Origin: an uncultured bacterium
GTDB lineage: Bacteria > Acidobacteriota > Thermoanaerobaculia > Multivoradales > JAHZIX01
Assembly: GCA_965368975.1 (NCBI GenBank)
Contig: CBDUPA010000015.1
Coordinates: 1 to 64,000, forward strand
Reading direction: 5' to 3'
Length of the DNA: 64,000 nucleotides
The notes beneath the pieces were generated by a model. It was given only the letters and a program-made list of their open reading frames with translations. It was not told the DNA's origin and did no database searches. Numbering within the stretch: the first letter of the stretch is position 1; every line of letters begins with the position of its first letter. This document shows, piece after piece, positions 1 to 64,000 of this stretch. The position numbers and the translations under genes are program-made.

Positions 1-253
1 CACCACGAGCGATCGCGGCCAGCTTTTCGCGCGCCTGATCGCGCGCATCCGCCAGGCTCATCACCGGGTAGACACCGAGGTTCAAGCGGCGCTTGCTGCC
101 GCTGGCACCCTTGTAGCGCACGATGAAGGTCTTGCGACCGCTCTTGGAGACACGCACTCCGAAGCCAGGCAGCTGGAGATCCCAATAGTCGGTCATCCAG
201 CGCCCGGCGGTGAAAGTGTCTATGTTGCGGTGGGTCAGGTGGGCTTTCGGCAT
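1..253 (-). CDS. Tyrosine integrase with N-terminal arm-binding domain; only the 5' part lies in the window
   Basis: Manual translation MPKAHLTHRNIDTFTAGRWMTDYWDLQLPGFGVRVSKSGRKTFIVRYKG... is nearly identical to the N-terminus of the integrase at 29432-30586. Confidence 0.9.
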   Translation of the reverse strand, partial: MPKAHLTHRNIDTFTAGRWMTDYWDLQLPGFGVRVSKSGRKTFIVRYKGASGSKRRLNLGVYPVMSLADARDQAREKLAAIARG

Positions 254-262
254 GGCCTGGCC

Positions 263-1252
263 TCACCGCACCGGCTGGACCTGGCACCACTGGCCAGCAC
301 CCGCAACAGTGATCGAGGCGTACAGCTCGACACCCACCACTCTCCCGGCCTCTTGGAGCCGATGTGTGAAGCGCTCATCCTGCCGGCTCGGCATTGGGTT
401 GCCGGACGGGTGGTTGTGCCCGACCACGACCGAGCGTGCATTAGCCAGCAAAGCCGGCGCCAAGATGCCGCGCGGCTCGGCTTGCGCCCCGGTCAGGATC
501 CCAATGTAGGGCACGTCCCAGCCGATGACTCGGCGGTTGCCGTCCAGGAAGAGCACGGCCAGAGCTTCGCGGTCGTAGCCCTGCAGCACTTGCCAGAGCA
601 GCGCCGCCGCGTCACCACCAGCACAGACTCGGGGATAGGTGTGCAGAGGTGCGCTCGCCTCCCGCACCAGCTCGACGCGAAAGCGCGGCACCTTCGGCAG
701 CAACGGTTCCTTGGCGCGCCAGTATGGGCTCGTCGGTCGGCTCTTGAGGAGGTTGGCACGGCAGGGCCGAGGCACTCTTTGATCAGCAGGCAGGGCAGCA
801 AGCAGCGGAGCGAAGGCATGCTCATCGAGCGGGATCTGTCGCAGCTCAGCTTCCAACTCTGCGCTGGGTCGAAAGTCTGTCCAGCCGAAGCGATGCACCC
901 GTTCCCCCACCTCGAAGCCAACCTCCTGGGCCAAGTCGCGGAACTTTCGGCTGTGGTAGCCGCGATGGCAGCAGTCCTTGACGCCGCGCAGTCCGTTGAC
1001 CCAATGCACCATCGCGTGCAGCAGCGACGCCAAGATCTCGGACTTCGAGCCCGTCAGTGCTGACACGGGAACGCGCACGACCTGAGGCTCTGCATCTTGC
1101 CGATGATCGGCGAGACGTCGCAGGCCCTCGACGCGGACTTGGAGTGGATGTCGCGCAAGCTCCGGTCCGAAGCGGTCGAGCAGCTGCTCGCAGCAACGCT
1201 GCAGCTCCTGCTCAGCTAGTGCGACGTGGGTGCCGGTGTCCATACCCGGCAT
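263..1252 (-). CDS. SprT-like/JAB (RadC-family MPN) fusion protein
   Basis: C-terminal E...HNHPSG-x4-S-xx-D JAB motif; N-terminal LLHAMVH...YHSRKF resembles a degenerate SprT-like HExxH region; paralog at 30591-31580. Confidence 0.8.
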   Translation of the reverse strand: MPGMDTGTHVALAEQELQRCCEQLLDRFGPELARHPLQVRVEGLRRLADHRQDAEPQVVRVPVSALTGSKSEILASLLHAMVHWVNGLRGVKDCCHRGYHSRKFRDLAQEVGFEVGERVHRFGWTDFRPSAELEAELRQIPLDEHAFAPLLAALPADQRVPRPCRANLLKSRPTSPYWRAKEPLLPKVPRFRVELVREASAPLHTYPRVCAGGDAAALLWQVLQGYDREALAVLFLDGNRRVIGWDVPYIGILTGAQAEPRGILAPALLANARSVVVGHNHPSGNPMPSRQDERFTHRLQEAGRVVGVELYASITVAGAGQWCQVQPVR

Positions 1253-1255
1253 CGG

Positions 1256-1663
1256 TCAGCTCTCCAGATCCGGTGCGATACCCAGCTTCTCTTCGAGCCG
1301 CGCCGCCTGTGCGGCCAACTGGTCGGACACTTCGATGGCCAGCAGGTGGAACCGGGATAGCTCCGGGTCGTCGACGCTGCCCGGCTCGGCGCCGAGGTGG
1401 TGGATGTGGCCTTGAAGTTGACGCAGGTCTTCGAGCGCGGCGCGCAGGTCGGACTTGACTGGCACCTCGCCGCGTTCGCGGTAGGTCTCCTCGTGGAGCA
1501 AGGCGTTGTCGTAGAGCGTGACACCGACCCGGCGGAAGGCGTCGCGGATGTGGGCTTCCGGGTAGAGATGCAGGTACGTCTCGCGGAAGACGGCGTGGGC
1601 CTCCCACTGCGTCGGCTCGAGACTCGTCGATAGGGGATTGCTATGCTGCGGCTGGTCACTCAT
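1256..1663 (-). CDS. Conserved hypothetical protein of the integrase module
   Basis: Near-identical paralog at 31584-31994; AAGGAAGG-type RBS before ATG 1663. Confidence 0.8.
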   Translation of the reverse strand: MSDQPQHSNPLSTSLEPTQWEAHAVFRETYLHLYPEAHIRDAFRRVGVTLYDNALLHEETYRERGEVPVKSDLRAALEDLRQLQGHIHHLGAEPGSVDDPELSRFHLLAIEVSDQLAAQAARLEEKLGIAPDLES

Positions 1664-1722
1664 GGGACTTCCTTCCTTTGAGTGGCTAGGCCCGGTTCGG
1701 TGCTGGTACACCGGATCGGGCC
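1657..1722 (-). promoter_or_regulatory. Conserved two-hairpin leader covering the RBS/start of the integrase-module operon
   Basis: ggcccggttcggtg-loop-caccggatcgggcc plus cactca...tgagtg; both conserved at 31988-32054 with a different loop. Confidence 0.55.
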
Positions 1723-2001
1723 GCTTGGTTGAAGGGTGGGCTGGCCTGAGCTGGTAGCAGCTGGGATAGGGCCACCCGGTGAATCTGGTACCACTACAGC
1801 GGGACCGGGCGAGCTGTCAACCACATGAGCGGATGATCCATACGGCACTCAGGATCATAGACATCCTTCTCAAGAACTAGGACTACAGAAAACCTTCTTC
1901 GACACCGAGTCACGACCTGACCCAGTCTGCCAGGGTGGAGCGGCTTGCCGGGGTAAGATCTCGGGCGAACTGTTGAACGTCTTTTTAGTGGAGGTTTTCC
2001 G

Positions 2002-5000
2002 ATGCCTGTAGGGCCGCTGCCTTTTGAGACTCTCGATCCGAAGACATTCGAACGCTTCTGCTTTGCTCTGCTGGCGGCGGAGGGGCACTCCGAGCTGCGC
2101 CACTGGGGCGACGCCGGCAGCGAGAAGGGCTGCGACCTAGTCAGCGTCGACCAAGAGAAACGTCGAGTGGTCACGCAGTGCAAGCGGGTGAAGGAACTGG
2201 GACCGACCGATGCCGAGAAAGAGGTCGCCAAGGTTCTGGACCACCAGCCCGATCCCAGGCCGGAAGTCTGGTCGCTGCTGGCGACCTGTGCGCTATCCCG
2301 AGAGACGGAGAAACGCGTCAAGGCGAGAGTAGGGGACGGCTTCGAGACGGAGTTCACCGGCCGTACTGAACTCGAACACCGGGCCCGTAAGCATCCTCAT
2401 GTCCTGGAACTCTACTTCGGCTCCCCCTATCGCAACGATCCACCGTTGTGGTGGATTAGCGCCGCACCTCTGGATGAGCAATGGGCGCATGCGTTCGCGA
2501 AGGATCTGCAAGCCTGCCTGCGGAAGGTGAACCGCAAGGCGAACGTCGAAGTCGGGATTCCGTCGGACAAAGTGTCCTGGCCCGAGGTGCCCGAGACCGC
2601 GAGCGTTGGGATCGTCCTAGTATCCCCCGAGGCCCTGGCGCACAGCAGCTTGCGGCGACTTTGGAGGGAGAGTTTGTGCCAGCCATGCCTCCAGAGCGGC
2701 AAGCGCACGCTGCTGGCACTGGACTTCGCTGCAACCCCGTGGCCGGCATGGCTGCAGGAGCGCTTCGATCGCGTGGACTGGCCGGCAGACTCGGATAGCG
2801 ATGCCGATCCATATCGCATCAACCTGGCTCAGATCATCTCCAAATACATCGGACTCACGGAGAATGGCGACCTACCTGTATCCGTGAAGAGCCCCGATTC
2901 CATGTCGCGGCGGTTGCCGGAGAGCCTGCGCCAGCGCCTGGTCAATGCCGTAACACCCTTCGCGGGCAAGACCCACGAGTACCGAGCACTGGCTAGTGCC
3001 CTTGGACTCGACGGCCGCAAAGCTCTGGACGATTTCGAGACGGCTGAAGAGCGCGCCGCTGCCGCCTTGATCCTGGCTACCGGCGACGACGATCCCAGCG
3101 CTGCCGGGCAGCGCGTCCTTGCCATGATCCAGGATGAATTCCGCGACTCTCCGGCCGGCTTCGAGCATTTCGGTGCGTTACGCCGAGCGCTGCAGCGACA
3201 CCAAGCTTCTTTACCCCAGGAGCAGCAGCACGACCTGCTCAGCACCTGGCTCGAGTACATCGAGTCTACGCACCGCCGTCTCGTACCGGCTTTTCAACGA
3301 GACCAGGAACTGATTCTGCTCGATCGCGTCTACGTCGAGCTGCAACTGACTCCAGACCAGCAAGAGCGATTCACTGCCCGGCGGCTCCCGCAGCTGGAAG
3401 GTAGTGCCAGCCCTGACGGGGTGGTAGGGCACCGAGACGAGGAGCACTTGGCACACACCCAGTCCCTTGAAGAACTTCTCGCCCTTGACCCGGCTGACTA
3501 CTCCTGGGTCACCCGGCGCTGGATCGTGCGCGGCGACCCGGGCTCTGGCAAGACGACGCTGCTGCGCCACTTGGCCGCCAAGCTGGCCAAGGACTCGATG
3601 CGGCGCTGGGTCCCGCTGTTCCAATCCCTACCCGTCTTGCTGCGAGAGGGCAAGAACCTGCTCGAACGGGTCGAGACGCTGCTGGATGGCGAGGGCCTGA
3701 GCCGCGTGCTAGATCATGCGGGAGAGGAGGGACACCTGCTCGTTCTGCTCGACGGACTCGACGAAGTCGGCCCCGAGGTTCGTCCCCAGGCCGAGCAACA
3801 GATTCGCCGTCTCGCCGACCGCTGGCCGGAGACTCCGATCGTCGTCACCACCCGGCCGATCGGGTATCGGCGTTTCGCGGGAGACTTTCGAGAACTCCAA
3901 CTTCAGCCCCTCGATCACCAGCGCAGGCTTGGCTTCCTGGCTCGCTGGTTCGGTCGCAGCGAGGAAAAGGAAGATCACGAAAGAGCGATCACAGCTCTCC
4001 AGGAACTCGACGGTCCGGGCTTCGAAGAACTTGCCGGCAATCCGCTCTACCTGACCCTAATGGCCTTGCTGCTCGAGGATGATGTCTCACCGTCCCGCAA
4101 CCGCTCCAAGCTCTACGACCAGGTCTTTGAGCTACTGCTCGAAGGCAAGCACAAGCTAACCGCCCGCGACAAGAGCTTCGAGAAGATCCAGCGTCCGGAG
4201 CTGGTGCGCCAGGCGCTGCGCCTGCTCGCCGAGTCGATGACCTTCGACAACTGCGATGCCGAGCGCTTCGGAAAGCTGCAAGAGCGCTTGTATCGAGATG
4301 AGCTGGAGAGCGTGCGCGAGGAACTGCGCAAGGTGCATTGCTGGGACGGCAAGGTGGACCGCTTCCTGGAGGACATCGCCGAGAAGGTCGGCATCCTCGG
4401 CCCGCACGACGGTGAGGATGCGGACTGGCGCTTCTGGCACCGCACCTTCAAAGAGGCTCTGACCGCTGAGCGGATGGCCGAATGGGACTCGGAGAAGTTG
4501 CTGCAGCATGCGCATGACATCCAGGGGCAAGAGAGCCGCTGGGCCGAACCCTTCGCGTTGGTGTGCGGCGTCGTCGACGATGCGGATGCCTTGCTGAAGC
4601 AGTTGCTGGAGGCCAACCGAGATCTCGCTCTGCGCGCGCTGCCGACGGCGCAGAACGTCAGCGACGAAACGGTGCGCGAGGTGCTGGAACTGACGGACAA
4701 GTGGACCGAGCGCTCGAAGGTCTATGAGCAGTTGCCGGAGCTGGTCGGGGACCCGGAGCGCTGCTTGCGGCTGATCGATCGGCTGCGCCAGGGAGTTCGC
4801 AACGGCAATGACCTCTACTTCCTGGACCATGCGGCCTGGCAGGTGGGACAAGCCTCGGAAGGCCTGTGCGAACGAGCGGAAAACCTGCGGCACCGGATCT
4901 ACGACGAGTTGCCAAAGGTCGAGGATCCTGAGCTACTGCGCCGTTGGCGGCGCCCGGACGGCGAGGAGAAGGATCTGTGGTGTCGAGTTCCTGCGGGAGT

Positions 5001-5733
5001 CGGCTGGGTGGGTTCCCGAGACGATGAGGTCGACGACGATGACCCGCGAGGGCATGAGATGCCGCGGCATCGGGTCGAGGTTCAGGGGGACTGCTGGCTG
5101 TTGGCGGTACCGATCACGAATGCCGTGTACGCAGCGTTCGATCCGGGCAAGAACTCTCATCGTTGGAAAGGCATCGACCCAGAAGAGCTAGCTGCACACC
5201 CCCGGGTGCTTGTGACCTGGTACGAAGCGGTCTCTTTTTGCCGCTGGCTGGCCTGCCAGCCGGGTTTCGAGGGTGCGGCGCCCAGCCTGCCGGAAGAGGA
5301 AGTTTGGGAGTACGCGTGCCGGGCGGGATCGGAGACGCGGTATTGGAATGGCGAGGACGAGGAGCAACTGGCAGAGGTGGCTTGGTTCGGGGAGGACCCT
5401 CTCAAAGGGACCACACATCCTGTAGGTGGAAAGCTCGGCAACGAGTTCGGGCTCTACGATGTACACGGCAACGTCTGGGAGTGGACAGCTTCGGGCTTCG
5501 ACGAAGCACGCTACCAGGGGCGCACCTCAGACTCGCCACATCCGGTCGATCCGACGACCCACCCGGCAGATCTTGCCGCCTCCCCCCGCGTCGGGCGCGT
5601 GTTGCGCGGCGGCTGCTACGGGAGCACGGCTCAGCGGTGCCGGTCGGCGTACCGGCTCAGGAACGACCCGTGGGACGGGTGGAACGAGAACGGGTTCCGC
5701 GTGCTGCTGTCCTCCGCCCCGAGCGGCCTTTGA
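2002..5733 (+). CDS. DGR target 1: Mrr-like restriction endonuclease + TIR-like + NACHT NTPase + C-terminal FGE-sulfatase (CLec-fold) domain
   Basis: FERFC...GCDL...QCK nuclease-like motif; Walker A GDPGSGKTT, Walker B LLVLLDGLDE; WEYACRAG, GLYDVHGNVWEW, RGG...GFR FGE motifs; GGAGG RBS. Confidence 0.9.
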   Translation: MPVGPLPFETLDPKTFERFCFALLAAEGHSELRHWGDAGSEKGCDLVSVDQEKRRVVTQCKRVKELGPTDAEKEVAKVLDHQPDPRPEVWSLLATCALSRETEKRVKARVGDGFETEFTGRTELEHRARKHPHVLELYFGSPYRNDPPLWWISAAPLDEQWAHAFAKDLQACLRKVNRKANVEVGIPSDKVSWPEVPETASVGIVLVSPEALAHSSLRRLWRESLCQPCLQSGKRTLLALDFAATPWPAWLQERFDRVDWPADSDSDADPYRINLAQIISKYIGLTENGDLPVSVKSPDSMSRRLPESLRQRLVNAVTPFAGKTHEYRALASALGLDGRKALDDFETAEERAAAALILATGDDDPSAAGQRVLAMIQDEFRDSPAGFEHFGALRRALQRHQASLPQEQQHDLLSTWLEYIESTHRRLVPAFQRDQELILLDRVYVELQLTPDQQERFTARRLPQLEGSASPDGVVGHRDEEHLAHTQSLEELLALDPADYSWVTRRWIVRGDPGSGKTTLLRHLAAKLAKDSMRRWVPLFQSLPVLLREGKNLLERVETLLDGEGLSRVLDHAGEEGHLLVLLDGLDEVGPEVRPQAEQQIRRLADRWPETPIVVTTRPIGYRRFAGDFRELQLQPLDHQRRLGFLARWFGRSEEKEDHERAITALQELDGPGFEELAGNPLYLTLMALLLEDDVSPSRNRSKLYDQVFELLLEGKHKLTARDKSFEKIQRPELVRQALRLLAESMTFDNCDAERFGKLQERLYRDELESVREELRKVHCWDGKVDRFLEDIAEKVGILGPHDGEDADWRFWHRTFKEALTAERMAEWDSEKLLQHAHDIQGQESRWAEPFALVCGVVDDADALLKQLLEANRDLALRALPTAQNVSDETVREVLELTDKWTERSKVYEQLPELVGDPERCLRLIDRLRQGVRNGNDLYFLDHAAWQVGQASEGLCERAENLRHRIYDELPKVEDPELLRRWRRPDGEEKDLWCRVPAGVGWVGSRDDEVDDDDPRGHEMPRHRVEVQGDCWLLAVPITNAVYAAFDPGKNSHRWKGIDPEELAAHPRVLVTWYEAVSFCRWLACQPGFEGAAPSLPEEEVWEYACRAGSETRYWNGEDEEQLAEVAWFGEDPLKGTTHPVGGKLGNEFGLYDVHGNVWEWTASGFDEARYQGRTSDSPHPVDPTTHPADLAASPRVGRVLRGGCYGSTAQRCRSAYRLRNDPWDGWNENGFRVLLSSAPSGL
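5584..5724 (+). repeat. DGR variable repeat VR1
   Basis: 5584-5658 and 5692-5724 differ from TR only at TR adenines (10 changes); 5659-5691 does not align with TR. Confidence 0.8.
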
Positions 5734-5744
5734 AGTTTGATCAT

Positions 5745-6039
5745 TGATCTTAGAGAGTGTGGATGAAGCTGGCAGGCCGGCAGGGCTTGCCGGCCGACTC
5801 GGCCGTTTCTGCCGGCAGTAGATCGCCAGAGTTCGCCAGATCGCCAGAATACTTGCCAAGGCGAGCCAGATTGGGCGGGTCGTATCCGGCAATATCTGCC
5901 GCGCTTGGCACCCGAGCCACCTGAGTTCTGACCGTCAACAGCGCAACTTTACCGGCCTTCTCAGGGTTCCAGCCGATCTTGCCAGGGTTGCCGGCAAGAC
6001 TTGCCACCCGCACCTGGCAAGCCGGCCAAACATGCCACC
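5745..6039 (+). repeat. ~290-bp non-coding element downstream of VR1 (copy 1)
   Basis: Co-linear with the reverse complement of 7741-8035, roughly 75-80% identical by eye; starts tgatc(t/a)tagagagtgtgg. Confidence 0.85.
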
Positions 6040-7035
6040 TCAGAACAGAATGATGCCAACGCTGGAGGCGATGGTCCGTTCCAATTCGACGTCCAAGCTG
6101 CCGTCGAGATGCTGGCGGATGCGGCGGTGCAAGCGCCGCAAGGGGCGCTTCAGACAGTGGATATCCTGGCGCGAGATCCGGTGGCCCAGGGCGTTGAGAT
6201 GACCATGGCACGAGACGATACGGGCTTGCGGGTGCTTTAAGCGCAGACCGCGCTCGGCCATCAGCCACTCAGCGATCCTCTTGCGCCAGCGCTCCAGCTT
6301 GCGGCGACCGTCGGCGAAATAGAAGGTGTCGTCGAGAAAGCGCAAGTAGGCCGGTACCTTCAGCTGCCGCTTGACCCAGTGGTCGAAGCCGTTGAGGTAG
6401 ACGTGTGCCGCCAGCATCTGGCTGCTGTGGGCGCCGATCGGCAAGCCACGACCCGGCGGAGGCCAGTCGGGGTCGAGCCCAGCCAGCTTGCGCAGCTCCG
6501 GGTGCCCGTGTAGCTCGTCACCGATCGCGAGCAACCGAGCGACGAGATCCAGGAACCTGACGTCCCGAATGCGCCGACTCAGCAAGGCGAGCAGGATGTC
6601 GCGGTCGATCGACGGAAAGTAGGAGCGGACGTCCAGGTGCAGGGCAAAGCGGTAGCGGCGTTGAAACTCCTGCAGGCGCAGCACCGCCCGGTGCGTGCCG
6701 TAGCCCGGACGGCAAGCGTAGTCGTCGTGGGTGTAGGTCGGCTCGAAGATCGGGTCGAGCTGGTGCACCACCGCGGTCTGCACGATGCGGTCGCGCAGCA
6801 GGGTGCGGGCGATGACGCGCGGCTTGGGATCGCGGATCGAGACGAAGTCACAGGGCTGCGGCCGGTAGGTGCCCGCCGACAACTCGGCCTGCAGATCCTC
6901 CAACTGCTCCTCCAGGGTGAAGAGGAACCAGGCCACGTCTCGCCTCCGACGCTTGCCGCGCGTCGTCTCCCTGGCTGCCCGCTCCAAGGCACAGGGCTGG
7001 CAAAGGCGCTCGAAGAGGCCGGAGGTTGTACGCAT
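6040..7035 (-). CDS. DGR-type reverse transcriptase
   Basis: DPKPRVI...RDRIVQ, YACRPGYGTH, LDVRSYFPSID, DGR-type GLPIGAHSSQ, LRFLDD, LGHRI; adjacent TR/VR pair. Confidence 0.95.
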   Translation of the reverse strand: MRTTSGLFERLCQPCALERAARETTRGKRRRRDVAWFLFTLEEQLEDLQAELSAGTYRPQPCDFVSIRDPKPRVIARTLLRDRIVQTAVVHQLDPIFEPTYTHDDYACRPGYGTHRAVLRLQEFQRRYRFALHLDVRSYFPSIDRDILLALLSRRIRDVRFLDLVARLLAIGDELHGHPELRKLAGLDPDWPPPGRGLPIGAHSSQMLAAHVYLNGFDHWVKRQLKVPAYLRFLDDTFYFADGRRKLERWRKRIAEWLMAERGLRLKHPQARIVSCHGHLNALGHRISRQDIHCLKRPLRRLHRRIRQHLDGSLDVELERTIASSVGIILF

Positions 7036-7117
7036 GGTGCGAGGCCAGCACACCCGGGCGCTCAGCCAGCTGATCCAGCCGGCCTACGAGGACGGGCGGC
7101 ACACACGTGGACCAGGA

Positions 7118-7636
7118 CTAGGACTGGGGTCCACGGACGGGAACAGGCCTGCTCGGGACGCCCGGCCACAACGGCCGGAGTCGCGGGTTCGGGGCGGAGG
7201 ACAGCAGCACGCGGAACCCCTGGTTCCTGGTCCTGATCCTGGACTCGATGGCAGGATCGTCAGCGTTCCGGTACGCCGACCGGCACCTCTGTGCCGTGTT
7301 CCTGTAGCTGCCGCCGCGCATCACGCGCCTGACGCGGGGTGGCCCGTTCCCTGAAGTTGAAATTCGTTGACTGGTGGTAGCTGGGAGCGCTCGACACGCT
7401 TGCGCCAGCCGCTGTGCCGACCGTGCCGGCAGAGCGTGCTCCACCACCAACCGCACCTGATCCGCCTTGGCTTGGAGACCGCGCCGCTGTGCGTCGGTGA
7501 GTGGCAGGTTCGACCGATCGATCCACCAGCGTCCATCTCGCTTCACACCCGGCAGATCGCCACGGGCCAGCTGGGCCCGAACAGTGCGTGGACTGCGGCC
7601 CATCAGAGTGGCGGCGGCGCGGGTGGAGAGTTCCAT
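7118..7636 (-). CDS. Excisionase-like HTH protein whose frame runs through the TR (putative DGR accessory gene)
   Basis: MELSTRAAATLMGRSPRTVRAQLARGDLPGVKRDGRWWID is an HTH_17/MerR-like winged-HTH pattern; it occupies the usual avd position upstream of TR and RT. Confidence 0.7.
   Translation of the reverse strand: MELSTRAAATLMGRSPRTVRAQLARGDLPGVKRDGRWWIDRSNLPLTDAQRRGLQAKADQVRLVVEHALPARSAQRLAQACRALPATTSQRISTSGNGPPRVRRVMRGGSYRNTAQRCRSAYRNADDPAIESRIRTRNQGFRVLLSSAPNPRLRPLWPGVPSRPVPVRGPQS
7186..7341 (-). repeat. DGR template repeat (TR)
   Basis: Adenine-rich master copy of both VRs just upstream of the RT; all 10 differences from VR2 are at TR adenines. Confidence 0.95.
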
Positions 7637-7740
7637 GACTTTGCTCTCTAATGGTTAGTTTTCGCCTGCTCTATGTATTTAGACGCTCCTCGGCAGCGGA
7701 GTGTTAATTTGCCGTGTTCGGTGTCAACGGTGTGCACCTC

Positions 7741-8035
7741 CGGCGGCAGGATTTGCCGGCTTGCCAGCGCGGACGGCAATTCTTGCCGGCAGCCCTGGCA
7801 GGATAGGCCGAAACGCTGAGCTGGCCGGCAAAGTTGCGCTGTTGGCAGCCAGACCTGAGGTGGCTCGGATGCCAGGAGCGGCAGATCTTGCTGCGTGCGG
7901 GTGCCCAATCTGGCCGGCCGCTGGCGAGGGTTGCGGCGACTTGGCTAAGTCTGCCGACTTACTGCCGGCAAGATCGGCCAGGGCAGCCGGCAAGCCGTGC
8001 CGGCCTGCCGGGTTCACCCACACTCTCTATGATCA
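7741..8035 (-). repeat. ~290-bp non-coding element downstream of VR2 (copy 2)
   Basis: Inverted homolog of 5745-6039; begins a few bases after the target-2 stop codon. Confidence 0.85.
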
Positions 8036-8040
8036 AAGGC

Positions 8041-11000
8041 CTACTGCCGGCTCGGGGCGGAGGACAGCAGCACGCGGAACCCCTGGACCCTGGTCCAGAA
8101 CCTGGACACGAAGGCAGGATCGTCAGCGTTCCGGCACGCCGACCGGCACCTCTGTGCCGAGTTCCAGTAGCTGCCGCCGCGCATCACGCGCCTGACGCGG
8201 GGTGAGGCGGCAAGATCTGCCGCTGGCGCGGCAGGATCAACCGAATAGGTGCCCTCAGACGGCCGCTTCTTGTACCGTTCCGCATCCCACTCGGAGAGCG
8301 CCCACTCATACACATTGCCATGCAGGTCGTAGAGGCCCCACGGATTCGCAGGCTTGCCAGCAACCTGGTGGGTTCGAGAACCTGAGTTTTCGGTATACCA
8401 GCCGACCTCTGCCAGCTGCTCCTTCCCATCCCCCTTCCAGAACCTCGTTTGCGCCCCGGCCCGGCAAGCGTACTCCCACTCTTCTTCCTCAGGTAGCCGC
8501 ACACAACAGCCTGCGAACTCCTTCAAGCTCTCCAGCCAGCGGCAGAACGACACGGCTTCGTACCAAGTGACGTTGACCCGAGGGTGTGCCGATAGCTTCT
8601 CTTGCTCGACTCCTTCCCACGTCTTCGGCGCCTTGCCTGGATCGAAGGCCGCGTACTGTGCATTGGTTACCGGCACCACGCCCATCCAGTAGGGCCGCAC
8701 CATCTTCACCCGATATCGAGGCCCTTCGTCGTCGTCTCTATCTTCCTCAGCCTCCGGACTCCCGACCCATCCCTCTCCTTCTGGAATCTCCCTCCACAGC
8801 GGCACCCGGCCATCCAACTTGGACTCGACGCTCTGGAACAACTCCGCATCCTTCGGTGCCGGGATGTGTTCGAAGAACCGATCCAGCACGTCTGCCACCC
8901 GCGACTCTGCCTTCCACCGTCGCCCGGCTTCCTCGGCAATCCACCACAGCCAGAACAGGTCGAAGCCGTTGCGCTCTCCTTGCCGCAGCTGCTCTACCAG
9001 GGCCAGACAGGCGTCTGGATCGCCGAGTTGGTCCGGGATGCTCTCGAAGACCTGTGCCCGCTCGTCCAGGTCCTCGGTCAGGTTCAGCGTCCGCCGTACC
9101 GTCTCCGGCTCCAAGCCCTGGGCGAAGACCGCCGCGCGTACCGCGAGCTTGGGGTTCGCCTCCCCCAGCTGCAACAGCAGACCGTCGGCATGATCCATCC
9201 CACCTGCCAGCAAAGCCAGCGGCTCCCCCCAGCGTCCCTCGCCGCCTTCTTCCAGTTGCCGAGCCCACTCCAGCAGAGCCTCGCCGCCACTCCTCTCGGC
9301 GTAATGCTCCTTCAAGCGCTCTGCTGCAAGGGCTTCGCGAAAGGTCCGGTGCCAGAAGCGCCAGTCGCCGCGACCACCGTCGTGGGGCCCCAGGATCTGC
9401 GTGCGCTCGTGGACGTCGTCTAGGAAGGTGAAGAGATTCCGCTTCCAAGCCGCAACGAGGCCCAAGCGACCACACAACTCTTCCGCTGTCCGTAGCCGCC
9501 CTTCGAGCTTCTTGTTCGCTTCGGCCCAGCAATCATCCTCAGTCATACCAAAGGCCAGGTGCTGCAGCGCCTCGCGGACAGCGTCTTGGTTTGGCATCGG
9601 CTGCGGCTCACGCCGATGCTCGCCGTCGAGCAGCAGTTCGAAGATCTTGGCGTACAGCTCGGCCAGCCTGCCGGAGGGCTGAACTCCTTGCTCCCAGAGT
9701 ACCGCCAGCAACGTCAGGTAGAGCGGGATGCCGCTCAGGTCTCGCAGGCCGCGTGTTTCCGTGAGGTAGGTAATCGCCTGCGCTGCTTCCACTTCGGGCG
9801 TCCACTCCGGTTCTTCGCGATGCGCAGGTTGCCCTGCGTGCTCGAACCAGGTTTCGAGGAACTCCTGGCGCCGAGCGACATCCAGAGGTAGAAGGTCGAG
9901 CCGTGGCAACTCGTCCAGTGCCTGTCCGCGGCCGATGGGTCGGCTACTCACGACCACCTTGCACTTGGACCACGCTTCGTCCTCTCGAAGCTGGGTCAGA
10001 AGTCGGCGTGCTGGGGCTCGGCGTTCCCGTGGAATCTCGTCAAAGCTGTCGAGCAGCAGTAGCAGGCGACCTTCTCGGCCGGCAGCTGCCAGAGCGTCGC
10101 GTACTGGGGAGAGGTTGGCCAGGCCGAGGCCGTCGGTGGCGTGAGTCAGAAGCTCCTGGCCTGTCTCGATCAGGCGAGGAAGCGAGACGAAGACCGGGAT
10201 GGCATCGTGGCTGCGCTCGCGGGCCAGCCGTGCTGCCAGGTGACGCAGGAGCGTCGTCTTGCCGGAGCCCGGCGGACCTTCGAGCAGCCACCGGCCTTCG
10301 TTCCAGCTCGGGGTGCCGATGGGCCAGTCGAGCACCTTGTCCAGCGTCGTCGGATGGCCGAGGAGCTTGCCGTCTTCGACATCCTCACTCCGCACGCCTC
10401 GTCCGGACTGGTGGTGGGCAGGCATGACCTTGACTTCGACCCAGGCTTGCTCGATCAGGTGCAGTTCGGCAGGGCGGTCGAAGTGGTCGCCGAGGCGGCG
10501 GTGCTCGGCCTCGACCTGGCCGAACCAGACGTCGAGCGGATCGGGTGGTTTCGGGGTCTTCGGCGTCGTTGTGGTGGTAGCGGTGGAGGGCTCGGGCGCG
10601 ACTGTGGCTTTGAGGAGTGCTTGCAGCACGTCACCAAGAGCGCTGTGGTCCTGGTGCTGCTTACCGTCGGCATCGACCGAAGTCTCTACCGGGTAGAAGA
10701 CCGCCCGCAGGTGAAACGGCTCTTCGACTTCAGCCCGATACACCTCGACGGCCTCCAACTGATCCTCAGCGAGCCCCATCAACGCCACGTGCCGCGCGTC
10801 TCCGACCTTGCGTGTATCGGCTCGGGACAGGGCTTGGTCGGCCGTCAAACGAAGCCAGGCATCTTGGAAGCTGAAGCCGACGATCACCAACTGCTCGCGC
10901 GTCCACAGCTGCTCGAAGAGCTGGCGGTAGCGCTCGTCCCCGTAGGCACACCGGTAGTCCTCGGCACCCAGGATCACGCTGTCCTTGTCGTCGTACTGCC

Positions 11001-11523
11001 CGTGCGCGTGCAGGATCGGAGTTTCGCCGTCCTCGGCCGGCCGGTCTTGGAGCCAGAGGCCAACACGGTCGTGCCGCCAGCCGAAGTCGTGGACGATCTG
11101 CCTCGGCCGCTCGGCCTGGCAGGCAAAGGTCAACGCGGGGTCGTAGTTGGTGGTCACGAAGGAGCGGAAGCCGAGCCGGGCGAGCGCGGCATGCGTCGCG
11201 GTGTAACGCAGGCCATCGGCGGTCTTCTTGGGACCGAACAGTCCACGAATCTCCTCCGCAAACTTTCCTTCCCCGAGCCGCTTGCGCAGTTGCAGAGCTG
11301 CCTGCAGAGGGTCGACCTGGCCGCACCAGGCCTTCTTCAGCGCCGCTGGTGCACCGCCGGCAACAGCAGCATCGGCCAGATGCTCGATCAACTGGGACCA
11401 CAGCGGATAGAGACCGGCGGACGCGCCAGCTCCGACAAAGCCGACAGCCTTGCCCGTCCTCAGAATGCCGAGGCAGGTCTCAAGCGCGCCTTTGTTGCCA
11501 GGAATGTCTTGCCAGGAAATCAT
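8041..11523 (-). CDS. DGR target 2: SIR2-like + NACHT NTPase + C-terminal FGE-sulfatase (CLec-fold) domain
   Basis: GFVGAGAS, TTNYD, HAHG, VGFSFQD (SIR2-like); GPPGSGKTT and LLLLLDSFDE; WEYACRAG, GLYDLHGNVYEW. Confidence 0.92.
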   Translation of the reverse strand: MISWQDIPGNKGALETCLGILRTGKAVGFVGAGASAGLYPLWSQLIEHLADAAVAGGAPAALKKAWCGQVDPLQAALQLRKRLGEGKFAEEIRGLFGPKKTADGLRYTATHAALARLGFRSFVTTNYDPALTFACQAERPRQIVHDFGWRHDRVGLWLQDRPAEDGETPILHAHGQYDDKDSVILGAEDYRCAYGDERYRQLFEQLWTREQLVIVGFSFQDAWLRLTADQALSRADTRKVGDARHVALMGLAEDQLEAVEVYRAEVEEPFHLRAVFYPVETSVDADGKQHQDHSALGDVLQALLKATVAPEPSTATTTTTPKTPKPPDPLDVWFGQVEAEHRRLGDHFDRPAELHLIEQAWVEVKVMPAHHQSGRGVRSEDVEDGKLLGHPTTLDKVLDWPIGTPSWNEGRWLLEGPPGSGKTTLLRHLAARLARERSHDAIPVFVSLPRLIETGQELLTHATDGLGLANLSPVRDALAAAGREGRLLLLLDSFDEIPRERRAPARRLLTQLREDEAWSKCKVVVSSRPIGRGQALDELPRLDLLPLDVARRQEFLETWFEHAGQPAHREEPEWTPEVEAAQAITYLTETRGLRDLSGIPLYLTLLAVLWEQGVQPSGRLAELYAKIFELLLDGEHRREPQPMPNQDAVREALQHLAFGMTEDDCWAEANKKLEGRLRTAEELCGRLGLVAAWKRNLFTFLDDVHERTQILGPHDGGRGDWRFWHRTFREALAAERLKEHYAERSGGEALLEWARQLEEGGEGRWGEPLALLAGGMDHADGLLLQLGEANPKLAVRAAVFAQGLEPETVRRTLNLTEDLDERAQVFESIPDQLGDPDACLALVEQLRQGERNGFDLFWLWWIAEEAGRRWKAESRVADVLDRFFEHIPAPKDAELFQSVESKLDGRVPLWREIPEGEGWVGSPEAEEDRDDDEGPRYRVKMVRPYWMGVVPVTNAQYAAFDPGKAPKTWEGVEQEKLSAHPRVNVTWYEAVSFCRWLESLKEFAGCCVRLPEEEEWEYACRAGAQTRFWKGDGKEQLAEVGWYTENSGSRTHQVAGKPANPWGLYDLHGNVYEWALSEWDAERYKKRPSEGTYSVDPAAPAADLAASPRVRRVMRGGSYWNSAQRCRSACRNADDPAFVSRFWTRVQGFRVLLSSAPSRQ
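8049..8204 (-). repeat. DGR variable repeat VR2
   Basis: Ungapped match to TR (offset 863) with 7 A>T and 3 A>G changes. Confidence 0.95.
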
Positions 11524-11641
11524 GCACCCAACTACTCGTCACAGAATCTACTGGCCATCTTACCTCCGGTACGACCGGAACACCGCTGCTCGGGCCAGCC
11601 AACTCTCTGGGAAGCGGTAGGCCCAGCCAGCGCCAAGAAAA

Positions 11642-11965
11642 TCAGCCCACAGAACCAGGGTTGAAGTTCTGTAGCCGACCCTGCAGCCGCGTGGGATTCC
11701 GTGACTGATGGAAGACCGCAAAGATATAGACGAGGGCTGGTTCCTGGACGACGTAGTAGAAGACGGAATACGGGAAGCGGTTCAGCGGTGCTCGCCGAAT
11801 CCCCCGGTGCTCCACGGAATAGAGCTGAGGATTCTGCGTGATCCGCGTGACGGTGCGCTGCAGCTCATCGCGCAGAGCCACCCCCAAGCCAGGGCTCTCG
11901 TTCTCGTACCAGTCGCGCGCTTCTCGGAGCTCATCGAGCGCTTCGGCGTCGAACTCGACCCTCAT
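11642..11965 (-). CDS. RelE/ParE-family toxin
   Basis: EALDELREARDWYE...IRRAPLNRFPYSVFY...IFAVFHQSRNP pattern; ATGA overlap with the antitoxin. Confidence 0.9.
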   Translation of the reverse strand: MRVEFDAEALDELREARDWYENESPGLGVALRDELQRTVTRITQNPQLYSVEHRGIRRAPLNRFPYSVFYYVVQEPALVYIFAVFHQSRNPTRLQGRLQNFNPGSVG

Positions 11966-12186
11966 TCGTCGGGCCAGAGCTGCGCCTTGGCTTCTTCCCA
12001 GCTCACACTCTGGCGAGAACCGGCCAGGAAACCGTCGAGCCGCTGGTCCAGCGTCCGGCGCTGAGCCTCAGTCAGAGACGATTCCGCCGTCTCTTGCTCT
12101 ACACTGCTCCAAAGCGACTGAGCCAGCTTGGCCCGCTCATCGATCGAGAGCCTCAGAGCTTCGTCTTGAAGTTGAGTCAGTGTCAT
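11962..12186 (-). CDS. Addiction-module antitoxin
   Basis: EALRLSIDERAKLAQSLWSSV...LDQRL...VSWEEAK pattern directly upstream of the toxin; start reassigned to ATG 12186. Confidence 0.85.
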   Translation of the reverse strand: MTLTQLQDEALRLSIDERAKLAQSLWSSVEQETAESSLTEAQRRTLDQRLDGFLAGSRQSVSWEEAKAQLWPDE

Positions 12187-12306
12187 GCTGGCTAGAATAC
12201 CACGCAGCCTGGGAGACACCGTCAGCATCGCAGGCCAAGCCGAACTGGCGAGAGCATTGCACCAAATTTCATGCCAGCAGGCCCCGATGGAGGCCCGCAC
12301 CACGGC

Positions 12307-12335
12307 TTGCCATTCAATTGATGAGCAGCTACAAT
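12307..12335 (+). promoter_or_regulatory. Putative sigma70 promoter in the element arm, facing the att site
   Basis: TTGCCA-17nt-TACAAT; the second copy is TTGACA-17nt-TACAAT at 32236-32264. Confidence 0.55.
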
Positions 12336-12366
12336 AGTCTAAGTATTGGAAATAAAGAGGTTGGAC

Positions 12367-12414
12367 TGGAGCCGACGACCGGGTTTGAACCGGTGACCTG
12401 CTGATTACGAATCA
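12367..12414 (-). repeat. att site: duplicated 3' 48 nt of tRNA-Thr
   Basis: Identical to 32296-32343; identity ends just past the anticodon arm. Confidence 0.95.
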
Positions 12415-13146
12415 AATGAGCTAGGTATTACGTCGAATTTCGACAGCTCGTAGGGGGGCGCACGTCTCACCGTTAAGTACTGAGATGACTAGGCTTGGAG
12501 TGTTGCAAGGGCTGTCAGGAGGCTCCGTCAAGTTAACGTCTTGGCAGACCCTTCGCAGGACCCACTTGCCCCGCCTGAGACCCGCCCAGACTAGTCGCGG
12601 TGTCAGAGCGCCATCCCAGCTAGTTGGGCACCGTGGAGCACAAAGGCTGATAATCTGACGAAAGTATGTTCCGCCAGCGCCCGAAATGCACCTGCATCGA
12701 CATTTCGACCTAATACTGACTCGACAAAGCTCTGTCTGTTGCTGTCTAAGGGAGATCTCCTCTACTAGGTCTGCTATTTCGCTATTTCCTCTGGCTCCTG
12801 GTGTGGTGTACTCTCAAGAGAGAGACTATGGCATTCTCTCTTTGGGCCTCGATGCCGGGGTGACCGCTCTGAGCAAGCATGGTAGCAAGCCAAAAGTCAG
12901 CTCAGTTACTAACCATCTCCAATGCGTCCAATAACCGGCGAGCCGATGAGCCGAAATAACCGGAACTGGAAGCATTGATATTCGAGATGACATTTGGTAG
13001 CTTGAACAAATCTTACTAATTGGAGCAGAAATTTCAGCAGGTGTTCAGGGTAATAGTAGGAGCTTCCGCCAGTACACGGCTCGAACCCCAAGTTGGACCT
13101 AGGCTCGACTCTCTGACTCCAAGTACGACTCTCGAAGGAGATAACA

Positions 13147-13863
13147 TTGATCGAGAACGAATTTTCTTTGGTTGAAAGGGCAGATCATCTTCATGCTGCA
13201 GGGAAGCAGCAGCAACTGCTCGAGCTTGCTGAGACAATCTGGCCTGCTCCTGAGCAAGCCGAGATTCTTCCGGGGACTGCTGAGGTCTGCCGCTACACGT
13301 TTCTTCTCTTGAAAGGCAGAAGAGACAGCCGGGCATTTCTATGGTTTGCCAGAGCGCTAACTGCAGCTGTCTTGACTGGTGCAAGGGATACAGCTGCGGG
13401 GCTTGTTCTGCGCGATTTCTTTGTTTCTCTAGAAGAGGGCGACCATGATTCTGCCCGCCTTGTCCTTGATGAAGTTCGGCGCTTAGTAGACATGGATAGC
13501 CCACGGGCTGACCTCTTCAGGGGACGCATCTACCACGAGAAGTATGCATACTCCCTCGCCCTAGAGGGGAGATTTAACGAAGCCTGCGATCACTATCAAC
13601 TGGCTGCTCGGTACTGCCGGAATGATCCTCGAGGACGGCTCAAAGTCGAAGGTGGTGCGGTGATTGCAGGCTACCTTGCTCTGGAGAGGATGGATCATGA
13701 AGCTCTGAAGAGCGAGGCTCTCTTATTTATTGAGAACATGAAGAAAATTCAGGCTGCAGCGAGTGCCGCTGGATTCGTCGAAGTTGAGAGAACTGCTGCT
13801 AGGAATTTGGCACTGATGCAGACCGCCAGTTTCTCGCCTTGGTTTCCTTTTGAGACTACTTGA
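13147..13863 (+). CDS. Hypothetical helical-repeat (TPR-like) protein
   Basis: 238-aa ORF with TPR-like AYSLALEGRFNEACDHYQLA; TTG start after GAAGGAG. Confidence 0.65.
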   Translation: MIENEFSLVERADHLHAAGKQQQLLELAETIWPAPEQAEILPGTAEVCRYTFLLLKGRRDSRAFLWFARALTAAVLTGARDTAAGLVLRDFFVSLEEGDHDSARLVLDEVRRLVDMDSPRADLFRGRIYHEKYAYSLALEGRFNEACDHYQLAARYCRNDPRGRLKVEGGAVIAGYLALERMDHEALKSEALLFIENMKKIQAAASAAGFVEVERTAARNLALMQTASFSPWFPFETT

Positions 13864-14069
13864 CCGTGGCAGGGAAAGCTCTACCCCCATAAGGCTGTAT
13901 CACCGTTGCACGGGTCCCGAGTGCTCAACACTCTAGGCACCCACGGCTATCATGGAGGCACAATAATTATGGACAGAGATCCCAGAATTCTAGGTACTGA
14001 ATGCCACCGACTCCAGAGTGTGGGGGGGCACTACCTCGCTGTAGCATCCCTGCAATTGGACGCTTCACT

Positions 14070-15185
14070 ATGCTGACCGCCGCTCAGAGGCTGAAGATTG
14101 AACTGATGACCCATGGAATTGCGGTCAGTGATGCTGCGCGAGAGGAACTTTCGGCGAAGAATCAGCGGCCGCTAACCTTAGCCGACTACGCTACCACCTC
14201 CGGTATTTCTATGGAGTTGACCGGACGGATCTGGGTCAATGCGCCAATCCAGCACCATAATCCTAACTTTGTCAGGAATCCTCCCTATCTTTTGGATTAC
14301 GAGAGTGGCAGCTACTTGGTCCGCACTCATGACCTTGAGATTGGCGCCGAGCCAGTTCCTGTCCCGGCTTACCATGATCAGGTTAACCGTTGGGGGGAAC
14401 AATACACGTCCTATGCCATCACTCATACCGACCGTGTGCGGATATCACCAATAGAGGGTTGCAGCATAGTCTGCAAATTCTGCGATCTACCCTATAAATA
14501 TCGATATCGCAAAAAGCGAATAGAAGGACTCGTAGATGCAGTCCAGAGAGCACTTGATGACGAACATTTGCCGGCTCAACACGTTCTCATTTCTGGCGGT
14601 ACACCAAGGCTTGCAGACTACGAATACGAGAATGAGATCTACGAGGTAGTGCTCAGGGCTTTCCCGCATCTCGATGTTGATATCATGATGACGCCAACTC
14701 CAGGCCTGCTCAACATCGATCATTTGTATCGATTAGGAGTTCACGGCTTGTCGATCAATCTCGAACTATTTAGCAAGGATTACGCGAGAAAGATCATGCC
14801 GCTGAAGGCCCGACAGCCGCGCGAAGAAGTGCTTCGGTTTATTGAAAGGGCCGTCGCAGTCTTTGGGCCAGGAAAGGTGCGTTCTCTTCTATTGCTCGGC
14901 CTCGAACCATTGGAGGATTCTCTTCGTGGTGTTGAGGCGCTAGCCGAGCGCGGCTGTGAGCCTACTTTGAGCCCGTTTCGTCCCGAGATCTCAACACCGC
15001 TTAGATCTAAGGCGCCACCAAGCGTTGAGTTCCTAGTAGAGGCCTACGAGCGTAGTCACAACATCGCAGCTAGGCATGGCATCAAGCTTGGACCGCAATG
15101 TACTCCGTGCCACCACAATACACTCACCTTCCCGGACGATAGCGGCTGGTACTATACGAGCCACAGACGTGAGCGGAAGGAATAA
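14070..15185 (+). CDS. Radical SAM protein
   Basis: CSIVCKFC (CxxxCxxC), ISGGTP, C-terminal CxxC; start taken as ATG 14070. Confidence 0.9.
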   Translation: MLTAAQRLKIELMTHGIAVSDAAREELSAKNQRPLTLADYATTSGISMELTGRIWVNAPIQHHNPNFVRNPPYLLDYESGSYLVRTHDLEIGAEPVPVPAYHDQVNRWGEQYTSYAITHTDRVRISPIEGCSIVCKFCDLPYKYRYRKKRIEGLVDAVQRALDDEHLPAQHVLISGGTPRLADYEYENEIYEVVLRAFPHLDVDIMMTPTPGLLNIDHLYRLGVHGLSINLELFSKDYARKIMPLKARQPREEVLRFIERAVAVFGPGKVRSLLLLGLEPLEDSLRGVEALAERGCEPTLSPFRPEISTPLRSKAPPSVEFLVEAYERSHNIAARHGIKLGPQCTPCHHNTLTFPDDSGWYYTSHRRERKE

Positions 15186-15207
15186 GGTCAGAACTCCAAG
15201 ACGCTTG

Positions 15208-16512
15208 ATGAACTATCAGCAGCGCCAAGAGCAGGTTCAAAGGCGGCTGGGCAATCGCGGGCTAGTGTATTTTGGTACCCGTGGTACTGATGCTAGTCCA
15301 CTCCTTGAGTTTGATCACTTTCAGGCAGTCTTCAGCCAGATCGCGCCGCTTCAAGCGCTAAATATTGGTGAAGTTTGCCTCGAAGCGGTCAAAGCGGAAC
15401 GAGTGGACCTTAACCGTTATTCCATAGATGAGGATCTTCACTCTGCAGTCCGCCAGCTGCACGCAGGCTTAATGCGCGCCTTTGCTCGCCCGTGTGCCGT
15501 TCTTCCGTACAGGCCTTCATCCGTCCTGACCTCTGCCTGGTTTCCACGAGCTGACCGCGTACTCTACCTGGGCATGTTTCACGAGAAGCAGGCATGTTTT
15601 GAGCATAAGCCATGGGTCGAAACACAACTTGACGCAGCCGGAATTCGCATTCTGCCATGGCAATATTACAGTGATGAGGATGTGGCTCTAATTCAAGAGG
15701 CTGCCATGTCCGGACCTCTGGTCTTACGCGCGAACCGATCGGATGGAGGGGCCGGGCTAGATCTCGTCCGTGATCCCTCCGAGTTGATGAGTAATTGGCC
15801 GTCACATCACGACGGATTCCTCGCGGCGGCCCCCTATCTTGAGGGCAATGTTCCGGTGAATGCGAATGCCTGCGTATTTTCCACTGGGGAGGTTTCCATT
15901 CATCCTCCATCTCTTCAGCTTATCGGCATCCCGGAATGTACCAACCGCCCCTTCGGGTACTGCGGTAATGACTTCGCTCGTATCAAGGAGTCTGACCCCA
16001 AGGTGCTTAGAGATTTCGATCAGATGATTCGCGTAGTAGGCCGTTGGCTCGCATCCCAAGGGTACCGCGGTGCTTTCGGTGTTGATGCCCTTCTATACAA
16101 GGGCGGACTCTACCTAGTTGAAGTCAACCCACGGTTTCAAGGATCGTCAGCTCTCGCGTCAGATCTTATGCGAGAAATCGACCTACCTGACCTTCACCTT
16201 GACCACATTGCATCCTTACTGGGCCTTCCACCCACACCAACACTCGCGTTACCTGAGTTAGTAGAAGCACAGCCACCAGCGGCACATCTCATTTGCTATA
16301 ATAAGAAAGCCAAGCCCGTTTATACCAGCGGTACGTCTCTCGACTTGTTGGAAGTACGAGGCAGCCTGACTCCAGAACAGGATATAGCCATACAGGAGGA
16401 GGCAATACTCTTTGATCTAAGTTTTTCCGAGGCTATCACCTCTGATGGCGCGGATATCTCTCGACATGCTGCGGAGCAGATCAGACAAGCAAAGAATCTA
16501 CTCCGTACCTGA
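15208..16512 (+). CDS. ATP-grasp domain protein
   Basis: SDGGAGL loop, YCGND, FGVDALL...LVEVNPRFQGS. Confidence 0.85.
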   Translation: MNYQQRQEQVQRRLGNRGLVYFGTRGTDASPLLEFDHFQAVFSQIAPLQALNIGEVCLEAVKAERVDLNRYSIDEDLHSAVRQLHAGLMRAFARPCAVLPYRPSSVLTSAWFPRADRVLYLGMFHEKQACFEHKPWVETQLDAAGIRILPWQYYSDEDVALIQEAAMSGPLVLRANRSDGGAGLDLVRDPSELMSNWPSHHDGFLAAAPYLEGNVPVNANACVFSTGEVSIHPPSLQLIGIPECTNRPFGYCGNDFARIKESDPKVLRDFDQMIRVVGRWLASQGYRGAFGVDALLYKGGLYLVEVNPRFQGSSALASDLMREIDLPDLHLDHIASLLGLPPTPTLALPELVEAQPPAAHLICYNKKAKPVYTSGTSLDLLEVRGSLTPEQDIAIQEEAILFDLSFSEAITSDGADISRHAAEQIRQAKNLLRT

Positions 16513-16525
16513 TTACGAGATTCCT

Positions 16526-18745
16526 TCAAGCCCCTGAATGAGTGAGGCGAGCGAAACGCCCATTCTTGGGGAAGTCTGCCTCATCTGGCTGTACTTCAAC
16601 GTTCTCGTCTCGACATCGTTCAAATCTCCGTGCTTGCCTCGCACTGTCAAAAAGAGCATTCCTAAGGTCACACTCAATCACGTCTGTGAATTTAGTAATA
16701 CTACCCTTAGGCTGGAGCGGCAGTATCTGCGAGTAGCGCAGTGTGCTATCGCTGAAGCAGAGGGCTCCTTCCAGGCGGATCCCAAATAGGCTCATATTCT
16801 CTAGCACGCAACTCTCGAATGTGACGTCACTCCAGATACAGGACATACTCAGCGTGGATTTTCCGTCGCAACCATGCCACTTCACGTTGTTCCAGGAGCA
16901 GTTTTTCAAGACAATTCCATTTAATTCACAGTCGATGAATGTGCAAGCATCAAACTTGCAGTCTAAGAAAATAGTTCCTCTCAGGTCACAGTTACGGAAT
17001 ACCACTTGCTCGAAAGTAACACCACTCAAGTTGCAACCCAGCCAGCATTGGTGAGCAATCTCTAACGGCTCTCTCCCCTGGTCGCTTGGCTTCACTAGTC
17101 CCCAACGAAAGTTCTCGCCGCACCGACTGACAATCGAGGCTTCAGTGTCCCTAAAACCGCCTTGATGCCGCTCTGCCCATTCCTGAAGAGCCGGGCCGAA
17201 ACCATCATGCACTAACTCATAGATATTGGAGTGCTGCCCAGCAGTTTTCTTTAGCACGCTCTCATTAATCAATACCTGAAGACTAATAACTGCAAGGCGT
17301 AAGAGTTCATGACCAACCTCCGGGGGGGTCAAGCTTAGCGCTCGCGCGCGGCCAGAAACTTCTTCTCGCCCAATTGACTTATTATACTTGAGATTAGGTG
17401 CTTCACTAGCTCGGAAGCAGCGAATGATGCGACGAATCTCCTCAGGGCTACTACTCACCCGTAAAACCTGAAAGTCCTCCCGTAACGCATTAAAAACCAA
17501 TTCTTCACCTCCGATGTGTCGCTTGAAGCCACGCGGCGAGGACAACCACGGTGCCATACGCACTACGATCCGGCGCAAGAGTGAATAGTCATAACCTTCG
17601 ATAGACTCCGAGGAATTTTCAGGGAAGAGTTCATCGATATAGTTCTCTAACGCTAATCGGGGGAGATCGACCATCTCTGATCGAGGCTCAACCTTCCTGC
17701 GGACCGAGCTTAGGTATTCAGCCATGACTCCGCGATCGATAATCACATCCCCTCTTTCACTGCTGCTACCGGCTCTAACTTTGCTGGTAGCAAAACGAAA
17801 AACATCCAGAAGAAGGGCTTGCAATCGTAAAAGATCTACATCTTCAATCTCATGTTGAAAAGTCTGGGTCTGCTCACTCACTATACTCTCACCGGAGAGG
17901 TTCACGGGGCCAAGCCATTTGAGAAACTCGGCAAAGACGTTGTCTTCTTCAGGACACTCCACATCGTTGGTCTCCCGTATCGGCTGCAGGATTGCCTCCC
18001 TCAGCCTATCCCTTTTTATTGGGTTCAGCGAAAAGACGCGCTTGTCAAGCCCATTAATCTCGCGGACTAACGGATTGAGTCGCCCCTGGAAATCCCACCG
18101 CATTGAAAGAAGAATACGACATCTACTTTCTTGCCGGAAGAGATTTGCCCAAACATCTAATACCCTACGCTCTCGAAGGGCATCAAGTCGTTCAAGTCCC
18201 GATCCCAAGAGCTCCTCAGCCTGATCGACTATTAGAACTAGCTCCCCAACTACGTCGCAGAGTTGCGAGACATACTCGACTAACTTATCCACGGCTGATT
18301 GATGATCATCTGCATCAGTGAATACTGGAGCATCAACCTCTCCGAGAAGAAACATGTCCTTAGCGAATTGCTTTTCGTTGTTGCCCCTTTCCGCAAGACG
18401 ACGTACCTCAGCGCGTACTGCATTGGCTAGTAATTCAGCAGGTCGGACAGTCCCGAGATCACCCCACTCACGAACCAGCAGGACGGGACCAATTCCCATT
18501 TTCTTCTCTTGTAGTTGCCGTAGAGTAGGAACCAGTCCAGCTTGCAGGAGAGAACTCTTACCAACACCGCTCAGAGCAACAAGAACTGTCAACCGCTGCC
18601 CTTTCATGAAGTGAAGCAAATCCTCGACCTCGGTGGCTCGGCCGAAGAATCGCTTTGCATCGGCCTCTTCGAAGGGCTTAGGCCCCTTCCAAGGACACCG
18701 GATCTTCTTTCGTGGTTTAGTAGCAGTCATCTCGGGCTCCGTCAT
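16526..18745 (-). CDS. nSTAND1-type NTPase with C-terminal pentapeptide repeats
   Basis: PWKGPKPF...FFGR, SGVGKSSLLQAGL, LIVDQAEE, YELVHD; C-terminal FRNCDLRGTIFLDCKFDACTF repeats. Confidence 0.88.
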   Translation of the reverse strand: MTEPEMTATKPRKKIRCPWKGPKPFEEADAKRFFGRATEVEDLLHFMKGQRLTVLVALSGVGKSSLLQAGLVPTLRQLQEKKMGIGPVLLVREWGDLGTVRPAELLANAVRAEVRRLAERGNNEKQFAKDMFLLGEVDAPVFTDADDHQSAVDKLVEYVSQLCDVVGELVLIVDQAEELLGSGLERLDALRERRVLDVWANLFRQESRCRILLSMRWDFQGRLNPLVREINGLDKRVFSLNPIKRDRLREAILQPIRETNDVECPEEDNVFAEFLKWLGPVNLSGESIVSEQTQTFQHEIEDVDLLRLQALLLDVFRFATSKVRAGSSSERGDVIIDRGVMAEYLSSVRRKVEPRSEMVDLPRLALENYIDELFPENSSESIEGYDYSLLRRIVVRMAPWLSSPRGFKRHIGGEELVFNALREDFQVLRVSSSPEEIRRIIRCFRASEAPNLKYNKSIGREEVSGRARALSLTPPEVGHELLRLAVISLQVLINESVLKKTAGQHSNIYELVHDGFGPALQEWAERHQGGFRDTEASIVSRCGENFRWGLVKPSDQGREPLEIAHQCWLGCNLSGVTFEQVVFRNCDLRGTIFLDCKFDACTFIDCELNGIVLKNCSWNNVKWHGCDGKSTLSMSCIWSDVTFESCVLENMSLFGIRLEGALCFSDSTLRYSQILPLQPKGSITKFTDVIECDLRNALFDSARQARRFERCRDENVEVQPDEADFPKNGRFARLTHSGA

Positions 18746-18747
18746 TA

Positions 18748-20910
18748 TCAGAGAGGATCACAGTTGTCGTTAATGAGTCGCATAACGTCTTCTAGTGTCA
18801 TTGCAACTGGAGTTGCTTCTATTCGCTTAAGAAAACCGCTATAAATCGGATCTTCAGGATGGTCAATTACAAAAATCCGGTCGGTTTCACGCTTCTCCCT
18901 ACGGTAAACTTGATCATAAAGACGGAGTCGATTATTAAAATCCGCCAAGGGATAGCCAAGAAAGCAAAGAGTCCGCTGAGACTGATAGAGGACTTTAGCA
19001 AGTCCATCTGGCCATGAGCGTTGATCGGAAACCATTTCTTCAAAGAAATCAACATCAGAGAGAATCAGCCTATGAACGAAGCTGTACCCTAGAAGCTTGT
19101 TCCCCTTCTCGTCATTGACCAGCTTGGGTACAATCGTAGTCAGAGGCGAGCCATGAAGCTTGACAATCAATGGGCCGTCAAAACCATTGATAAGTTCTTT
19201 AACACTTGTATCTCCAAGCAGGCGCCATGATGGAATCGACTGTCCATTGATCCAGTCGTCGCTGCGCAGGAGCCAGTCAGCCTTTACAAGGCTTTCATTA
19301 CGCTGCATGTATACCGGAAATATGACATGGTGAGATCTCTCAGCTCTGTTAAGGGCTCGCTCTAGGTCATTGTCAAAATTGGTCGACACAGCGATCGGCC
19401 ATAAACGTTGATGCAGCTCGATCGCTGCTTCGTAGACACTTCTGTCTTCGTGGGAGGAAGCCGGCGATGGCAGACGATGACAAAGAGCGGCGGCGATGGC
19501 TGAATAGCAACCGCCATCCACCGTCGTCTTTGAAGAGTAATGATCCAGCCAGCCCCTTACTCGATATACAAGTTCTTCCAGATTGCCAACCAGCGACGCT
19601 ACAGTCCCAACCATCTCACGGCGCGGCGGCGTGAACTGCCTCGTACAAACAGAGATCTGAAATGCCATCTCTGTAGGATCTGGATAGATGGGTGCTTGAA
19701 ATCGAAACGTATGCCAGAGTAGATCACCCAGCCACTCGACGTGGGACAGAGCAAGAATTGGTCTCTTCTCTAATCTGCGCAGGGGCAGCTTCATCTTGAA
19801 TACAACGTCCTCAAAGATATCGCCTACACTGTCGATCCAAGCTTGACATTCAGAACTCCTGCCAGCACCTTCCAAATCGGGCCGAAACACAGCCCACGTC
19901 AAGGCAACTAATTGCTCACGTATACCAGTCGCTCCTAACCCCATATTGGCCGATTCCTTCTTCAGCACAGTGTTACACTCAAGCAACTCTGTCGCTCTTG
20001 CGGTTGCGTTAAAAAACAGACGCCTCAACTCACTAGCGTCGTCAATCTCCACCTTGAGGGACCGAATGTCAGTGATTGGAATTCTCTGCTTAATCAAAGC
20101 CGTGACAAAGGCCTGGTTGGCATGTGCACCCAATTCAGCCAAGGCACCTTGAAAGACGACTAGGTCGTCCATCCATGCCTCTGAAGGTCGCTCATCCGGT
20201 GAGGGGCGTCTCTTAACGCCTTCTAAATTAGCCTCCACGACCTCCTCAGCGTAGACCTTGGCCCTCGAATCGGTCAACGTCTGTAACAACCAATCGAGCC
20301 TAACTCTCACGTGGTCCAAAGCTCGCTGCCGATTGTCAGGATCATGGGCCCCAGAACCCAAGAGAGGAGTGAAAGCGCCTCCCCCGCTATGTAGGATATC
20401 CGCGAGTTCGTGCTTCACATCTCTGGGCGCAACTCTTCTAGTAAGCTGCGGTGTTGGAAGCCGGTGGCGCCGAGTCGCTCGCTTAGCCGCATCGCGATAT
20501 GCATTACGAACTCTACCAATAACGGCCTTCCAGGCACTGTCGACATCTTCTGCTACTTCGATTGGTTCCCGGTTCGCAAAGTTGCGAGCAGAGAGTGCCG
20601 GAACGCCATCCCAATCACAGTCAGATACGAGAATAGGAATTGCTTTGTCATGCAAGCGCTGCCCAAGAAGCGCCATCTCATATGCGCAAAACTCTGATGA
20701 GAGAAAATGCCGAGACACCAAAAAGACGCCAATGTCTGCCCCTTCCATCTCTTTGTCCAACCAAACTCTCCAATCTACTCCAGCTGGAATATCGCTATCT
20801 GAGATCGCATGATACTGAACACCATGAAGATTCAAACTCTCAAGATGAGAAATGAAGCGTTCTTTGTGCTTCCCATCCCTATGAGAGTAACTAACGAAGA
20901 TTCTAATCAC
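18748..20910 (-). CDS. TIR + SIR2-like domain protein
   Basis: IFVSYSHRD...SEFCAYE (TIR); PLLGSGA, STNFD, VKLHGS, FLGYPL (SIR2-like). Confidence 0.85.
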   Translation of the reverse strand: MIRIFVSYSHRDGKHKERFISHLESLNLHGVQYHAISDSDIPAGVDWRVWLDKEMEGADIGVFLVSRHFLSSEFCAYEMALLGQRLHDKAIPILVSDCDWDGVPALSARNFANREPIEVAEDVDSAWKAVIGRVRNAYRDAAKRATRRHRLPTPQLTRRVAPRDVKHELADILHSGGGAFTPLLGSGAHDPDNRQRALDHVRVRLDWLLQTLTDSRAKVYAEEVVEANLEGVKRRPSPDERPSEAWMDDLVVFQGALAELGAHANQAFVTALIKQRIPITDIRSLKVEIDDASELRRLFFNATARATELLECNTVLKKESANMGLGATGIREQLVALTWAVFRPDLEGAGRSSECQAWIDSVGDIFEDVVFKMKLPLRRLEKRPILALSHVEWLGDLLWHTFRFQAPIYPDPTEMAFQISVCTRQFTPPRREMVGTVASLVGNLEELVYRVRGWLDHYSSKTTVDGGCYSAIAAALCHRLPSPASSHEDRSVYEAAIELHQRLWPIAVSTNFDNDLERALNRAERSHHVIFPVYMQRNESLVKADWLLRSDDWINGQSIPSWRLLGDTSVKELINGFDGPLIVKLHGSPLTTIVPKLVNDEKGNKLLGYSFVHRLILSDVDFFEEMVSDQRSWPDGLAKVLYQSQRTLCFLGYPLADFNNRLRLYDQVYRREKRETDRIFVIDHPEDPIYSGFLKRIEATPVAMTLEDVMRLINDNCDPL

Positions 20911-20942
20911 GTCACTACTCCTCGTCGAGTCATATGGACTAT

Positions 20943-21962
20943 TTAGATAGACTGAAACCTGATCCTATCTGACCTGGATGCAACCGGGCCAGAAGAGGCC
21001 ATCTTGGAGCAGGTGAGTACACGTCGATCCCCACTGAAGTTGCTGCTCGGCACCAGATTTAGGCTCCACTCCAGCAGCGCCATTCGGACAAAGAGGCCCT
21101 GAGCACTCTGCTCGAAGTATCTAGATTGCGGAAGAGAGTCTACAGCTTCTGCGATCTCGTCGATGCGAGGTAACGGACAAAGCAGCGACGTTCGATCACA
21201 GAGTTTGCGAGCTCTGGCCAATGTCAGTCGAAACTGGGAACGAACCCGATCGCTCACTTTCATGTTACCTACTCCTTCGGGGAAACCCGCCATATAGAGT
21301 ACATCGAGATCCGTAAGATCGAGATAGTCGAGACTCCGAACCACTCGGCCCGAGAAACGTTCCAATTCTGGCGCAAGGATCGGTCGCTCTGCAGGTAGCA
21401 TTAACCGCAGCTCAGCTGGTGAGAAGTAAGTAAGCGCTCGAATAAGAGAACGCGCCGCGCGAGAGGTCGCAAGGTCACCTGCTAGCCCAACATGGAGCCC
21501 CTCTAGACGACCGATGCTCGACCGGATTGCATAAAGGTCGATCAAGGCCTGCGTAGGGTGACGATCCGCACCGCAGCCACCGTTTATCACTGGCACCTCG
21601 GCGGCATCCATTGCTTGCTTGAATACACTTGGTTCGCCATGTCGTAGAACCAAGGCATCGCAATAGGCCGAAACGCTACGAACTGTATCGACCGGCGATT
21701 CAGCCCGTGACATTGCCGACTCATAGCGTCTCTCGCATAGCGAAATACCAGTTCCGCCTAGACGGGCAATAGCAGCGTGAAAACCAAAATGTGTACGGGT
21801 CGACGGTTGGAAGAACAATAGGCCTAGGACCTTGTTTGAGGGCCTGTAACTAGAGTTACACTCGTGGGACAGCTCCTCGGCGCGTTGGAGTATCCGCACA
21901 ATCCCTCTTCGACCAATGTCGTCAATAGAGTCGAAGTGATGGTGTGCCGGAATGACGCTCAA
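20943..21962 (-). CDS. Aspartate/ornithine carbamoyltransferase-family protein (divergent, PyrB-like)
   Basis: FFQPSTRT, LVLRH, INGG...HPTQAL, CPLPR in place of HPLPR. Confidence 0.85.
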   Translation of the reverse strand: MSVIPAHHHFDSIDDIGRRGIVRILQRAEELSHECNSSYRPSNKVLGLLFFQPSTRTHFGFHAAIARLGGTGISLCERRYESAMSRAESPVDTVRSVSAYCDALVLRHGEPSVFKQAMDAAEVPVINGGCGADRHPTQALIDLYAIRSSIGRLEGLHVGLAGDLATSRAARSLIRALTYFSPAELRLMLPAERPILAPELERFSGRVVRSLDYLDLTDLDVLYMAGFPEGVGNMKVSDRVRSQFRLTLARARKLCDRTSLLCPLPRIDEIAEAVDSLPQSRYFEQSAQGLFVRMALLEWSLNLVPSSNFSGDRRVLTCSKMASSGPVASRSDRIRFQSI

Positions 21963-22087
21963 ATCTCAACTACCTAGAGACCACTGGGACCAGTATTGCC
22001 CAAACAGCTCTTGCTCGCTATCCTACGCTAAGCTAGTCTCACGGTCCAGAGTTATTCTTCCCCTAGGGCACTCTGGTTGAGACCATC

Positions 22088-22972
22088 ATGGAGATACTAA
22101 TTCTAGCCGCCTTCAAGGCGGGAAGCTACACGCTCGTTGCAGTTGGCTTCGCTCTCGTGTTCGGATCTTGCAGAGTCCTAAACCTCATGCACGGAACCTA
22201 CGTGATGCTCGGCGCTTATGCAACGCACGCCTTGATCAGAGTTCAGCAAGGTATAGCTTCACAGGAGCCCTCGTCGGTCGTTGTTGCCTCAGCTGTGTTG
22301 ACAGCTGCTGCAGCCACAGCTGTAGTCGGATACGGCTTCTTCAAACTGTTACAGTTCACTAACCGGACGCATCCCTATCAGGTACTGGCTATCTCCCTTA
22401 CAGGGAATCTCTTCATCGCCCAAGCACTGCAATACCTCTACGGTACTGACGGACTTAATGTTATTCCGATCCTAGAAGGCAGGACTTCTATCCTAGGCGT
22501 CACCGTTCCTCGAAACGACCTGATCATCCCCCTGGTAGCGGTCGTCACTGTAGTTGTATTGTGGTTTTGGCTTCACCAGTCTCGCTCTGGTATCGCGTTG
22601 CGTGCTGTCGCTGATCATCCTGAGGCCGCACGCCTCCTTGGGATCGCTCCAGATCAAGCGCTGACTGGAGCTGTGGGAATCGCAGCTTTCGTGGCTGGCT
22701 TGGCCGGCGGGATCACAGCCCCCAGCCTGTCCTTGGCGCCAAGTATGTGGATCCATCCGTTGCTCGTATCGTTCGCGGTTGTTGTCTTCGGTGGCCGTGG
22801 GAGCCTGATCGGAGCGGTGGCCAGCGCTTCTCTAATCGGCTTCGTAGAGACAACTACATCATGGTACTTGGGCGAGGCAGTAGCTCAATACACAACATTG
22901 ATTGTCATCATTGCTGGGCTGATTGTCTTGCCTTCTGGCTTATCAGGGGCACCACCGAATGCAAACCGATAG
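22088..22972 (+). CDS. livH: Branched-chain amino acid-type ABC permease
   Basis: GFALVFG...LNLMHG, GIALRAVA...ARLLGI, VVFGGRGS. Confidence 0.88.
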   Translation: MEILILAAFKAGSYTLVAVGFALVFGSCRVLNLMHGTYVMLGAYATHALIRVQQGIASQEPSSVVVASAVLTAAAATAVVGYGFFKLLQFTNRTHPYQVLAISLTGNLFIAQALQYLYGTDGLNVIPILEGRTSILGVTVPRNDLIIPLVAVVTVVVLWFWLHQSRSGIALRAVADHPEAARLLGIAPDQALTGAVGIAAFVAGLAGGITAPSLSLAPSMWIHPLLVSFAVVVFGGRGSLIGAVASASLIGFVETTTSWYLGEAVAQYTTLIVIIAGLIVLPSGLSGAPPNANR

Positions 22973-23933
22973 AACTCGAGCCTCGAGAAAACTGCGCCAA
23001 GTCCGCCTTTGCGCTATTATCGGTTTGACTATTGCTCTGTTGCCAGCGCTTCTAGGAACTTCCACCTACTATCTTGATGTTGCCACCATGGCACTGATCT
23101 ACTCTCTACTGGTTCTCTCATGGGATCTGTTTTGCGGAACCACTGGCGAACTGTCTTTCGGTCATACTTTCTTCGTTGGTGCTGCAGCCTTTAGTACAGC
23201 TATCCTGCAGTCGCAGCTAGGTTTGAGTCCGCTCTTGGCGGCTGCTGGTGGCGCCTTAGCTGGGGCGCTGGCGGGGGCGCTGATCGGAGTGCTAACCCTT
23301 CGGCACAGAGGGGCTGTCTTTACAATGGTGACTATGGCTGTTCAGTTGAGCTTCCATCGCACGCTATTCCTGTTGGGAGAGATCTTCGGCGGTGAGGAGG
23401 GCATCTTCATCACGCAGTCATTGTTTGCAGATCCTCAGACTGGCTACATAGTCGTGGCATTCTTGGCCGTGGCAGGATTGACTCTGGGGCTAGCCTTGAG
23501 AGAGACATCTTTCGGCCGCCAGCTTCGAGCATCTGGAGGCGATACTCGCGTTGCTCTGGCGTCAGGGGTCCCCGTACCGTACGTTAGGTTTTGGGGCTCC
23601 ACCCTGTCGGGCTTACTCGCGGGCATTGGCGGTAGCCTACTGGCAATGCATAGTCGAGTTGCAAGTCACGAAATGGCTGGCGATGCTCTTGCCGGGCTAA
23701 TCTTCCTGCTTGCAATGGTTGGTGGCTTTGGGACGCTTTTCGGTCCGTGGTTGGCAGCAATCCTATATGTCACATTCATTCGCGAAGCCTTCGTTTCCCT
23801 AGGCTCGATCGAGCCATTGTTGACCTATGGGTTGATGCTGATTCTGCTCTGGAGCTTTCCCTGCGGGCTCGCAGGTGGTCTGACTCGACCTCTGGACTCG
23901 GACAACGCTAGTTATCCCGGAGCAGGATCTTGA
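22959..23933 (+). CDS. livM: Branched-chain amino acid-type ABC permease
   Basis: SWDL...GELSFGH, FGRQLRA, VGGFGTLFGP. Confidence 0.88.
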   Translation: MQTDRTRASRKLRQVRLCAIIGLTIALLPALLGTSTYYLDVATMALIYSLLVLSWDLFCGTTGELSFGHTFFVGAAAFSTAILQSQLGLSPLLAAAGGALAGALAGALIGVLTLRHRGAVFTMVTMAVQLSFHRTLFLLGEIFGGEEGIFITQSLFADPQTGYIVVAFLAVAGLTLGLALRETSFGRQLRASGGDTRVALASGVPVPYVRFWGSTLSGLLAGIGGSLLAMHSRVASHEMAGDALAGLIFLLAMVGGFGTLFGPWLAAILYVTFIREAFVSLGSIEPLLTYGLMLILLWSFPCGLAGGLTRPLDSDNASYPGAGS

Positions 23934-24676
23934 GAACCTGTAGAGATCCCCGTCTCTCAACGCGTGGTTTGTCGTTTCACATCGACGGCCTGTGCATCGT
24001 TCGGGACCTGAGTTTCGTCATCCGTAGCGGGGAGGTTCTAGGTCTAATCGGCCCGAACGGAGCTGGCAAGACTACCACTATCGATCTTCTCTCAGGATTC
24101 TGTAGAGCAGCCAGCGGAGCTGTCTTTGTGGACGGACAAAACATCACTCGGCTCACTCCCAACCGCAGAGTGCGCAGAGGATTGGTCCGGACGTTTCAGG
24201 AATCGCCTACGGTCTCAGGGCTTAGCGTCTTGGAGCACGTACATCTAGCCATTGAGTCAGCGGGTCGATACCGAGCCGGGGAGCAGGCAGTACACCCGGA
24301 TGAGTTGCTTCTCATCACAGGCTTGAGGGAATGTCAGCACCTAACAGCATCTCATTTGCCGATAGCCCAGCGTCGGATGCTCGATCTGGCGCGTGCCTTG
24401 GCAACCTATCCCGCCGTCCTCTTGCTCGATGAACCTTTTGCGGGACTGGGGAAATTAGACCAAAGGCGCGTGGTCCAGGCAATCGAGAGCCTGCGAGACC
24501 GAGGCGCTGCTGTTCTCGTGGTCGAACACCGACTAGCGCAACTAAACGATGTCATCGACTCGGCTATTGTGCTTGTCGAGGGAGCGTCCATAGCCACAGG
24601 CAGCTTAGGTGAAGTTCTAGCGAACCCAGAAGTTCGCAGGGCTTACCTTGGATCTTCAGCATCTGGGGACACATGA
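23930..24676 (+). CDS. livG: ABC ATP-binding protein
   Basis: GPNGAGKTT, RTFQ, LLLDEP, VRRAYLG. Confidence 0.9.
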   Translation: MRTCRDPRLSTRGLSFHIDGLCIVRDLSFVIRSGEVLGLIGPNGAGKTTTIDLLSGFCRAASGAVFVDGQNITRLTPNRRVRRGLVRTFQESPTVSGLSVLEHVHLAIESAGRYRAGEQAVHPDELLLITGLRECQHLTASHLPIAQRRMLDLARALATYPAVLLLDEPFAGLGKLDQRRVVQAIESLRDRGAAVLVVEHRLAQLNDVIDSAIVLVEGASIATGSLGEVLANPEVRRAYLGSSASGDT

Positions 24677-25413
24677 AACAATCACATCCAGGGACCGGTA
24701 GTCAATCTTCCTCTGCGCGACTCCAACTCTGTAGTGTTACCGTGAGTCGCGGTGAGATACAGGTGATCCAGAATGTAAACCTTAAGCTTGCCGCGGGCTC
24801 TCGGATTGCACTGGTTGGGTCCAACGGAAGTGGTAAGACTTCGCTCCTCGAGGCGCTAGTTGGCCTCCTGCCAACAAGTGGGGAGATATATTTTGATGGC
24901 TTGAGAGTCGACCTCCGCAACCCTGGCCATGCCCTTCGGCTTGGGATTGCTCTGTGTCCAACTGACCGTGGCCTTTTCCCTCGACTGAGTGTAGAAGAAA
25001 ACCTGAAGACCGGCGGTCATACCTTACCCAAGAAGATCGTGCCGCAACGTGTAGCGGAGCAGCTTGAACGGTTTCCTTCGCTTGCACCGCGGCGCTTTGT
25101 GCTCGCTGGACAGCTAAGCGGGGGAGAGCGCCAGCAGCTGGTGATCGCGAGGGCTTTGATGGTCAGGCCTCGCCTCTTACTACTTGATGAGCCATCACGA
25201 GGGCTATCACCGGCTTCTGTGTACGACCTACTGGGGACAATCAATCAACTTGTTAGGCGAGGCGTAACGGTCCTGATTGCAGATCAGGCGGTCGACTGGC
25301 TACTCGGAAAAGTGGACCACCTTCTGTTACTCGCGAACGGAAAGCTAGTTGCTGACAGTTCTTGCGCTACGGTTTCTCATGAGAGATTTGCCGCAAGCTA
25401 CTTCCAACTGTAG
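24673..25413 (+). CDS. livF: ABC ATP-binding protein
   Basis: GSNGSGKTS, LSGGERQ, LLLLDEPS. Confidence 0.9.
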   Translation: MKQSHPGTGSQSSSARLQLCSVTVSRGEIQVIQNVNLKLAAGSRIALVGSNGSGKTSLLEALVGLLPTSGEIYFDGLRVDLRNPGHALRLGIALCPTDRGLFPRLSVEENLKTGGHTLPKKIVPQRVAEQLERFPSLAPRRFVLAGQLSGGERQQLVIARALMVRPRLLLLDEPSRGLSPASVYDLLGTINQLVRRGVTVLIADQAVDWLLGKVDHLLLLANGKLVADSSCATVSHERFAASYFQL

Positions 25414-25422
25414 AATGCACCT

Positions 25423-26667
25423 ATGGAACTGAAAACGACTTCGACTTCGGTAGGTTACCGGCCTCACACTGCCTTTTCGCTCCTCCTATTAGGTCTACTG
25501 ATCTCTTGCGGTTCTGCGAGCGATAAGGAGACAGCGCGGATACCAGTGAAAATAGGCGTATTGGCACCATTCAATACTCAACCAGGTGAAGGTATCCGAA
25601 ACGGTGTTCGAATGGCGGTCGAGCGTATAAATGCCAGAGGTGGCCTCGGTGGTCGCCCTTTAGAAGTCGTTGAGATCAACACGGAGTACTCTGTCGACAA
25701 GGCTGTACGCGGATACCAGCGCCTCGCTGGTCGAGAGGGTGTTATCGCTGTTCTGGGTGTTGCAGGTGACGGCATCTTCCCAATCATGGAGCAACTCCAG
25801 CGCTACAGGGTGCCGATGATCACTACTGGCACGGGCTCTGACCGCTTGACGGACCTAGTTGCCGAGAATCGTGAGCGATACCGATGGTTCTTCCGAGTCA
25901 TGCACAAATCTAGCGAGTTAGGTAGCGCTACTGCTGACTTCGCGACGAGATATCTAGCTCGCGAGTTCAAAATAACCAAATTTGCGATCATGGTCGAGGA
26001 CGACATCTGGACTAGGTACCTGCGAGACATTTGGACCGAAGAACTATCGACCGATCCAGAGACCGAGATCGTCTTTTCCGATACCTTCAGCTCACAGACC
26101 AGGGATTTTAGTGTTTTGTTTCAGCAAATCACGAATTCGGGAGCGGAATACATCTTGGACGCTAGTTCGCGAGTTGATGCCACTTCTTATCTTAAACGCT
26201 GGGCGGCGATAAACGGCCCACCAATCGGTGCGGTTCCTACAGGGGCTGGAACTCAGCGCTACTACGATCTCATCGGCGATGATGGACTCTTTGTTTGCAG
26301 TGTAGCAACACTCCCATCTCCTGAGAATCAGTTGACGGACTCATCAGCAGCATGGTGGGAAAGCTACTACCAACAGTTCGGCGATCCCTCTTACACTAGC
26401 GCCTACTCCTACGATGCAGTCAACATTCTCGCACAAGCGATTATGAGTATGGAAGGGAGCGATCCAGAGTCTCTGATCACGGCCTTGGAGGCTACCGACC
26501 ACTCCGGCGTCGCCGCTCGTTGGGTCTTTGACGAGAGTCACCATCCTCAGTATGGCCCTGGCTACAGAGAAATCCCTATCCTTCAGTATGTCGAGGCAGG
26601 CCCTCGGGGATTCGAGATCATCTGGCCCCCTGATCGCGCAACTGCTGAATTCCGCAGAGCCCACTGA
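25423..26667 (+). CDS. ABC substrate-binding lipoprotein (LivK-like)
   Basis: Lipobox LLISC, KIGVLAP, INARGGLGGRPL, YDAVNILAQAI. Confidence 0.88.
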   Translation: MELKTTSTSVGYRPHTAFSLLLLGLLISCGSASDKETARIPVKIGVLAPFNTQPGEGIRNGVRMAVERINARGGLGGRPLEVVEINTEYSVDKAVRGYQRLAGREGVIAVLGVAGDGIFPIMEQLQRYRVPMITTGTGSDRLTDLVAENRERYRWFFRVMHKSSELGSATADFATRYLAREFKITKFAIMVEDDIWTRYLRDIWTEELSTDPETEIVFSDTFSSQTRDFSVLFQQITNSGAEYILDASSRVDATSYLKRWAAINGPPIGAVPTGAGTQRYYDLIGDDGLFVCSVATLPSPENQLTDSSAAWWESYYQQFGDPSYTSAYSYDAVNILAQAIMSMEGSDPESLITALEATDHSGVAARWVFDESHHPQYGPGYREIPILQYVEAGPRGFEIIWPPDRATAEFRRAH

Positions 26668-27542
26668 TAGGTCTCTTCTTGATTGACTTCTCCGGCAGTT
26701 CCAAACTCCTGTGAGCGATGAATACGGTCCATTCCAGTGACCTGTGCCGGGACCACGGAAGAAGTCTCCGATCCATGGCGACAAATCGCCGACCCTCGTC
26801 ACGCTCTCCCCGCTCGGCACGAGTTCGTATGGGCATTCCATTTCGCAGGTTGCTGGAATAGGTAACCATTCACCAGGCTGCGTGCGGGCAAGGTACTCGA
26901 TTTCCACCTCGCCGACTCCCGGCGACACCTGTCGGCACCCTCACGCGGCTCAGCTACAGCTGCTACAAACCGTCGACTTCGCCTACCTTCAGCCAAGGTA
27001 CGGCAGACTGCGCGACGGTGTACCAGGGTGGAGCCGAGGTGGAGCCGAGGTAAGCAGGGGTGGCACCCCCTGCGAAGCTCGGAATATTCACGCCAGAGCT
27101 GAAGAGCTATTTCGACGCATAACGACTCAGTTGATTTTTGGCCGTTTTGCGTCGATATCCCGGGCTGGGAAAAACTGCGGCCCAGCTCGGCAAGAATCCA
27201 CTTTACCTCGAGAGCGCGTGTAACCAACTGTCCTACATAGGCTTGTCGAAGAAATGAGGTCATCATCTCAGGGCCTGAGAACGCTCTCGCTTCTTCCGCA
27301 TGAAGCGACGCGTCAACCGACGGATGAAGCGACGCGCGTCGATTGTCGGGGCCATTCTCCTCGGGTCTGGTCACCCGACCCTACCGAAAGGTAGTAATGC
27401 TGTAGTTGAACTAACGAGGTAGGAATAGGTGCCACCCCCTCGCACCTCACTGCGAACGGTGTCGACAGGGCTCGCACCCAGTACCTGCCGCGGCGCGCCA
27501 TTTCCGGTGCCAGGTACGAGAAGCGTACCCCTCGCGAACGGC

Positions 27543-28451
27543 TCAAGCGGCTAGACTCGGAAGCTCCAGACTCCGGACGGCCTGACGCTTGGCTCGCTCG
27601 CCTCGGCGGTCGTATCGACGAGTTGTGTCGGCGTTGGCATGACCGGCGAGTTGCTGGACGGTGAAGACATCGACGCCGGCATCCAGCATGTGAGAAACGT
27701 TCGAACGTCGAAGATCGTGGGCCGAGAAGTGGTCTACACCGGCTTGCTTCTGACGGCAGCGCAGGATGTAGGCAATGCAACTGCCACGCAGACGGGTGTG
27801 ACGGACCTCACCGGTCTGGCGAATCGGACAGAACAGTGGACCGGGCTCGTCGCCCCGGACGTTGAGCCAGGCGGCAAGGTACTGGCAGCCGGCATCGGTC
27901 AGGTAGACCTGGCGCTCCTTGTTGCCCTTCCCGTGCACTAGGATCGCGCCGTCCTCCAGGTCGACGTCAGCGACGTCGAGTCGGGCGACCTCACCCCGGC
28001 GCAGGCCGCAGCCGTAGAGGACCGTGAGCATGGCAGCATCGCGTGCTCCCTTGGCGCTGGCGTCGCTGGTGCAGGCCGTAAACAACTTCACGATCTCGGG
28101 CATCTCCAGGGCTCGCCCGGCGGGCAGTTTGGAGGCTCGCACATTCGGCACCGCTGCGGCGCGTTGGTAGGTGTCGGCGTCGATCAGGCCGAGCGCCCAC
28201 GATTGCTTGAGCACGCCGCGTAGCGTGGACAAGATCTTATTGACGGTCGCACCTTGGTAGCGCGCGACCAGGGCTTGACGTACGACCATGCCGTCGGCGT
28301 AGGTCAGCCGCCACCACGGGTAGGTGTCGATACTGTGGCTGGGATCGAGGATATCGACGATCTTGTCGAGGCAGCGGCGCATGCCTTGGCTGCCCTTGGA
28401 CAGGCTCGCCATGTAGAGGCGGGCCGGGTTGGCGATGATGGAAGTCTTCAT
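27543..28451 (-). CDS. XerC/D-like tyrosine recombinase (resolvase-type)
   Basis: GLRRGE, HGKGNKER, HDLRR, LAGH, TTRRY. Confidence 0.92.
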   Translation of the reverse strand: MKTSIIANPARLYMASLSKGSQGMRRCLDKIVDILDPSHSIDTYPWWRLTYADGMVVRQALVARYQGATVNKILSTLRGVLKQSWALGLIDADTYQRAAAVPNVRASKLPAGRALEMPEIVKLFTACTSDASAKGARDAAMLTVLYGCGLRRGEVARLDVADVDLEDGAILVHGKGNKERQVYLTDAGCQYLAAWLNVRGDEPGPLFCPIRQTGEVRHTRLRGSCIAYILRCRQKQAGVDHFSAHDLRRSNVSHMLDAGVDVFTVQQLAGHANADTTRRYDRRGERAKRQAVRSLELPSLAA

Positions 28452-28874
28452 TGGGTGCCCTTTCTCTTGGTGGATGACTGTGCTGCTGGGCAGGTGCCGA
28501 CGTCGTCGTTACTTCGTTCTCGGCTGTGCCTTACATCTCTATGTCCTCTCCATGGATACGGGACCTCGCGACGGCTCGTCAACGGGACAGCATCGGATTT
28601 CTTCGGGGAATCGTTCGCGGCTCCGATGATCAGCAGGCAGGCAGGGGGCAGGTAGCTGTGCCCCAGGGTGTTGGGGCCCTGGAGGGTGTGGACGAGGGAG
28701 CCCAGGTGGTCAGGTACCCGGCGCAGGGGTTCCAGGCTGGAGACAGGCTCTCCACGATGGAGGGCGATCGTGGAGGGCTGGGAGGTATGGTCTGGCGGAG
28801 GCCACGAAGGAACCGCTCCGACCGGAGCGGCAAAGTGGAGGTGGATTCTGAGGTCAGCTGGAAAGCTGTGTCAG

Positions 28875-29291
28875 TCACTTCTTGGCAGTGCGCGCCTTCG
28901 ATCGCGCTGCCGGCTTGCTCGGGTTCGCGCTGCTCTCAACTACCCCGGGCAGCCGGAAGCCGACGACGCCATTGCCGAAGTCCTCGGCATCGAAGCGACG
29001 CGCCTTCTCGGCGCTCAGGCCGTGGTGAGCAAACAGCCGCTTGCCATCGACCAGACGCGAGACGCTGTTGCTCTGCGTGCGCAGACGATAGGCACCTCGG
29101 GCACCCTCGGACGCTGCCTTTAGTCCGATGGCGCGGTTGGAAGGATCGAAGCCGAGTTGGACGTGGGTCGTGCCCTTGCCCAGCATCTCGACCGTCGCGG
29201 CAGTCAGCACCAGGACGCCGCCCCGGCGGACGGTGATCTCGGCGGCGGTGGCGCTGTGGGTGGCATGGCCTTCGTAGAATTCGAAACTCAT
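28875..29291 (-). CDS. Hypothetical protein
   Basis: 138-aa ORF with AAGGAG RBS, co-oriented between the two recombinases. Confidence 0.7.
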   Translation of the reverse strand: MSFEFYEGHATHSATAAEITVRRGGVLVLTAATVEMLGKGTTHVQLGFDPSNRAIGLKAASEGARGAYRLRTQSNSVSRLVDGKRLFAHHGLSAEKARRFDAEDFGNGVVGFRLPGVVESSANPSKPAARSKARTAKK

Positions 29292-29431
29292 CTTGAGGTC
29301 TCCTTGTTGGTTGTTGACGGTAAGTCGCCTGCTTTCGTGGTGGTTGGTTGTATTCGCGAACGCGGCGAGTGGTCAACGGGGCCAGCTCGGATTTCTCGCA
29401 GAAGGGTGGGATTCTCGGCAGTATCGCCGGG

Positions 29432-30586
29432 TCATCCAGTGAGGATCTCGTCTAGCCTGTCCGCCCAGCGAGTCAAGGCTTCGGCCTTTTCGGGACCGTA
29501 CGTATGACGGTCATACAACTGCGTGACGCCGCTCTCGACATGGTTCAGGAGCTTCGAGACCACCAGGCGCGAGATGCCCATCGACGTCATGAATGTCGCC
29601 GCTGTGCGCCGCAAGTCGTGTGGCACGAAGTTGACTCCTGCCCGCTCGGCGATGCGCTCGGCGGCCTTCTGCACGGCGACGATGTGCCGTCCCGGCTTGC
29701 GTGGACTCGCGAACACCCACGCTCCACTCACAGTCAAGAGACGTAGCTCGTCGAGCAGCGCCAGCGCCTGCGGTGCCAGCGGTACACGGTGCGTCAGGCC
29801 GTTCTTGGCAACGTCGGCGGGGATCGTCCACCAATCCCCGTCGATGTACCGCCAGCACATCTTCAGCACCTCGACGCCGCGCTGTGCGGTTAGCAGACGC
29901 ATGCGGAAGGTCGCGGCCATCACCGGGTGCTCATCGTCGAGCGCGCACCATAGCCGGCGGATTTCCTCTTCGCTGAGTACCCGCTCGCGCGGACGCTCCC
30001 GCGCCGGCATCGGAACGAGTAGACAGGGATTGTGCTCGACGAGTCCGCGTCCGATCCCGAAGTTGTAGATCTTGGAGATGAGCGCTTTGACCCGGTTCGC
30101 CATGATCGGCGCACCGCGGGCAACGATCGCGTCCAGCACCTCCCCCACTTCCCTTCTACCGAGACTCTTGGCCTTGCGGCTTCTCCACTGCGGCAGCAAG
30201 TCGACCCGCAGGATGCGCTCGTCTTCCTTCCAGCGCCGCTTCTTGATCTTGGCGTGACGCTCCAGGTAGATCGCAGCCAGATCCCCGAACGTCACCGCCT
30301 CTCGCTCTGCGACCTTCTCGACCTGCGGATCTTCGCCCTTGGCGATGGCAGCGAGCTTCTCGCACGCCTGGTCGCGAGCTTCGGCCAGGCTCATCACGGG
30401 GTACACACCGAGGTTCAAGCGGCGCTTGCTTCCGCTGGTCCCCTTGTAGCGGACGATGAAGGTCTTGCGGCCACTCTTCGAGACGCGCACCCCGAAGCCG
30501 GGCAGTTGCTCGTCCCAGTAGTCGGTCATCCAGCGGCCAGCAACGAAGGTCTCGATCGCGCGGTGGGTCAGGTGAGCTTTCGGCAT
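29432..30586 (-). CDS. Tyrosine integrase with arm-binding domain
   Basis: WDEQLPGFGVRV arm domain; TAQR, KNG, HDLRRT, LLNH, Y. Confidence 0.95.
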   Translation of the reverse strand: MPKAHLTHRAIETFVAGRWMTDYWDEQLPGFGVRVSKSGRKTFIVRYKGTSGSKRRLNLGVYPVMSLAEARDQACEKLAAIAKGEDPQVEKVAEREAVTFGDLAAIYLERHAKIKKRRWKEDERILRVDLLPQWRSRKAKSLGRREVGEVLDAIVARGAPIMANRVKALISKIYNFGIGRGLVEHNPCLLVPMPARERPRERVLSEEEIRRLWCALDDEHPVMAATFRMRLLTAQRGVEVLKMCWRYIDGDWWTIPADVAKNGLTHRVPLAPQALALLDELRLLTVSGAWVFASPRKPGRHIVAVQKAAERIAERAGVNFVPHDLRRTAATFMTSMGISRLVVSKLLNHVESGVTQLYDRHTYGPEKAEALTRWADRLDEILTG

Positions 30587-30590
30587 CGTC

Positions 30591-31580
30591 TCACCTCACC
30601 GGCTGGACCGGGCACCACTGCCCGGCGTCCGCGATTGTGATCGAGGCGTAGAGATGCACCCCGAGCACCGCACCCGCTTCGCGAAGCCGGTGCGTAAACC
30701 GCTCGTCCTGTCGGCTCGGTCGCGGATTGCCCGAGGGGTGGTTGTGGGCGACGGCGATCGCGCGTGCATTCGCTAGCAAGGCGGGGGCCAGAATCCCGCG
30801 CGGCTCGGCCTGAGTCGCGGTCATGGTGCCGATGTATGGAACATCCCAGCCGATGACACGACGCGCACTGTCGAGGAAGAGCACAGCCACGGCTTCGCGG
30901 TCGTAGCTCTGCAGGACTTGCCAGAGAAGCGCTGCAGCATCGCCGTGAGCGCGGACCTGGGGATAGGTCTGCAAGGGCACATCCGACTCGCGTACCAACT
31001 CGACGCGCAGCCTCGGCAGGTCCGGCAGCGAAGGCAACTCGGCAGGCCAAGCTGGACGAATCAGCTGACGCTGGGGGAGGTTTGTGCGGCACGGTCGACG
31101 CTTCTTCCGGTCCGCCGGCAAATCGGCAAGTAGCAGAGCCAGAGCGCTGTCGTCGAAGTCGACCTGTTCAAGTACCGGCGCGAGCTCGACACCGGGCCGG
31201 AGATCGACCCAGCCGAAGCGCGCTACCCGCTCCCCCACTTCGAAGCCGACTTCCTGAGCGAGCTCACGAAATCGATGGTTGTGGTAGCCACGATGGCAGC
31301 AATCCTTGAGACCGCGCAGACCGTTGACCCAGTGCACCATCGCGTGCAGCAGCGCGGCCACGACCTCGGGCTTTGATCCCGTTAGCGCGTGCGCGGGTAC
31401 GCGGACCGGTTGCGTTGGTTCTTCGTCCTCATGCGGTGCACCAGGTGAAATGCCTTCGATCTGTAAGCGTAGCGGAGCCTGCGCCAGCTCAGGACCGAAG
31501 CGGTCGAGGAACTGAGCGCAGACACGCTCAAGCTCCTGTTCCGCTCGTGCGACATCGGTGCCGGTGTCCATGACCGGCAT
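30591..31580 (-). CDS. SprT-like/JAB (RadC-family MPN) fusion protein
   Basis: HNHPSGNPRPSRQD; LLHAMVH; paralog of 263-1252. Confidence 0.8.
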   Translation of the reverse strand: MPVMDTGTDVARAEQELERVCAQFLDRFGPELAQAPLRLQIEGISPGAPHEDEEPTQPVRVPAHALTGSKPEVVAALLHAMVHWVNGLRGLKDCCHRGYHNHRFRELAQEVGFEVGERVARFGWVDLRPGVELAPVLEQVDFDDSALALLLADLPADRKKRRPCRTNLPQRQLIRPAWPAELPSLPDLPRLRVELVRESDVPLQTYPQVRAHGDAAALLWQVLQSYDREAVAVLFLDSARRVIGWDVPYIGTMTATQAEPRGILAPALLANARAIAVAHNHPSGNPRPSRQDERFTHRLREAGAVLGVHLYASITIADAGQWCPVQPVR

Positions 31581-31583
31581 CGC

Positions 31584-31994
31584 TCAGCTCTCCAGGTCTG
31601 GAGCGGTGCCAAGGATCTCTTCGAGCCGACTTGCCTGGGCTCCAAGCTGCTCGGACAGCTCAACCGCCAGCAGGTGCAGCTGCACCTGCTCGGGATCGTC
31701 CACGCTACCCGGCTCCGCGCCGAGATGCTGGATGTAGCCCTGAAGCTGGCGCAGGTCTTCGAGCGCTGCGCGCAGGTCGGACTTGACCGGCACCTCGCCG
31801 CGTTCCTTGTAGGTCTCCTCGTGGAGCAGGGCGTTGTCGTAGAGCGTAACGCCAACGCGGCGAAAGGCGTCGCGGATGTGCGCTTCTGGGTACAGGTGCA
31901 GGTACGTCTCGCGGAAGACGGCGTGCGCCTCCCATTGGCTTGGTTGCAGAGGGTTCGGGCGCTGCGGCTTGGTAAGCTCCGGCTGGTCACTCAT
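31584..31994 (-). CDS. Conserved hypothetical protein of the integrase module
   Basis: Paralog of 1256-1663; AAGGAGG RBS. Confidence 0.8.
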   Translation of the reverse strand: MSDQPELTKPQRPNPLQPSQWEAHAVFRETYLHLYPEAHIRDAFRRVGVTLYDNALLHEETYKERGEVPVKSDLRAALEDLRQLQGYIQHLGAEPGSVDDPEQVQLHLLAVELSEQLGAQASRLEEILGTAPDLES

Positions 31995-32235
31995 GGGACT
32001 GAACCTCCTTTGAGTGGCTAGGCCCGGTTCGGTGCGCTAACACCGGATCGGGCCGCCTGGTTGATCGGATGGCCGAATCTCAAGCCTCGAGGGCAGGGAC
32101 TGGGCCAGTCTGGCCCACCAGTACCTCGGGCCACGGCGAAAGGTCAACCAAGACAGCTGCAAGCAGAGCAGGGCACGGCAGTCAGCTGCATGAAATTAGA
32201 TGCCAGCAGGCCCCGATGGAGGCCCGCACCACGGC

Positions 32236-32264
32236 TTGACACACAATTGATGAGTGCCTACAAT
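32236..32264 (+). promoter_or_regulatory. Putative sigma70 promoter in the element arm, facing outward (antisense to the tRNA)
   Basis: TTGACA-17nt-TACAAT. Confidence 0.6.
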
Positions 32265-32295
32265 AGTCTAAGTATTGGAAATAAAGAGGTTGGAC

Positions 32296-32370
32296 TGGAG
32301 CCGACGACCGGGTTTGAACCGGTGACCTGCTGATTACGAATCAGCTGCTCTACCACTGAGCTACGTCGGC
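32296..32370 (-). tRNA. tRNA-Thr(CGT)
   Basis: GCCGACGTAGCTCAGTGGTAGAGCAGCTGATTCGTAATCAGCAGGTCACCGGTTCAAACCCGGTCGTCGGCTCCA forms a cloverleaf with anticodon CGT and encoded CCA. Confidence 0.98.
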
Positions 32371-32385
32371 CCGCGGAGAGATGGA

Positions 32386-32414
32386 AGTCTAGGCGAAGGA
32401 GGCGGCCGGTGCAA
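32386..32414 (-). promoter_or_regulatory. Putative tRNA promoter
   Basis: TTGCAC-17nt-TAGACT 15 nt upstream of the tRNA. Confidence 0.6.
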
Positions 32415-32467
32415 GATCTTTGGGGGGATCGATTGCGGATCGGCCGATCTCACGTGTGATGTGCTGG

Positions 32468-32962
32468 CTATTCCGGAGCGGGACCACCGCCCATCAAGGT
32501 CATCGGGTTGATGTCGGTGTTCCAGGTTTCGACGACGATCTTGAGCTTTCCGTCGGCATCGCGCTTGTAGATGGTGATGTACTTGCCGGTGTCGTCGACG
32601 TTGCCCATCCCCGGGACGTCAAGGTTGATCTGGAAGGAGCCGACCTCGATCACGTTGTCGCCGGCTTGCCAGACCTCGGTGGGGGTGTTCGAGAAGGAAT
32701 TGATCTTCATGCCACTGGCGGATCGAGCTTCGTTGGCCGCCTTGAAGGCTTCGATACCATCCATGCGGGGCTCGAAGTTGGGCAATGAAATGGCGTCTTC
32801 GGCGTAGAAGCCGAGCATGGCGTCGAAGTCGTTGCTGATCATGGTTTCGGCGAGGGCGTCGCCGATGGCTTTGACCTCTTGCTGGAGGTCGTCGTTGACC
32901 TGGGCACCGAGAGGCAGGCAGAGCAGCAGGGCGCCGACGAGAACGCTATGAAGTGCACGCAT
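32468..32962 (-). CDS. Secreted NTF2-like (DUF4440/YybH-type) protein
   Basis: Signal peptide; FYAEDA, DTGKYITIYKR...GKLKI. Confidence 0.8.
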   Translation of the reverse strand: MRALHSVLVGALLLCLPLGAQVNDDLQQEVKAIGDALAETMISNDFDAMLGFYAEDAISLPNFEPRMDGIEAFKAANEARSASGMKINSFSNTPTEVWQAGDNVIEVGSFQINLDVPGMGNVDDTGKYITIYKRDADGKLKIVVETWNTDINPMTLMGGGPAPE

Positions 32963-33038
32963 TTCTGATTCTCCTTTGAAGGTGAGTCTCCCGCTGGGCA
33001 AGCATAGTCGCTCTCGGGATCCTGGGCAAATAGCCTGG

Positions 33039-34847
33039 TCAGAAGCGATTCAGGGGAATCTCGTTGATCCAGTGGAAGCCGCGGTAGACCAAGAATTCGT
33101 CGAGGTCGCGACGCCGCAGGTGGACTTCGAGCTGGCGGCCGCCGCGCTCTCCTACCAGGCGTAGCTGGTCGTCGGACGGTTGATCGAGGGTGAAGGTAGC
33201 GGCGGAGGTCAGCTCGATTTGACGGATGTCTCGACCCACACCGACGGTCTCGAAGGCGAGCTGGTAGGTCTCGCGCACGCCATCAGGGTACTCGACGGTA
33301 GCATGGTCGGCCGCGAGTTCGAGCACGACCCAGCCGGAGGGGGCGGAGCGGCGTCGGGGCGTGTACGTGTCTCCGATGATGTCGAAGGCGGCAACTTGCC
33401 AGCGGCCATGGACTTCGCTGGGGAGCGGGGGCACCACATCGGTGTTCTCTGCTGTGCTCTCTTGGATTGGGCTCTCTTGGATTGGGCCTTCTTGCGACCT
33501 GCTCTCCTGTAGGCTGTCCGCGACGCGTTGGAGCCGGATCTCGACTTGTGGAGCCCGTGGGGTGGCGAGATTGTCGTCGCTGGTGGCGGCCCACGGTTGG
33601 TTCTTGTGGATACGCTGGAACTCACCGCGCAGGCGTAGCATGTCCGTGTCGATTTGTTCGAAGGTCCAGGTGGCCCTCGAACGTAGGCTGACGGTGCCGG
33701 CCTCGGCATCGTGCTCGAAGCCGAGGTTCCAGCGGATGTCGTCCATGCCACGCACGACAGCGAAGGTGCTGCGCTCGATGATCAAGTTGTGCCAGCGAAC
33801 GGGATTGCTGCGCAGCGGCGGGAGTTCCTGTCCGTCGAGGCGGAAGCTCTCGACGTCCCAGATTCCCCAGAGTTCGGGACGCTGACGCTGGCTCTCGAAG
33901 CTCCTGGCACCGCTCGAAATCATGGTGAAGAGCAGGTAGACGAGGACCAGGCCTTTGACAACGTAGATCCATTTCGGCACACGCGGGTAGCTGATGTCAC
34001 GACGCTGGGTTGGCCGGTTGAGCAGCAGGGTCCGGGTCAGCCGGCCGGCGTCCGGCAGGGTGAGGCAGACGGCGAAGAGCAGCAGGTGCGAGGAGTAGAG
34101 CTTGACCGGCACGTCATACATGAAGTTGAGCGCCACGACGTTGGTCATCACACCGATGGCCGCAAGGGCGCCGAGGGTGGCCGTGCGGCGCAGGAGCAGC
34201 AGGAGGCCCGCGAGGACTTCACCGGCACCAGCGAAGATGACGTAGGGCACGGACGCGCCCATGAAGGTCCACAGCACGTTCATGGGAGAGCTGTCGCCGA
34301 AGGGTGCGAGCAGACGCGACAGCATGGGCAGCGGGAACTGGTTGGGGAAGACTTTGGCGAAGCCGTAGCTGAGCAGGGTCATGGCCAGACAGTAACGAAC
34401 ACCGATGTGCAACCAAGCGGCTAGCTTGGCCTCGACGTGAGACTTGGTTGCGCGCCTCTTGGAAAGAAGGATCTTCTCGAGCCCCAACCAAACGAGGGCA
34501 ACAAGCAGAGCCAGGACCACGTACAGAACCAGCCGGACGTAGCTGTGCGTCGGGTCGCCACTTCCCCACGGGCGGTCTAGGGGTTCGAAGATGCTAAAGA
34601 GGTGCACGGCGAGCATGTCGACAGCCCACCATTCGAAGTCGCGAGCCCAGCCGAACCAGCCACTGACCATGGGAATGTAGTTCAGCGGAAAGGGAAAGGT
34701 GTAGAGCACAACGTAGACGGCGGCGAAGCGCAGAGCCAGGCGCTGGATCGGAGGCCAAGCGGGTGCAGCAGGGTCCGGAGTTGCTCGCTCGGGTGTCTCG
34801 AGCTCGGTCGAGCTATCGGCGGTTCGCGGCGTCGGATCATCGGACAT
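33039..34847 (-). CDS. DoxX-like membrane protein with C-terminal extension
   Basis: Multiple TM segments; YGFAKVFPNQF, LWTFMGAS, NFMYDVPVK, C-terminal RGFHWINE. Confidence 0.75.
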   Translation of the reverse strand: MSDDPTPRTADSSTELETPERATPDPAAPAWPPIQRLALRFAAVYVVLYTFPFPLNYIPMVSGWFGWARDFEWWAVDMLAVHLFSIFEPLDRPWGSGDPTHSYVRLVLYVVLALLVALVWLGLEKILLSKRRATKSHVEAKLAAWLHIGVRYCLAMTLLSYGFAKVFPNQFPLPMLSRLLAPFGDSSPMNVLWTFMGASVPYVIFAGAGEVLAGLLLLLRRTATLGALAAIGVMTNVVALNFMYDVPVKLYSSHLLLFAVCLTLPDAGRLTRTLLLNRPTQRRDISYPRVPKWIYVVKGLVLVYLLFTMISSGARSFESQRQRPELWGIWDVESFRLDGQELPPLRSNPVRWHNLIIERSTFAVVRGMDDIRWNLGFEHDAEAGTVSLRSRATWTFEQIDTDMLRLRGEFQRIHKNQPWAATSDDNLATPRAPQVEIRLQRVADSLQESRSQEGPIQESPIQESTAENTDVVPPLPSEVHGRWQVAAFDIIGDTYTPRRRSAPSGWVVLELAADHATVEYPDGVRETYQLAFETVGVGRDIRQIELTSAATFTLDQPSDDQLRLVGERGGRQLEVHLRRRDLDEFLVYRGFHWINEIPLNRF

Positions 34848-35135
34848 GTCACTCCTCCACTTCCCGCACGGGTCCATGCGGACGCCCGCGGGTGTCGTTC
34901 CTGCTGCGTGGTCGAACTCAAGGTCGTGTGCGTCGAGTCTATCGCTGGTGCTGGACCTCAGCTACGAGAACGAGGGTGAGACGTTGCAGTGGAGCGAGTG
35001 GACGACGGGGAGTAGGTCGAACTGCCAAGGGTAGGAGGCCGGCGGCACCTTGCGAGAGGCACCGCCGGCACGGGGGACTGAGGAGAGGAGGTAGGGAGGA
35101 GGAGGAAGTGAGGAGGGTACGTCTTTCGGACTCGG

Positions 35136-37124
35136 TTATTGGCGACAGTCGCGAGGGTTGCGGCTGGCGCGGGTGCTGTCACAGCCACCGTCGAGCTGAC
35201 GGTAATAGAGACTGTTGCCGACGGTGCCAGCGAACAATCGTGCTCCATCGTCGGATCGGTCGAGCATCAGGGCGACGACCGGCAAGCTCAGGGAGCGTAG
35301 GTAGTTATCGCCGAAGAACTGCCAGCTGTTACCGCCGTTGGTGCTGCGGTAGACGCCGGCGGGAGTCGCCGCATAGAGGGTGTCGGGATCTGCGGGGTCG
35401 AGCACCAGCGCGTAGAGGGTCGGGGTTGGCAAGCCGCTGTTGCTGGCCGTCAGGGTGACACCACCGTCGGTGCTCTTGAGCACGCCGAGGTCGGTGCTGG
35501 CGACATAGACCCGGTTCGTGTCGGTCGGGTGGAAGGCGATGTCGGATACGTGGGGCGTTTTCTGTTGGGAGGACCAGATGAGCACCGGGTCCCAAGTGAC
35601 GCCACCATCGGAGCTGCGCTCGAGGCCATCGCCGCCGACGAAGAGAATCGAAGAGTCGCTGGGGGCGATGCGCACCAGGTTGTTGCCGTTGCCCTGTCCG
35701 GCACCGTTCACGAGCTGCCAAGTTGCTCCACTATCGTCGCTGCGCACGGCCCAGGGCTGCAGGTTGAACTGGGCGTTGAGCACGAAACCGGCGGCATATA
35801 CCGTTTGCGGGGTCTTGGGATCGACTTCCAGGTCCCAGACCACGGCACCGCCGTTGATGCCGCTGCCGGTCGACCAGGAGGCACCGCCGTCGGTGGACCG
35901 GTGTATGCGTCCGATCGAGCCGACGTAGAGCAGGTTGGAATCCACTGGATCGAACGCCAGCGCCACGGTGTCGCCTGCCGAGGGCTCGCCGAGTTCGCTC
36001 CAGCGGACTCCGTCGTCGGCGCTGCGCCAGAGCCGGTCGGCAGCGAGGGCGAAGAGGGTGCCGTCAGGATGCTGAAAGAGGCGTGGCACGATCTGGGCGC
36101 GCAGCGCGCGGTTGGCGTCTTGCCACACGGCACCATCGGGGCTGCGCAGCACGCCCTGGGTGGTGGCGGCGAAGGCACGGTCGAGTCCGCCGGGGCCGTC
36201 CGTGAAGGTCACCGCCAAGACGTCACCGTCGGGCTCGAGCGCCTGCGTCCAGGTGGCGCCGCCGTCGAGGCTTTGGAAGATTCCGCGATTCGAGGCGCCG
36301 GCCAGGAAACGCGCTGGCTGCAGCGGGTCGATCACCAGGTTGCTGATGGGCGCTGGCACGGTGCCTACGGTTTCCCAGCTGGTGCCGCGGTTGCTGCCAC
36401 GCAGGACCATGCCACCGAAGCCGTTGGCGTAGAAGACGCTCGGATCGCTCGGATGCGGCACGACACGACCGTTGCGGATACCACTGTCGTTGGTGCGCTG
36501 CTGCCAACTGGCCCCGCCATCGACGCTGAGGTAAACGGCGCGGCGACCCTGCGGATCCGCACAGCCGACGCCGAGCAACTCGTCGCTCGCGGCGGGCGAG
36601 ACCACGATGCCGCAGATTTTTGCACCGCTGTTGTCGTAGACCTGCGTCCAGGTGTCACCCGCGTCGAAACTCGTCCAGACGCCGTTGGCCTGTGCCAGAG
36701 CGAGACGATCTCCTTGCGTCGGGTGGACGGAGAGGCGCTGCTTCTCACTGGTGCTCTGCGGCGCTCCGGGATGGATGTCGCTCCAGTGCAAGCCGCGGTC
36801 GTCGCTGCGCCAGAGCCGCCCATCAGAGGCTTCGGCATACAGGCGTTTGGCGTCGGCAGCATCGACCCACAGGGCACGTAGATGACCGTCCCGGAAGGTG
36901 CCGCTCTGGCGCCAGGTCTTGCCGCTGTTTGGGCTGATGAAGACGTAGAAGTCACCTGCCGCGTAGAGCTGGTTCCCGTCAGACGGGCTCGCGGCCAACA
37001 ACCGCAGCGCACCGCCATCGGGGCCCGCTCCTCTCCAAACGCCTGCCTCTACCACGGCGGGCAGTAACAGGAGCGTCAACCCAACCAGGGCACGTAGGAT
37101 TTCTCCGGCTTGTAGTCGTCGCAT
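35136..37124 (-). CDS. Secreted BNR/Asp-box repeat beta-propeller protein
   Basis: Signal peptide and many SxDGGxTW Asp-boxes. Confidence 0.88.
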   Translation of the reverse strand: MRRLQAGEILRALVGLTLLLLPAVVEAGVWRGAGPDGGALRLLAASPSDGNQLYAAGDFYVFISPNSGKTWRQSGTFRDGHLRALWVDAADAKRLYAEASDGRLWRSDDRGLHWSDIHPGAPQSTSEKQRLSVHPTQGDRLALAQANGVWTSFDAGDTWTQVYDNSGAKICGIVVSPAASDELLGVGCADPQGRRAVYLSVDGGASWQQRTNDSGIRNGRVVPHPSDPSVFYANGFGGMVLRGSNRGTSWETVGTVPAPISNLVIDPLQPARFLAGASNRGIFQSLDGGATWTQALEPDGDVLAVTFTDGPGGLDRAFAATTQGVLRSPDGAVWQDANRALRAQIVPRLFQHPDGTLFALAADRLWRSADDGVRWSELGEPSAGDTVALAFDPVDSNLLYVGSIGRIHRSTDGGASWSTGSGINGGAVVWDLEVDPKTPQTVYAAGFVLNAQFNLQPWAVRSDDSGATWQLVNGAGQGNGNNLVRIAPSDSSILFVGGDGLERSSDGGVTWDPVLIWSSQQKTPHVSDIAFHPTDTNRVYVASTDLGVLKSTDGGVTLTASNSGLPTPTLYALVLDPADPDTLYAATPAGVYRSTNGGNSWQFFGDNYLRSLSLPVVALMLDRSDDGARLFAGTVGNSLYYRQLDGGCDSTRASRNPRDCRQ

Positions 37125-37443
37125 CTCGGCTTCTCCTTCGGAGCCCTATAGGCTCACAGCATGAGCTTTCGGAAAGATCTGTCTATTTCTCAAGGGCCAC
37201 TAGCCAGCAATCGTGGACCGCTGCGTCAATGTTAATGCTGTTATAGCATACAGAATCCCCCATGGGAAGCCCCCTCCACCATGATCTTCGACAAGGGCAA
37301 GCTACGGTATTGCCGAACCACCACCTCGACTCAACTAGTAACGGGGCACGCAGCGCCGAGCGGCTGCCGCTCGCTGAACCGAACGTGAGCCGCTCCGGTG
37401 ACGGGTCAGCTGCGCCGCTCTCCCGGCTGACGGAACTCTCGGC

Positions 37444-40164
37444 CTACAGCACCCGGCACAGATGGCCACCGACGTAGGCACCCAACGCCCGGTAGGCTTC
37501 GAATTGCGCGTCGTTGAACTGCTGATCCACGGTGCCCTGGTGCGGAAAAGCTGGGAAGAGCTGACGGAAGGAGAGCACCTGCACCGGCACGCGTTCGGAG
37601 ACCTCCTGTGCGTCGTCGCAGTCTTCCTCTAGCTGCGCGGCGAGCGCTTGCGGAACAGACGCCTTGACGTACACCAAACGGCCTTCGCTCGCCTCCTGGT
37701 GCTCGGTTCTCGGATAGTAGATCCGCCCTTCGACGACGCCCCGCTCATTGAGCAGGCCGAAGCCGTCGGCCTCACAGCGGCGGCGGATCGGTGTCAGGTC
37801 GATGTCAATGCGGATGTTCTGTTCAACGAAGGCCATGCGCAGCGCGTTGTTGAAAGACTTGAAGGCGTAGTCTTCATCGGCCTCGGCGTCACACACCACC
37901 ACCAGAGAGCAGCGACGGTCGAGCAAGGGCATGAGACCCAAGTTGTCGCCGGTGTGACCGCCGTCGGACAGGTTCACGAGACGCTCGCGGGCGCTGGCCA
38001 GGCCGAACATTTCGAGCAGGAAGTACCAGGTCCACGACGTCAGGGGTTTTTCCGGCTGACCGCCATTGCGGTAGTACCACGGGTTCTCCATCCAGTACCC
38101 CAGACGGGCGTTGAACAGCGTGGTGAAGAACGCCTGCGCCAGGAAGCTGTGGCGCCCGACCGCCGAGCCGACGGCGGCGGCGGAGATGGTCATGGCGCGC
38201 GCCAGCTTGGTCTCTCCACGTCGGTAGTCGCGAGTGCGCACGTAGCCAGTGACGCGCGAGCCCACGTAGTCCCGGGTGAACAAGAAGTGCTCAGACAGGA
38301 AGGTCTTGCGGTTGAGTTCGTCGGAGCCGCGCAAGTTGAGCGCCGCAACGATCAGGTGGTAGGGGCCACGGTGACCGTCACCGAGCTGGCTCAGCTTGAG
38401 CTCGGTGTCGTCGCGCAGCACGCGCAGCGGCATGCCCTGGTGGTCCCGCTCGCGATCACGCCGAAAACGAGCGTAGGTGCGCAGGTAGGCCTCGCTCAGG
38501 CGGTCTCGGTAGAAGTAGTGCAAGGAGACGCGGTTGGGGTCGATCAGGTTGCTGAAGAAGAAGAAACTGCCGAGAGTCGCGAAGGCGATGCCGACCAGCC
38601 ACCATTCAAGTTCACTGTGCCCCAGTGTCTCGACGAGCCTCGAGGACGTAGCGGCGAAGAGCAGGGTCAGGAACAGCACCATGCCGAGGGTGGCGATCCA
38701 GTGCAACTGCTGGGTCGATAGGCGCCGCCGCACCGGCGAGTCGCTCGCCTGGCGCGAAGCACGATAGCCGACGATCAGGAAGATGACCGCCAGGAACGAG
38801 ATTGGCATCTCGCCAAGGGCCAGCAGCACGACCAGCAGTGGCGGCGTCACCAGAGCCAGGAGCACGCCCAAGGTGGCGGCACCCTGCAAGCTACCGAACA
38901 GCGAGCGCCGCAGACGTCCTTGACGGTCGGGACGCAGCTCGCGGAAAGACTCCTCGATCTGCGTCCACAGATGGGTCAACAACAAGCCCCCGAGCGCGAA
39001 GGCCGCCGGCAGCCACACGCCGGCCAGGAAATGCTCCCGGCCCACAGTGCCGACCTGAAACACACCCAGGGCCACCGCCAGCGCCACGGCCAGGGCCAGC
39101 GACCAGAAATTGAAGGCACGCACGAAGCGTGCCTCGTGTTCGTCCTCGCCGGTCCAGCCCGAACGCGTCACCTTCGGCGGACGGTAGGCGTCGAGTCCCT
39201 GCAGGCGCAGACAGCGCGGCACCGCGAAGGCAAGCCACAGGGCACACCACAGGGCCCCGACCGCCGCCGCCGCGCCCAGCCAGCGAAGGTCGACCTGCAC
39301 GCTGTCTCGAATCAGTCGCATCGGTGTACCCACGTGCTGGTCGGCCCAGGCCGAGAGCGTGGTCAGCACGTAGTCCGGCAGCTGCAACAGCTCGCCATTC
39401 CAGGCGTCGGGGTTCACCGCCGCGGCGGCACGTTCAGGCAGCAGCTGGCGCAGGCCGGGGTCGAAGACACAGAGCAAGACGAGAATGATCGCCACGACAC
39501 CAACGAAGGAGAGGACGAAGAGGCCGGTGCTGTGCAACAAGCCAGCCGCCACCGAGCCGACCGCCCGCTGGACGTCGCGCGACAACGCTCGCCGCCGCGG
39601 CACCAAGTACTCACCGTGGGTGCGTAGGTGATGCATCTGGTGGCGCACGGACAACCGCGTCTTGCCCGCCGGCTTGTAACCATCTTCCTCATGCAAGCCA
39701 ACGAAGGGCGAAGATCCGGCAGCCAAACCGACATCTCCCTTGGTCCGAGAATCCTCGCCCTCGTCTTCCTGCGTCAACAAGGACGTCAGGCAACTACCGA
39801 TGAAGCCACCACCCGAGACCGTGCTGAGATAGTCGAAGCTCTGCAACCGGCTCCTGCCCGTCTCGGGATGCTCGTGCTGGACCAGCGCCTGCAGCACGCC
39901 TAGATTGAAGGTCGCGGAGCGTACGCCACCCCCAGACAGACACAGCCCTGCAGTCGCGGGTACCTCGTCGAGTCCCGGCAATCCATTGCGCAGCCGGCGC
40001 TGCCGCAGGTACCCGCGCTCGGCTGCCACAACATCGCGGAAGCGCAGAGTGAATCGGCTGTCGCCGGCAGCTTCCTCGGCGGCCTCCATGCCCTCGCGCC
40101 GGGACTTCGCCTTGACCTCCGTCGCTTCGGCCCGGATGCCATTCTTCACGCCACCATCATCCAT
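37444..40164 (-). CDS. Patatin-like phospholipase with transmembrane insert
   Basis: LSGGGVRSA, STVSGG, LSDGGH motifs; start taken as ATG 40164. Confidence 0.85.
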   Translation of the reverse strand: MDDGGVKNGIRAEATEVKAKSRREGMEAAEEAAGDSRFTLRFRDVVAAERGYLRQRRLRNGLPGLDEVPATAGLCLSGGGVRSATFNLGVLQALVQHEHPETGRSRLQSFDYLSTVSGGGFIGSCLTSLLTQEDEGEDSRTKGDVGLAAGSSPFVGLHEEDGYKPAGKTRLSVRHQMHHLRTHGEYLVPRRRALSRDVQRAVGSVAAGLLHSTGLFVLSFVGVVAIILVLLCVFDPGLRQLLPERAAAAVNPDAWNGELLQLPDYVLTTLSAWADQHVGTPMRLIRDSVQVDLRWLGAAAAVGALWCALWLAFAVPRCLRLQGLDAYRPPKVTRSGWTGEDEHEARFVRAFNFWSLALAVALAVALGVFQVGTVGREHFLAGVWLPAAFALGGLLLTHLWTQIEESFRELRPDRQGRLRRSLFGSLQGAATLGVLLALVTPPLLVVLLALGEMPISFLAVIFLIVGYRASRQASDSPVRRRLSTQQLHWIATLGMVLFLTLLFAATSSRLVETLGHSELEWWLVGIAFATLGSFFFFSNLIDPNRVSLHYFYRDRLSEAYLRTYARFRRDRERDHQGMPLRVLRDDTELKLSQLGDGHRGPYHLIVAALNLRGSDELNRKTFLSEHFLFTRDYVGSRVTGYVRTRDYRRGETKLARAMTISAAAVGSAVGRHSFLAQAFFTTLFNARLGYWMENPWYYRNGGQPEKPLTSWTWYFLLEMFGLASARERLVNLSDGGHTGDNLGLMPLLDRRCSLVVVCDAEADEDYAFKSFNNALRMAFVEQNIRIDIDLTPIRRRCEADGFGLLNERGVVEGRIYYPRTEHQEASEGRLVYVKASVPQALAAQLEEDCDDAQEVSERVPVQVLSFRQLFPAFPHQGTVDQQFNDAQFEAYRALGAYVGGHLCRVL

Positions 40165-40306
40165 GGTCGCTCCTCGCACGTGTTCGCTTGGTTTCGGACT
40201 CTGTCGGTCATTACAACGCACTGGAACAGGACCGTCAAACGAGTGCGCTAAGATCTTGCTTCGGCGGCCCGTTTCGCTCTTTCTTGCAACTTCGAGGAGA
40301 CCCACC

Positions 40307-41716
40307 ATGCGCCACTTGACCTCCTGCCTCATCTCCTGCTGCACGGCGCTCCTGCTGTGCCTGCCACTGGCCCTCGAGGCCGGCGAGCGGAGCAGCTACT
40401 GGCCGCAATGCCGCGGCCCCGACGCCGACGGCGTAGCCTCGCATGCGGACCCACCGACCACTTGGAGCGAGGGCGAGAACGTGCGCCTCAAGGTCGCGAT
40501 CCCCGGCCGTGGTCAGTCGACCCCGGTGATCTGGGGCGATTCGATCTTCCTGCTCACCGCCATCCCGGTCGACGAGGCCGCCGCGGCAGCCTCAGAGCAA
40601 GCTGCGGCTGACAAGATGGCCAACCAACAGTGGCCACCAGCCGTCACGCCGGTGGAGCAGCGCTTCGTGGTGATGGCCCTGTCACGTCAAGACGGCAGCG
40701 TCCAGTGGCAACACACCGCCGTCCAGCAGGTGCCCGAGGGTCCCTACCATCTCGACGCGTCGTGGGCTTCGGCTTCGCCGGTCACCGATGGTGAACGCCT
40801 TTTCGCCTTCTTCGGCTCGCAAGGCCTCTTCGCCTATACCCTCGACGGCAAGCTCTTGTGGAGCCAGGATCTGGGCACCATGGAGACGCGCGCCGGCTTT
40901 GGCGAGGGTGCGTCACCGGCGCTGCACGATGGCGTCCTGGTAGTCAATTGGGACCATGAGAAGGACTCCTTCATCGTCGCCTTCGACGCCGCCACCGGCG
41001 AAGAACTCTGGCGCCAGCCGCGCCCCGAGGAACCGACCTCGTGGTCGACACCCTTGATCGTCGAAACAAAGGGCGGTGAAAGGGACGGCGAAGCGCAGGT
41101 CGTCGTCGCCGCTACCGGCGCCAGTCGCGGCTACGACCTGAAGACCGGTGCAGAGATCTGGCGCGCCAGCGGCATGACCCTCAACACCATCCCGACACCC
41201 CTCCACCGCAACGGTGTCGTCTACCTGACGTCCGGCTTCCGCGGCAACATGCTGCAAGCGGTTTCGCTGGCCCAGGCCAAGGGTGATGTCAGCGGCGGCG
41301 ACGCGATCCTGTGGAGTCACGATCGCGACACGCCCTACGTGCCGTCACCGGTGCTCTACGACGGTCATATCTACTTCCTCAAGCGCTTCGGCAACATCTT
41401 GTCGGTGCTCGACGCCAACACCGGTGAGTCCCGGCACCTGGGACGCCTGGAAGGCCTCGCCAACGTCTACGCCTCCCCCGTCGCCGCTGCCGGCAACATC
41501 TACTTCCTCAGCCGTGAAGGCAAGACCGCCGTCCTGCGCGCCGGCGCACCGCCAGAGTTGTTGGCCCTCAACGAGCTGGACGACGGCTTCGAAGCCTCAC
41601 CGGCAATCGCTGGTGACGAGCTGTACCTGCGAGGTAGGAAGTATCTGTATGTGATCAGCGAGTCGGAAACGGCAAAGCCGGGCCGCGAGACACGAGACGC
41701 GGCGACGGGGCGCTGA
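40307..41716 (+). CDS. PQQ-binding-like beta-propeller protein
   Basis: Signal peptide, WPQCRGP, repeated DxxTGxxxW and SP motifs; AGGAG RBS before ATG 40307. Confidence 0.88.
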   Translation: MRHLTSCLISCCTALLLCLPLALEAGERSSYWPQCRGPDADGVASHADPPTTWSEGENVRLKVAIPGRGQSTPVIWGDSIFLLTAIPVDEAAAAASEQAAADKMANQQWPPAVTPVEQRFVVMALSRQDGSVQWQHTAVQQVPEGPYHLDASWASASPVTDGERLFAFFGSQGLFAYTLDGKLLWSQDLGTMETRAGFGEGASPALHDGVLVVNWDHEKDSFIVAFDAATGEELWRQPRPEEPTSWSTPLIVETKGGERDGEAQVVVAATGASRGYDLKTGAEIWRASGMTLNTIPTPLHRNGVVYLTSGFRGNMLQAVSLAQAKGDVSGGDAILWSHDRDTPYVPSPVLYDGHIYFLKRFGNILSVLDANTGESRHLGRLEGLANVYASPVAAAGNIYFLSREGKTAVLRAGAPPELLALNELDDGFEASPAIAGDELYLRGRKYLYVISESETAKPGRETRDAATGR

Positions 41717-41737
41717 CCGGCTCCGGGGCGGTCGGTC

Positions 41738-43078
41738 TCAAGAGTTCTCTGACGCCGCGATCCAGCGCCTCGCCTTCAGCTCGAAGCGCGGCAGCGTCCC
41801 AGGCGCGACGGCGGTGACCGGCAGGCGAACGTGGAAAGCGGTGCGCAGGTCGTGCTCCAGCTGGCGCGCCAGCGCGGCACCGTCGTCGACTTCCGGCGCC
41901 GGCTCGACGGTCACCCGCAGCTCGGCCAGTGCGCCGCGCAGGTCGTGGACGACGCGAAACTCGGCCACACCGGGGCGCTGGCGGATCACTCCCTCGACCG
42001 CGCTCGGGTACAGGTTGACCCCGCGCACCACCACCATGTCGTCGACACGCGCCAGAATGCCACCGTCGAGGGCCAGCTCGGCCGTTCCCAGCTCTTCGGG
42101 CGAACGCAGGCTCTTGCGCACCAGGTCGCCGGTGCGGTAGCGCAGCAGCGGCGAACCGGGCCGCCGCAGCGTGGTCAGCACCAACTCGCCACTGTCCCCA
42201 TCCGTCACCGGCTCGCCCGTCGCCGGATCGAGGATTTCGGCCAGGAAGGCCCCCTCGTCGACGTGCAGCAGGTCTGGGAACGCCGGGTTGGGAAAGCTCA
42301 CTGGCCCGACCTCGGTCATGCCGTGGTGGTCGAAGACCCGCGCGCCACCCCAGGCTTGCGAGAGCCGCTCCCGCACAGCCGGCACGCTACCTCCCGCCTC
42401 CCCAGCCACGATCAGCGTGCGCCGTTGTCCCGGCTCGAGCCCGGCATCCAGTCCGGATGTCAGGTCGATCCCTTCCGCCTTCGCCACCTCGGCCAAGCGC
42501 AGCGCGTAGGTCGGCGTGCAGCAGATCATCGTCGCCTGGTTGTCGAGCAGCAGTCGCAGGCGTCCGGAACTGCTCAAGCCACCGCCCGGGATCGCCAGCA
42601 TTCCAAGCTGCGCCGCCGCTTCGAAGGCGGTCCAGAAGCCGAGAAAGGGGCCAAAGGAGAACGGCACAAAGGCTCGATCCTCGGCCGTCGCCCCGGCGGC
42701 CTGGAAGACGCGCTTCCACACATCGAGCAACGCCGCCCAACCGTCGGACGTGTCGAGCCAGCGCATCGGCTGCCCTGTCGTACCGCTGGTCTGGTGGAAG
42801 CGGGTGTAGCGCTCGAGCGGATAGCTGAGATTGCTACCGTACGGCGGATACCGCTGCTGGTCCTCAACCAACTGCGCCTTGGTGGTGCACGGCATGTGAC
42901 GGCGAAAAGTCTCGAGGTCGGGAAGTTGCCCCGCATCGTCCCCCGCGTCTGGCGATAGCCCAATCGCGCGCAGACGCGGCGCGTAGAAGGCGTTCGACGC
43001 CAGCTCGCCGAGCAGGAACCTCAGTCGCTGCAGTTGTAGAGCTTCGATCTGCTGACGCGAGCGCCCGTCAACCGGCAT
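41738..43078 (-). CDS. Phenylacetate-CoA ligase-family (ANL) protein
   Basis: TSGTTGQP, HGMTE, RYRTGD, RVDDMVVVRGVN. Confidence 0.9.
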   Translation of the reverse strand: MPVDGRSRQQIEALQLQRLRFLLGELASNAFYAPRLRAIGLSPDAGDDAGQLPDLETFRRHMPCTTKAQLVEDQQRYPPYGSNLSYPLERYTRFHQTSGTTGQPMRWLDTSDGWAALLDVWKRVFQAAGATAEDRAFVPFSFGPFLGFWTAFEAAAQLGMLAIPGGGLSSSGRLRLLLDNQATMICCTPTYALRLAEVAKAEGIDLTSGLDAGLEPGQRRTLIVAGEAGGSVPAVRERLSQAWGGARVFDHHGMTEVGPVSFPNPAFPDLLHVDEGAFLAEILDPATGEPVTDGDSGELVLTTLRRPGSPLLRYRTGDLVRKSLRSPEELGTAELALDGGILARVDDMVVVRGVNLYPSAVEGVIRQRPGVAEFRVVHDLRGALAELRVTVEPAPEVDDGAALARQLEHDLRTAFHVRLPVTAVAPGTLPRFELKARRWIAASENS

Positions 43079-43658
43079 CGCGACCACCACCCGGCGCTTC
43101 AACGGACATCTCGATAGGCCTCTCGGAGGGCGGCAAGATCTCCACCACTTCCGCCAGCGTCGCCCCGCTCTCCCGCGAGAGGATGTTGTGGCGCCCGTAC
43201 AGCAGCGTCCCCAAGTCGGCATCCAAAGCCTGGCAGATGCTGGACTGGCACGGCAGACGCAAGAAAGTGCTCGGCCGGCTCAGATACGGCACGCTGTACT
43301 TCGCCAGAATCGCCCCCAGCGGCCGAGTGCCGTCGAGCACTTCGCTACACGCCTGGCTATCGAGATTCTCCAAGTGAATTCGGATCGCGCCGAACTCGAC
43401 CGGCTTGTCGCTGTCGACACCGGCCAGCACGACCCGTCGGTGCAACACCGAACCCTCCAAACGCTTTTCCAGCACTCGCAGGCACATCATCTCTCCGTGG
43501 AAGCGCTCCAGCGTCGAGGTCATGTCCTGGCGGTGGACCAGAAGGCTCCGATACGGCTCGGGCAGCGAATCACCCGGGATGGTCTCGGCAATCAAGGACG
43601 GCAGGAGGAAGGTCGCGGTGAGGTCGAGGGGCGAAAGAGCAGCGTGCACGTCAAGCAT
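43068..43658 (-). CDS. Chorismate lyase-like hypothetical protein
   Basis: LLVHRQDMTSTLE, RRVVL, PLGAIL, VVEILP resemble the UbiC/DUF98 fold. Confidence 0.6.
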   Translation of the reverse strand: MLDVHAALSPLDLTATFLLPSLIAETIPGDSLPEPYRSLLVHRQDMTSTLERFHGEMMCLRVLEKRLEGSVLHRRVVLAGVDSDKPVEFGAIRIHLENLDSQACSEVLDGTRPLGAILAKYSVPYLSRPSTFLRLPCQSSICQALDADLGTLLYGRHNILSRESGATLAEVVEILPPSERPIEMSVEAPGGGRDAG

Positions 43659-43963
43659 GCCCTGAATCTACGACAGAAGTCGGAGGAAGTTCCAGTCAAC
43701 GCCACGCTGCTCTCAGCCCATCGCCTGCTCCACGACGGCCGACGTCGAGCGACGTCGGGCCGCGTTATCGAAGTGGCAGAAGAAATCGCATCGACCCTTT
43801 AAAGCACTCATAAATAGACCCTTACGGCGACCAAGAACCTGGCACCCAGCTTGCTATCTCAGGCTCTCGCAGCGCTGCCTTGCCTGGCGCCAGAACGTCC
43901 CGGCGCGGCAGCAAGCAAGTTGCACAAACCCATTTCTCACAACCAACCCAAGGAGAACGCCCC

Positions 43964-44188
43964 ATGGCCGTCAATCCCATCATCTTCAACCGCCTCGACA
44001 ACGAGATCAACTACGAGACTCAGCCCCCCATGGGCTCGGGCACGATCACCGCCAACAATGGGGCGACGATCAATGGTCCCGCCGAGGTGTTCTTGAGTTC
44101 AGCCAAGGGCGGCTACGCCTTCACCCAGTTCGATGCTCACGAAGGCTACGAGTACACCATCGACCTGACCAGTAAGAAGATCGGCTGA
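43964..44188 (+). CDS. Small 74-aa hypothetical protein
   Basis: AAGGAG RBS, host-like codon usage, 33 nt upstream of the glycosyltransferase. Confidence 0.75.
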   Translation: MAVNPIIFNRLDNEINYETQPPMGSGTITANNGATINGPAEVFLSSAKGGYAFTQFDAHEGYEYTIDLTSKKIG

Positions 44189-44221
44189 TCCTCGACCAGC
44201 GAACGAAAGGAGACCTGTACC

Positions 44222-45514
44222 ATGCTCGAAACCCGCAAGCCTCGCGTCTTGGTAGTTGGGGATGCCGTGGCACCTACCGGCTTCGCCCGCGTCGTACGGG
44301 AAATCTTTCAACCGCTGGTCGCCGCGCCCGAGGCGCAGTCGTGGGAGATCCACCAGCTCGGCACCAACTACTTCGGGGATCCCCACGACTGGCCTTGGCC
44401 TGTCTACCCCGCCGCCACCGGCGGCTACAATACCGGCGCCCACCGCCTAGCCGGCTTGGTCCAGAAACTACAGCCGGACCTGGTGTTCGCGATCAATGAC
44501 CCTTGGGTGCTCGCCGAGTACCTGGACGCGCTAGAGCCGTTCGAGGATGTCAAGAAGGTGCTCTACTGCGCCTTCAACACCGGCCCCATCGACCCGGAGG
44601 TGCTGCCGAAGTTGAGCCGGTGTGACCGCTTCGTCGTCTACACCGAGTTCATCCGCAAGGCGATGCATGAGGCGCTCGAGCAGGCCCGGGACCAGCCGAC
44701 CAGCAAAGAAGACGGCGGTCATTTCGACTTCCCCAAAAAATTCCCAGACGTCGAAGTGATGCCCCACGGCGTCGACCTCACTACCTTCCACCCCCTGGCC
44801 AGCGATCGTCGAGACGCCAAGCAGCAGGCGCGGGAAGCTCTCTTCGCCGGGCATCCCGAACTCCAGGACGGCTTCATCGTCCTCAACTCGAACCGCAACC
44901 AGCCACGCAAGCGCATCGATATCACCATGGCCGGTTTTGCGCACTTCGTCGCAGATCTGCCCGAAAGTGACGCCCGCAGGGTCTTCCTGCACCTGCACAT
45001 GGGACTCAAGGACCTGGGCTGGGACATCCGCCAGCTCGGCCGCCGTCTCGGCATCGACCGCCACCTGATCCTCACCGGCCTGCACTCCGGCCCGCCCCAC
45101 GTCGACGACGCGCAGCTCAACGCCATCTTCAACGCCGCCGACATCGGCATCAACACCGCCACCAGCGAAGGTTGGGGCCTGGTGAGCCTGGAGCAAGGTG
45201 CCGCCGGTCTGGCGCAGATGGTGCCCGATCACACTAGCGGTCGCGAGTTGTGGCACGGCGCGGCCGAGCTGCTACGACCCGCGCTCAGCTTGACTGACCC
45301 CGCCACCCTGTGCACTGAACAGCTGATCGACCCTCTCACCGTCGCCGCCAGCCTGCGCGACCTCTACGACCACCCGGAACGACTGCGCGAACTGGAAGAA
45401 GCGGCTGTTCGCGTGAGCAGCCGGTCCAAGTATCGCTGGGACCAGATCGCGGGCCAATGGCAAGACCTCTTCCTAGCGACGCTGAACGTCGAGCCCGCAC
45501 CGGCCCGGTGCTGA
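44222..45514 (+). CDS. Glycosyltransferase family 4 protein
   Basis: PTGFARV, HGVD, RNQPRKRID, EGWGLVSLE (Ex7E). Confidence 0.9.
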   Translation: MLETRKPRVLVVGDAVAPTGFARVVREIFQPLVAAPEAQSWEIHQLGTNYFGDPHDWPWPVYPAATGGYNTGAHRLAGLVQKLQPDLVFAINDPWVLAEYLDALEPFEDVKKVLYCAFNTGPIDPEVLPKLSRCDRFVVYTEFIRKAMHEALEQARDQPTSKEDGGHFDFPKKFPDVEVMPHGVDLTTFHPLASDRRDAKQQAREALFAGHPELQDGFIVLNSNRNQPRKRIDITMAGFAHFVADLPESDARRVFLHLHMGLKDLGWDIRQLGRRLGIDRHLILTGLHSGPPHVDDAQLNAIFNAADIGINTATSEGWGLVSLEQGAAGLAQMVPDHTSGRELWHGAAELLRPALSLTDPATLCTEQLIDPLTVAASLRDLYDHPERLRELEEAAVRVSSRSKYRWDQIAGQWQDLFLATLNVEPAPARC

Positions 45515-45757
45515 TATGGCGCCACCTGCCCCGCGTTGTCGGCCGATGTCGATCAACGTCGACTCACGTCGGTCAACCTTGCCCCAGCGCTCAAAGCCCT
45601 TCATTTAAACCGCCAATAATCAGAACAAAAACAATAAAAACAGGAACTTACAAAAAATACCCAAAGATGGCACAGCACTTGCTGTACATGACTCTCAAGC
45701 CGCCGCACAGTGCGATGCGGTTCCTGCAAGTTCAATTCTCAGAAAGGACACACAGAC

Positions 45758-46126
45758 ATGCCAACGAAGGAAGACGCCAGCGTAGCCACTTTCAAGGTCG
45801 ACATCCCGGCCGGCCCCCTCTGGAGCAACGACGAAGCGCAGAAGCTCGGCCCGTCGATCGCCGCCGCCCACCTGGGCAAGTTCACCGGCCAGTGGACCAC
45901 CGTCGTGCCGAACCAGATGAGCGTCGTGCAGGTGGAACTGCCGGCCCAGCCGACCGGCGACACCGAATACACCATGGATGTGCTCGCGGGTCCGATCTGG
46001 AGCAACGACGACGCCAAGGAGAAGTGCCCGTCGATCTGCGCCAGCTACGGCGGCACCTGGAACGGTCAGTGGAAGACGGTCGTCGAAGGCAAGATGAGCG
46101 TCGCCGGCTGCACGTTCAAGTTCTGA
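45758..46126 (+). CDS. Mannan-binding lectin, MVL family (two tandem repeats)
   Basis: Two AGP(L/I)WSN...GQW.TVV...MSV repeats as in Microcystis viridis lectin; AAGGA RBS. Confidence 0.92.
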   Translation: MPTKEDASVATFKVDIPAGPLWSNDEAQKLGPSIAAAHLGKFTGQWTTVVPNQMSVVQVELPAQPTGDTEYTMDVLAGPIWSNDDAKEKCPSICASYGGTWNGQWKTVVEGKMSVAGCTFKF

Positions 46127-46155
46127 TTTTCTAAGCCCGATCCCCAATAACTCCG

Positions 46156-46183
46156 AAAGGCCACAGGATTCCTGTGGCCTTTT
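46156..46183 (+). terminator. Rho-independent terminator (possibly bidirectional)
   Basis: aaaggccacagg-att-cctgtggcctttt between convergent genes. Confidence 0.85.
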
Positions 46184-46233
46184 GTGCGTCTGGGCCCGTT
46201 TCCAGGGCAGCTTCGGTGCAAGCAGAGGCAGAG

Positions 46234-46791
46234 TTAGTCGCGCCGCTGGAAACGCAGGCGGAAGCCCTCCTCGTCTCCATCGGAGACGGTGACCGTCAAC
46301 TCCTTGCCTTCCGCGAGTTGGCCCTCCCTCAGCTGGCCAGCACCGAGCCGATACTCGAGCTTCTTCGGAAAATCGTGATCCGGGTTCTCGAAGACGGCTG
46401 ACGCTTCCGAGCACTCGGTGAGATGGAAGGCGACCGGCAGCGCATTGTGCGCGACCTTCGGGATGTAGAAGACCGCATCGCCCATCTCGACCAGCCGTAG
46501 CTCTTCGCGGCTCTTCAGGTCGCCGCTGTCGGCATCGCGCGTCTCGCCAATGCCCTCGAAGGTCGAAGTGCTGACCTCTTTCCAGGACTCGGAAATCACG
46601 CTCGTCTGGCCGGCTGACGGCACCGTCTGCCAATCGCCGAGCAGCCACCGTACATCTTGCAGCGAGTTGCAGGTCGGCGCGTCGGTGTTCGGCGGATCTG
46701 CCATAGCAGAGAAAGAAGGGACGAGAGTCGAGAGCAGCACAAGAGCAGCGATCAACGCCCGAGCGTAAGCACGGAACCTGGACGCAATCAC
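46234..46791 (-). CDS. Secreted DUF6265-like protein
   Basis: WLLGDW, ESW, AVFENPDHDFPKKLEY; GTG start overlaps the upstream stop. Confidence 0.75.
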   Translation of the reverse strand: MIASRFRAYARALIAALVLLSTLVPSFSAMADPPNTDAPTCNSLQDVRWLLGDWQTVPSAGQTSVISESWKEVSTSTFEGIGETRDADSGDLKSREELRLVEMGDAVFYIPKVAHNALPVAFHLTECSEASAVFENPDHDFPKKLEYRLGAGQLREGQLAEGKELTVTVSDGDEEGFRLRFQRRD

Positions 46792-46928
46792 GTGCGCTTG
46801 GCCTTCTTCTTGGCCTTCTTCACCTTCTCTTGGCGCTTCGCCGGATCGAGCCGGGCCATCAAGGGACACCGCTGGCAGGCGTCGGGCTTCTTCTTGTACT
46901 TCTTGCAGCACTTGGATTTCAGCTTCAT
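46788..46928 (-). CDS. Small Lys/Cys-rich protein (46 aa)
   Basis: MKLKSKCCKKYKKKPDACQRCP...; uniform AAG codons; GTGA coupling to the next gene. Confidence 0.65.
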   Translation of the reverse strand: MKLKSKCCKKYKKKPDACQRCPLMARLDPAKRQEKVKKAKKKAKRT

Positions 46929-47054
46929 CTGGCAGTGGTCCCTGGTGCGTGTCCGGCTGTGACTGAAGCGGAATGAGAAGTTATTGAGATGCACTCTCAA
47001 CAGGAGTAGAGAGATAGTGGACTATTACGGTCCGCTTTGTCAAGCAGGGGTCGG

Positions 47055-47816
47055 CTACTCCTTCTCGTCCTGCCGAGAGGGCCCCGCCACCACCATCCCC
47101 TCGACGCTCCCCTCCGCAGGCGGCCACTCGATCAGCAATCCACCACCCACGCCCTTGGCCACGTCCGGCCCGTACAGCCAGTCGAGCACATACATCCCCG
47201 CCTCGTAGCTCTTGACGCCTCCCTGCGACGTCACCGCCTTGCCGTGGTGCACGAAGCTCACCTGCCGCTGCACGTCGATCTTGTCGAAGGTCTGTTCGAA
47301 AAGGTCGTGGTCCGACGGAAACGTCGTCGCGGCCAAGTCATCGAGCAAGCCGGCTTCGGCGAGCACGAACGCGCCCCAGCACAGGGACATGACGACCTTC
47401 GCTTCACCACCGACCTTGCGCACCCAGTCGATCATCACCTTGTTTTCGCGGTCCGAACCGCGGCTGTTCTCGGCGCTGGCGACGACCAGGATGTCGATCG
47501 GTTGGGCGGTTTCAAAGCTGTAGTGCGCCTGCACGATCAAGCCCTCCGCGGTGGTCACGGGCATGCCGTCCGCCGAGACGGTGAAGGTCTCCATGCCGGG
47601 TTGAACCTGGTAGACGGCGTGATTGAACAGATCGTAGGGGGCGACGAGCTCGGTGTTGTAGATGCCGTCGACAAGCAGGAAGCCAACGCGCAGGGGGCGG
47701 TCTTCGGGGATCTCGGGAGCAGGGGGGCGGGTCCACGGCAGGTCGGCGGCGTGCAGGCCCGCGGTCATCGAACAGAGGGACAGTAGAACGACCGCGGTAG
47801 CAGCGAGAAAACGCAT
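47055..47816 (-). CDS. Secreted DJ-1/PfpI-family protein
   Basis: ELVAPYDLF, DILVV, SLCWGAFVLAEAGLLD. Confidence 0.88.
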   Translation of the reverse strand: MRFLAATAVVLLSLCSMTAGLHAADLPWTRPPAPEIPEDRPLRVGFLLVDGIYNTELVAPYDLFNHAVYQVQPGMETFTVSADGMPVTTAEGLIVQAHYSFETAQPIDILVVASAENSRGSDRENKVMIDWVRKVGGEAKVVMSLCWGAFVLAEAGLLDDLAATTFPSDHDLFEQTFDKIDVQRQVSFVHHGKAVTSQGGVKSYEAGMYVLDWLYGPDVAKGVGGGLLIEWPPAEGSVEGMVVAGPSRQDEKE

Positions 47817-47917
47817 GAGGATCGGGCTCCTGGAAGGTCGGAATTCGTACTTCGGGTGGTCGGCAGTGTACCATTCGGGCGCATCCAGCTCGTCTGGTTC
47901 CAGGAGGACTCCATACC

Positions 47918-49825
47918 GTGACCATGCACCGCTTCTCGCACTCCACCGCCCTCGTGGCGCTCAGCTTGACGGCCTTGTCGATGGCCGTGCTGGCAGGCCT
48001 CTTCGCAGGCCCGGCCCACGCGGCCTTCCCGACCGCCGTCAACAGCCAGATCACCGACATCGTCGAGTCGGCCCACAACGCCGGGGAGCTGTTGCCGCCC
48101 GACCATGGGTGGGACGGCGCCAGCAGACGCTTCATGCTCGACGACGATCACCCGTGGGTGACGCCGGCAGAGGTGACCAACCTGACCGACTCGCCGAGCT
48201 ACGACGAGACCGTCGCCTGGCTGCAGCGGCTGGTGGAAGCGGTACCGCAGTTGCACCTCGAATCGCTGGGCAAGAGTCCGGAAGGCCGCGACATCTGGAT
48301 GGTGATCGCGTCGACGGACGGCTCGACTCCGGAGGCACTGAAAGCGAGTGGCAAGCCGCTGCTGCTGGCGCACAGTGGCATTCACTCGGGCGAGATCGAC
48401 GGCAAGGACGCAGGGCTGATGCTGCTGCGCGACATGACCGTCGCCGGCCGGCACACGGGGCTACTGGACCACGTCAACCTCCTGTTCATCCCAATCCTGA
48501 GCGTCGACGGGCACGAGCGCAGCTCGACCTTCAGCCGCATCAACCAGCGCGGTCCGGTCACGATGGGCTGGCGTTCGAATGCGCGCAACCAGAACCTGAA
48601 CCGCGACTTCAGCAAGCTGGACACGCCCGAGGTGCGAGCACTGATCGGCGCCTTCCGGCGCTGGCAGCCGGACCTCTACATCGACCTGCACGTCACCGAT
48701 GGCGCCGACTACCAGTACGACATCACCTGGGGCTATACCGGTCAGCACGGGTACTCACCGAATATCGCGCGCTGGCTCGACGACGTGCTGTCGCCGGCCT
48801 TGCACCGTGACCTGGAAGCGCAGGGGCACATCCCAGGCCCGCTGATCTTCCTGGTCGACAAGCGCCGTCCCGAACAGGGCAACTACGGCTGGACCGCCAG
48901 CCCGCGCTTCTCCAACGGCTATGGTGACGCCGCTCAGCTCGCTTCGGTGCTGGTGGAGAATCACAGCTTGAAGCCCTACGATCAGCGCGTGCTCGGCACC
49001 TACGTGCTGCTGGTCAGCGCGCTCGAGACGTTGGGCTCGCACGGTGAAGGGCTGCGCCGAGCCACCGCCGAGGACCGCGCGCGGCGCGCCGATCCGGTGC
49101 CGCTGACCTGGACGACACCGTCCGACACGGCGCCCGAGACGTTCACCTTCAAGGGCATCGAGTTCCGCCTCGAACGTTCGGCCGTCTCCGGCGGTCTGCG
49201 CCAGGTATGGACCGGTACACCAGCGGAGTGGCAGATCCCGCTGGTCGAGTCGAGCCAGCCACTGCTGAAGGCGAGCCGCCCGGCCGCCTACTGGCTGCCG
49301 CCGGCCTGGGGTGACGTCATCGAGCGCTTGCGTCTGCACGGCCTCGCTGTCGAGACAATCGACGAGGCCACCGAGGTCGAAGTCGAGATGTACCGCCTGG
49401 TGGACCCGCTGCTCGACTCGATGCCGTTCGAAGGGCACCCTCGCGTCAGCGCGACGCCGGTCGCCGAACGACGCCGCGTCACCTTCCCTGCCGGTTCCGT
49501 GCGCGTACCGACCGACCAGCCCCTGGGCACACTCGCCGTGCTGCTGCTGGAGCCGGCGTCTCCGGACTCGTTCTTCCAGTGGGGCTTCTTTCTCGAGGTG
49601 TTGCAACGCACCGAGTACTTCGAGAACTACGTGATGGAGCCGCTGGCCGAGCTGATGCTGCGTGAGTCGCCGGAGCTGGCGGCCGAGTTCGAAGCCAAGC
49701 TACTCGACGACCCCGACTTCGCCGGTGACCCGAGCGCGCGCCTGCTCTGGTTCTATGAGCGCACGCCCTTTTCCGACGTCCGCTACCAGCTCTATCCGGT
49801 CGGCCGTGAGCTATCGACGCCGTGA
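47918..49825 (+). CDS. M14-family zinc carboxypeptidase
   Basis: GIHSGE (HxxE), NLNRDF, IDLHVTDG; signal peptide. Confidence 0.92.
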   Translation: MTMHRFSHSTALVALSLTALSMAVLAGLFAGPAHAAFPTAVNSQITDIVESAHNAGELLPPDHGWDGASRRFMLDDDHPWVTPAEVTNLTDSPSYDETVAWLQRLVEAVPQLHLESLGKSPEGRDIWMVIASTDGSTPEALKASGKPLLLAHSGIHSGEIDGKDAGLMLLRDMTVAGRHTGLLDHVNLLFIPILSVDGHERSSTFSRINQRGPVTMGWRSNARNQNLNRDFSKLDTPEVRALIGAFRRWQPDLYIDLHVTDGADYQYDITWGYTGQHGYSPNIARWLDDVLSPALHRDLEAQGHIPGPLIFLVDKRRPEQGNYGWTASPRFSNGYGDAAQLASVLVENHSLKPYDQRVLGTYVLLVSALETLGSHGEGLRRATAEDRARRADPVPLTWTTPSDTAPETFTFKGIEFRLERSAVSGGLRQVWTGTPAEWQIPLVESSQPLLKASRPAAYWLPPAWGDVIERLRLHGLAVETIDEATEVEVEMYRLVDPLLDSMPFEGHPRVSATPVAERRRVTFPAGSVRVPTDQPLGTLAVLLLEPASPDSFFQWGFFLEVLQRTEYFENYVMEPLAELMLRESPELAAEFEAKLLDDPDFAGDPSARLLWFYERTPFSDVRYQLYPVGRELSTP

Positions 49826-49983
49826 GCCAGGACGCATGCCCCGCCTTTGGCTGGCGACCGGCTGCCTTTGGCTGGCGACCCACCGCCCCCCAGCCTTGAC
49901 GCCAGGAACCCTCGAGATTTCCAGTTTCCGACATCTTCCTAGAACCCTGCCGCCATGAACCGTCCTCAGGAGACCTTCTCACG

Positions 49984-52635
49984 ATGCAAGACTTCACCTC
50001 TGTCTACCGAATCGCTCCCCCACGGCGACACGGCTGGCCTCTCTTTGGCGCCGTGCTCCTGCTACTCGCCGTGCTCCTCGTGCCGATGAAGACCGATGCC
50101 CAGGACGCGGGCAGCCACACCCCCGGCAAGGCCCACGAGACGCTCGAACTCAGCAAGTTCCTCGTCCTGACTTCTCAGAGCCTGCCCGCCTTTTCTCCGG
50201 AAGCGGCCGAGGACGCGAAGGCCGACGCCGCGGACCTGCTCGACCTGCAACTGCTCTCGATGCAACCGGACGGCAAACCGCTGTGGCCGGCCGAGGGTGA
50301 TCGCGCCAAGCTGCCGGGCAGCGGTGAGCTGAGCTGGCGCCTGGCCGACGGCCTGCCAGCGCCGGGCGACGGCACCCAGCTCGCCTACCTGGCCGCCTAT
50401 GTCGAGGCCACGCGTTTCACCAACGCCAAGCTGACGGTCACCAGCCAACACCCGCTGCGCGTCTACCTCGATGGCGAGCAGCTGGCCGAGAAGAAGAGCA
50501 GCGAGGCCGCCGACGCCGATGCTGGGAGCACCGAGGCGGAACTGCCGCTGACCACCGGTAAGCACCTGCTGCTACTGCAGGTCGCCTACAACGTCGAGGC
50601 CGGTGGCTGGAGCCTCGACGCGCGGCTCGAGAGTCCGCACCCGCTGGCGACGTCGACCGATCCGGCGCACACTCTGCGCCTGACGGATGTACTGGACCGC
50701 GACGACGTCACGGATGTCAGCGTTTCGGCCGATGGCGCCTTCCTCGCGCTGTCGCTGCGCAATCCGGCGGTACCAGCTGAGCATGGCGAGACCTGGATGG
50801 AACTGCGACGCACCACCGACGGTAGCCGTGTGCGCACGCTGCACGAGTTCGCCAGCTTCCAGTGGCTGCCCGAGGGTCACCAGTACAGTTACACCCGCAG
50901 TGCCGACGACAAGGCGACGCTGTGGCTGGCGTCGCCGGAGGGTGGCGACATCGAGCGCGTGCTGCACGGCGTAAAGAACCTGGGTTCCTACGCCTGGCTG
51001 CCGGACGCCTCGGGCGTCGTCTTCAGCGTCAGCCAGGACGAAGAGGAGAACGACCTGGGTGCCAAGCGCTACCGTCACCCCAACGACCGTTGGAGCGGCT
51101 GGCGCGGCACGTCGAGCTTGCACCACGCCGTGCGCGGCGGGGGGCAACGCCCACTGACGCAGCCGCATCGCACGCTGTACTTTGCCGACATCAGCCCCGA
51201 TGGCACGCGCCTGCTACTCAGCAACAGCCGCGTCGACCCGACGCGCCGGCCGTTCAGTGAAAGCACCCTGTACGAGCTCGACCTGGCGACGCTGGAAAGC
51301 CGCGAGTTGACCACCATCACCTGGATCGGCGGCAGCCAGTACAGCCCGGACGGCAAGAAGCTGCTGATCACCGGCGCCCCGACCGCTTTCGGAGATGTCG
51401 GCGTCAACGTGCCCGAGGGCGTGCTGCCCAACGAGTACGACACCCAGGCCTACCTTTACGATCTGGCCAGCGGTGAGGTCGACCCGATCACGCGCGACTT
51501 CGCCCCCAGCCTGATCGACACCTCCTGGTCGCACGGTGACGCCAACTCGATCTACCTGCGCGTCACTGAGGGACCGCAGAATCTGCTCTACCGCTACGAT
51601 GTCGCCGCCCGCAGCTTCGAGCGCCTCGAGGTCGGCCTGACCAAGGTCGACGGCATGGCGATCGCGCGCAAAGCGCCGGTACTGGCGGGCTATGGTTCCG
51701 GTCTCGAGCAGCCCGAGGAAGCCTTCCTGCTCGACCTGGCGTCGAACGAGCCCAAGCAGCAGCGCCTCTGGGGCCCAGCGACCGACCTCTCCAAGATTCG
51801 CCTGGGCAAGATCGAACCGCGGGACTTCGAGACCGAGGACGGCACCATCGTCGGCCGCGTGCACTACCCGCCGGACTTCGACCCGGCCAAGAAGTACCCG
51901 CTGCTGGTCTACTACTACGGCGGCACCGCACCCGTCGAGCGTGAGTTCGCGGGCCGCTACCCGAAGAGCCTGTGGGCGGCGCACGGCTACCTGGTCTACG
52001 TCCTGCAGCCGAGTGGCACGTACGGCTTCGGCCAGGAGTTCGCCGCCCGGCACGTCAACAACTGGGGCAAGACAGTGATCGGTGAGATCGTCCACGGGGT
52101 CGAGACCTTCCTGGAGCAACACCCCTACGCGGACGCCGACGCGGTCGGCTGCCTCGGCGCCTCCTACGGCGGCTTCATGACCGACCTGCTTCTTGCCAGT
52201 TCGGACGTGTGCAAGGCCGGCATCTCGCACGCCGGCATCTCGGACTTGACCAACTACTGGGGACACGGCTGGTGGGGCTGGCTCTACAACGCCGCGGCCG
52301 CCGCCGACAGCTATCCGTGGAACCGTCGTGATCTCTACGTCGACCAGAGCGCCATCTACCACGCCGACAAGATCACCGCACCGCTGCTGCTGCTGCACGG
52401 CGCGGCGGACAACAATGTGCCGCCGGCACAAAGTGAGACGCTGTACACGGCGTTGTCGGTGCTCGGCCGCGACGTCGAGTTCATCACCTTCGACGGCGAA
52501 GGTCACCAGATCTTCAACTACAAGCCGCGCGTCCTGTGGGCGCAAACCATCATCGCGTGGTTCGACCGGCACCTGAAGCAGCAGCCCGAGTACTGGCAGC
52601 ACCTGTGGGGCACACCGGAGAAGCCGAAAGGCTGA
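49984..52635 (+). CDS. S9-family serine peptidase
   Basis: GASYGG, HGAADNNV, EGH catalytic triad; propeller region. Confidence 0.93.
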   Translation: MQDFTSVYRIAPPRRHGWPLFGAVLLLLAVLLVPMKTDAQDAGSHTPGKAHETLELSKFLVLTSQSLPAFSPEAAEDAKADAADLLDLQLLSMQPDGKPLWPAEGDRAKLPGSGELSWRLADGLPAPGDGTQLAYLAAYVEATRFTNAKLTVTSQHPLRVYLDGEQLAEKKSSEAADADAGSTEAELPLTTGKHLLLLQVAYNVEAGGWSLDARLESPHPLATSTDPAHTLRLTDVLDRDDVTDVSVSADGAFLALSLRNPAVPAEHGETWMELRRTTDGSRVRTLHEFASFQWLPEGHQYSYTRSADDKATLWLASPEGGDIERVLHGVKNLGSYAWLPDASGVVFSVSQDEEENDLGAKRYRHPNDRWSGWRGTSSLHHAVRGGGQRPLTQPHRTLYFADISPDGTRLLLSNSRVDPTRRPFSESTLYELDLATLESRELTTITWIGGSQYSPDGKKLLITGAPTAFGDVGVNVPEGVLPNEYDTQAYLYDLASGEVDPITRDFAPSLIDTSWSHGDANSIYLRVTEGPQNLLYRYDVAARSFERLEVGLTKVDGMAIARKAPVLAGYGSGLEQPEEAFLLDLASNEPKQQRLWGPATDLSKIRLGKIEPRDFETEDGTIVGRVHYPPDFDPAKKYPLLVYYYGGTAPVEREFAGRYPKSLWAAHGYLVYVLQPSGTYGFGQEFAARHVNNWGKTVIGEIVHGVETFLEQHPYADADAVGCLGASYGGFMTDLLLASSDVCKAGISHAGISDLTNYWGHGWWGWLYNAAAAADSYPWNRRDLYVDQSAIYHADKITAPLLLLHGAADNNVPPAQSETLYTALSVLGRDVEFITFDGEGHQIFNYKPRVLWAQTIIAWFDRHLKQQPEYWQHLWGTPEKPKG

Positions 52636-52781
52636 GCCCACTTCCGGTATCGCACGACACCTCGGGTACCGCGAAGGTTCTTCGAGAAGCACAAAACGCC
52701 GCCGGGCTGCCATTCTTTCACGGCGCCCCGGCGGCGTTTCTCCTTCGGGCGAGGAGTTCGTTCGGACGAAGGTCGCGCAGC

Positions 52782-54674
52782 TTACTGCGTCAGGCCGTTG
52801 AGTGCCTCGATCAGCTCCGGATCCTTGGCTTCCAGCTTGGGCAGCATCTCCATGCCCAGGCCGTAAGAGGCGAAACCACCATCAGCCGGCCGGGCCAGGA
52901 CGACCAGGATCGGCTGCAGCACGTCGTCCTCCAGCGGCTGCGACGCGGCCAGCTTGGCCGCAATCTGTGATGCATTGACGGAACTCGGGAAGACAACCCA
53001 GCCGTCACCAGCCGCGGCAGCTCCGTCACCGTCGGACCAATCACCCTGAGTGAAGCGCAGGCGCTTTTCTTCATAGTCCACGAGACCGGTGAGCAGAGCG
53101 AGGCTGCGCTCGTCGTCGATGGTGGCGATCAGACCGTCCAGCCAAGGCCGGATCGCCTCCCAATTGCTCCACAGGTCACCTTCCGACCAATCGAGAACCT
53201 CACGCTCGATGCCACCCAGGCGCTCCAGCACGTCGTAGAAACGGGGCACCAGTTCGTTGCCCATCGATTGCCCGAGCACCACGACAGTCGCCGGCGTCAG
53301 CGCCACGATGTGGTGGAAGAACATCTCGACCTGCGCCAGCTGCGGCGAAGTGCCGGCCTGGCTCAGAGGCACAAAGTAGCCACTGAAGAACGTCTTGTCG
53401 TTCTCGATCTCTTCGATGTCCTGCGGCGGCAGCTTGGTAAAGGGGTACTCGATGCGCAGCGAGTCGAGATCGAACTCGACCTCGTGTTCTTCTTCGGTCA
53501 GCCGCGCTGGCGGCCACAGGCGCAGGCGGTGGAACTGCACGATCTCGGCACCGAGCAACTTGAGGCGGGCGCCCGAGAGGACGCTGGCCGAGATCTCTTC
53601 CGGCGTCTCCTCTTCGAAGCCGATGACGAAGGAGCAGGTGCACGACAGGCCGTTGTCGCGCAATTCGGTGATGGTGTCGAAGATCTCACCTTGATCCAGA
53701 TGCTTGTCGAACGCTTCTTGCATGCGCTCCGACGCCGACTCGACGCCGAAGAACAGCTTCCAACAGCCCGCTGCCTTCATCTTCGGCAACAGCCCCGGCA
53801 GCTTGATGTCCGTGCGCGAGTTGGCCATCCACTGCACCGGCATGTTGGCTTCGATCATCGCGTCGCAGAAGTCGGACATGAAGCGCTTGTTGACCGTCAG
53901 CAGGTCGTGCACCAGCACGAAGCTGTCGTAGCCGAGTTCTTCGTAGAGAAAGCGCAACTCGTCGATCAGCACCGGCACCGGCTTGACGCGGAACTTACGC
54001 CGCCAGAACGGCGCCGTGGCGCAGAAGGTGCACTTGAAGGGACAACCGCGCCCAGCCTCGGTGTACACCAGTCGCCGTGCCGAGTCTTTGGGGATGGTGT
54101 CGGCGTAGCGCCGCAGATCGATCGCATCCCCCAGGTCGCTCCAGGCATTGCCCAGCTGCGACATATCGATCAGTTCCCCTTGCGGGTTGGAACGGAGTTC
54201 GCCGTTGTCACGGAAGTGCAAGGACGGAATGTCCTGCCAGCTGCCACCGTTCTCCAGCGCCGCGATCAGCGAACTGATGGCCTGCTCTCCCTCACCTTCG
54301 ACAGCGAAGTCGAGGTGCGGGATGCGCTCGAGTGACTCCTTGGACAGCGCGCCGAAGTGGGGACCGCCGGCGATCGTTACCAAGGCTTCGTTGGCTTCTT
54401 TGGCAGCGGTGACCAGGCGCGCCGCCTGCAGGCTGTTGTTGTACATCGAGGTGACCGCCAACATTTCCGGTTCGAAGTCCGTCAGCTGCCGCATCATCAG
54501 GTCGACCGATCGCTCATGCTCACTGCCATCGCCTTCCTGAATATCCAGATCGAGGTCGAGGATGCGCACGTCATGCCCCTCGTGCCGCAGCCAGCCGGCG
54601 AGAGTACACAGACTGACCGGTGGATTGACCTCTGTTCCCGGCGACAGGGGCGGTTGCATCAGTAGGGTCCTCAT
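52782..54674 (-). CDS. B12-binding radical SAM protein
   Basis: N-terminal cobalamin-binding region (GGPH...GEGE), GRGCPFKCTFC, FGVES; AAGGAGG RBS. Confidence 0.93.
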   Translation of the reverse strand: MRTLLMQPPLSPGTEVNPPVSLCTLAGWLRHEGHDVRILDLDLDIQEGDGSEHERSVDLMMRQLTDFEPEMLAVTSMYNNSLQAARLVTAAKEANEALVTIAGGPHFGALSKESLERIPHLDFAVEGEGEQAISSLIAALENGGSWQDIPSLHFRDNGELRSNPQGELIDMSQLGNAWSDLGDAIDLRRYADTIPKDSARRLVYTEAGRGCPFKCTFCATAPFWRRKFRVKPVPVLIDELRFLYEELGYDSFVLVHDLLTVNKRFMSDFCDAMIEANMPVQWMANSRTDIKLPGLLPKMKAAGCWKLFFGVESASERMQEAFDKHLDQGEIFDTITELRDNGLSCTCSFVIGFEEETPEEISASVLSGARLKLLGAEIVQFHRLRLWPPARLTEEEHEVEFDLDSLRIEYPFTKLPPQDIEEIENDKTFFSGYFVPLSQAGTSPQLAQVEMFFHHIVALTPATVVVLGQSMGNELVPRFYDVLERLGGIEREVLDWSEGDLWSNWEAIRPWLDGLIATIDDERSLALLTGLVDYEEKRLRFTQGDWSDGDGAAAAGDGWVVFPSSVNASQIAAKLAASQPLEDDVLQPILVVLARPADGGFASYGLGMEMLPKLEAKDPELIEALNGLTQ

Positions 54675-54725
54675 GAGCGGTCAAGCCTCCTTCAAGATCT
54701 GTTGACAGTTGGATTCTCAATGCGA

Positions 54726-54760
54726 AGGGCCGCCCGCTGCACGCGGCAGCGGGCGGCCCT
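54726..54760 (-). terminator. 15-bp GC stem-loop between the small ORF and the radical SAM gene
   Basis: agggccgcccgctgc-acgcg-gcagcgggcggccct, perfect inverted repeat with a weak U-tract. Confidence 0.7.
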
Positions 54761-54776
54761 GTACCGGTGAGTTCGC

Positions 54777-54866
54777 TCAGGCAGCGATAACCGGGCGGGT
54801 CGGGTTGACAGCCAGGCTGTTCAGAACCGGATCATCGAACTTCTGAAAAAGCTTATTAGCCTTCAT
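54777..54866 (-). CDS. 29-aa candidate RiPP precursor peptide MKANKLFQKFDDPVLNSLAVNPTRPVIAA
   Basis: Not in the ORF track; strong AAGGAG RBS 6 nt before the ATG; followed by a stem-loop and the co-oriented B12-radical SAM gene. Confidence 0.7.
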   Translation of the reverse strand: MKANKLFQKFDDPVLNSLAVNPTRPVIAA

Positions 54867-55113
54867 ACTGATCTCCTTACGGATAGTGGTTGACGATACC
54901 GACATTCAACATATCGGAGCATACGGACAAGAGGCTGTCAAGTTCCACGGGGGCAGCAGCAGAACTACATAAGATAAACAAAATAATGGACTTACCCTCT
55001 TTCGAAAGTTCTTGCCCGCCACTCACTCTCGACGCCTGTAGTAGAGTCTCACCGGCAAGCATCAGGGGTAGGAAGTCGCGAATCGGAGATCTTTCTGGGT
55101 GAACGGGAACGCC

Positions 55114-57567
55114 ATGAGCGAATGGGTACAGACGGTGCGCAGGCTGCGGCGGCACGCAGGGTTTTCGCTAGCCATCGTGGTGACGTTGGCGTTGGCGATC
55201 GCCGCGACCGTGACGGTCGTCAGTCTGGTGCGCGGCATCCTGCTGCACCAGCTGCCCTACCCCGAGGCCCACCGGGTACTCGAGATCGACCATGCGGCAC
55301 CGGGCTTCGATCTCGATCGGATCGGCATCTCGCCCACGCTCTACCGGCACTACGCCCAGCTGCCCGCCCTGTTCGAGCACATCGGCCTGTATGGAGAGAT
55401 GGAGCTGACGCTCACCGGCGGCGATCTACCGCTACGCATCGCTGCGGCTCGCGCGACCCCCAGCCTGTTCCGCGTGCTCGGCGTCGACCCCGTCCACGGC
55501 CGCACCTTCACGGACGTCGAGGGCACCCCTGGCGCCGCACCGGTGGTACTCCTCAGCCACGGTCTGTGGCAAAGCGACTACGGTGGCGACGAGAGCGTAG
55601 TCGGCCGGCAGATGCGCATTGACGGCGTTGCCAGGCAGGTGGTCGGCATCATGCCCGCAGATTTCGAGTTTCCGTCACCGCAAACCCGACTGTGGGTACC
55701 ACTGGTGGTCGAACCGATCCCCGGGCGACTCGGCTACTTCACCGAGCGCTGCGTCGCCAGGCTGGCGGATGGGGTGCCCCTGGAGACGGCCGACGCGCGG
55801 CTGCGGCTGGTAACTTCGGACTTGATCGGTACCTTCCCGGGCGAGAGTGCCGCCAAGACGTTCCAGGATGCCGGCACCCGTCCGAACTTGAGCACACGTC
55901 TGGAGTACATCGTCGGCAGCGTGCGTACCGTGCTCTGGATATTGGTCGCGGCGGTGAGTCTGATCCTGGTGATCGCCGCCGCCAACGTCGCCAACCTCTT
56001 CCTGGTGCGGCTCGAAACCCGTGGCCACGAACTCGCCATCCGCAGTGCTCTCGGCGGCGGCCGACGTTCCCTGCTGCGCACCATCAGCCAGGAATGCCTG
56101 CTCCTAGCCGCCGCGGCCGGTGTTGGTGCACTGGTCCTGACCAGCTGGATCCTCGGTCTCATCGCGCGCCTCGGACCGCAGACCCTGCCACGCTTGCAGG
56201 AAGTCCAACTCGACACCGGGGCCGTGCTGACGACTTTGGTTGGCGCCGCCCTCGTCACCTGGTGCGCCGGCGTACTACCAGCCCTGAACAGTACGCGCGG
56301 AGACCTGGCGCCGGCACTGCACGAAGGTGGTCGTACCTCCGCCAGCCGTGAGCGCAACCGCTTGCGGGGGTCCCTGGTCGTCGCTCAGGTCGCTCTCAGC
56401 CTCGTATTGTTGATCGCCTGCAGCCTGGTGCTGCGCAGCCTCATCGCCGTGCAGGCGGTCGATCCCGGCTTCCGTGCGGACGGAGCCGTCACGTTCCAGC
56501 TATCCCTCCCCGAGACCGACTACCCGGATGCCGAGAGTCGCACCCGCTTCGTCGAGCAAGCACGACAACGGCTCAGCACTCTGCCCGGCGTGTCCGCCGT
56601 CGGTGCGGCCGGCTACTTGCCGCTGACCAACGGCCTCGACGGCTCCGGCTATGCCTTCGAAGACGCGACGGTGACGGAAGGCGACGCGCCGCTCATCTTT
56701 CTCGACACCAAGACCAGCCCCGGCTACTTCGAGGCCATGGGCATCCCTCTCGTCGAAGGCACCTTGCCGGGCGAAGACAACTACCGCCTGCGCAAGGCTG
56801 AGATCGTCGTCAGCCAGTCGATCGCCCGGCGCTTCTGGCCCGACGGCAGCGCCCTGGGCAAGCGCACCAAGGTCGGTGACCGCACGCGCAGCAGCTGGTA
56901 CACGGTCGTCGCGGTGGTCGGCGACGTGCGCCTATCAGGTCTCGAACTGCCAGCGGACGACATGGTCTACCTGCCGCTGCTGGGCGGCGCGGAGGGCTTA
57001 CAAGACCTCGGTCCGGCGGTGTCCTTCGTCTTGCGCTCCAAGCTGCCAGCCAGTTCCCTGGCGGCGCCCATCCGCAGCGAGATCGCCACCCTCGACCCCA
57101 GCCTCCCGATCACCCTCATCCGGCCGCTGGGAGATCTATTGCGCGACGCGCGCGCCAGCAAAGCGTTCATCTTCACTGTACTGCTGCTGGCGGCGTCGAT
57201 GGCACTGATCCTCGCCGCCGTCGGTCTCTACGGCGTCCTCGCCTACCTGGTCAGTCGGCGCACGCGCGAACTCGGCCTGCGCATGGCCCTGGGCGCGGAC
57301 GGTGGTCGCATTCGCACTTTGGTGCTGCGGCAAGGACTGCGACTGGCGACGCTGGGCGCTGGCCTCGGTCTGATCCTGGCGCTGGCACTCAGCATCGTGC
57401 TCGAGTCTCAGCTCAGCGCGTCTCTGCTCTACGAAGTCGAAGCCCGCGATCCTCTGACCTTCCTCGTCGTGCCCGCCGGTCTCCTGCTGGTCGCCTTCTT
57501 GGCTACCTACGTCCCGGCCTGGCGCGCATCGAGGGTCGACCCGTTGGAGGCTTTGCGCCAGGATTGA
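55114..57567 (+). CDS. Duplicated MacB/FtsX-like ABC permease (ADOP-type)
   Basis: TLALAIAA, NVANL...ELAIRSALG, QVALS, RTRELGLRMALGA, PAWRASRVDP. Confidence 0.92.
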   Translation: MSEWVQTVRRLRRHAGFSLAIVVTLALAIAATVTVVSLVRGILLHQLPYPEAHRVLEIDHAAPGFDLDRIGISPTLYRHYAQLPALFEHIGLYGEMELTLTGGDLPLRIAAARATPSLFRVLGVDPVHGRTFTDVEGTPGAAPVVLLSHGLWQSDYGGDESVVGRQMRIDGVARQVVGIMPADFEFPSPQTRLWVPLVVEPIPGRLGYFTERCVARLADGVPLETADARLRLVTSDLIGTFPGESAAKTFQDAGTRPNLSTRLEYIVGSVRTVLWILVAAVSLILVIAAANVANLFLVRLETRGHELAIRSALGGGRRSLLRTISQECLLLAAAAGVGALVLTSWILGLIARLGPQTLPRLQEVQLDTGAVLTTLVGAALVTWCAGVLPALNSTRGDLAPALHEGGRTSASRERNRLRGSLVVAQVALSLVLLIACSLVLRSLIAVQAVDPGFRADGAVTFQLSLPETDYPDAESRTRFVEQARQRLSTLPGVSAVGAAGYLPLTNGLDGSGYAFEDATVTEGDAPLIFLDTKTSPGYFEAMGIPLVEGTLPGEDNYRLRKAEIVVSQSIARRFWPDGSALGKRTKVGDRTRSSWYTVVAVVGDVRLSGLELPADDMVYLPLLGGAEGLQDLGPAVSFVLRSKLPASSLAAPIRSEIATLDPSLPITLIRPLGDLLRDARASKAFIFTVLLLAASMALILAAVGLYGVLAYLVSRRTRELGLRMALGADGGRIRTLVLRQGLRLATLGAGLGLILALALSIVLESQLSASLLYEVEARDPLTFLVVPAGLLLVAFLATYVPAWRASRVDPLEALRQD

Positions 57568-57579
57568 GCGCGACCCGCA

Positions 57580-57936
57580 TCAGTCCGAAGGCATGAGCGG
57601 CAGCAGATCACGCATCTCAGCTTCCAGGTAGCCGATCAGCTTAGGAAGCTCAAGCTGTATCGTCCTCCAGACAGCTTCTAGATCGATGTCATCGTAGTCG
57701 TGAACTAACACGTTTCGCAGTCCGATGATTGATCTCCATGGTAAGCCTGGATGCTCTTCTCGACACTCGTCACTGAGACGCCTTGAAGCCTCACCAATCA
57801 CGAGTAGGCGTCGAATCACAGCGTCCTGGCGCAATACGTCACGCAGGAATTGCTGGTTCGAAATACCGTCCAAGTACCGGACGATCTGACGTGCGGAGTC
57901 CAGGATGTCTAGCAGATAAACATCGTCACGCTGCAT
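57580..57936 (-). CDS. HEPN (DUF86/HepT-like) toxin
   Basis: RNVLVHDY (Rx4HxY); overlaps the MNT gene. Confidence 0.9.
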   Translation of the reverse strand: MQRDDVYLLDILDSARQIVRYLDGISNQQFLRDVLRQDAVIRRLLVIGEASRRLSDECREEHPGLPWRSIIGLRNVLVHDYDDIDLEAVWRTIQLELPKLIGYLEAEMRDLLPLMPSD

Positions 57937-58270
57937 AGAGCGTCTTGACCGAAGAAAGGATCGACTGCCGCCGTAGTGGGTTCCGGCTAGACTCGACGCC
58001 ACCCCGGGTCAGCAGGTCTACAGGACGTCCGAAGAGCGCTTCGAGCTCGTGTTGCATCTCTACAAGCTGAAACAAGGTCACGGAAGCTTCCGGAGCGAAA
58101 GTCACTAGAACATCGATATCGCTGTCCGCGGCAAAGTGCTCTTTCAAGACGGAACCAAAAAGCGAGAAGTCGGTCACCTGCCAGCGTTCGCAGAAGTCAT
58201 GAACTTCCTTCCTGCTTGCATTCAGCCGTTGCAGTACTTCGGGTTCTCGTTGAGTAAGGGCTGGCATCAT
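57926..58270 (-). CDS. Minimal nucleotidyltransferase (MNT) antitoxin
   Basis: LFGS...SDIDVLV, GRPVDLLT. Confidence 0.9.
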   Translation of the reverse strand: MMPALTQREPEVLQRLNASRKEVHDFCERWQVTDFSLFGSVLKEHFAADSDIDVLVTFAPEASVTLFQLVEMQHELEALFGRPVDLLTRGGVESSRNPLRRQSILSSVKTLYAA

Positions 58271-58280
58271 GACCTCCTGA

Positions 58281-59519
58281 TCATTCAGTATACCCCGTCA
58301 TCTCCAAGTACCCCTGCCCCGATACCGCCTCCCCTCTCCGCTCCCCCTCGACACGCACGGCTCCCTCCCAATACCGAACGCTCACCAGCAACTCCTGATC
58401 CCGCAGTCGCGGCACCACCGTCAACTCCAGCTCATCGAACGGCACGCGCACCCGCCAGCTCACCGGATAGGTCGCGGCACCGTCGTCGCTGGTCCAGGTC
58501 TCCAGCACTTCCAGCTCGAAGTCCTCCCGCGCCAGCACGCGCGACGCTCCATCCGGTTCGACGAGCAAGCCCTTGCTCAGCGGATCGGCACTGCCGTCGT
58601 CCAGGCGGATCTGGTAGACCATCAACTCGCGCGGGGCACCATCGGCGGCTTCGTACTGCAACGCGAACCAGTCCCAGCCGACCTGCCCTTCCCCGAGCGC
58701 GCTGGTGCTCCACTCGCGGTCTAGCCAGCTACTGCCTTGCACCTCGTAGGTCGCGCTCGCCATCTCGACGCGTCCCTCAGCTCTCAACCGGGTGTAGCTG
58801 TAGTAGTACGACGCATTGCCGGGCTCGGCTCCCTTGCGGCTCCAGCCGTCGACGCCCTGGAGGACGCGCGGCTTGACGGCGGTGACGTGGAGGTCCAGCT
58901 CGATGCGGCCATCCTCACCCTCCTCAGCGACGTAAAGGCGCACTGGCCAGATGTCCTCCCCCTGTCCAGCCTCGGACTCGACGGACTCCATGCGCCAGTC
59001 TTGCAACCAGACCTGGAAGGGCTCAGCCTCAGCTCCGGCGAGACCCAGAGCACCTCGGCTGAAACGCTCGAAGGCGTGGAATTGCTCCGTCTCGACATCG
59101 GCGAGGGCGAAGTGGCCCATGTAGAGCTGGCGGCTGGCGAAGGGGGATGTCCGCTCAGGAACCTGATCCATTCCAGACACAGGAGGAGCCAGGGCGGTGC
59201 GGAAGAGGGTGAAGTGGAAGCCGAAGCGCCGCTCCGGATCCGTCGTGGAAGCCAGGTTGCCGGTGAAGTACCACCACTCGCTACGGAAGTCCGGGTGCGG
59301 ACCGTGGTCGGCGGGAAACTGGAAGGGGATGGGTGCTTCGGCGCGAGCGTAGCCTTCCTCAGCCTTGCCACCGAGGGCATCCGCGACGGCCAGGCTAGCG
59401 CGCACAGGGGCGTGTGCGGGGCGACTGAGTTGCCAGGCGGCGACGGCCAGAGCGAGCAGGGCCAACGCCGTCAGCGTGAGCAGCCAGGGCCAGCACCGGG
59501 AACTGGAAGGGGGCGCCAT
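58281..59519 (-). CDS. AttH/CrtC-like lipocalin-domain protein
   Basis: FPADHGPH, EWWYFTGNL, SYYYS, WLDREWS, YWEG, GYLEMTGY. Confidence 0.88.
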   Translation of the reverse strand: MAPPSSSRCWPWLLTLTALALLALAVAAWQLSRPAHAPVRASLAVADALGGKAEEGYARAEAPIPFQFPADHGPHPDFRSEWWYFTGNLASTTDPERRFGFHFTLFRTALAPPVSGMDQVPERTSPFASRQLYMGHFALADVETEQFHAFERFSRGALGLAGAEAEPFQVWLQDWRMESVESEAGQGEDIWPVRLYVAEEGEDGRIELDLHVTAVKPRVLQGVDGWSRKGAEPGNASYYYSYTRLRAEGRVEMASATYEVQGSSWLDREWSTSALGEGQVGWDWFALQYEAADGAPRELMVYQIRLDDGSADPLSKGLLVEPDGASRVLAREDFELEVLETWTSDDGAATYPVSWRVRVPFDELELTVVPRLRDQELLVSVRYWEGAVRVEGERRGEAVSGQGYLEMTGYTE

Positions 59520-59522
59520 GGG

Positions 59523-62258
59523 CTACTCCGACCTCAGAGCTTCGGCCGGGGGTGTGGCGGCCATGCGTTTGGCGGGATAGAGACCGGCGAGCAGGGCGGC
59601 GGCAAGAGCGAGGAGGAGGGCCTGGACGAGGACCCAGGGGTCGACCTGCATGTCGAGCGTCCAGCCGAAGGAGCGGCGGTTGACGATGTGGACCATGACC
59701 CAGGCGAGGCCGAGACCGATGGGCAGGGACAGCAGGCCGGCGGCCAGGCCCATGAGACCAGTCTGCCCGAGGACTAGGCGCCAGAGTTGGCGCGGGGTCA
59801 GGCCATTGGCCCGCAGCACCCCGAGTTCACGGGCGCGTTCGAGCTGCAACGCCAGCAAGGCACTGAGAACGCCGAGGAAGGCGACGGCTCCAGCAAGCAG
59901 ACGCAGGACGTTGGTGATCAGAAAGGTGCGGTCGAAGATCTCGAGCGAGGCATCGAAGAGGGCGCGATGGGAGCGCACGATGAGGTCGAGGTCGGGTGCC
60001 TGGGTGGTCGAGATCTCGCGCAGGCGTGGCACCAGGGCTTCGACGTCGGTTCCGGGTGTGGCGAAGACGGCGAGGGCCGAGTAGCCGGAGTCGTCGAAGT
60101 GCTGCTCATAAGTGGCTCGGTGCAGCATGACGGTGCCTTGCTCGGCGCCATAGTCGCGGTAGACGGCGGCGATCGTGAAGGCATGCTCGCCGCGGTCCGT
60201 GGGCAGGGTGACAGTGTCGCCAACACCCAGGTCGTGACGGTAGGCGTAGGGCTCAGAAATGAGGACCGCGCCCTCCTCACCGAAGGCCAGCCAGGCGGAG
60301 TCGGGGTCTCCCTGCAAGAGACGCAGACCGTCGCGGCCGGGGTCGCTCTCCAGTTCTCCGCCCGGACCAACGACCACGACGCGCGTCGGCACACCTTCTC
60401 GTCCAGCGGCCCCTCCGCTGGCTCCTGCCTCGGCTGGCCTCGTGGCCGAGGTCAGCTGCAGAACGCGCAACGTGTTGACCTGCGCCACGCCAGGCTCAGC
60501 AGCCAGGGCGGCGGCGAGCGCATCGTCGAGGTTGGCGTCTTGGGGACCTCGGCCGGTGGCTGCGGGTGAGATATAGACGTCGGCGACCAGGGTGGCGCGC
60601 AGCCAACGCACGACCGTGTCGCGGAAGCTGTCGATCATGATGCCAATGCCTACGGTCACCGACACGGCGATGGTCAGGGCGGCGATGGCAACGGCAGTGC
60701 GTGATAGGGACGCCACGACGCCGCGCGCCGCCATGCGGCCGAGCAAGCCGAGACTGGCGCTGGCGACGGGTTCGAGCAGGCGCATCAGAGCGACGGTGGC
60801 CAAGGGTGTCAGGACGGCACAGCCGAGAATCGCGAAGAAGATACCGAGGAAGCTGACCGTCAAGGCCGCAGGCTCGGGGACCCAGGCGAGCTGCTCGCTG
60901 GCTCCAGCCAGCAGAGCGCCGCCGAGCAGCAGCAGAGCGGTGCCCAGCAGGGCGGCACGCGGCGCGGCGCGGCGCCAAGTCGATTCCAGCGACGAGCGCG
61001 CGAGGGCCAGGCGCGGTGGTGCCGACGTCGCCTCGTAGGCGGGCCCAAGGGCAGCCACCAGCGTCGCCGCGATACCCAGGCCCAGGCCCTGTAGCAGCAC
61101 ACCGGGCGGCAAGGCCAGCGATTGCACCGAAACCGCGAAGTAGAGGTCGTTGACGGTGCGTGTCACCAGCTGCACCAGGCCACGGCCGAGCACGATGCCC
61201 AGCAGCACACCCAGCAGCGAGCCGGCCAGGCCGACCCCGGCGGCTTCCGTGAGCACCAGGCGGAAGAGTTGACGGCGGGTGACTCCGATGGCGCGCAGGC
61301 GGCCGAGCAGGGGGCGACGCTGCACGACGGAGAAGCTCATGGTGTTGTAGACCAGCAGCACGCCACAGACTAGCGCCAGCAGCCCGAGAGCTTCGAGGTT
61401 GAGACGGAAAGAACGCGTCATCCCCGCAGCAACCTGGGTACGGCCAGCCGCGGGCAGCAGGCGACAGCCGGGAGGTAGCCGTGCCTCGATGGCACGCACA
61501 GGCGCGGCGCCCAGGATCAGGTCGACGCGGCTCAGGTCGTCAGTGCGCAGCAATTCCTGTGCTACCGAGATGTCCGCGATCAGCAGATCCGCCAGCGCTT
61601 CGCGACTGCGCGTATCGGTCGGTCGTAGCACACCGGCCAGCCATACCTCGACGCGCCTGCCGTCGATCGAGAGCTGGAACGGTTCCCCGACGCGCAGCTG
61701 CAGGGCCGTCGCCAGCGACTCACTGGCCAGCACGGTCGCCGGCTGGGTCAGCAAGGCACGCAGATCGAGGCGGCCGGAGACGCTCGCGGAATCGTCGGGA
61801 CCGCGGCTGTCGCCCTCGCCCAGCAGGTTACCGAGAAACGGTCGAAACGGCGCTTCGGCGAACGGATCGATGCCGAGAAGGCGCAGCGCGCGGCCGGGCT
61901 CCCGATCGAGCAGGTCCTCCTCGCGCAGGTGATCGCTCGCGGTGCCCGCGGGCAAAGCACGCACCGGCGAGTCGAGAACCGGTGCAGCCGGCACCTCGGG
62001 AAACTCCAGGCGCAGCCGCCGGTAGACCTCGGATGGTACGCCAGAAGCACTGCCGACGACCTGGTGACTGACGCGGCCAGTGAGGGTCTCGGTCGACAGC
62101 TCGAAGGCCCGCAGCGCACTCTGGTTGGCCAGATCGACCGCCACCACTACGGCCACACCCAGCGCCACACCGAGCACCGCCAGCGCACTCTGCCAGGGAT
62201 GCTGACGCAGGTAGCGCAAGCTCGCGCGGGTCAGAATCCTGACGTGCACAGCTGCCAT
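59523..62258 (-). CDS. FtsX-like ABC permease
   Basis: Two FtsX-type TM blocks (LRAIG, ELGVLRANG), NRRSFGW. Confidence 0.9.
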   Translation of the reverse strand: MAAVHVRILTRASLRYLRQHPWQSALAVLGVALGVAVVVAVDLANQSALRAFELSTETLTGRVSHQVVGSASGVPSEVYRRLRLEFPEVPAAPVLDSPVRALPAGTASDHLREEDLLDREPGRALRLLGIDPFAEAPFRPFLGNLLGEGDSRGPDDSASVSGRLDLRALLTQPATVLASESLATALQLRVGEPFQLSIDGRRVEVWLAGVLRPTDTRSREALADLLIADISVAQELLRTDDLSRVDLILGAAPVRAIEARLPPGCRLLPAAGRTQVAAGMTRSFRLNLEALGLLALVCGVLLVYNTMSFSVVQRRPLLGRLRAIGVTRRQLFRLVLTEAAGVGLAGSLLGVLLGIVLGRGLVQLVTRTVNDLYFAVSVQSLALPPGVLLQGLGLGIAATLVAALGPAYEATSAPPRLALARSSLESTWRRAAPRAALLGTALLLLGGALLAGASEQLAWVPEPAALTVSFLGIFFAILGCAVLTPLATVALMRLLEPVASASLGLLGRMAARGVVASLSRTAVAIAALTIAVSVTVGIGIMIDSFRDTVVRWLRATLVADVYISPAATGRGPQDANLDDALAAALAAEPGVAQVNTLRVLQLTSATRPAEAGASGGAAGREGVPTRVVVVGPGGELESDPGRDGLRLLQGDPDSAWLAFGEEGAVLISEPYAYRHDLGVGDTVTLPTDRGEHAFTIAAVYRDYGAEQGTVMLHRATYEQHFDDSGYSALAVFATPGTDVEALVPRLREISTTQAPDLDLIVRSHRALFDASLEIFDRTFLITNVLRLLAGAVAFLGVLSALLALQLERARELGVLRANGLTPRQLWRLVLGQTGLMGLAAGLLSLPIGLGLAWVMVHIVNRRSFGWTLDMQVDPWVLVQALLLALAAALLAGLYPAKRMAATPPAEALRSE

Positions 62259-62262
62259 ACTC

Positions 62263-63045
62263 TCAAGGTCCCGTGTTCGGCAGACGGCTCTCCACAGGAC
62301 GACTCTCCCGCAGAAGACCGTGGTCGAGCGTCCAGATACGGTCCGCCAAGCCGACCATCTCGCGACTGTGAGTGACCATCAACAGCGTCTTGCCAGCGCG
62401 CCGCGTCAAGCGATCCAGCAGGTCCAGGACCTGGGCCCCCGTGTCGATATCGAGATTGCCCGTCGGCTCGTCAGCCAGCACCAAGTGCGGATCGTGCGAC
62501 AGGGCGCGAGCGATCGCCACACGTTGCTGCTCGCCGCCGGAGAGCCGGTCCGGGAAGCTCTGCGCTCGGTCGGCCAGTCCGACCTCGTCGAGCAGCGCCA
62601 GCGCCGCTTGCCGCGTCGCGTTGTCGAGTCGCCCTTGCAGTTCCAGCGGCAACAGCAAGTTCTCCTCGACGGTGAGCGTCGGGATGAGGTTGAAGAACTG
62701 GAAGACAAAGCCGATGTGGTCGCGACGCAGCAGCGTGCGCTCTTCCTCGTCGAGTTCGTGCAACTGGCGGCCGGCGATCTCGACCTGCCCCGAGGTCGGC
62801 CGATCCATGCCACCGACGAGATTCAGCAGGGTCGACTTGCCGCTACCACTCTTGCCGACCAGCACCACGAAGTCACCCCGACCGATCTCGGCGTCCACGC
62901 CGCGCAGGATCTGGCGCTCCTGCCCGCCTTCCCGATAACTCTTGGTTAGAGCCCGCAGGCGAACGACGATGTCGGACGCCCCATCGTGGGTCGCGTCCTG
63001 TACGGGAGGCTCGAGGCGTGGGGCCATGTTGGCGGGATCGGGCAT
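62263..63045 (-). CDS. ABC ATP-binding protein (LolD/MacB-like)
   Basis: [30 protein letters not shown]; start uncertain. Confidence 0.92.
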
Positions 63046-63392
63046 GTCGACTTGTCTCCTCTCCCTGCAGTTCGTGCACATCGTGCCTCGGATTCACCAC
63101 GAGGTGCCATTTCCGCACACCGGTCAAACGCCCGTTTCAACCCCACGCCGACACAAGAAGCCTCGAATGCACCAAGACTCAAACGCAAGTGACGATTCAA
63201 CAAGGACTTAGGAGTCTCTCTGCCGCCACGAGGCGGGGCGAACCAAGAACTGGCACGCCAGTTGCATTAAGAATGAGCAACGACGGGCTCACAAGCCCTG
63301 AACACCTTCCGAAAAACCCTGACGGTTCTACCGTCAGCCAGTCATACTACCTACCTACCTTTCCCACCAAAATAGCCTACCAAACGGCCACC

Positions 63393-63420
63393 CCGGATTA
63401 TAGGGGTGGCCCCGCCGATT
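63393..63420 (+). repeat. 28-bp direct repeat, copy 1 (copy 2 at 63950-63977)
   Basis: ccggatta(t/c)aggggtggccccgccgatt, 1 mismatch. Confidence 0.85.
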
Positions 63421-63525
63421 CCCCTCTGTTCGGCCGCTCACCCCGCTCCCTCGACGGTTCTGCACAGCGACACTTCCTGGTCGCGGCTGATTCCATCAGC
63501 TTCTGAAAAAGTACTCGCGAAAGTC

Positions 63526-63553
63526 TTGACTGGCACGGTTGCAGCGCTATAAT
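63526..63553 (+). promoter_or_regulatory. Near-consensus sigma70 promoter
   Basis: TTGACT-16nt-TATAAT preceded by an A-tract. Confidence 0.7.
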
Positions 63554-63581
63554 GGTCTCAACCATCGAGAGGGTCTTGGAC

Positions 63582-63873
63582 GTGCCCGCTCTTTACTCGC
63601 ACCGCTTCCCTGAACGTTAGAACGTGCAGGGCGCATCGCGGGAGAGTCGTACCAACCAAAGAGCCATGACCATCGACACTCCGCCAGTCAGAGCTCCCCA
63701 ACGGAACTCTTCCTGGTGAATCGTCTAACCGGTCGACATCTTGAGAACCTCAAGGTTCTTAGCCTGTCAGCGGAAACGTGTCGAAAGGTTATCCGGTCCT
63801 TGAACGACCTACCCAACTGATGGCTTGCAAGCCTGGGCAGAGTTCCGACGATTCAGTTCGAGCGGGACGGCAC
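63582..63873 (+). ncRNA. Candidate structured non-coding RNA (family not recognised)
   Basis: No ORF of 60 aa or more; complementary ends, nested stems and two crossing 8-9-bp helices downstream of a strong promoter. Confidence 0.4.
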
Positions 63874-64000
63874 AAGCTGGCAGGCTCCCTTCCCATGAAG
63901 TACCTACCTTGTTCGGCCGCCCTTGGAGGCTGGAAGCCCGATCGGGATTCCGGATTACAGGGGTGGCCCCGCCGATTTGTTTGTTCGCTAGAAGCGCGAA

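What the first reader, a model, noticed from the sequence alone, without database searches (positions are those of the whole stretch)
2002..11523. Mobile DGR that hypermutates the sensor tips of two NLR-like (NACHT) proteins with different effectors
Seen: the layout target1(+) > < RT < TR/HTH < target2(-). Both targets are effector-NACHT-FGE/CLec proteins ending in a VR; one has an REase/TIR-like N-terminus, the other SIR2-like. Known: DGRs mutate TR adenines into CLec-fold VRs (Bordetella phage BPP-1 paradigm); bacterial NACHT proteins with SIR2, TIR or nuclease effectors act in anti-phage defence; DGR-diversified putative antigen sensors have been reported in multicellular bacteria. Inference: a self-contained, transferable adaptive-like immune receptor generator carried on a tRNA-integrating element.
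Basis: partly seen in the sequence, partly recalled or inferred. Interest (0 to 1): 0.92.

Follow-up and report, generated by a model that had tools for sequence, protein, structure and literature searches.

The report
Decaying DGR flanked by NLR-like sensors
A real mutation-generating retroelement sits between two bacterial immune-receptor-like genes, but this copy has lost a helper gene, its template now matches only one of the two genes, and the general kind of system is already described.

Summary
The layout is real. T1 (2002-5733,+; Mrr_cat, TIR-like, NACHT, FGE/CLec) and T2 (8041-11523,-; SIR2_2, NACHT, FGE/CLec) converge on a DGR reverse transcriptase (6040-7053,-) and a template repeat (TR 7183-7341,-).

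TR and VR2 (8046-8204) differ at 11 positions, 10 of them TR adenines (P about 9e-8). VR1 (5584-5724) is only partly templated. Its first 74 nt show 8 A-only changes and its last 31 nt are identical. Its middle is 12 nt shorter and has 14 non-A mismatches.

Related cassettes in two genomes of the same order carry a bAvd-like gene and a full HTH gene upstream of TR. Their TRs template all their VRs. Here a clean deletion of about 674 nt has removed avd. A paralogous cassette on contig C9 has also lost TR, and a third on C2 has no RT at all.

The cassette lies inside a tandem tRNA-Thr island, between a tRNA fragment and a RadC-integrase module, so "mobile" is plausible. "Self-contained" and "mutates both tips" are not supported.

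DGR-diversified NACHT-CLec pairs were described by Doré et al. 2024. I rate this a new member of a known kind and moderately interesting. The points of interest are the SIR2 and Mrr heads, the series of decaying copies and a 13-nt motif that brackets the VRs. No read data could be obtained.

The parts
2..253 (-). N-terminal 84 codons of a P4-type integrase, cut by the contig start (island B)
   Evidence: tblastn: 90% identical to residues 1-84 of the integrase at 29432-30586. The window begins at the contig start.
263..1252 (-). RadC-like JAB protein of the island module
   Evidence: Pfam RadC E 1.5e-25. 12 full-length copies in the genome at 70-100% identity.
1256..1711 (-). 151-aa protein of unknown family, first gene of the island module
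   Evidence: No Pfam hit. Repeated together with RadC and the integrase at 31584-31994 and on many contigs.
2002..5733 (+). Target 1 (T1): Mrr_cat nuclease head, TIR-like region, NACHT NTPase, FGE-type CLec
   Evidence: Pfam. Walker A GSGKT 514-518 and Walker B LLDGLDE 582-588. E17, D45 and Q59-C60-K61 are invariant in 9 homologues. TIR_2 hits 3 of 9 homologues.
5565..5577 (+). Exact copy of the 13-nt motif GGCAGATCTTGCC at the 5' edge of VR1
   Evidence: The same motif lies 5' of the VRs with complete 5' edges in G000, G002 and G038.
5584..5724 (+). VR1, T1 residues 1195-1241: diversified in the past, middle not templated by the present TR
5744..6011 (+). Conserved 3' flank of T1, with a hairpin at about 5782-5802 and 4 motif copies
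   Evidence: 79-83% identical to the T2 flank (pairs I1 and I2). Hairpin and pair counts. Motif copies.
6040..7053 (-). DGR reverse transcriptase, 337 aa
   Evidence: RVT_1; PADLOC RT E 1.1e-42. IGAHSSQ 206-212 and FLDD 239-242. D141, D241, D242, S211 and Q212 are invariant in 6 RTs.
7054..7182 (-). Spacer between TR and RT
   Evidence: Part of the 7423-7076 tract that aligns to the G002 cassette at 74.6% identity.
7183..7341 (-). Template repeat (TR), 'long form'
   Evidence: 29 A in 159 nt. 27 of the 28 in-frame A sit at codon position 1 or 2, and no A-containing codon can mutate to a stop.
7342..7423 (-). Remnant of the 3' end of a deleted bAvd-like gene
   Evidence: blastn to the G002 cassette. 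tblastn: 60% identity over 25 aa to the Avd C-terminus.
7424..7427 (-). Deletion junction: 4 nt here against 674 nt in G002 (HTH C-terminal half plus most of avd)
7428..7636 (-). N-terminal part of the HTH_17 accessory gene. The ORF 7118-7636 reads on through the avd remnant and the TR.
   Evidence: Pfam HTH_17. The full-length homologue in G002 is about 196 aa.
7769..8036 (-). Conserved 3' flank of T2, with 4 motif copies
8046..8204 (-). VR2, T2 residues 1107-1160, templated by the present TR
   Evidence: 10 of 11 mismatches lie at TR adenines. 8 codons are changed within the repeat (1120, 1122, 1130, 1138, 1139, 1142, 1143, 1146) and two more at the 3' boundary (1158, 1159).
8209..8221 (-). 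Exact copy of the 13-nt motif at the 5' edge of VR2
8041..11523 (-). Target 2 (T2): SIR2 head, NACHT NTPase, FGE-type CLec
   Evidence: Pfam. GAGAS 31-35, TTNYD 124-128 and H174 align to the KomC SIR2 NADase at E 1.2e-6. Walker A 419-423 and Walker B 490-496. The CLec model has pLDDT 92 and matches FGE, PvdO and TvpA.
11642..11965 (-). ParE-family toxin gene next to T2, inside the same island segment
   Evidence: Pfam ParE_toxin E 3.5e-12.
12258..12423 (-). att-type repeat: 3' 57 nt of tRNA-Thr (12367-12423) plus 109 nt of island-end sequence. It marks the junction of island A and island B.
   Evidence: 92% direct repeat of 32187-32352.
32296..32370 (-). Intact tRNA-Thr(CGU), anchor of the island array
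   Evidence: ARAGORN.

Best explanation
This is a cellular diversity-generating retroelement (DGR) of the kind that diversifies NLR-like STAND proteins, caught in a state of decay.

How an intact cassette works, as seen in two related genomes: an operon HTH_17 gene - bAvd-like gene - TR - RT makes a TR RNA. RT with Avd copies it into cDNA that is error-prone at adenines. The cDNA replaces the last 140-160 nt (VR) of convergent target genes.

The targets are tripartite NACHT NTPases. Their C-terminal FGE-type C-type-lectin tip is the varied ligand-binding surface. Their N-terminal heads (SIR2 NADase in T2; Mrr-type nuclease plus a TIR-like region in T1) would be triggered by ligand-driven oligomerisation. 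This is an abortive-infection-type sensor and is inferred, not shown.

In this genome:
- The present TR has rewritten VR2 since TR acquired a remodelled, 12-nt-longer middle.
- VR1 still carries the older short form, so it has not been rewritten since that change.
- A deletion of about 674 nt has then removed avd and the C-terminal half of the HTH gene.

By the Bordetella phage paradigm, in which bRT alone makes no cDNA, the element is probably no longer able to diversify on its own. T1 and T2 would now be receptors with fixed specificities.

The cassette is cargo of one unit of a tandem tRNA-Thr island array.

Shown: anatomy, the A-specific TR/VR2 pattern, the VR1 mismatch, the avd deletion, intact catalytic motifs, the island context. 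Inferred: present inactivity, the immune role, the order of events.
For: DGR identity:
- RT hits.
- Catalytic D141, D241-D242 and S211-Q212 are invariant across 6 RTs.
- TR/VR2: 10 of 11 mismatches at A, P 9e-8. No TR codon can become a stop. 27 of the 28 in-frame A lie at codon positions 1 or 2.

VR1 is only partly templated:
- 5' segment: 8 mismatches at A, 0 at non-A.
- Middle: 7 at A, 14 at non-A, plus 12 gap columns.
- 3' 31 nt: identical.

Relatives:
- Layout T1> <RT <TR <avd <HTH <T2 in G002 (RT 73% identical) and G038 (RT 61%).
- Their TRs template the whole VR. Mismatches at A versus non-A are 14/0, 18/10 and 9/2 in G002, and 13/2 and 13/5 in G038.

Avd identity:
- Pfam bAvd E 2.4e-8 and 1.5e-9, both below the gathering score.
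- A profile of 5 such genes hits only BPP-1 Bbp7/Avd in the PDB (E 2.5e-5 and 1.2e-4).

The deletion:
- C15 7428 and 7423 abut positions that lie 674 nt apart in G002.
- The only other Avd homologue in the 99.3%-complete assembly belongs to a different DGR on C16, about 35% identical.

Paralogues:
- C9 lacks TR, avd and the conserved RT N-terminus.
- C2 has two convergent CLec genes and an HTH gene but no RT or TR.

Targets.

Island.

Avd requirement: Handa et al. [quoted passage not shown]
Against: - Wu et al. 2018 (PMC5758913, passages read) report DGR architectures without accessory genes and one RT lineage that lacks avd. Loss of avd therefore does not prove inactivity.
- RT, TR, the TR-RT spacer and about 80 nt upstream of TR are intact and conserved. 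T1 and T2 are intact ORFs.
- The C16 Avd could act in trans.
- VR2 differs from TR at only 9 of about 27 internal A positions. This says nothing about when the last homing event took place.
- The 1.15-kb tract that is 100% identical between C15 and C9 shows recent exchange, or an assembly problem that could also affect the deletion calls.
- No population data were obtained.
- No evidence at all bears on ligand, phage or phenotype.
Confidence: 0.62

Rival explanations
1. One reading: a fully active, self-contained DGR that currently hypermutates the tips of both T1 and T2.
For: RT motifs are intact. TR design is intact. Both VRs keep the 31-nt GC-rich 3' block identical to TR and an A-only pattern in the first 74 nt, so a TR cDNA could in principle still home into VR1.
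Against: The middle of VR1 has 14 non-A mismatches and is 12 nt shorter than TR, so no homing from the present TR is recorded there. The avd gene is deleted, whereas both related cassettes keep it.
Confidence: 0.1
2. The element is still active on T2 only. Either this RT lineage tolerates loss of Avd, or the Avd of the separate, complete DGR on contig C16 serves it in trans.
For: VR2 matches the remodelled TR with A-only changes. The core DGR RNA region is conserved. Avd-less DGR architectures exist. A complete DGR with avd is present in the same genome: C16, with 22 of 27 and 22 of 39 mismatches at TR-A.
Against: The C16 Avd is only about 35% identical to the cassette-type Avd, and its RT is about 40% identical. 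In the one system tested biochemically, RT needs its own Avd. Two further paralogous cassettes in the genome are plainly dead, which suggests a trend toward loss.
Confidence: 0.22
3. The NACHT-CLec proteins are not anti-phage sensors. They serve kin or non-kin recognition, or another signalling role, with the DGR tuning self/non-self specificity.
For: Doré et al. 2024 raise this alternative (discussion passage on heterokaryon-incompatibility-like roles). The genome holds many different CLec-tipped signalling proteins, including kinase and Metallophos heads.
Against: The SIR2, Mrr-nuclease and TIR-like heads and the neighbouring TIR-SIR2, nSTAND1 and ParE genes in an integrase island are the usual company of defence systems. 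Neither role has been tested.
Confidence: 0.15
4. The apparent deletions and the 100%-identical tract are assembly artefacts of a repeat-rich draft, and the real locus is intact.
For: The window starts at a contig end inside a repeated integrase. C15 and C9 share 1.15 kb at 100% identity, flanked by sequence at 70-90%.
Against: The C15 junction lies in unique sequence about 370 nt beyond the identical tract. The two copies have different deletion end-points. No avd fragment of this type exists anywhere in the assembly, even on small contigs.
Confidence: 0.07

Closest known systems
DGRs of 'clade 5D' and Thiohalocapsa PB-PSB1 DGR 3/6 (Doré et al. 2024, PMC10907252; passages read)
   Same: [quoted passage not shown] N-terminal effector heads vary. 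The targets are proposed to be antigen sensors.
   Different: The heads here are SIR2_2 and Mrr_cat plus a TIR-like region. An HTH_17 accessory gene is present here. This copy has lost avd, and its TR fits only one target. Membership of clade 5D by RT phylogeny was not tested.
Bordetella phage BPP-1 DGR (mtd-avd-TR-brt)
   Same: A-specific TR-to-VR transfer into a C-terminal CLec fold. A GC-rich identical block at the 3' end of VR. In relatives, avd lies immediately upstream of TR and overlaps it. The Avd profile hits BPP-1 Avd.
   Different: Chromosomal or island-borne rather than phage-borne. Two convergent targets that are cytoplasmic-type NTPases rather than a tail-fibre protein. An extra HTH gene. 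avd is deleted in this copy.
Antiviral STAND / bacterial NACHT proteins (Avs, bNACHT; known to me through Doré's text, and from recall)
   Same: Tripartite effector-NTPase-sensor architecture. Walker A and B intact. SIR2, nuclease and TIR heads.
   Different: The sensor is a DGR-variable CLec domain rather than TPR or other repeats. No phenotype is known.
Treponema denticola TvpA (PDB 2y3c) and formylglycine-generating enzymes
   Same: The T2 CLec model (pLDDT 92.2) matches 2y3c (E 2.2e-17, TM 0.75) and FGE/PvdO (E about 1e-17).
   Different: TvpA is a lipoprotein without an NTPase or an effector. FGE is an enzyme. Here the fold is a C-terminal module of an NLR-like protein.
KomC and ThsA SIR2 NADases
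   Same: The T2 head aligns to KomC (E 1.2e-6) with GAGxS, TTNYD and the His that the depositors mutated (H146) all conserved. PADLOC LmuA and ThsA SIR2 models also hit.
   Different: Fused to NACHT-CLec. NADase activity has not been tested.

Membership tests
Diversity-generating retroelement | Reverse transcriptase of the DGR type with intact catalytic aspartates and the xGxxxSQ motif (the motif definition is recalled) | tested here: met
   RVT_1. PADLOC RT E 1.1e-42. IGAHSSQ 206-212 and FLDD 239-242. D141, D241, D242, S211 and Q212 are invariant in 6 RTs, and F/Y alternate before the DD.
Diversity-generating retroelement | A TR/VR pair whose differences lie at TR adenines | tested here: met
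   VR2: 10 of 11 mismatches at A, P 9e-8. VR1: met only in the first 74 nt (8 of 8 at A) and not in the middle (7 A, 14 non-A, 12 gap columns).
Diversity-generating retroelement | VR at the C-terminus of a C-type-lectin-fold target | tested here: met
   FGE-sulfatase Pfam hits. The AF2 model has pLDDT 92.2 and matches TvpA and FGE. The VRs cover residues 1107-1160 of T2 and 1195-1241 of T1.
Diversity-generating retroelement | Accessory variability determinant (Avd) next to TR | tested here: not met
   Present in the G002 and G038 cassettes. Here only an 82-nt 3' remnant remains after a 674-nt deletion. A profile search of the whole genome finds only the C16 Avd. Avd is not universal among DGRs.
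Diversity-generating retroelement | Ongoing diversification in a population | not testable with these tools
   No sequencing run was listed.
Bacterial NLR-like (NACHT/STAND) defence proteins | NACHT NTPase with Walker A and B between an N-terminal effector and a C-terminal sensor | tested here: met
   NACHT scores 49.3 and 63 bits against a cut-off of 26.7. GSGKT and hhhhD(G/S)xDE motifs. Effector heads and the CLec tail.
Bacterial NLR-like (NACHT/STAND) defence proteins | Protection against phage, or ligand-triggered effector activity | not testable with these tools
DGR clade 5D of Doré et al. 2024 | Placement of the RT inside that clade in an RT phylogeny | not tested
Only the architecture matches.
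SIR2 NADase effector | NAD-binding glycine motif plus the catalytic Asn and His | tested here: met
   GAGAS 31-35, N126 within TTNYD, and H174 aligned to KomC H146. The catalytic role of the Asn is recalled.
Mrr-type PD-(D/E)xK nuclease | Acidic residues plus the (E/Q)xK motif | tested here: met
   Mrr_cat hits 9 of 9 homologues. E17, D45, Q59 and K61 are invariant in 9 sequences. Assigning these residues to the motif is my own reading.
TIR domain | Pfam-level match and a conserved catalytic Glu | tested here: inconclusive
   T1 itself has no TIR hit even at E up to 10. 3 of 9 homologues hit TIR_2, best E 8.4e-6. The Glu after the SPEAL strand is not conserved in the alignment.
tRNA-integrating genomic island (P4-type integrase) | Direct repeat of a tRNA 3' end bounding a segment that contains an integrase | tested here: met
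   12258-12423 repeats 32187-32352 at 92% identity, including 57 nt of tRNA-Thr. The integrase/RadC module lies at 1-1741. The far end of this island unit lies beyond the contig start and was not seen.

The most novel reading that the evidence does not exclude
DGR-diversified NLR-like receptors go through a 'diversify, then freeze' life cycle.

Within one genome there are four stages:
- a complete DGR on C16;
- an avd-less copy whose remodelled TR serves only one of two targets (this window);
- a copy lacking TR and avd (C9);
- an RT-less pair of convergent CLec genes with only the HTH gene left (C2).

Repeated, independent deletion of the mutator would fix useful receptor specificities, which integrase islands then spread.

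In addition, the 13-nt near-palindrome GGCAGATCTTGCC brackets the VRs in this lineage: one copy at the 5' edge and about 4 copies in the 270-nt 3' flank. Together with the lineage-specific HTH_17 protein, it may form a target-marking or regulatory module not yet described for DGRs.
Probability: 0.25. Interest if true: 0.7.

Novelty: new member of a known kind. Interest (0 to 1): 0.45.

Why it matters
If DGR-varied CLec tips on NACHT proteins are antigen sensors, they are the nearest bacterial analogue of anticipatory receptor diversification. That idea is in print but untested.

This locus adds two directly assayable effector heads, a SIR2 NADase and an Mrr-type nuclease, on one sensor chassis. 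These would make activation easy to read out.

The comparison of four cassettes in one genome, plus intact relatives, gives a natural series for two questions. Is Avd needed in this RT lineage? Are receptors fixed after diversification? It also shows that a change in TR can uncouple one of two targets.

As it stands, it is a well-characterised member of a known class and not a new kind of system.

Tried and rejected
- Population variation: the look-up of sequencing runs on window 4800-9000 listed no run (none was listed, which is not the same as none exists). Read laying was therefore not used, and nothing can be said about ongoing mutation or expression.
- Rfam on 1-13000 at E up to 0.1 gave 0 matches.
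- The promoter and terminator consensus scans on 5600-8200 found 0 sites each.
- The conserved 3' flank of the targets was folded. An 8-bp hairpin about 55 nt past VR is kept in 7 copies, but 4 of its 8 pairs are invariant in all 7 copies. Across the whole predicted structure only 4 of 15 pairs show a double change. The 171-nt DNA fold is no better than shuffles (z -0.62). I make no structural claim.
- The antisense ORFs in the flanks (5750-6268 and 7701-8195) have no Pfam hit, and one runs into the VR antisense strand. I treat them as non-coding.
- Pfam on T1 residues 135-505 at E up to 10 gave only a chance-level hit. phmmer of T1 residues 1-300 against the PDB gave nothing meaningful.
- A second TR of the 'short form' was sought by blastn of TR against the whole assembly. 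There were 6 hits: TR itself, 4 VRs and a weak C18 match. No second TR was found.
- The C2 pair of VR-like ends was tested as a TR/VR pair and rejected, because the mismatches are spread over all four bases.
- I did not run complex prediction for RT with the C16 Avd. A pass would largely reflect likeness to the solved bRT-Avd complex, and a miss would carry no weight.
- Supplements of Doré 2024 and Wu 2018 were closed. They may list SIR2 or nuclease heads, or HTH accessory genes, that I could not see.
- Literature searches run. No paper in the searched library has DGR together with SIR2 in its title or abstract (6 papers hold both terms in the text).

Full report
ANATOMY.

The window is the first 64 kb of a 173-kb contig (C15) of a 7.13-Mb, 65.4% GC draft genome in 59 contigs.

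Between 2002 and 11523 lie four genes:
- T1, 2002-5733 (+), 1243 aa.
- A reverse transcriptase, 6040-7053 (-), 337 aa.
- An ORF, 7118-7636 (-), 172 aa.
- T2, 8041-11523 (-), 1160 aa.

Pfam gives:
- T1: Mrr_cat (9-83), NACHT (506-651), FGE-sulfatase (994-1235).
- T2: SIR2_2 (121-253), NACHT (413-562), FGE-sulfatase (913-1151).
- The RT: RVT_1.
- The 172-aa ORF: HTH_17 at residues 3-44 (26.5 bits, just under the cut-off of 27).

The PADLOC RT model scores E 1.1e-42. T1 and T2 are paralogues, 43% identical over about 858 aa covering NACHT to the C-terminus, with unrelated heads.

TR AND VRs.

A 159-nt direct repeat joins 7183-7341 (TR, inside the 3' part of the HTH ORF) to 8046-8204 (VR2, the last 54 codons of T2).
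- They differ at 11 positions, 10 of them TR adenines. TR has 29 A in 159 nt, so hypergeometric P = 9e-8.
- The last two differences lie at the 3' boundary.
- 27 of the 28 in-frame adenines sit at codon position 1 or 2, and no A-containing codon can mutate to a stop.

This is the signature of a DGR.

VR1 (5584-5724) behaves differently:
- Its first 74 nt differ from TR at 8 positions, all TR adenines (P 8.5e-8).
- Its last 31 nt are identical to TR.
- Its middle is 12 nt shorter, with 7 mismatches at A and 14 at other bases in 36 aligned columns (P 0.64).

VR1 was therefore diversified by a DGR in the past, but its present sequence cannot have been copied from the present TR.

PARALOGUES AND RELATIVES.

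The whole cassette recurs on contig C9, where C15 1949-11457 aligns with C9 144607-135484.
- T1' is 74% and T2' 80% identical in protein.
- From 5778 to about 6930 (the T1 3' flank plus most of the RT) the two copies are 100% identical, against 59-93% in the other windows of the cassette. This means recent gene conversion or an assembly problem.
- C9 has no TR, and its RT has a different N-terminus that lacks the conserved GKRRR-DVAWF block.
- The two C9 VRs and VR1 share the 'short' middle. Only VR2 has the 'long' middle of the present TR.

The RT has matches at E <= 1e-20 in 11 of 41 genomes searched in the same order, this genome included. The two closest are G002 (RT 73% identical) and G038 (61%). 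One public record of G038 is labelled a Thermoanaerobaculia MAG. Both have the same layout.
- Their TRs are of the short form.
- Their TRs template the whole length of their own VRs. Mismatches at A versus non-A are 14/0, 18/10 and 9/2 in G002, and 13/2 and 13/5 in G038.

THE MISSING ACCESSORY GENE.

Between the HTH gene and TR, G002 and G038 each carry a further gene of about 130 codons.
- It hits Pfam bAvd at E 2.4e-8 and 1.5e-9, both below the gathering score of 40 bits.
- A profile of five such genes finds only two PDB sequences, and both are the Bordetella phage Avd (4dwl at E 2.5e-5; 8ub7 at E 1.2e-4).
- Their HTH protein is about 196 aa.

At the DNA level:
- C15 7621-7428 aligns to L017 2651-2458, and C15 7423-7076 aligns to L017 1783-1456.
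- Four bases in C15 therefore stand where G002 has 674 nt, a stretch that holds the C-terminal half of the HTH gene and most of avd.
- Only an avd 3' remnant of about 82 nt is left upstream of TR.
- C9 carries a different, larger deletion, running from the HTH gene at about codon 103 to RT codon 41.

tblastn and a profile search of the whole 99.3%-complete assembly find one other Avd. It lies on C16, is about 35% identical, and belongs to a separate canonical DGR with the order target-avd-TR-RT-target. There, 22 of 27 and 22 of 39 mismatches lie at TR-A.

A further locus on C2 has two convergent CLec-tipped genes, TIR/SEFIR-Pkinase-FGE and Metallophos-NACHT-FGE, with an 80-aa HTH_17 gene between them. 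It has no RT, TR or avd, and its VR-like ends differ at all four bases.

For the Bordetella phage element, Handa et al. 2018 (passages read) report that bRT alone has no reverse-transcriptase activity and needs Avd. Wu et al. 2018 (passages read) report DGR architectures without accessory genes and one RT lineage that lacks avd. Loss of avd is therefore strong but not conclusive evidence of inactivity.

THE TARGETS.

Motifs and residues:
- T1 and T2 keep Walker A (GSGKT at 514-518 and 419-423) and Walker B (LLDGLDE at 582-588; LLDSFDE at 490-496).
- The T2 head aligns to the KomC SIR2 NADase (E 1.2e-6) with GAGAS, TTNYD and H174 conserved. H174 aligns to the His that the depositors mutated.
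- In 9 full-length T1 homologues (50-100% identical), E17, D45, Q59 and K61 are invariant, and Mrr_cat hits all 9.
- TIR_2 hits 3 of those 9 over the region corresponding to T1 residues of about 150-290. T1 itself does not hit, and the expected catalytic Glu is not conserved.

Architectures among the 49 proteins found with T2:
- 7 have SIR2_2-NACHT-FGE.
- 12 have TIR_2 on the same NACHT-FGE chassis.
- 1 has PNP_UDP_1 and 1 has CHAT.

Heads are therefore swapped on a common sensor body.

An AlphaFold2 model of T2 residues 906-1160 (29-row alignment, pLDDT 92.2) matches PvdO, formylglycine-generating enzymes and the Treponema DGR variable protein TvpA (2y3c, E 2.2e-17, TM 0.75). The block with the lowest confidence in the fold (model residues 231-240, mean pLDDT 74) covers four of the varied codons.

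CONTEXT.

- An intact tRNA-Thr lies at 32296-32370.
- Its 3' 57 nt, plus the adjoining 109 nt, are repeated at 12258-12423 at 92% identity.
- A three-gene module (unknown 136/151-aa protein, RadC-like JAB, P4-type integrase) lies at 31994-29432 and again at 1711 to the contig start, at 75-89% nucleotide identity.
- The genome holds 12 full-length RadC copies of this module, many on small contigs.

The window therefore holds two units of a tandem island array:
- Unit A (12.4-32.2 kb, GC 50-55%) carries a TIR-SIR2 protein, an nSTAND1-pentapeptide protein, radical-SAM and ATP-grasp genes, a carbamoyltransferase, a Liv-type ABC transporter and two integrases.
- Unit B begins at the tRNA fragment (12367-12423). 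It carries a ParE toxin gene and the DGR cassette, about 10.5 kb lying between the att-proximal repeat and the module. Its integrase runs off the contig.

The GC content of the cassette (63-66%) is that of the genome and not that of unit A. The C9 copy has no such module nearby. 'Carried on a tRNA-integrating element' is thus supported, although the far end of the unit was not seen. The cassette itself has no mobility genes.

A REPEATED MOTIF.

GGCAGATCTTGCC, allowing up to 2 mismatches, occurs 13 times in the window, against 2.5 expected and a maximum of 7 in 100 shuffles. Ten of the 13 lie in the cassette:
- one exact copy 6-7 nt before each VR (5565-5577 and 8209-8221);
- four copies in each 270-nt 3' flank.

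The two flanks are 79-83% alike. The motif occupies the same places in the C9, G002 and G038 cassettes. It is absent from those places in the two Planctomycetota relatives (one loose match each, elsewhere), in the C16 DGR (one loose match, elsewhere) and in the C2 locus (no match). The TRs lack it. The copy at the VR edge lies in conserved codons (ADLAA), so protein constraint contributes there. The flank copies are non-coding. A binding site for the HTH_17 protein is a reasonable guess that I could not test.

MECHANISM.

Shown:
- a DGR whose TR has rewritten VR2;
- two intact NLR-like genes with plausible catalytic heads;
- a deletion of avd.

Inferred:
1. In intact relatives the HTH-avd-TR-RT operon produces adenine-mutagenised cDNA that replaces the CLec tips of both convergent targets.
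2. In this lineage the middle of TR was remodelled (12 nt longer). VR2 was rewritten afterwards and VR1 was not.
3. avd was then lost, leaving the receptors fixed.
4. The receptors act by ligand-induced NACHT oligomerisation that switches on NAD+ depletion (T2) or DNA cleavage (T1).

I put about 0.6 on the element being unable to diversify on its own now. I put about 0.2 on residual activity at VR2, with or without the C16 Avd, and about 0.1 on full activity at both targets.

COMPARISON WITH WHAT IS KNOWN.

- Wu et al. 2018 already list DGR targets that combine Toll-like receptor, NTPase and metallophosphatase domains with FGE-sulfatase.
- Kaur et al. 2020 link DGR-varied FGS domains to conflict systems.
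- Doré et al. [quoted passage not shown]
- Among 80 loci fetched with an RT profile, tblastn found a CLec relative in 57, a T1-type NACHT in 16, Avd in 11, the HTH gene in 3, the Mrr head in 1 and the SIR2 head in 0.

This locus is therefore a new member of a known kind. Its particular points are:
- the SIR2 and Mrr heads;
- the HTH_17 accessory gene;
- the uncoupling of one target by TR change;
- the within-genome series of cassettes that have lost the mutator.

LIMITS.

- No read data were obtained.
- No experiment was possible.
- Supplements were closed.
- Clade membership was not tested.
- The draft assembly could not be checked.

Noticed in passing
window 5778-6930 and G000:C9 about 139641-140790: About 1.15 kb (the T1 3' flank plus nearly all of the RT) is 100% identical between the C15 and C9 cassettes. 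The other windows of the cassette are 59-93% identical. The tract ends where the C9 deletion begins. This means recent gene conversion or an assembly artefact.
   Followed up: partly
window 5565-5577, 5779-6005, 7745-7979, 8209-8221; also L001, L016, L017: The 13-nt near-palindrome GGCAGATCTTGCC (up to 2 mismatches) occurs 13 times in the window against 2.5 expected. 10 copies bracket the two VRs. It holds the same positions in the G002 and G038 cassettes but not in the Planctomycetota relatives, C2 or C16. It may be a binding site for the HTH_17 protein.
   Followed up: partly
L002 (G000:C16:86000-100000), about 3000-11200: A separate, canonical and apparently complete DGR: NACHT/nSTAND1-FGE target, avd (6141-6521), AAC-rich TR (6587-6717), RT and a second FGE target. 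22 of 27 and 22 of 39 mismatches lie at TR adenines.
   Followed up: partly
L003 (G000:C2:334000-352000), 9751-16290: An RT-less look-alike of the cassette: TIR/SEFIR-Pkinase-FGE (+) and Metallophos-NACHT-FGE (-) converge on an 80-aa HTH_17 gene. The two C-terminal ends are 87% alike over 164 nt, and their mismatches are not biased to A.
   Followed up: partly
window 12424-32295: A low-GC (50-55%) island unit next to tRNA-Thr. It carries a TIR-SIR2 protein (18748-20910), an nSTAND1-pentapeptide-repeat protein (16526-18745), radical-SAM and ATP-grasp genes (14001-16512), a carbamoyltransferase, a Liv-type ABC transporter and two tyrosine integrases (27543-28451, 29432-30586).
   Followed up: partly
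window 1-1741 and 29432-32073; many small contigs of G000: The module of unknown protein, RadC-like JAB and P4-type integrase recurs at least 12 times in the genome at 70-92% protein identity, often at contig ends and next to copies of the tRNA-Thr att repeat. This indicates a large family of tandem islands that fragments the assembly.
   Followed up: partly
window 11642-12303: A ParE-family toxin gene (11642-11965) with an overlapping upstream 113-aa ORF (11962-12303, not scanned). The pair lies between T2 and the att repeat and is probably a toxin-antitoxin pair that stabilises the island.
   Followed up: no
L017 (G002:C4) 6748-8754: The G002 cassette has a third VR-bearing gene with SIR2_2 and FGE domains but no NACHT (P0025, 678 aa). 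An effector can therefore be fused directly to the varied CLec tip.
   Followed up: no
L021, L022 (Planctomycetota MAG records): The next-closest RTs (52-53% identical) are in another phylum and keep the HTH, avd and NACHT/CLec neighbours. This points to horizontal spread of this cassette type.
   Followed up: no

Follow-up and report, generated by a model that had tools for sequence, protein, structure and literature searches.

Four classes of DGR accessory gene (avd, HRDC, MSL and CH1) are distinguished in the available text of Wu et al. 2018 (PMC5758913), in which the Avd protein is also described as essential in the Bordetella phage DGR. The same portion of that article names no HTH_17 or excisionase gene among the components of DGRs, its sole HTH entry being HTH_40. 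In the accessible sections of Doré et al. 2024 (PMC10907252) one unrelated helix-turn-helix gene is reported beside a MoxR system, and degenerate loci are described as well. Here, we analysed a DGR cassette in which an open reading frame (ORF) with an excisionase-type helix-turn-helix (HTH) domain runs through the entire template repeat (TR), and we find that this ORF is very probably a deletion chimera in a decaying element.

The window, i.e., the whole stretch of DNA under analysis, comprises 64,000 nucleotides of an uncultured member of the Thermoanaerobaculia (Acidobacteriota) whose genome is available as a draft of 59 contigs and 7.13 Mb. The ORF under study belongs to a DGR cassette on the minus strand, where it lies about 400 nt beyond target 1 and is followed by the reverse transcriptase (RT) gene. 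Target 1 (8041..11523, minus strand, 1160 aa) has the Pfam architecture SIR2_2 - NACHT - FGE-sulfatase, the last of these domains having a C-type-lectin fold, while target 2 (2002..5733, plus strand, 1243 aa), which converges on the RT gene, is composed of Mrr_cat, NACHT and FGE-sulfatase domains. The VR is located at the C-terminus of each target, and the FGE-sulfatase match has an E-value of 1.9e-35 in target 1 and 3.4e-33 in target 2. The RT gene (6040..7053, minus strand; RVT_1, E 3.2e-12) is apparently intact, with a probable ATG start at 7035. The motif IGxxxSQ is a mark of DGR RTs, and it is present here as IGAHSSQ together with FLDD, a variant of the catalytic motif which also occurs in the intact cassette of the nearest relative (genome G023). 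Target 1 and the HTH gene are separated by a spacer (7637..8040, minus strand), about 300 nt of which are conserved with positions 5744-6039 after target 2 and with both copies on contig C9 of the same genome. Promoter and terminator scans of the region 5700-8100 found none. The cassette is flanked, just upstream of target 1, by a likely type II toxin-antitoxin pair (11642-12303, minus strand) in which an ORF of the ParE toxin family (107 aa) is preceded by an Unstab_antitox ORF (113 aa), and just outside target 2 there is a 329-aa ORF with a RadC-like JAB domain (263-1252, minus strand; E 1.5e-25).

The TR (7183..7341, minus strand) and VR1 (8046..8204, minus strand) form a 159-nt direct repeat of 93% identity. 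All 10 differences fall on adenines of the TR, of which there are 29, and none of the 130 non-A positions is changed. No VR of the genome other than VR1 fits the present TR. VR2 of target 2 (5584-5722) fits it at its two ends only, and it shares this pattern with two VRs on contig C9 (138739-138880 and 140981-140837) of the source genome (G000): all three match the TR in the 5' third, where the differences are all at adenines, and in the last ~35 nt, and their middle part has 12-13 nt indels and non-adenine changes. We regard these three VRs as orphans, last written from versions of the TR which are now gone from the genome. Short contigs (130-134 nt) of a related strain, from runs X1-X4, align with TR positions 7194-7339 with 9 substitutions and 12 letters missing in the middle of the TR; their sequence corresponds to a shortened TR or VR, as is also found among the orphan VRs.

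The ORF itself (7118..7636, minus strand) starts with ATG and has 172 codons. An excisionase-type HTH ORF upstream of the TR, reading through the whole of it in the VR frame, had been described in an earlier note made from the sequence alone, and this description was correct: Pfam HTH_17 matches residues 3-44 (E 7.6e-6; 26.5 bits, against a cut-off of 27 bits), the TR makes up codons 99-152 in the VR frame, and residues 100-150 match the end of target 1 with 82% identity. The stop codon announced beyond the TR is also present (7120..7118), at a distance of 65 nt from the TR end and not of 68 nt as given in the note, so that the last part of the ORF consists of 62 nt of the TR-RT spacer and this stop. 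The TR is open in one frame only, the other two being closed by stops at 7323 and 7262; a random join would therefore be read through the TR with a chance of one in three. As the note had stated, there is no Avd gene in the window: PF22296 (bAvd), PF05635 and an Avd profile constructed in this work were all without a match there. A Pfam scan of the ORF (7636..7118) returned HTH families only, with no match to either of the two Pfam Avd models.

We searched 201 genomes of the same order in six frames, and the HTH was found in 16 of them (the source genome included). The earlier note had considered that its homologues might have no association with DGR RTs; they mostly adjoin them. At nine of these loci the ORF has 185-209 aa and is composed of the HTH, a long helix, a linker and ~115 more helical residues. 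An Avd profile built from homologues of the Avd encoded on contig C16 of the source genome was run over the loci, and in each of the nine full-length loci it matched the ORF that directly follows the HTH+bundle gene. Seven of these matches are full length, and those in L018 and L028 are partial only, the profile being a narrow one. The canonical C-terminal motif of Avd, IGR..GGW, is found just upstream of the TR in the G023 locus (L012).

The same gene order was found in 8 of 10 more loci from named genomes, i.e., Acidobacteriota and Thermoanaerobaculia MAGs, Engelhardtia mirabilis Pla133, a Phycisphaeraceae MAG and Pseudomonadota MAGs; the other two match the first 44 residues only and have neither Avd nor RT. 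One locus from a phylum-wide sample has this order as well. When three duplicates are removed, 13 loci have a full-length HTH+bundle gene (L012=L036, L013=L037, L015=L038, L018, L020, L028, L029, L030, L034, L039, L040, L041 and L046), and avd and RT follow downstream on the same strand in every one of them. Thus, the ancestral order can be given as target(VR) - HTH+bundle - avd - TR - RT - convergent target. Of the six named loci examined for VRs, five (L036-L038, L040 and L041) yielded both, and L039 a single one. None of the 13 intact loci has an HTH ORF that reads in frame through the TR.

Wrecks of various kinds were encountered in other genomes. The HTH is joined in frame to the second half of avd in L014 (Pfam bAvd 27.6 bits, below the cut-off), the bundle is joined to avd in L042, a frameshift is present in L016, and HTH stubs were found in L017, L019, L021 and L031, several HTH-only stubs having no RT within 1.5 kb. 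It appears that the pair of HTH+bundle and avd genes is prone to deletion.

The possibility of a truncated HTH fusion, raised in the earlier note, was substantiated by these comparisons. Homologues of residues 1-95 which are longer, with 185-209 aa and a four-helix-bundle C-terminus, do exist beside DGR RTs, and the profile of the relatives' family matches the window at 7403-7636 (E 2.3e-25) with its positions 1-78 of 189 only. Codons 1-77 of the ORF (7406..7636, minus strand) are the remnant of an HTH_17+four-helix-bundle gene, covering the winged HTH and the next long helix. This remnant is 86% identical to the copy on contig C9 and 69% to that of G023, and, as in the family, it lies downstream of the target gene and upstream of avd-TR-RT, all in one orientation. 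A homologue search with residues 1-95 which admitted proteins of similar length only, and thereby excluded the ~195-aa forms, gave two homologues of 81 and 84 aa.

We then characterised the family as a whole. A profile of nine full-length sequences, compared with 1.84 billion representatives, matched 262 proteins at E <= 1e-30 and 648 at E <= 1e-10. Among the best 150 of these matches nearly all have 178-220 aa and are aligned end to end, from which the full-length HTH+bundle form can be taken as the rule. In the phylum-wide sample, with the best 8 candidates per genome scored, the family profile was found in 2 of 401 genomes (E <= 1e-10), the source genome being one of them. In the AlphaFold model (mean pLDDT 85.6), a winged HTH is followed by a long helix, and residues 88-195 form a four-helix bundle. 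HTH_17 scores 35-38 bits in six of the seven relatives scanned (21.7 bits in L030) and matches all 121 members compared at E up to 0.1, while TIGR01764 reaches up to 35.6 bits in relatives. BldC and Xis are listed by Foldseek for the N-terminal part, and when the family profile was run against the PDB sequences (hmmsearch), Pukovnik Xis (4J2N) alone was matched, in the HTH part (E 3.2e-4). The family is basic, with a mean pI of 10.2 over 121 members.

With regard to the bundle, structure searches (Foldseek, VIA) placed the PF05635-type proteins 2gsc (Z 14.4; rmsd 2.3 with 107 residues aligned) and 2rld, and also Avd itself (4dwl/8ub8; Z 11.7-11.9), among the best matches, and unrelated bundles gave Z 11-13. 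In the ESM Atlas the bundle reached TM 0.86/0.72 to PF05635 clusters, which we treat as a lead only. On the level of sequence profiles, hhalign returned a probability of 0.1-0.3% both for the 121-member family against 26 Avds and for the bundle domains alone against 36 Avds (the neighbours' own included), and Avd families are absent from the 25 most frequent of the 60 Pfam families matched by the 121 members. As modelled, the bundle resembles Avd in fold and in size, with a null result in the comparison of sequence profiles. The accessory domain whose loss had been suspected in the note is indeed deleted, but the bundle is not itself the missing Avd; this candidate is ruled out by the separate canonical avd which follows downstream in every intact relative examined.

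Two members of the family are named only "helix-turn-helix domain-containing protein" at NCBI. We found no description of an HTH+bundle DGR gene in the full-text literature, of which the supplements could still contain one, and the gene goes unmentioned in the available parts of Kaur et al. 2020 (PMC7159879) and of Sharifi and Ye 2021 (PMC8934634). The intact HTH+bundle gene is a widespread DGR-linked gene for which a description was not found in the literature.

The borders of the deletion were determined by BLAST comparison with the nearest relative, G023. Positions 7621..7428 of the window correspond to L012 1734..1541 and positions 7423..6602 to L012 866..66, and 674 bp of L012 are without a counterpart in the window. 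In L012/L036, residues ~70-196 of the HTH+bundle ORF, its stop codon and approximately the first 100 codons of avd fall within the missing 674 bp; the Avd ORF of G023 has 133 aa and begins within an ATGA, where its start codon overlaps the stop of the gene before it. The junction is the 8-nt microhomology GCGGCTGG (7405..7412, minus strand), as judged by the ends of the BLAST blocks and by the homology with C9, which ends at 7407. This GCGGCTGG resembles the linker sequence preserved in C9 on the one hand and the part of avd that encodes GGW in G023 on the other.

Beyond the junction, the last 29 codons of avd and its TGA stop (7323..7321) are still present (7321..7410, minus strand), in a frame that differs from that of the ORF. 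This remnant translates cleanly, 19 of its 29 residues are identical to the C-terminus of the G023 Avd in a count made by eye, and its TGA is found, as it is in G023, no more than 20 nt into the TR. The HTH frame enters the avd tail shifted by one base, and residues 78-98 of the ORF are the tail in the wrong frame. The assertion of the note that no Avd-like ORF is visible must therefore be amended: the gene is gone, while a 29-codon piece of it persists at 7410..7321 in another frame than the ORF. Moreover, about three quarters of avd were taken by the deletion, which is more than the single C-terminal domain that the note had supposed to be lost.

These comparisons show the deletion and its borders, the ancestral gene order and the loss of avd, and the present state very probably arose as follows. 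The ancestral cassette consisted of a target with its VR, the gene for the HTH and four-helix bundle (~195 aa), a canonical avd gene with overlapping start, the TR, the RT gene and the convergent target. A single deletion of ~670 bp then joined two short GCGGCT(G/T)G stretches, of which one belongs to the linker behind the HTH and the other to the GGW motif near the end of avd, with the loss of the bundle domain, its stop codon and approximately the first 100 codons of avd. The HTH frame was led in this way into the 29-codon avd tail out of frame, then into the TR, and further to the first stop 65 nt beyond. The TR is met in the one stop-free frame, since the VR is coding in that same frame, and the read-through is a by-product of a deletion that put the HTH frame into the open one.

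Independent data were provided by public metagenome contigs from four runs of one study, in which they have small shares (0.07), and which were compared over positions 5500-8600. A 1397-nt contig, found in three of the four runs, covers 7310..7412 and 7409..8033 and has 669 extra letters between these two parts. In the fourth run a contig has its end at 7412, and on the gene strand, in the avd frame, it gives the IGR..GGW motif of the Avd C-terminus. Relative to the window, these contigs have 5 mismatches over 103 positions on one side of the junction and 55 mismatches plus 2 gaps over 625 positions on the other (91-95% identity). Because of this divergence of 5-9%, they can be assigned to a related strain that still has the missing piece, and from the undeleted contigs together with the outgroups it follows that the state of the window is the derived one. 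When the HTH part is compared with that of the undeleted relative, the differences listed comprise 12 synonymous and 3 non-synonymous codon changes, 31 further differences across 5500-8600 being outside this count. As synonymous changes dominate in these listed differences, the HTH part still appears to be under constraint, and the N-terminal HTH product may still be made and used.

No cassette of the window's type is still complete in the source genome. The paralogous cassette on contig C9 (135376-144560, L009) has kept both targets and is ~81% identical to the window's at the DNA level, with 94% identity in the RT. There, avd, the TR, the larger part of the bundle domain and ~40 codons at the start of the RT gene were lost by an independent deletion of ~1 kb, and the HTH frame continues for 255 codons. 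A third remnant, on contig C2 (346110-346800, L033), consists of the FGE-sulfatase end of a target, an HTH stub of 80 codons that has a stop of its own, and the last ~75 codons only of an RT gene. The family profile is covered at positions 1-78 in the window, 1-104 in C9 and 1-64 in C2, out of 189. The genome-wide Avd search advocated in the note gave a single match to PF22296 in the whole 7.1-Mb genome, on contig C16 (67.3 bits) and none at the window locus; PF05635 has two sub-threshold matches, on C40 and C16, and our own Avd profile has no match at the window locus, C9 or C2. A tblastn search of the genome with seven bundle domains found nothing except a 35-residue stub in C9. The C16 locus (88891-97202; L010 4891-13202) is a canonical and apparently complete DGR with a 1072-aa target, a 124-aa Avd and a 371-aa RT, and a further ORF of 1070 aa is a candidate second target. 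Homologues of the C16 Avd carry the Avd name in Chloroflexota and Anaerolineae MAGs.

The DGR in the window is most likely dead or dying. The element on its own is presumably unable to perform mutagenic homing, and the deletion is probably recent since the TR and VR1 differ at adenines only.

We consider it unlikely that the deletion is real and the element nevertheless works, be it that the Avd of C16 acts in trans or that no Avd is needed, with the truncated HTH binding its sites. What speaks for a working element is the intact RT ORF with its motifs and the preservation of the TR, of the 65 nt upstream of the TR and of the TR-RT spacer. The restriction of TR/VR1 differences to adenines would also fit a DGR that is still active, the C16 protein is the one bona fide Avd in the genome, and the changes in the HTH part are mostly synonymous. 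In addition, 29% of DGRs have no accessory gene according to the available text of Wu et al. (PMC5758913). However, the C16 Avd is just 35% identical to the Avd of G023, the nearest stand-in for the lost one, and the RT of C16 just 39% identical to that of the window. An avd of their own is kept by all 13 intact relatives, and the plainly dead state of the sister cassettes on C9 and C2 points to a decay of the whole family in this genome.

It is far less probable that the deletion is an artefact of the assembly or a minority variant, and that the organism has kept an intact HTH+bundle gene and avd. The draft is divided into 59 contigs and the undeleted form does occur in the related metagenome contigs, but the latter diverge from the window by 5-9% and thus belong to another strain. 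A microhomology of 8 nt would presumably be too short to mislead an assembler, the cassettes on C9 and C2 have different deletions, and there is no spare copy of the missing sequence in the genome. Finally, the other reading offered in the earlier note, a non-canonical accessory protein whose C-terminal part is deliberately translated from the TR, is hardly credible: the ORF is indeed uninterrupted, in the VR frame and preceded by a purine-rich stretch a few bases before its ATG, but this arrangement is absent from the related loci examined, where the HTH gene and avd end before the TR or within its first ~20 nt, the read-through crosses the avd tail in the wrong frame (residues 78-98), the HTH frame of the C9 paralogue enters the RT gene, out of frame, instead of the TR, and a 54-residue end piece of a C-type-lectin domain is unlikely to fold alone.

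To our knowledge, the way in which DGRs find their target DNA is poorly understood outside the Bordetella phage. The ~300 nt after the target stops are more alike (79-83%) than the coding ends that precede them (74-77%), and this conserved stretch of ~300 nt is found only at four targets, on contigs C15 and C9. Within ~300 nt after the stop of each target there are 3-4 strict sites of the palindromic 13-mer GGCA-N5-TGCC. The genome of 7.13 Mb has 252 strict sites, 19 of which are located in the 5.5 kb of the two cassettes, and when 1 mismatch is allowed, 14 sites are present in the 1086 nt flanking the two VRs of the window, against 0.96 expected. An exact 13-mer, GGCAGATCTTGCC on the gene strand, is located 5 nt upstream of VR1 (8209..8221, minus strand), and the identical 13-mer GGCAGATCTTGCC lies 7 nt upstream of VR2 (5565-5577). 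The spacer 7637..8040 has GGCA-N5-TGCC at 7989, 7775 and 7745, as well as sites with 1 mismatch. Altogether, the site regions are 5565-5577, 5779-6005, 7745-8001 and 8209-8221 in the window, and 138699-139183 and 140566-141000 on C9. No GGCA-N5-TGCC was found near the TR.

Outside the source genome, the 13-mer GGCAGATCTTGCC stands just before a VR in G023 and G155 and is present in L042 and L043, and sites were recorded at L036, L037, L042 and L043. In the more distant loci, GGCA-N5-TGCC is absent from the VR edges of L038, L040 and L041 and occurs a single time in L039; it would therefore be specific to a sub-clade if it is an operator. On the basis of their sequence and position, the GGCA-N5-TGCC sites may be operator or targeting sites of the cassette's HTH protein. 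Going one step further, we suggest tentatively, as a possibility that we would not yet favour, that the intact HTH+bundle protein is a fifth, dedicated DGR component, which would be co-transcribed with avd-TR-RT and would place its HTH on the 13-mers bracketing the VR, thus marking or regulating the DNA to be rewritten. If this were true, the window would present an element after the loss of the bundle domain of this fifth component together with Avd. The role of the partner gene can be tested, since Engelhardtia mirabilis Pla133 is a cultured carrier.

An ORF that seems to translate the TR is wreckage in this case, which calls for caution when "Avd-less" or "TR-coding" DGRs in draft genomes are interpreted as new mechanisms. 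The locus also provides a dated, base-resolved example of the death of a DGR cassette. Moreover, the comparison brought to light a partner gene, widespread and without annotation, of DGRs by which STAND/NACHT conflict proteins are diversified, and a candidate cis-element that separates VR from TR.

As to known systems, the N-terminal 45 residues of the ORF are like those of the small HTH proteins Xis and BldC (HTH_17, TIGR01764; PDB 4J2N, and 6AMA for BldC). In contrast to these proteins, the HTH of the window's family is not linked to an integrase; the intact protein combines it with a four-helix bundle and is encoded inside a DGR operon. Like the accessory genes surveyed in the available text of Wu et al. 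(PMC5758913), the HTH+bundle gene is small, its product is basic, and it is located between the target and TR-RT; however, it is none of the four classes distinguished there and occurs alongside avd, not instead of it. The gene lost from the window belongs to the family of the BPP-1 Avd (PDB 4DWL; RT-Avd-RNA complex 8UB7/8UB8; PF22296), the copies in relatives matching an Avd profile at E 1e-21 to 2e-41, but the window no longer encodes an Avd, and the ORF under study is not one. The degenerate DGRs of Thiohalocapsa PB-PSB1, as described in the accessible part of Doré et al. 2024 (PMC10907252), are likewise represented by several related cassettes per genome. There too, the C-type-lectin ends of STAND-type conflict proteins are diversified, and some copies are without RT, TR or accessory gene. 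Compared with PB-PSB1, the decay in the window can be read base by base, with one microhomology deletion fusing two accessory genes and the TR. The finding itself is an ordinary, though unusually legible, case of DGR decay.
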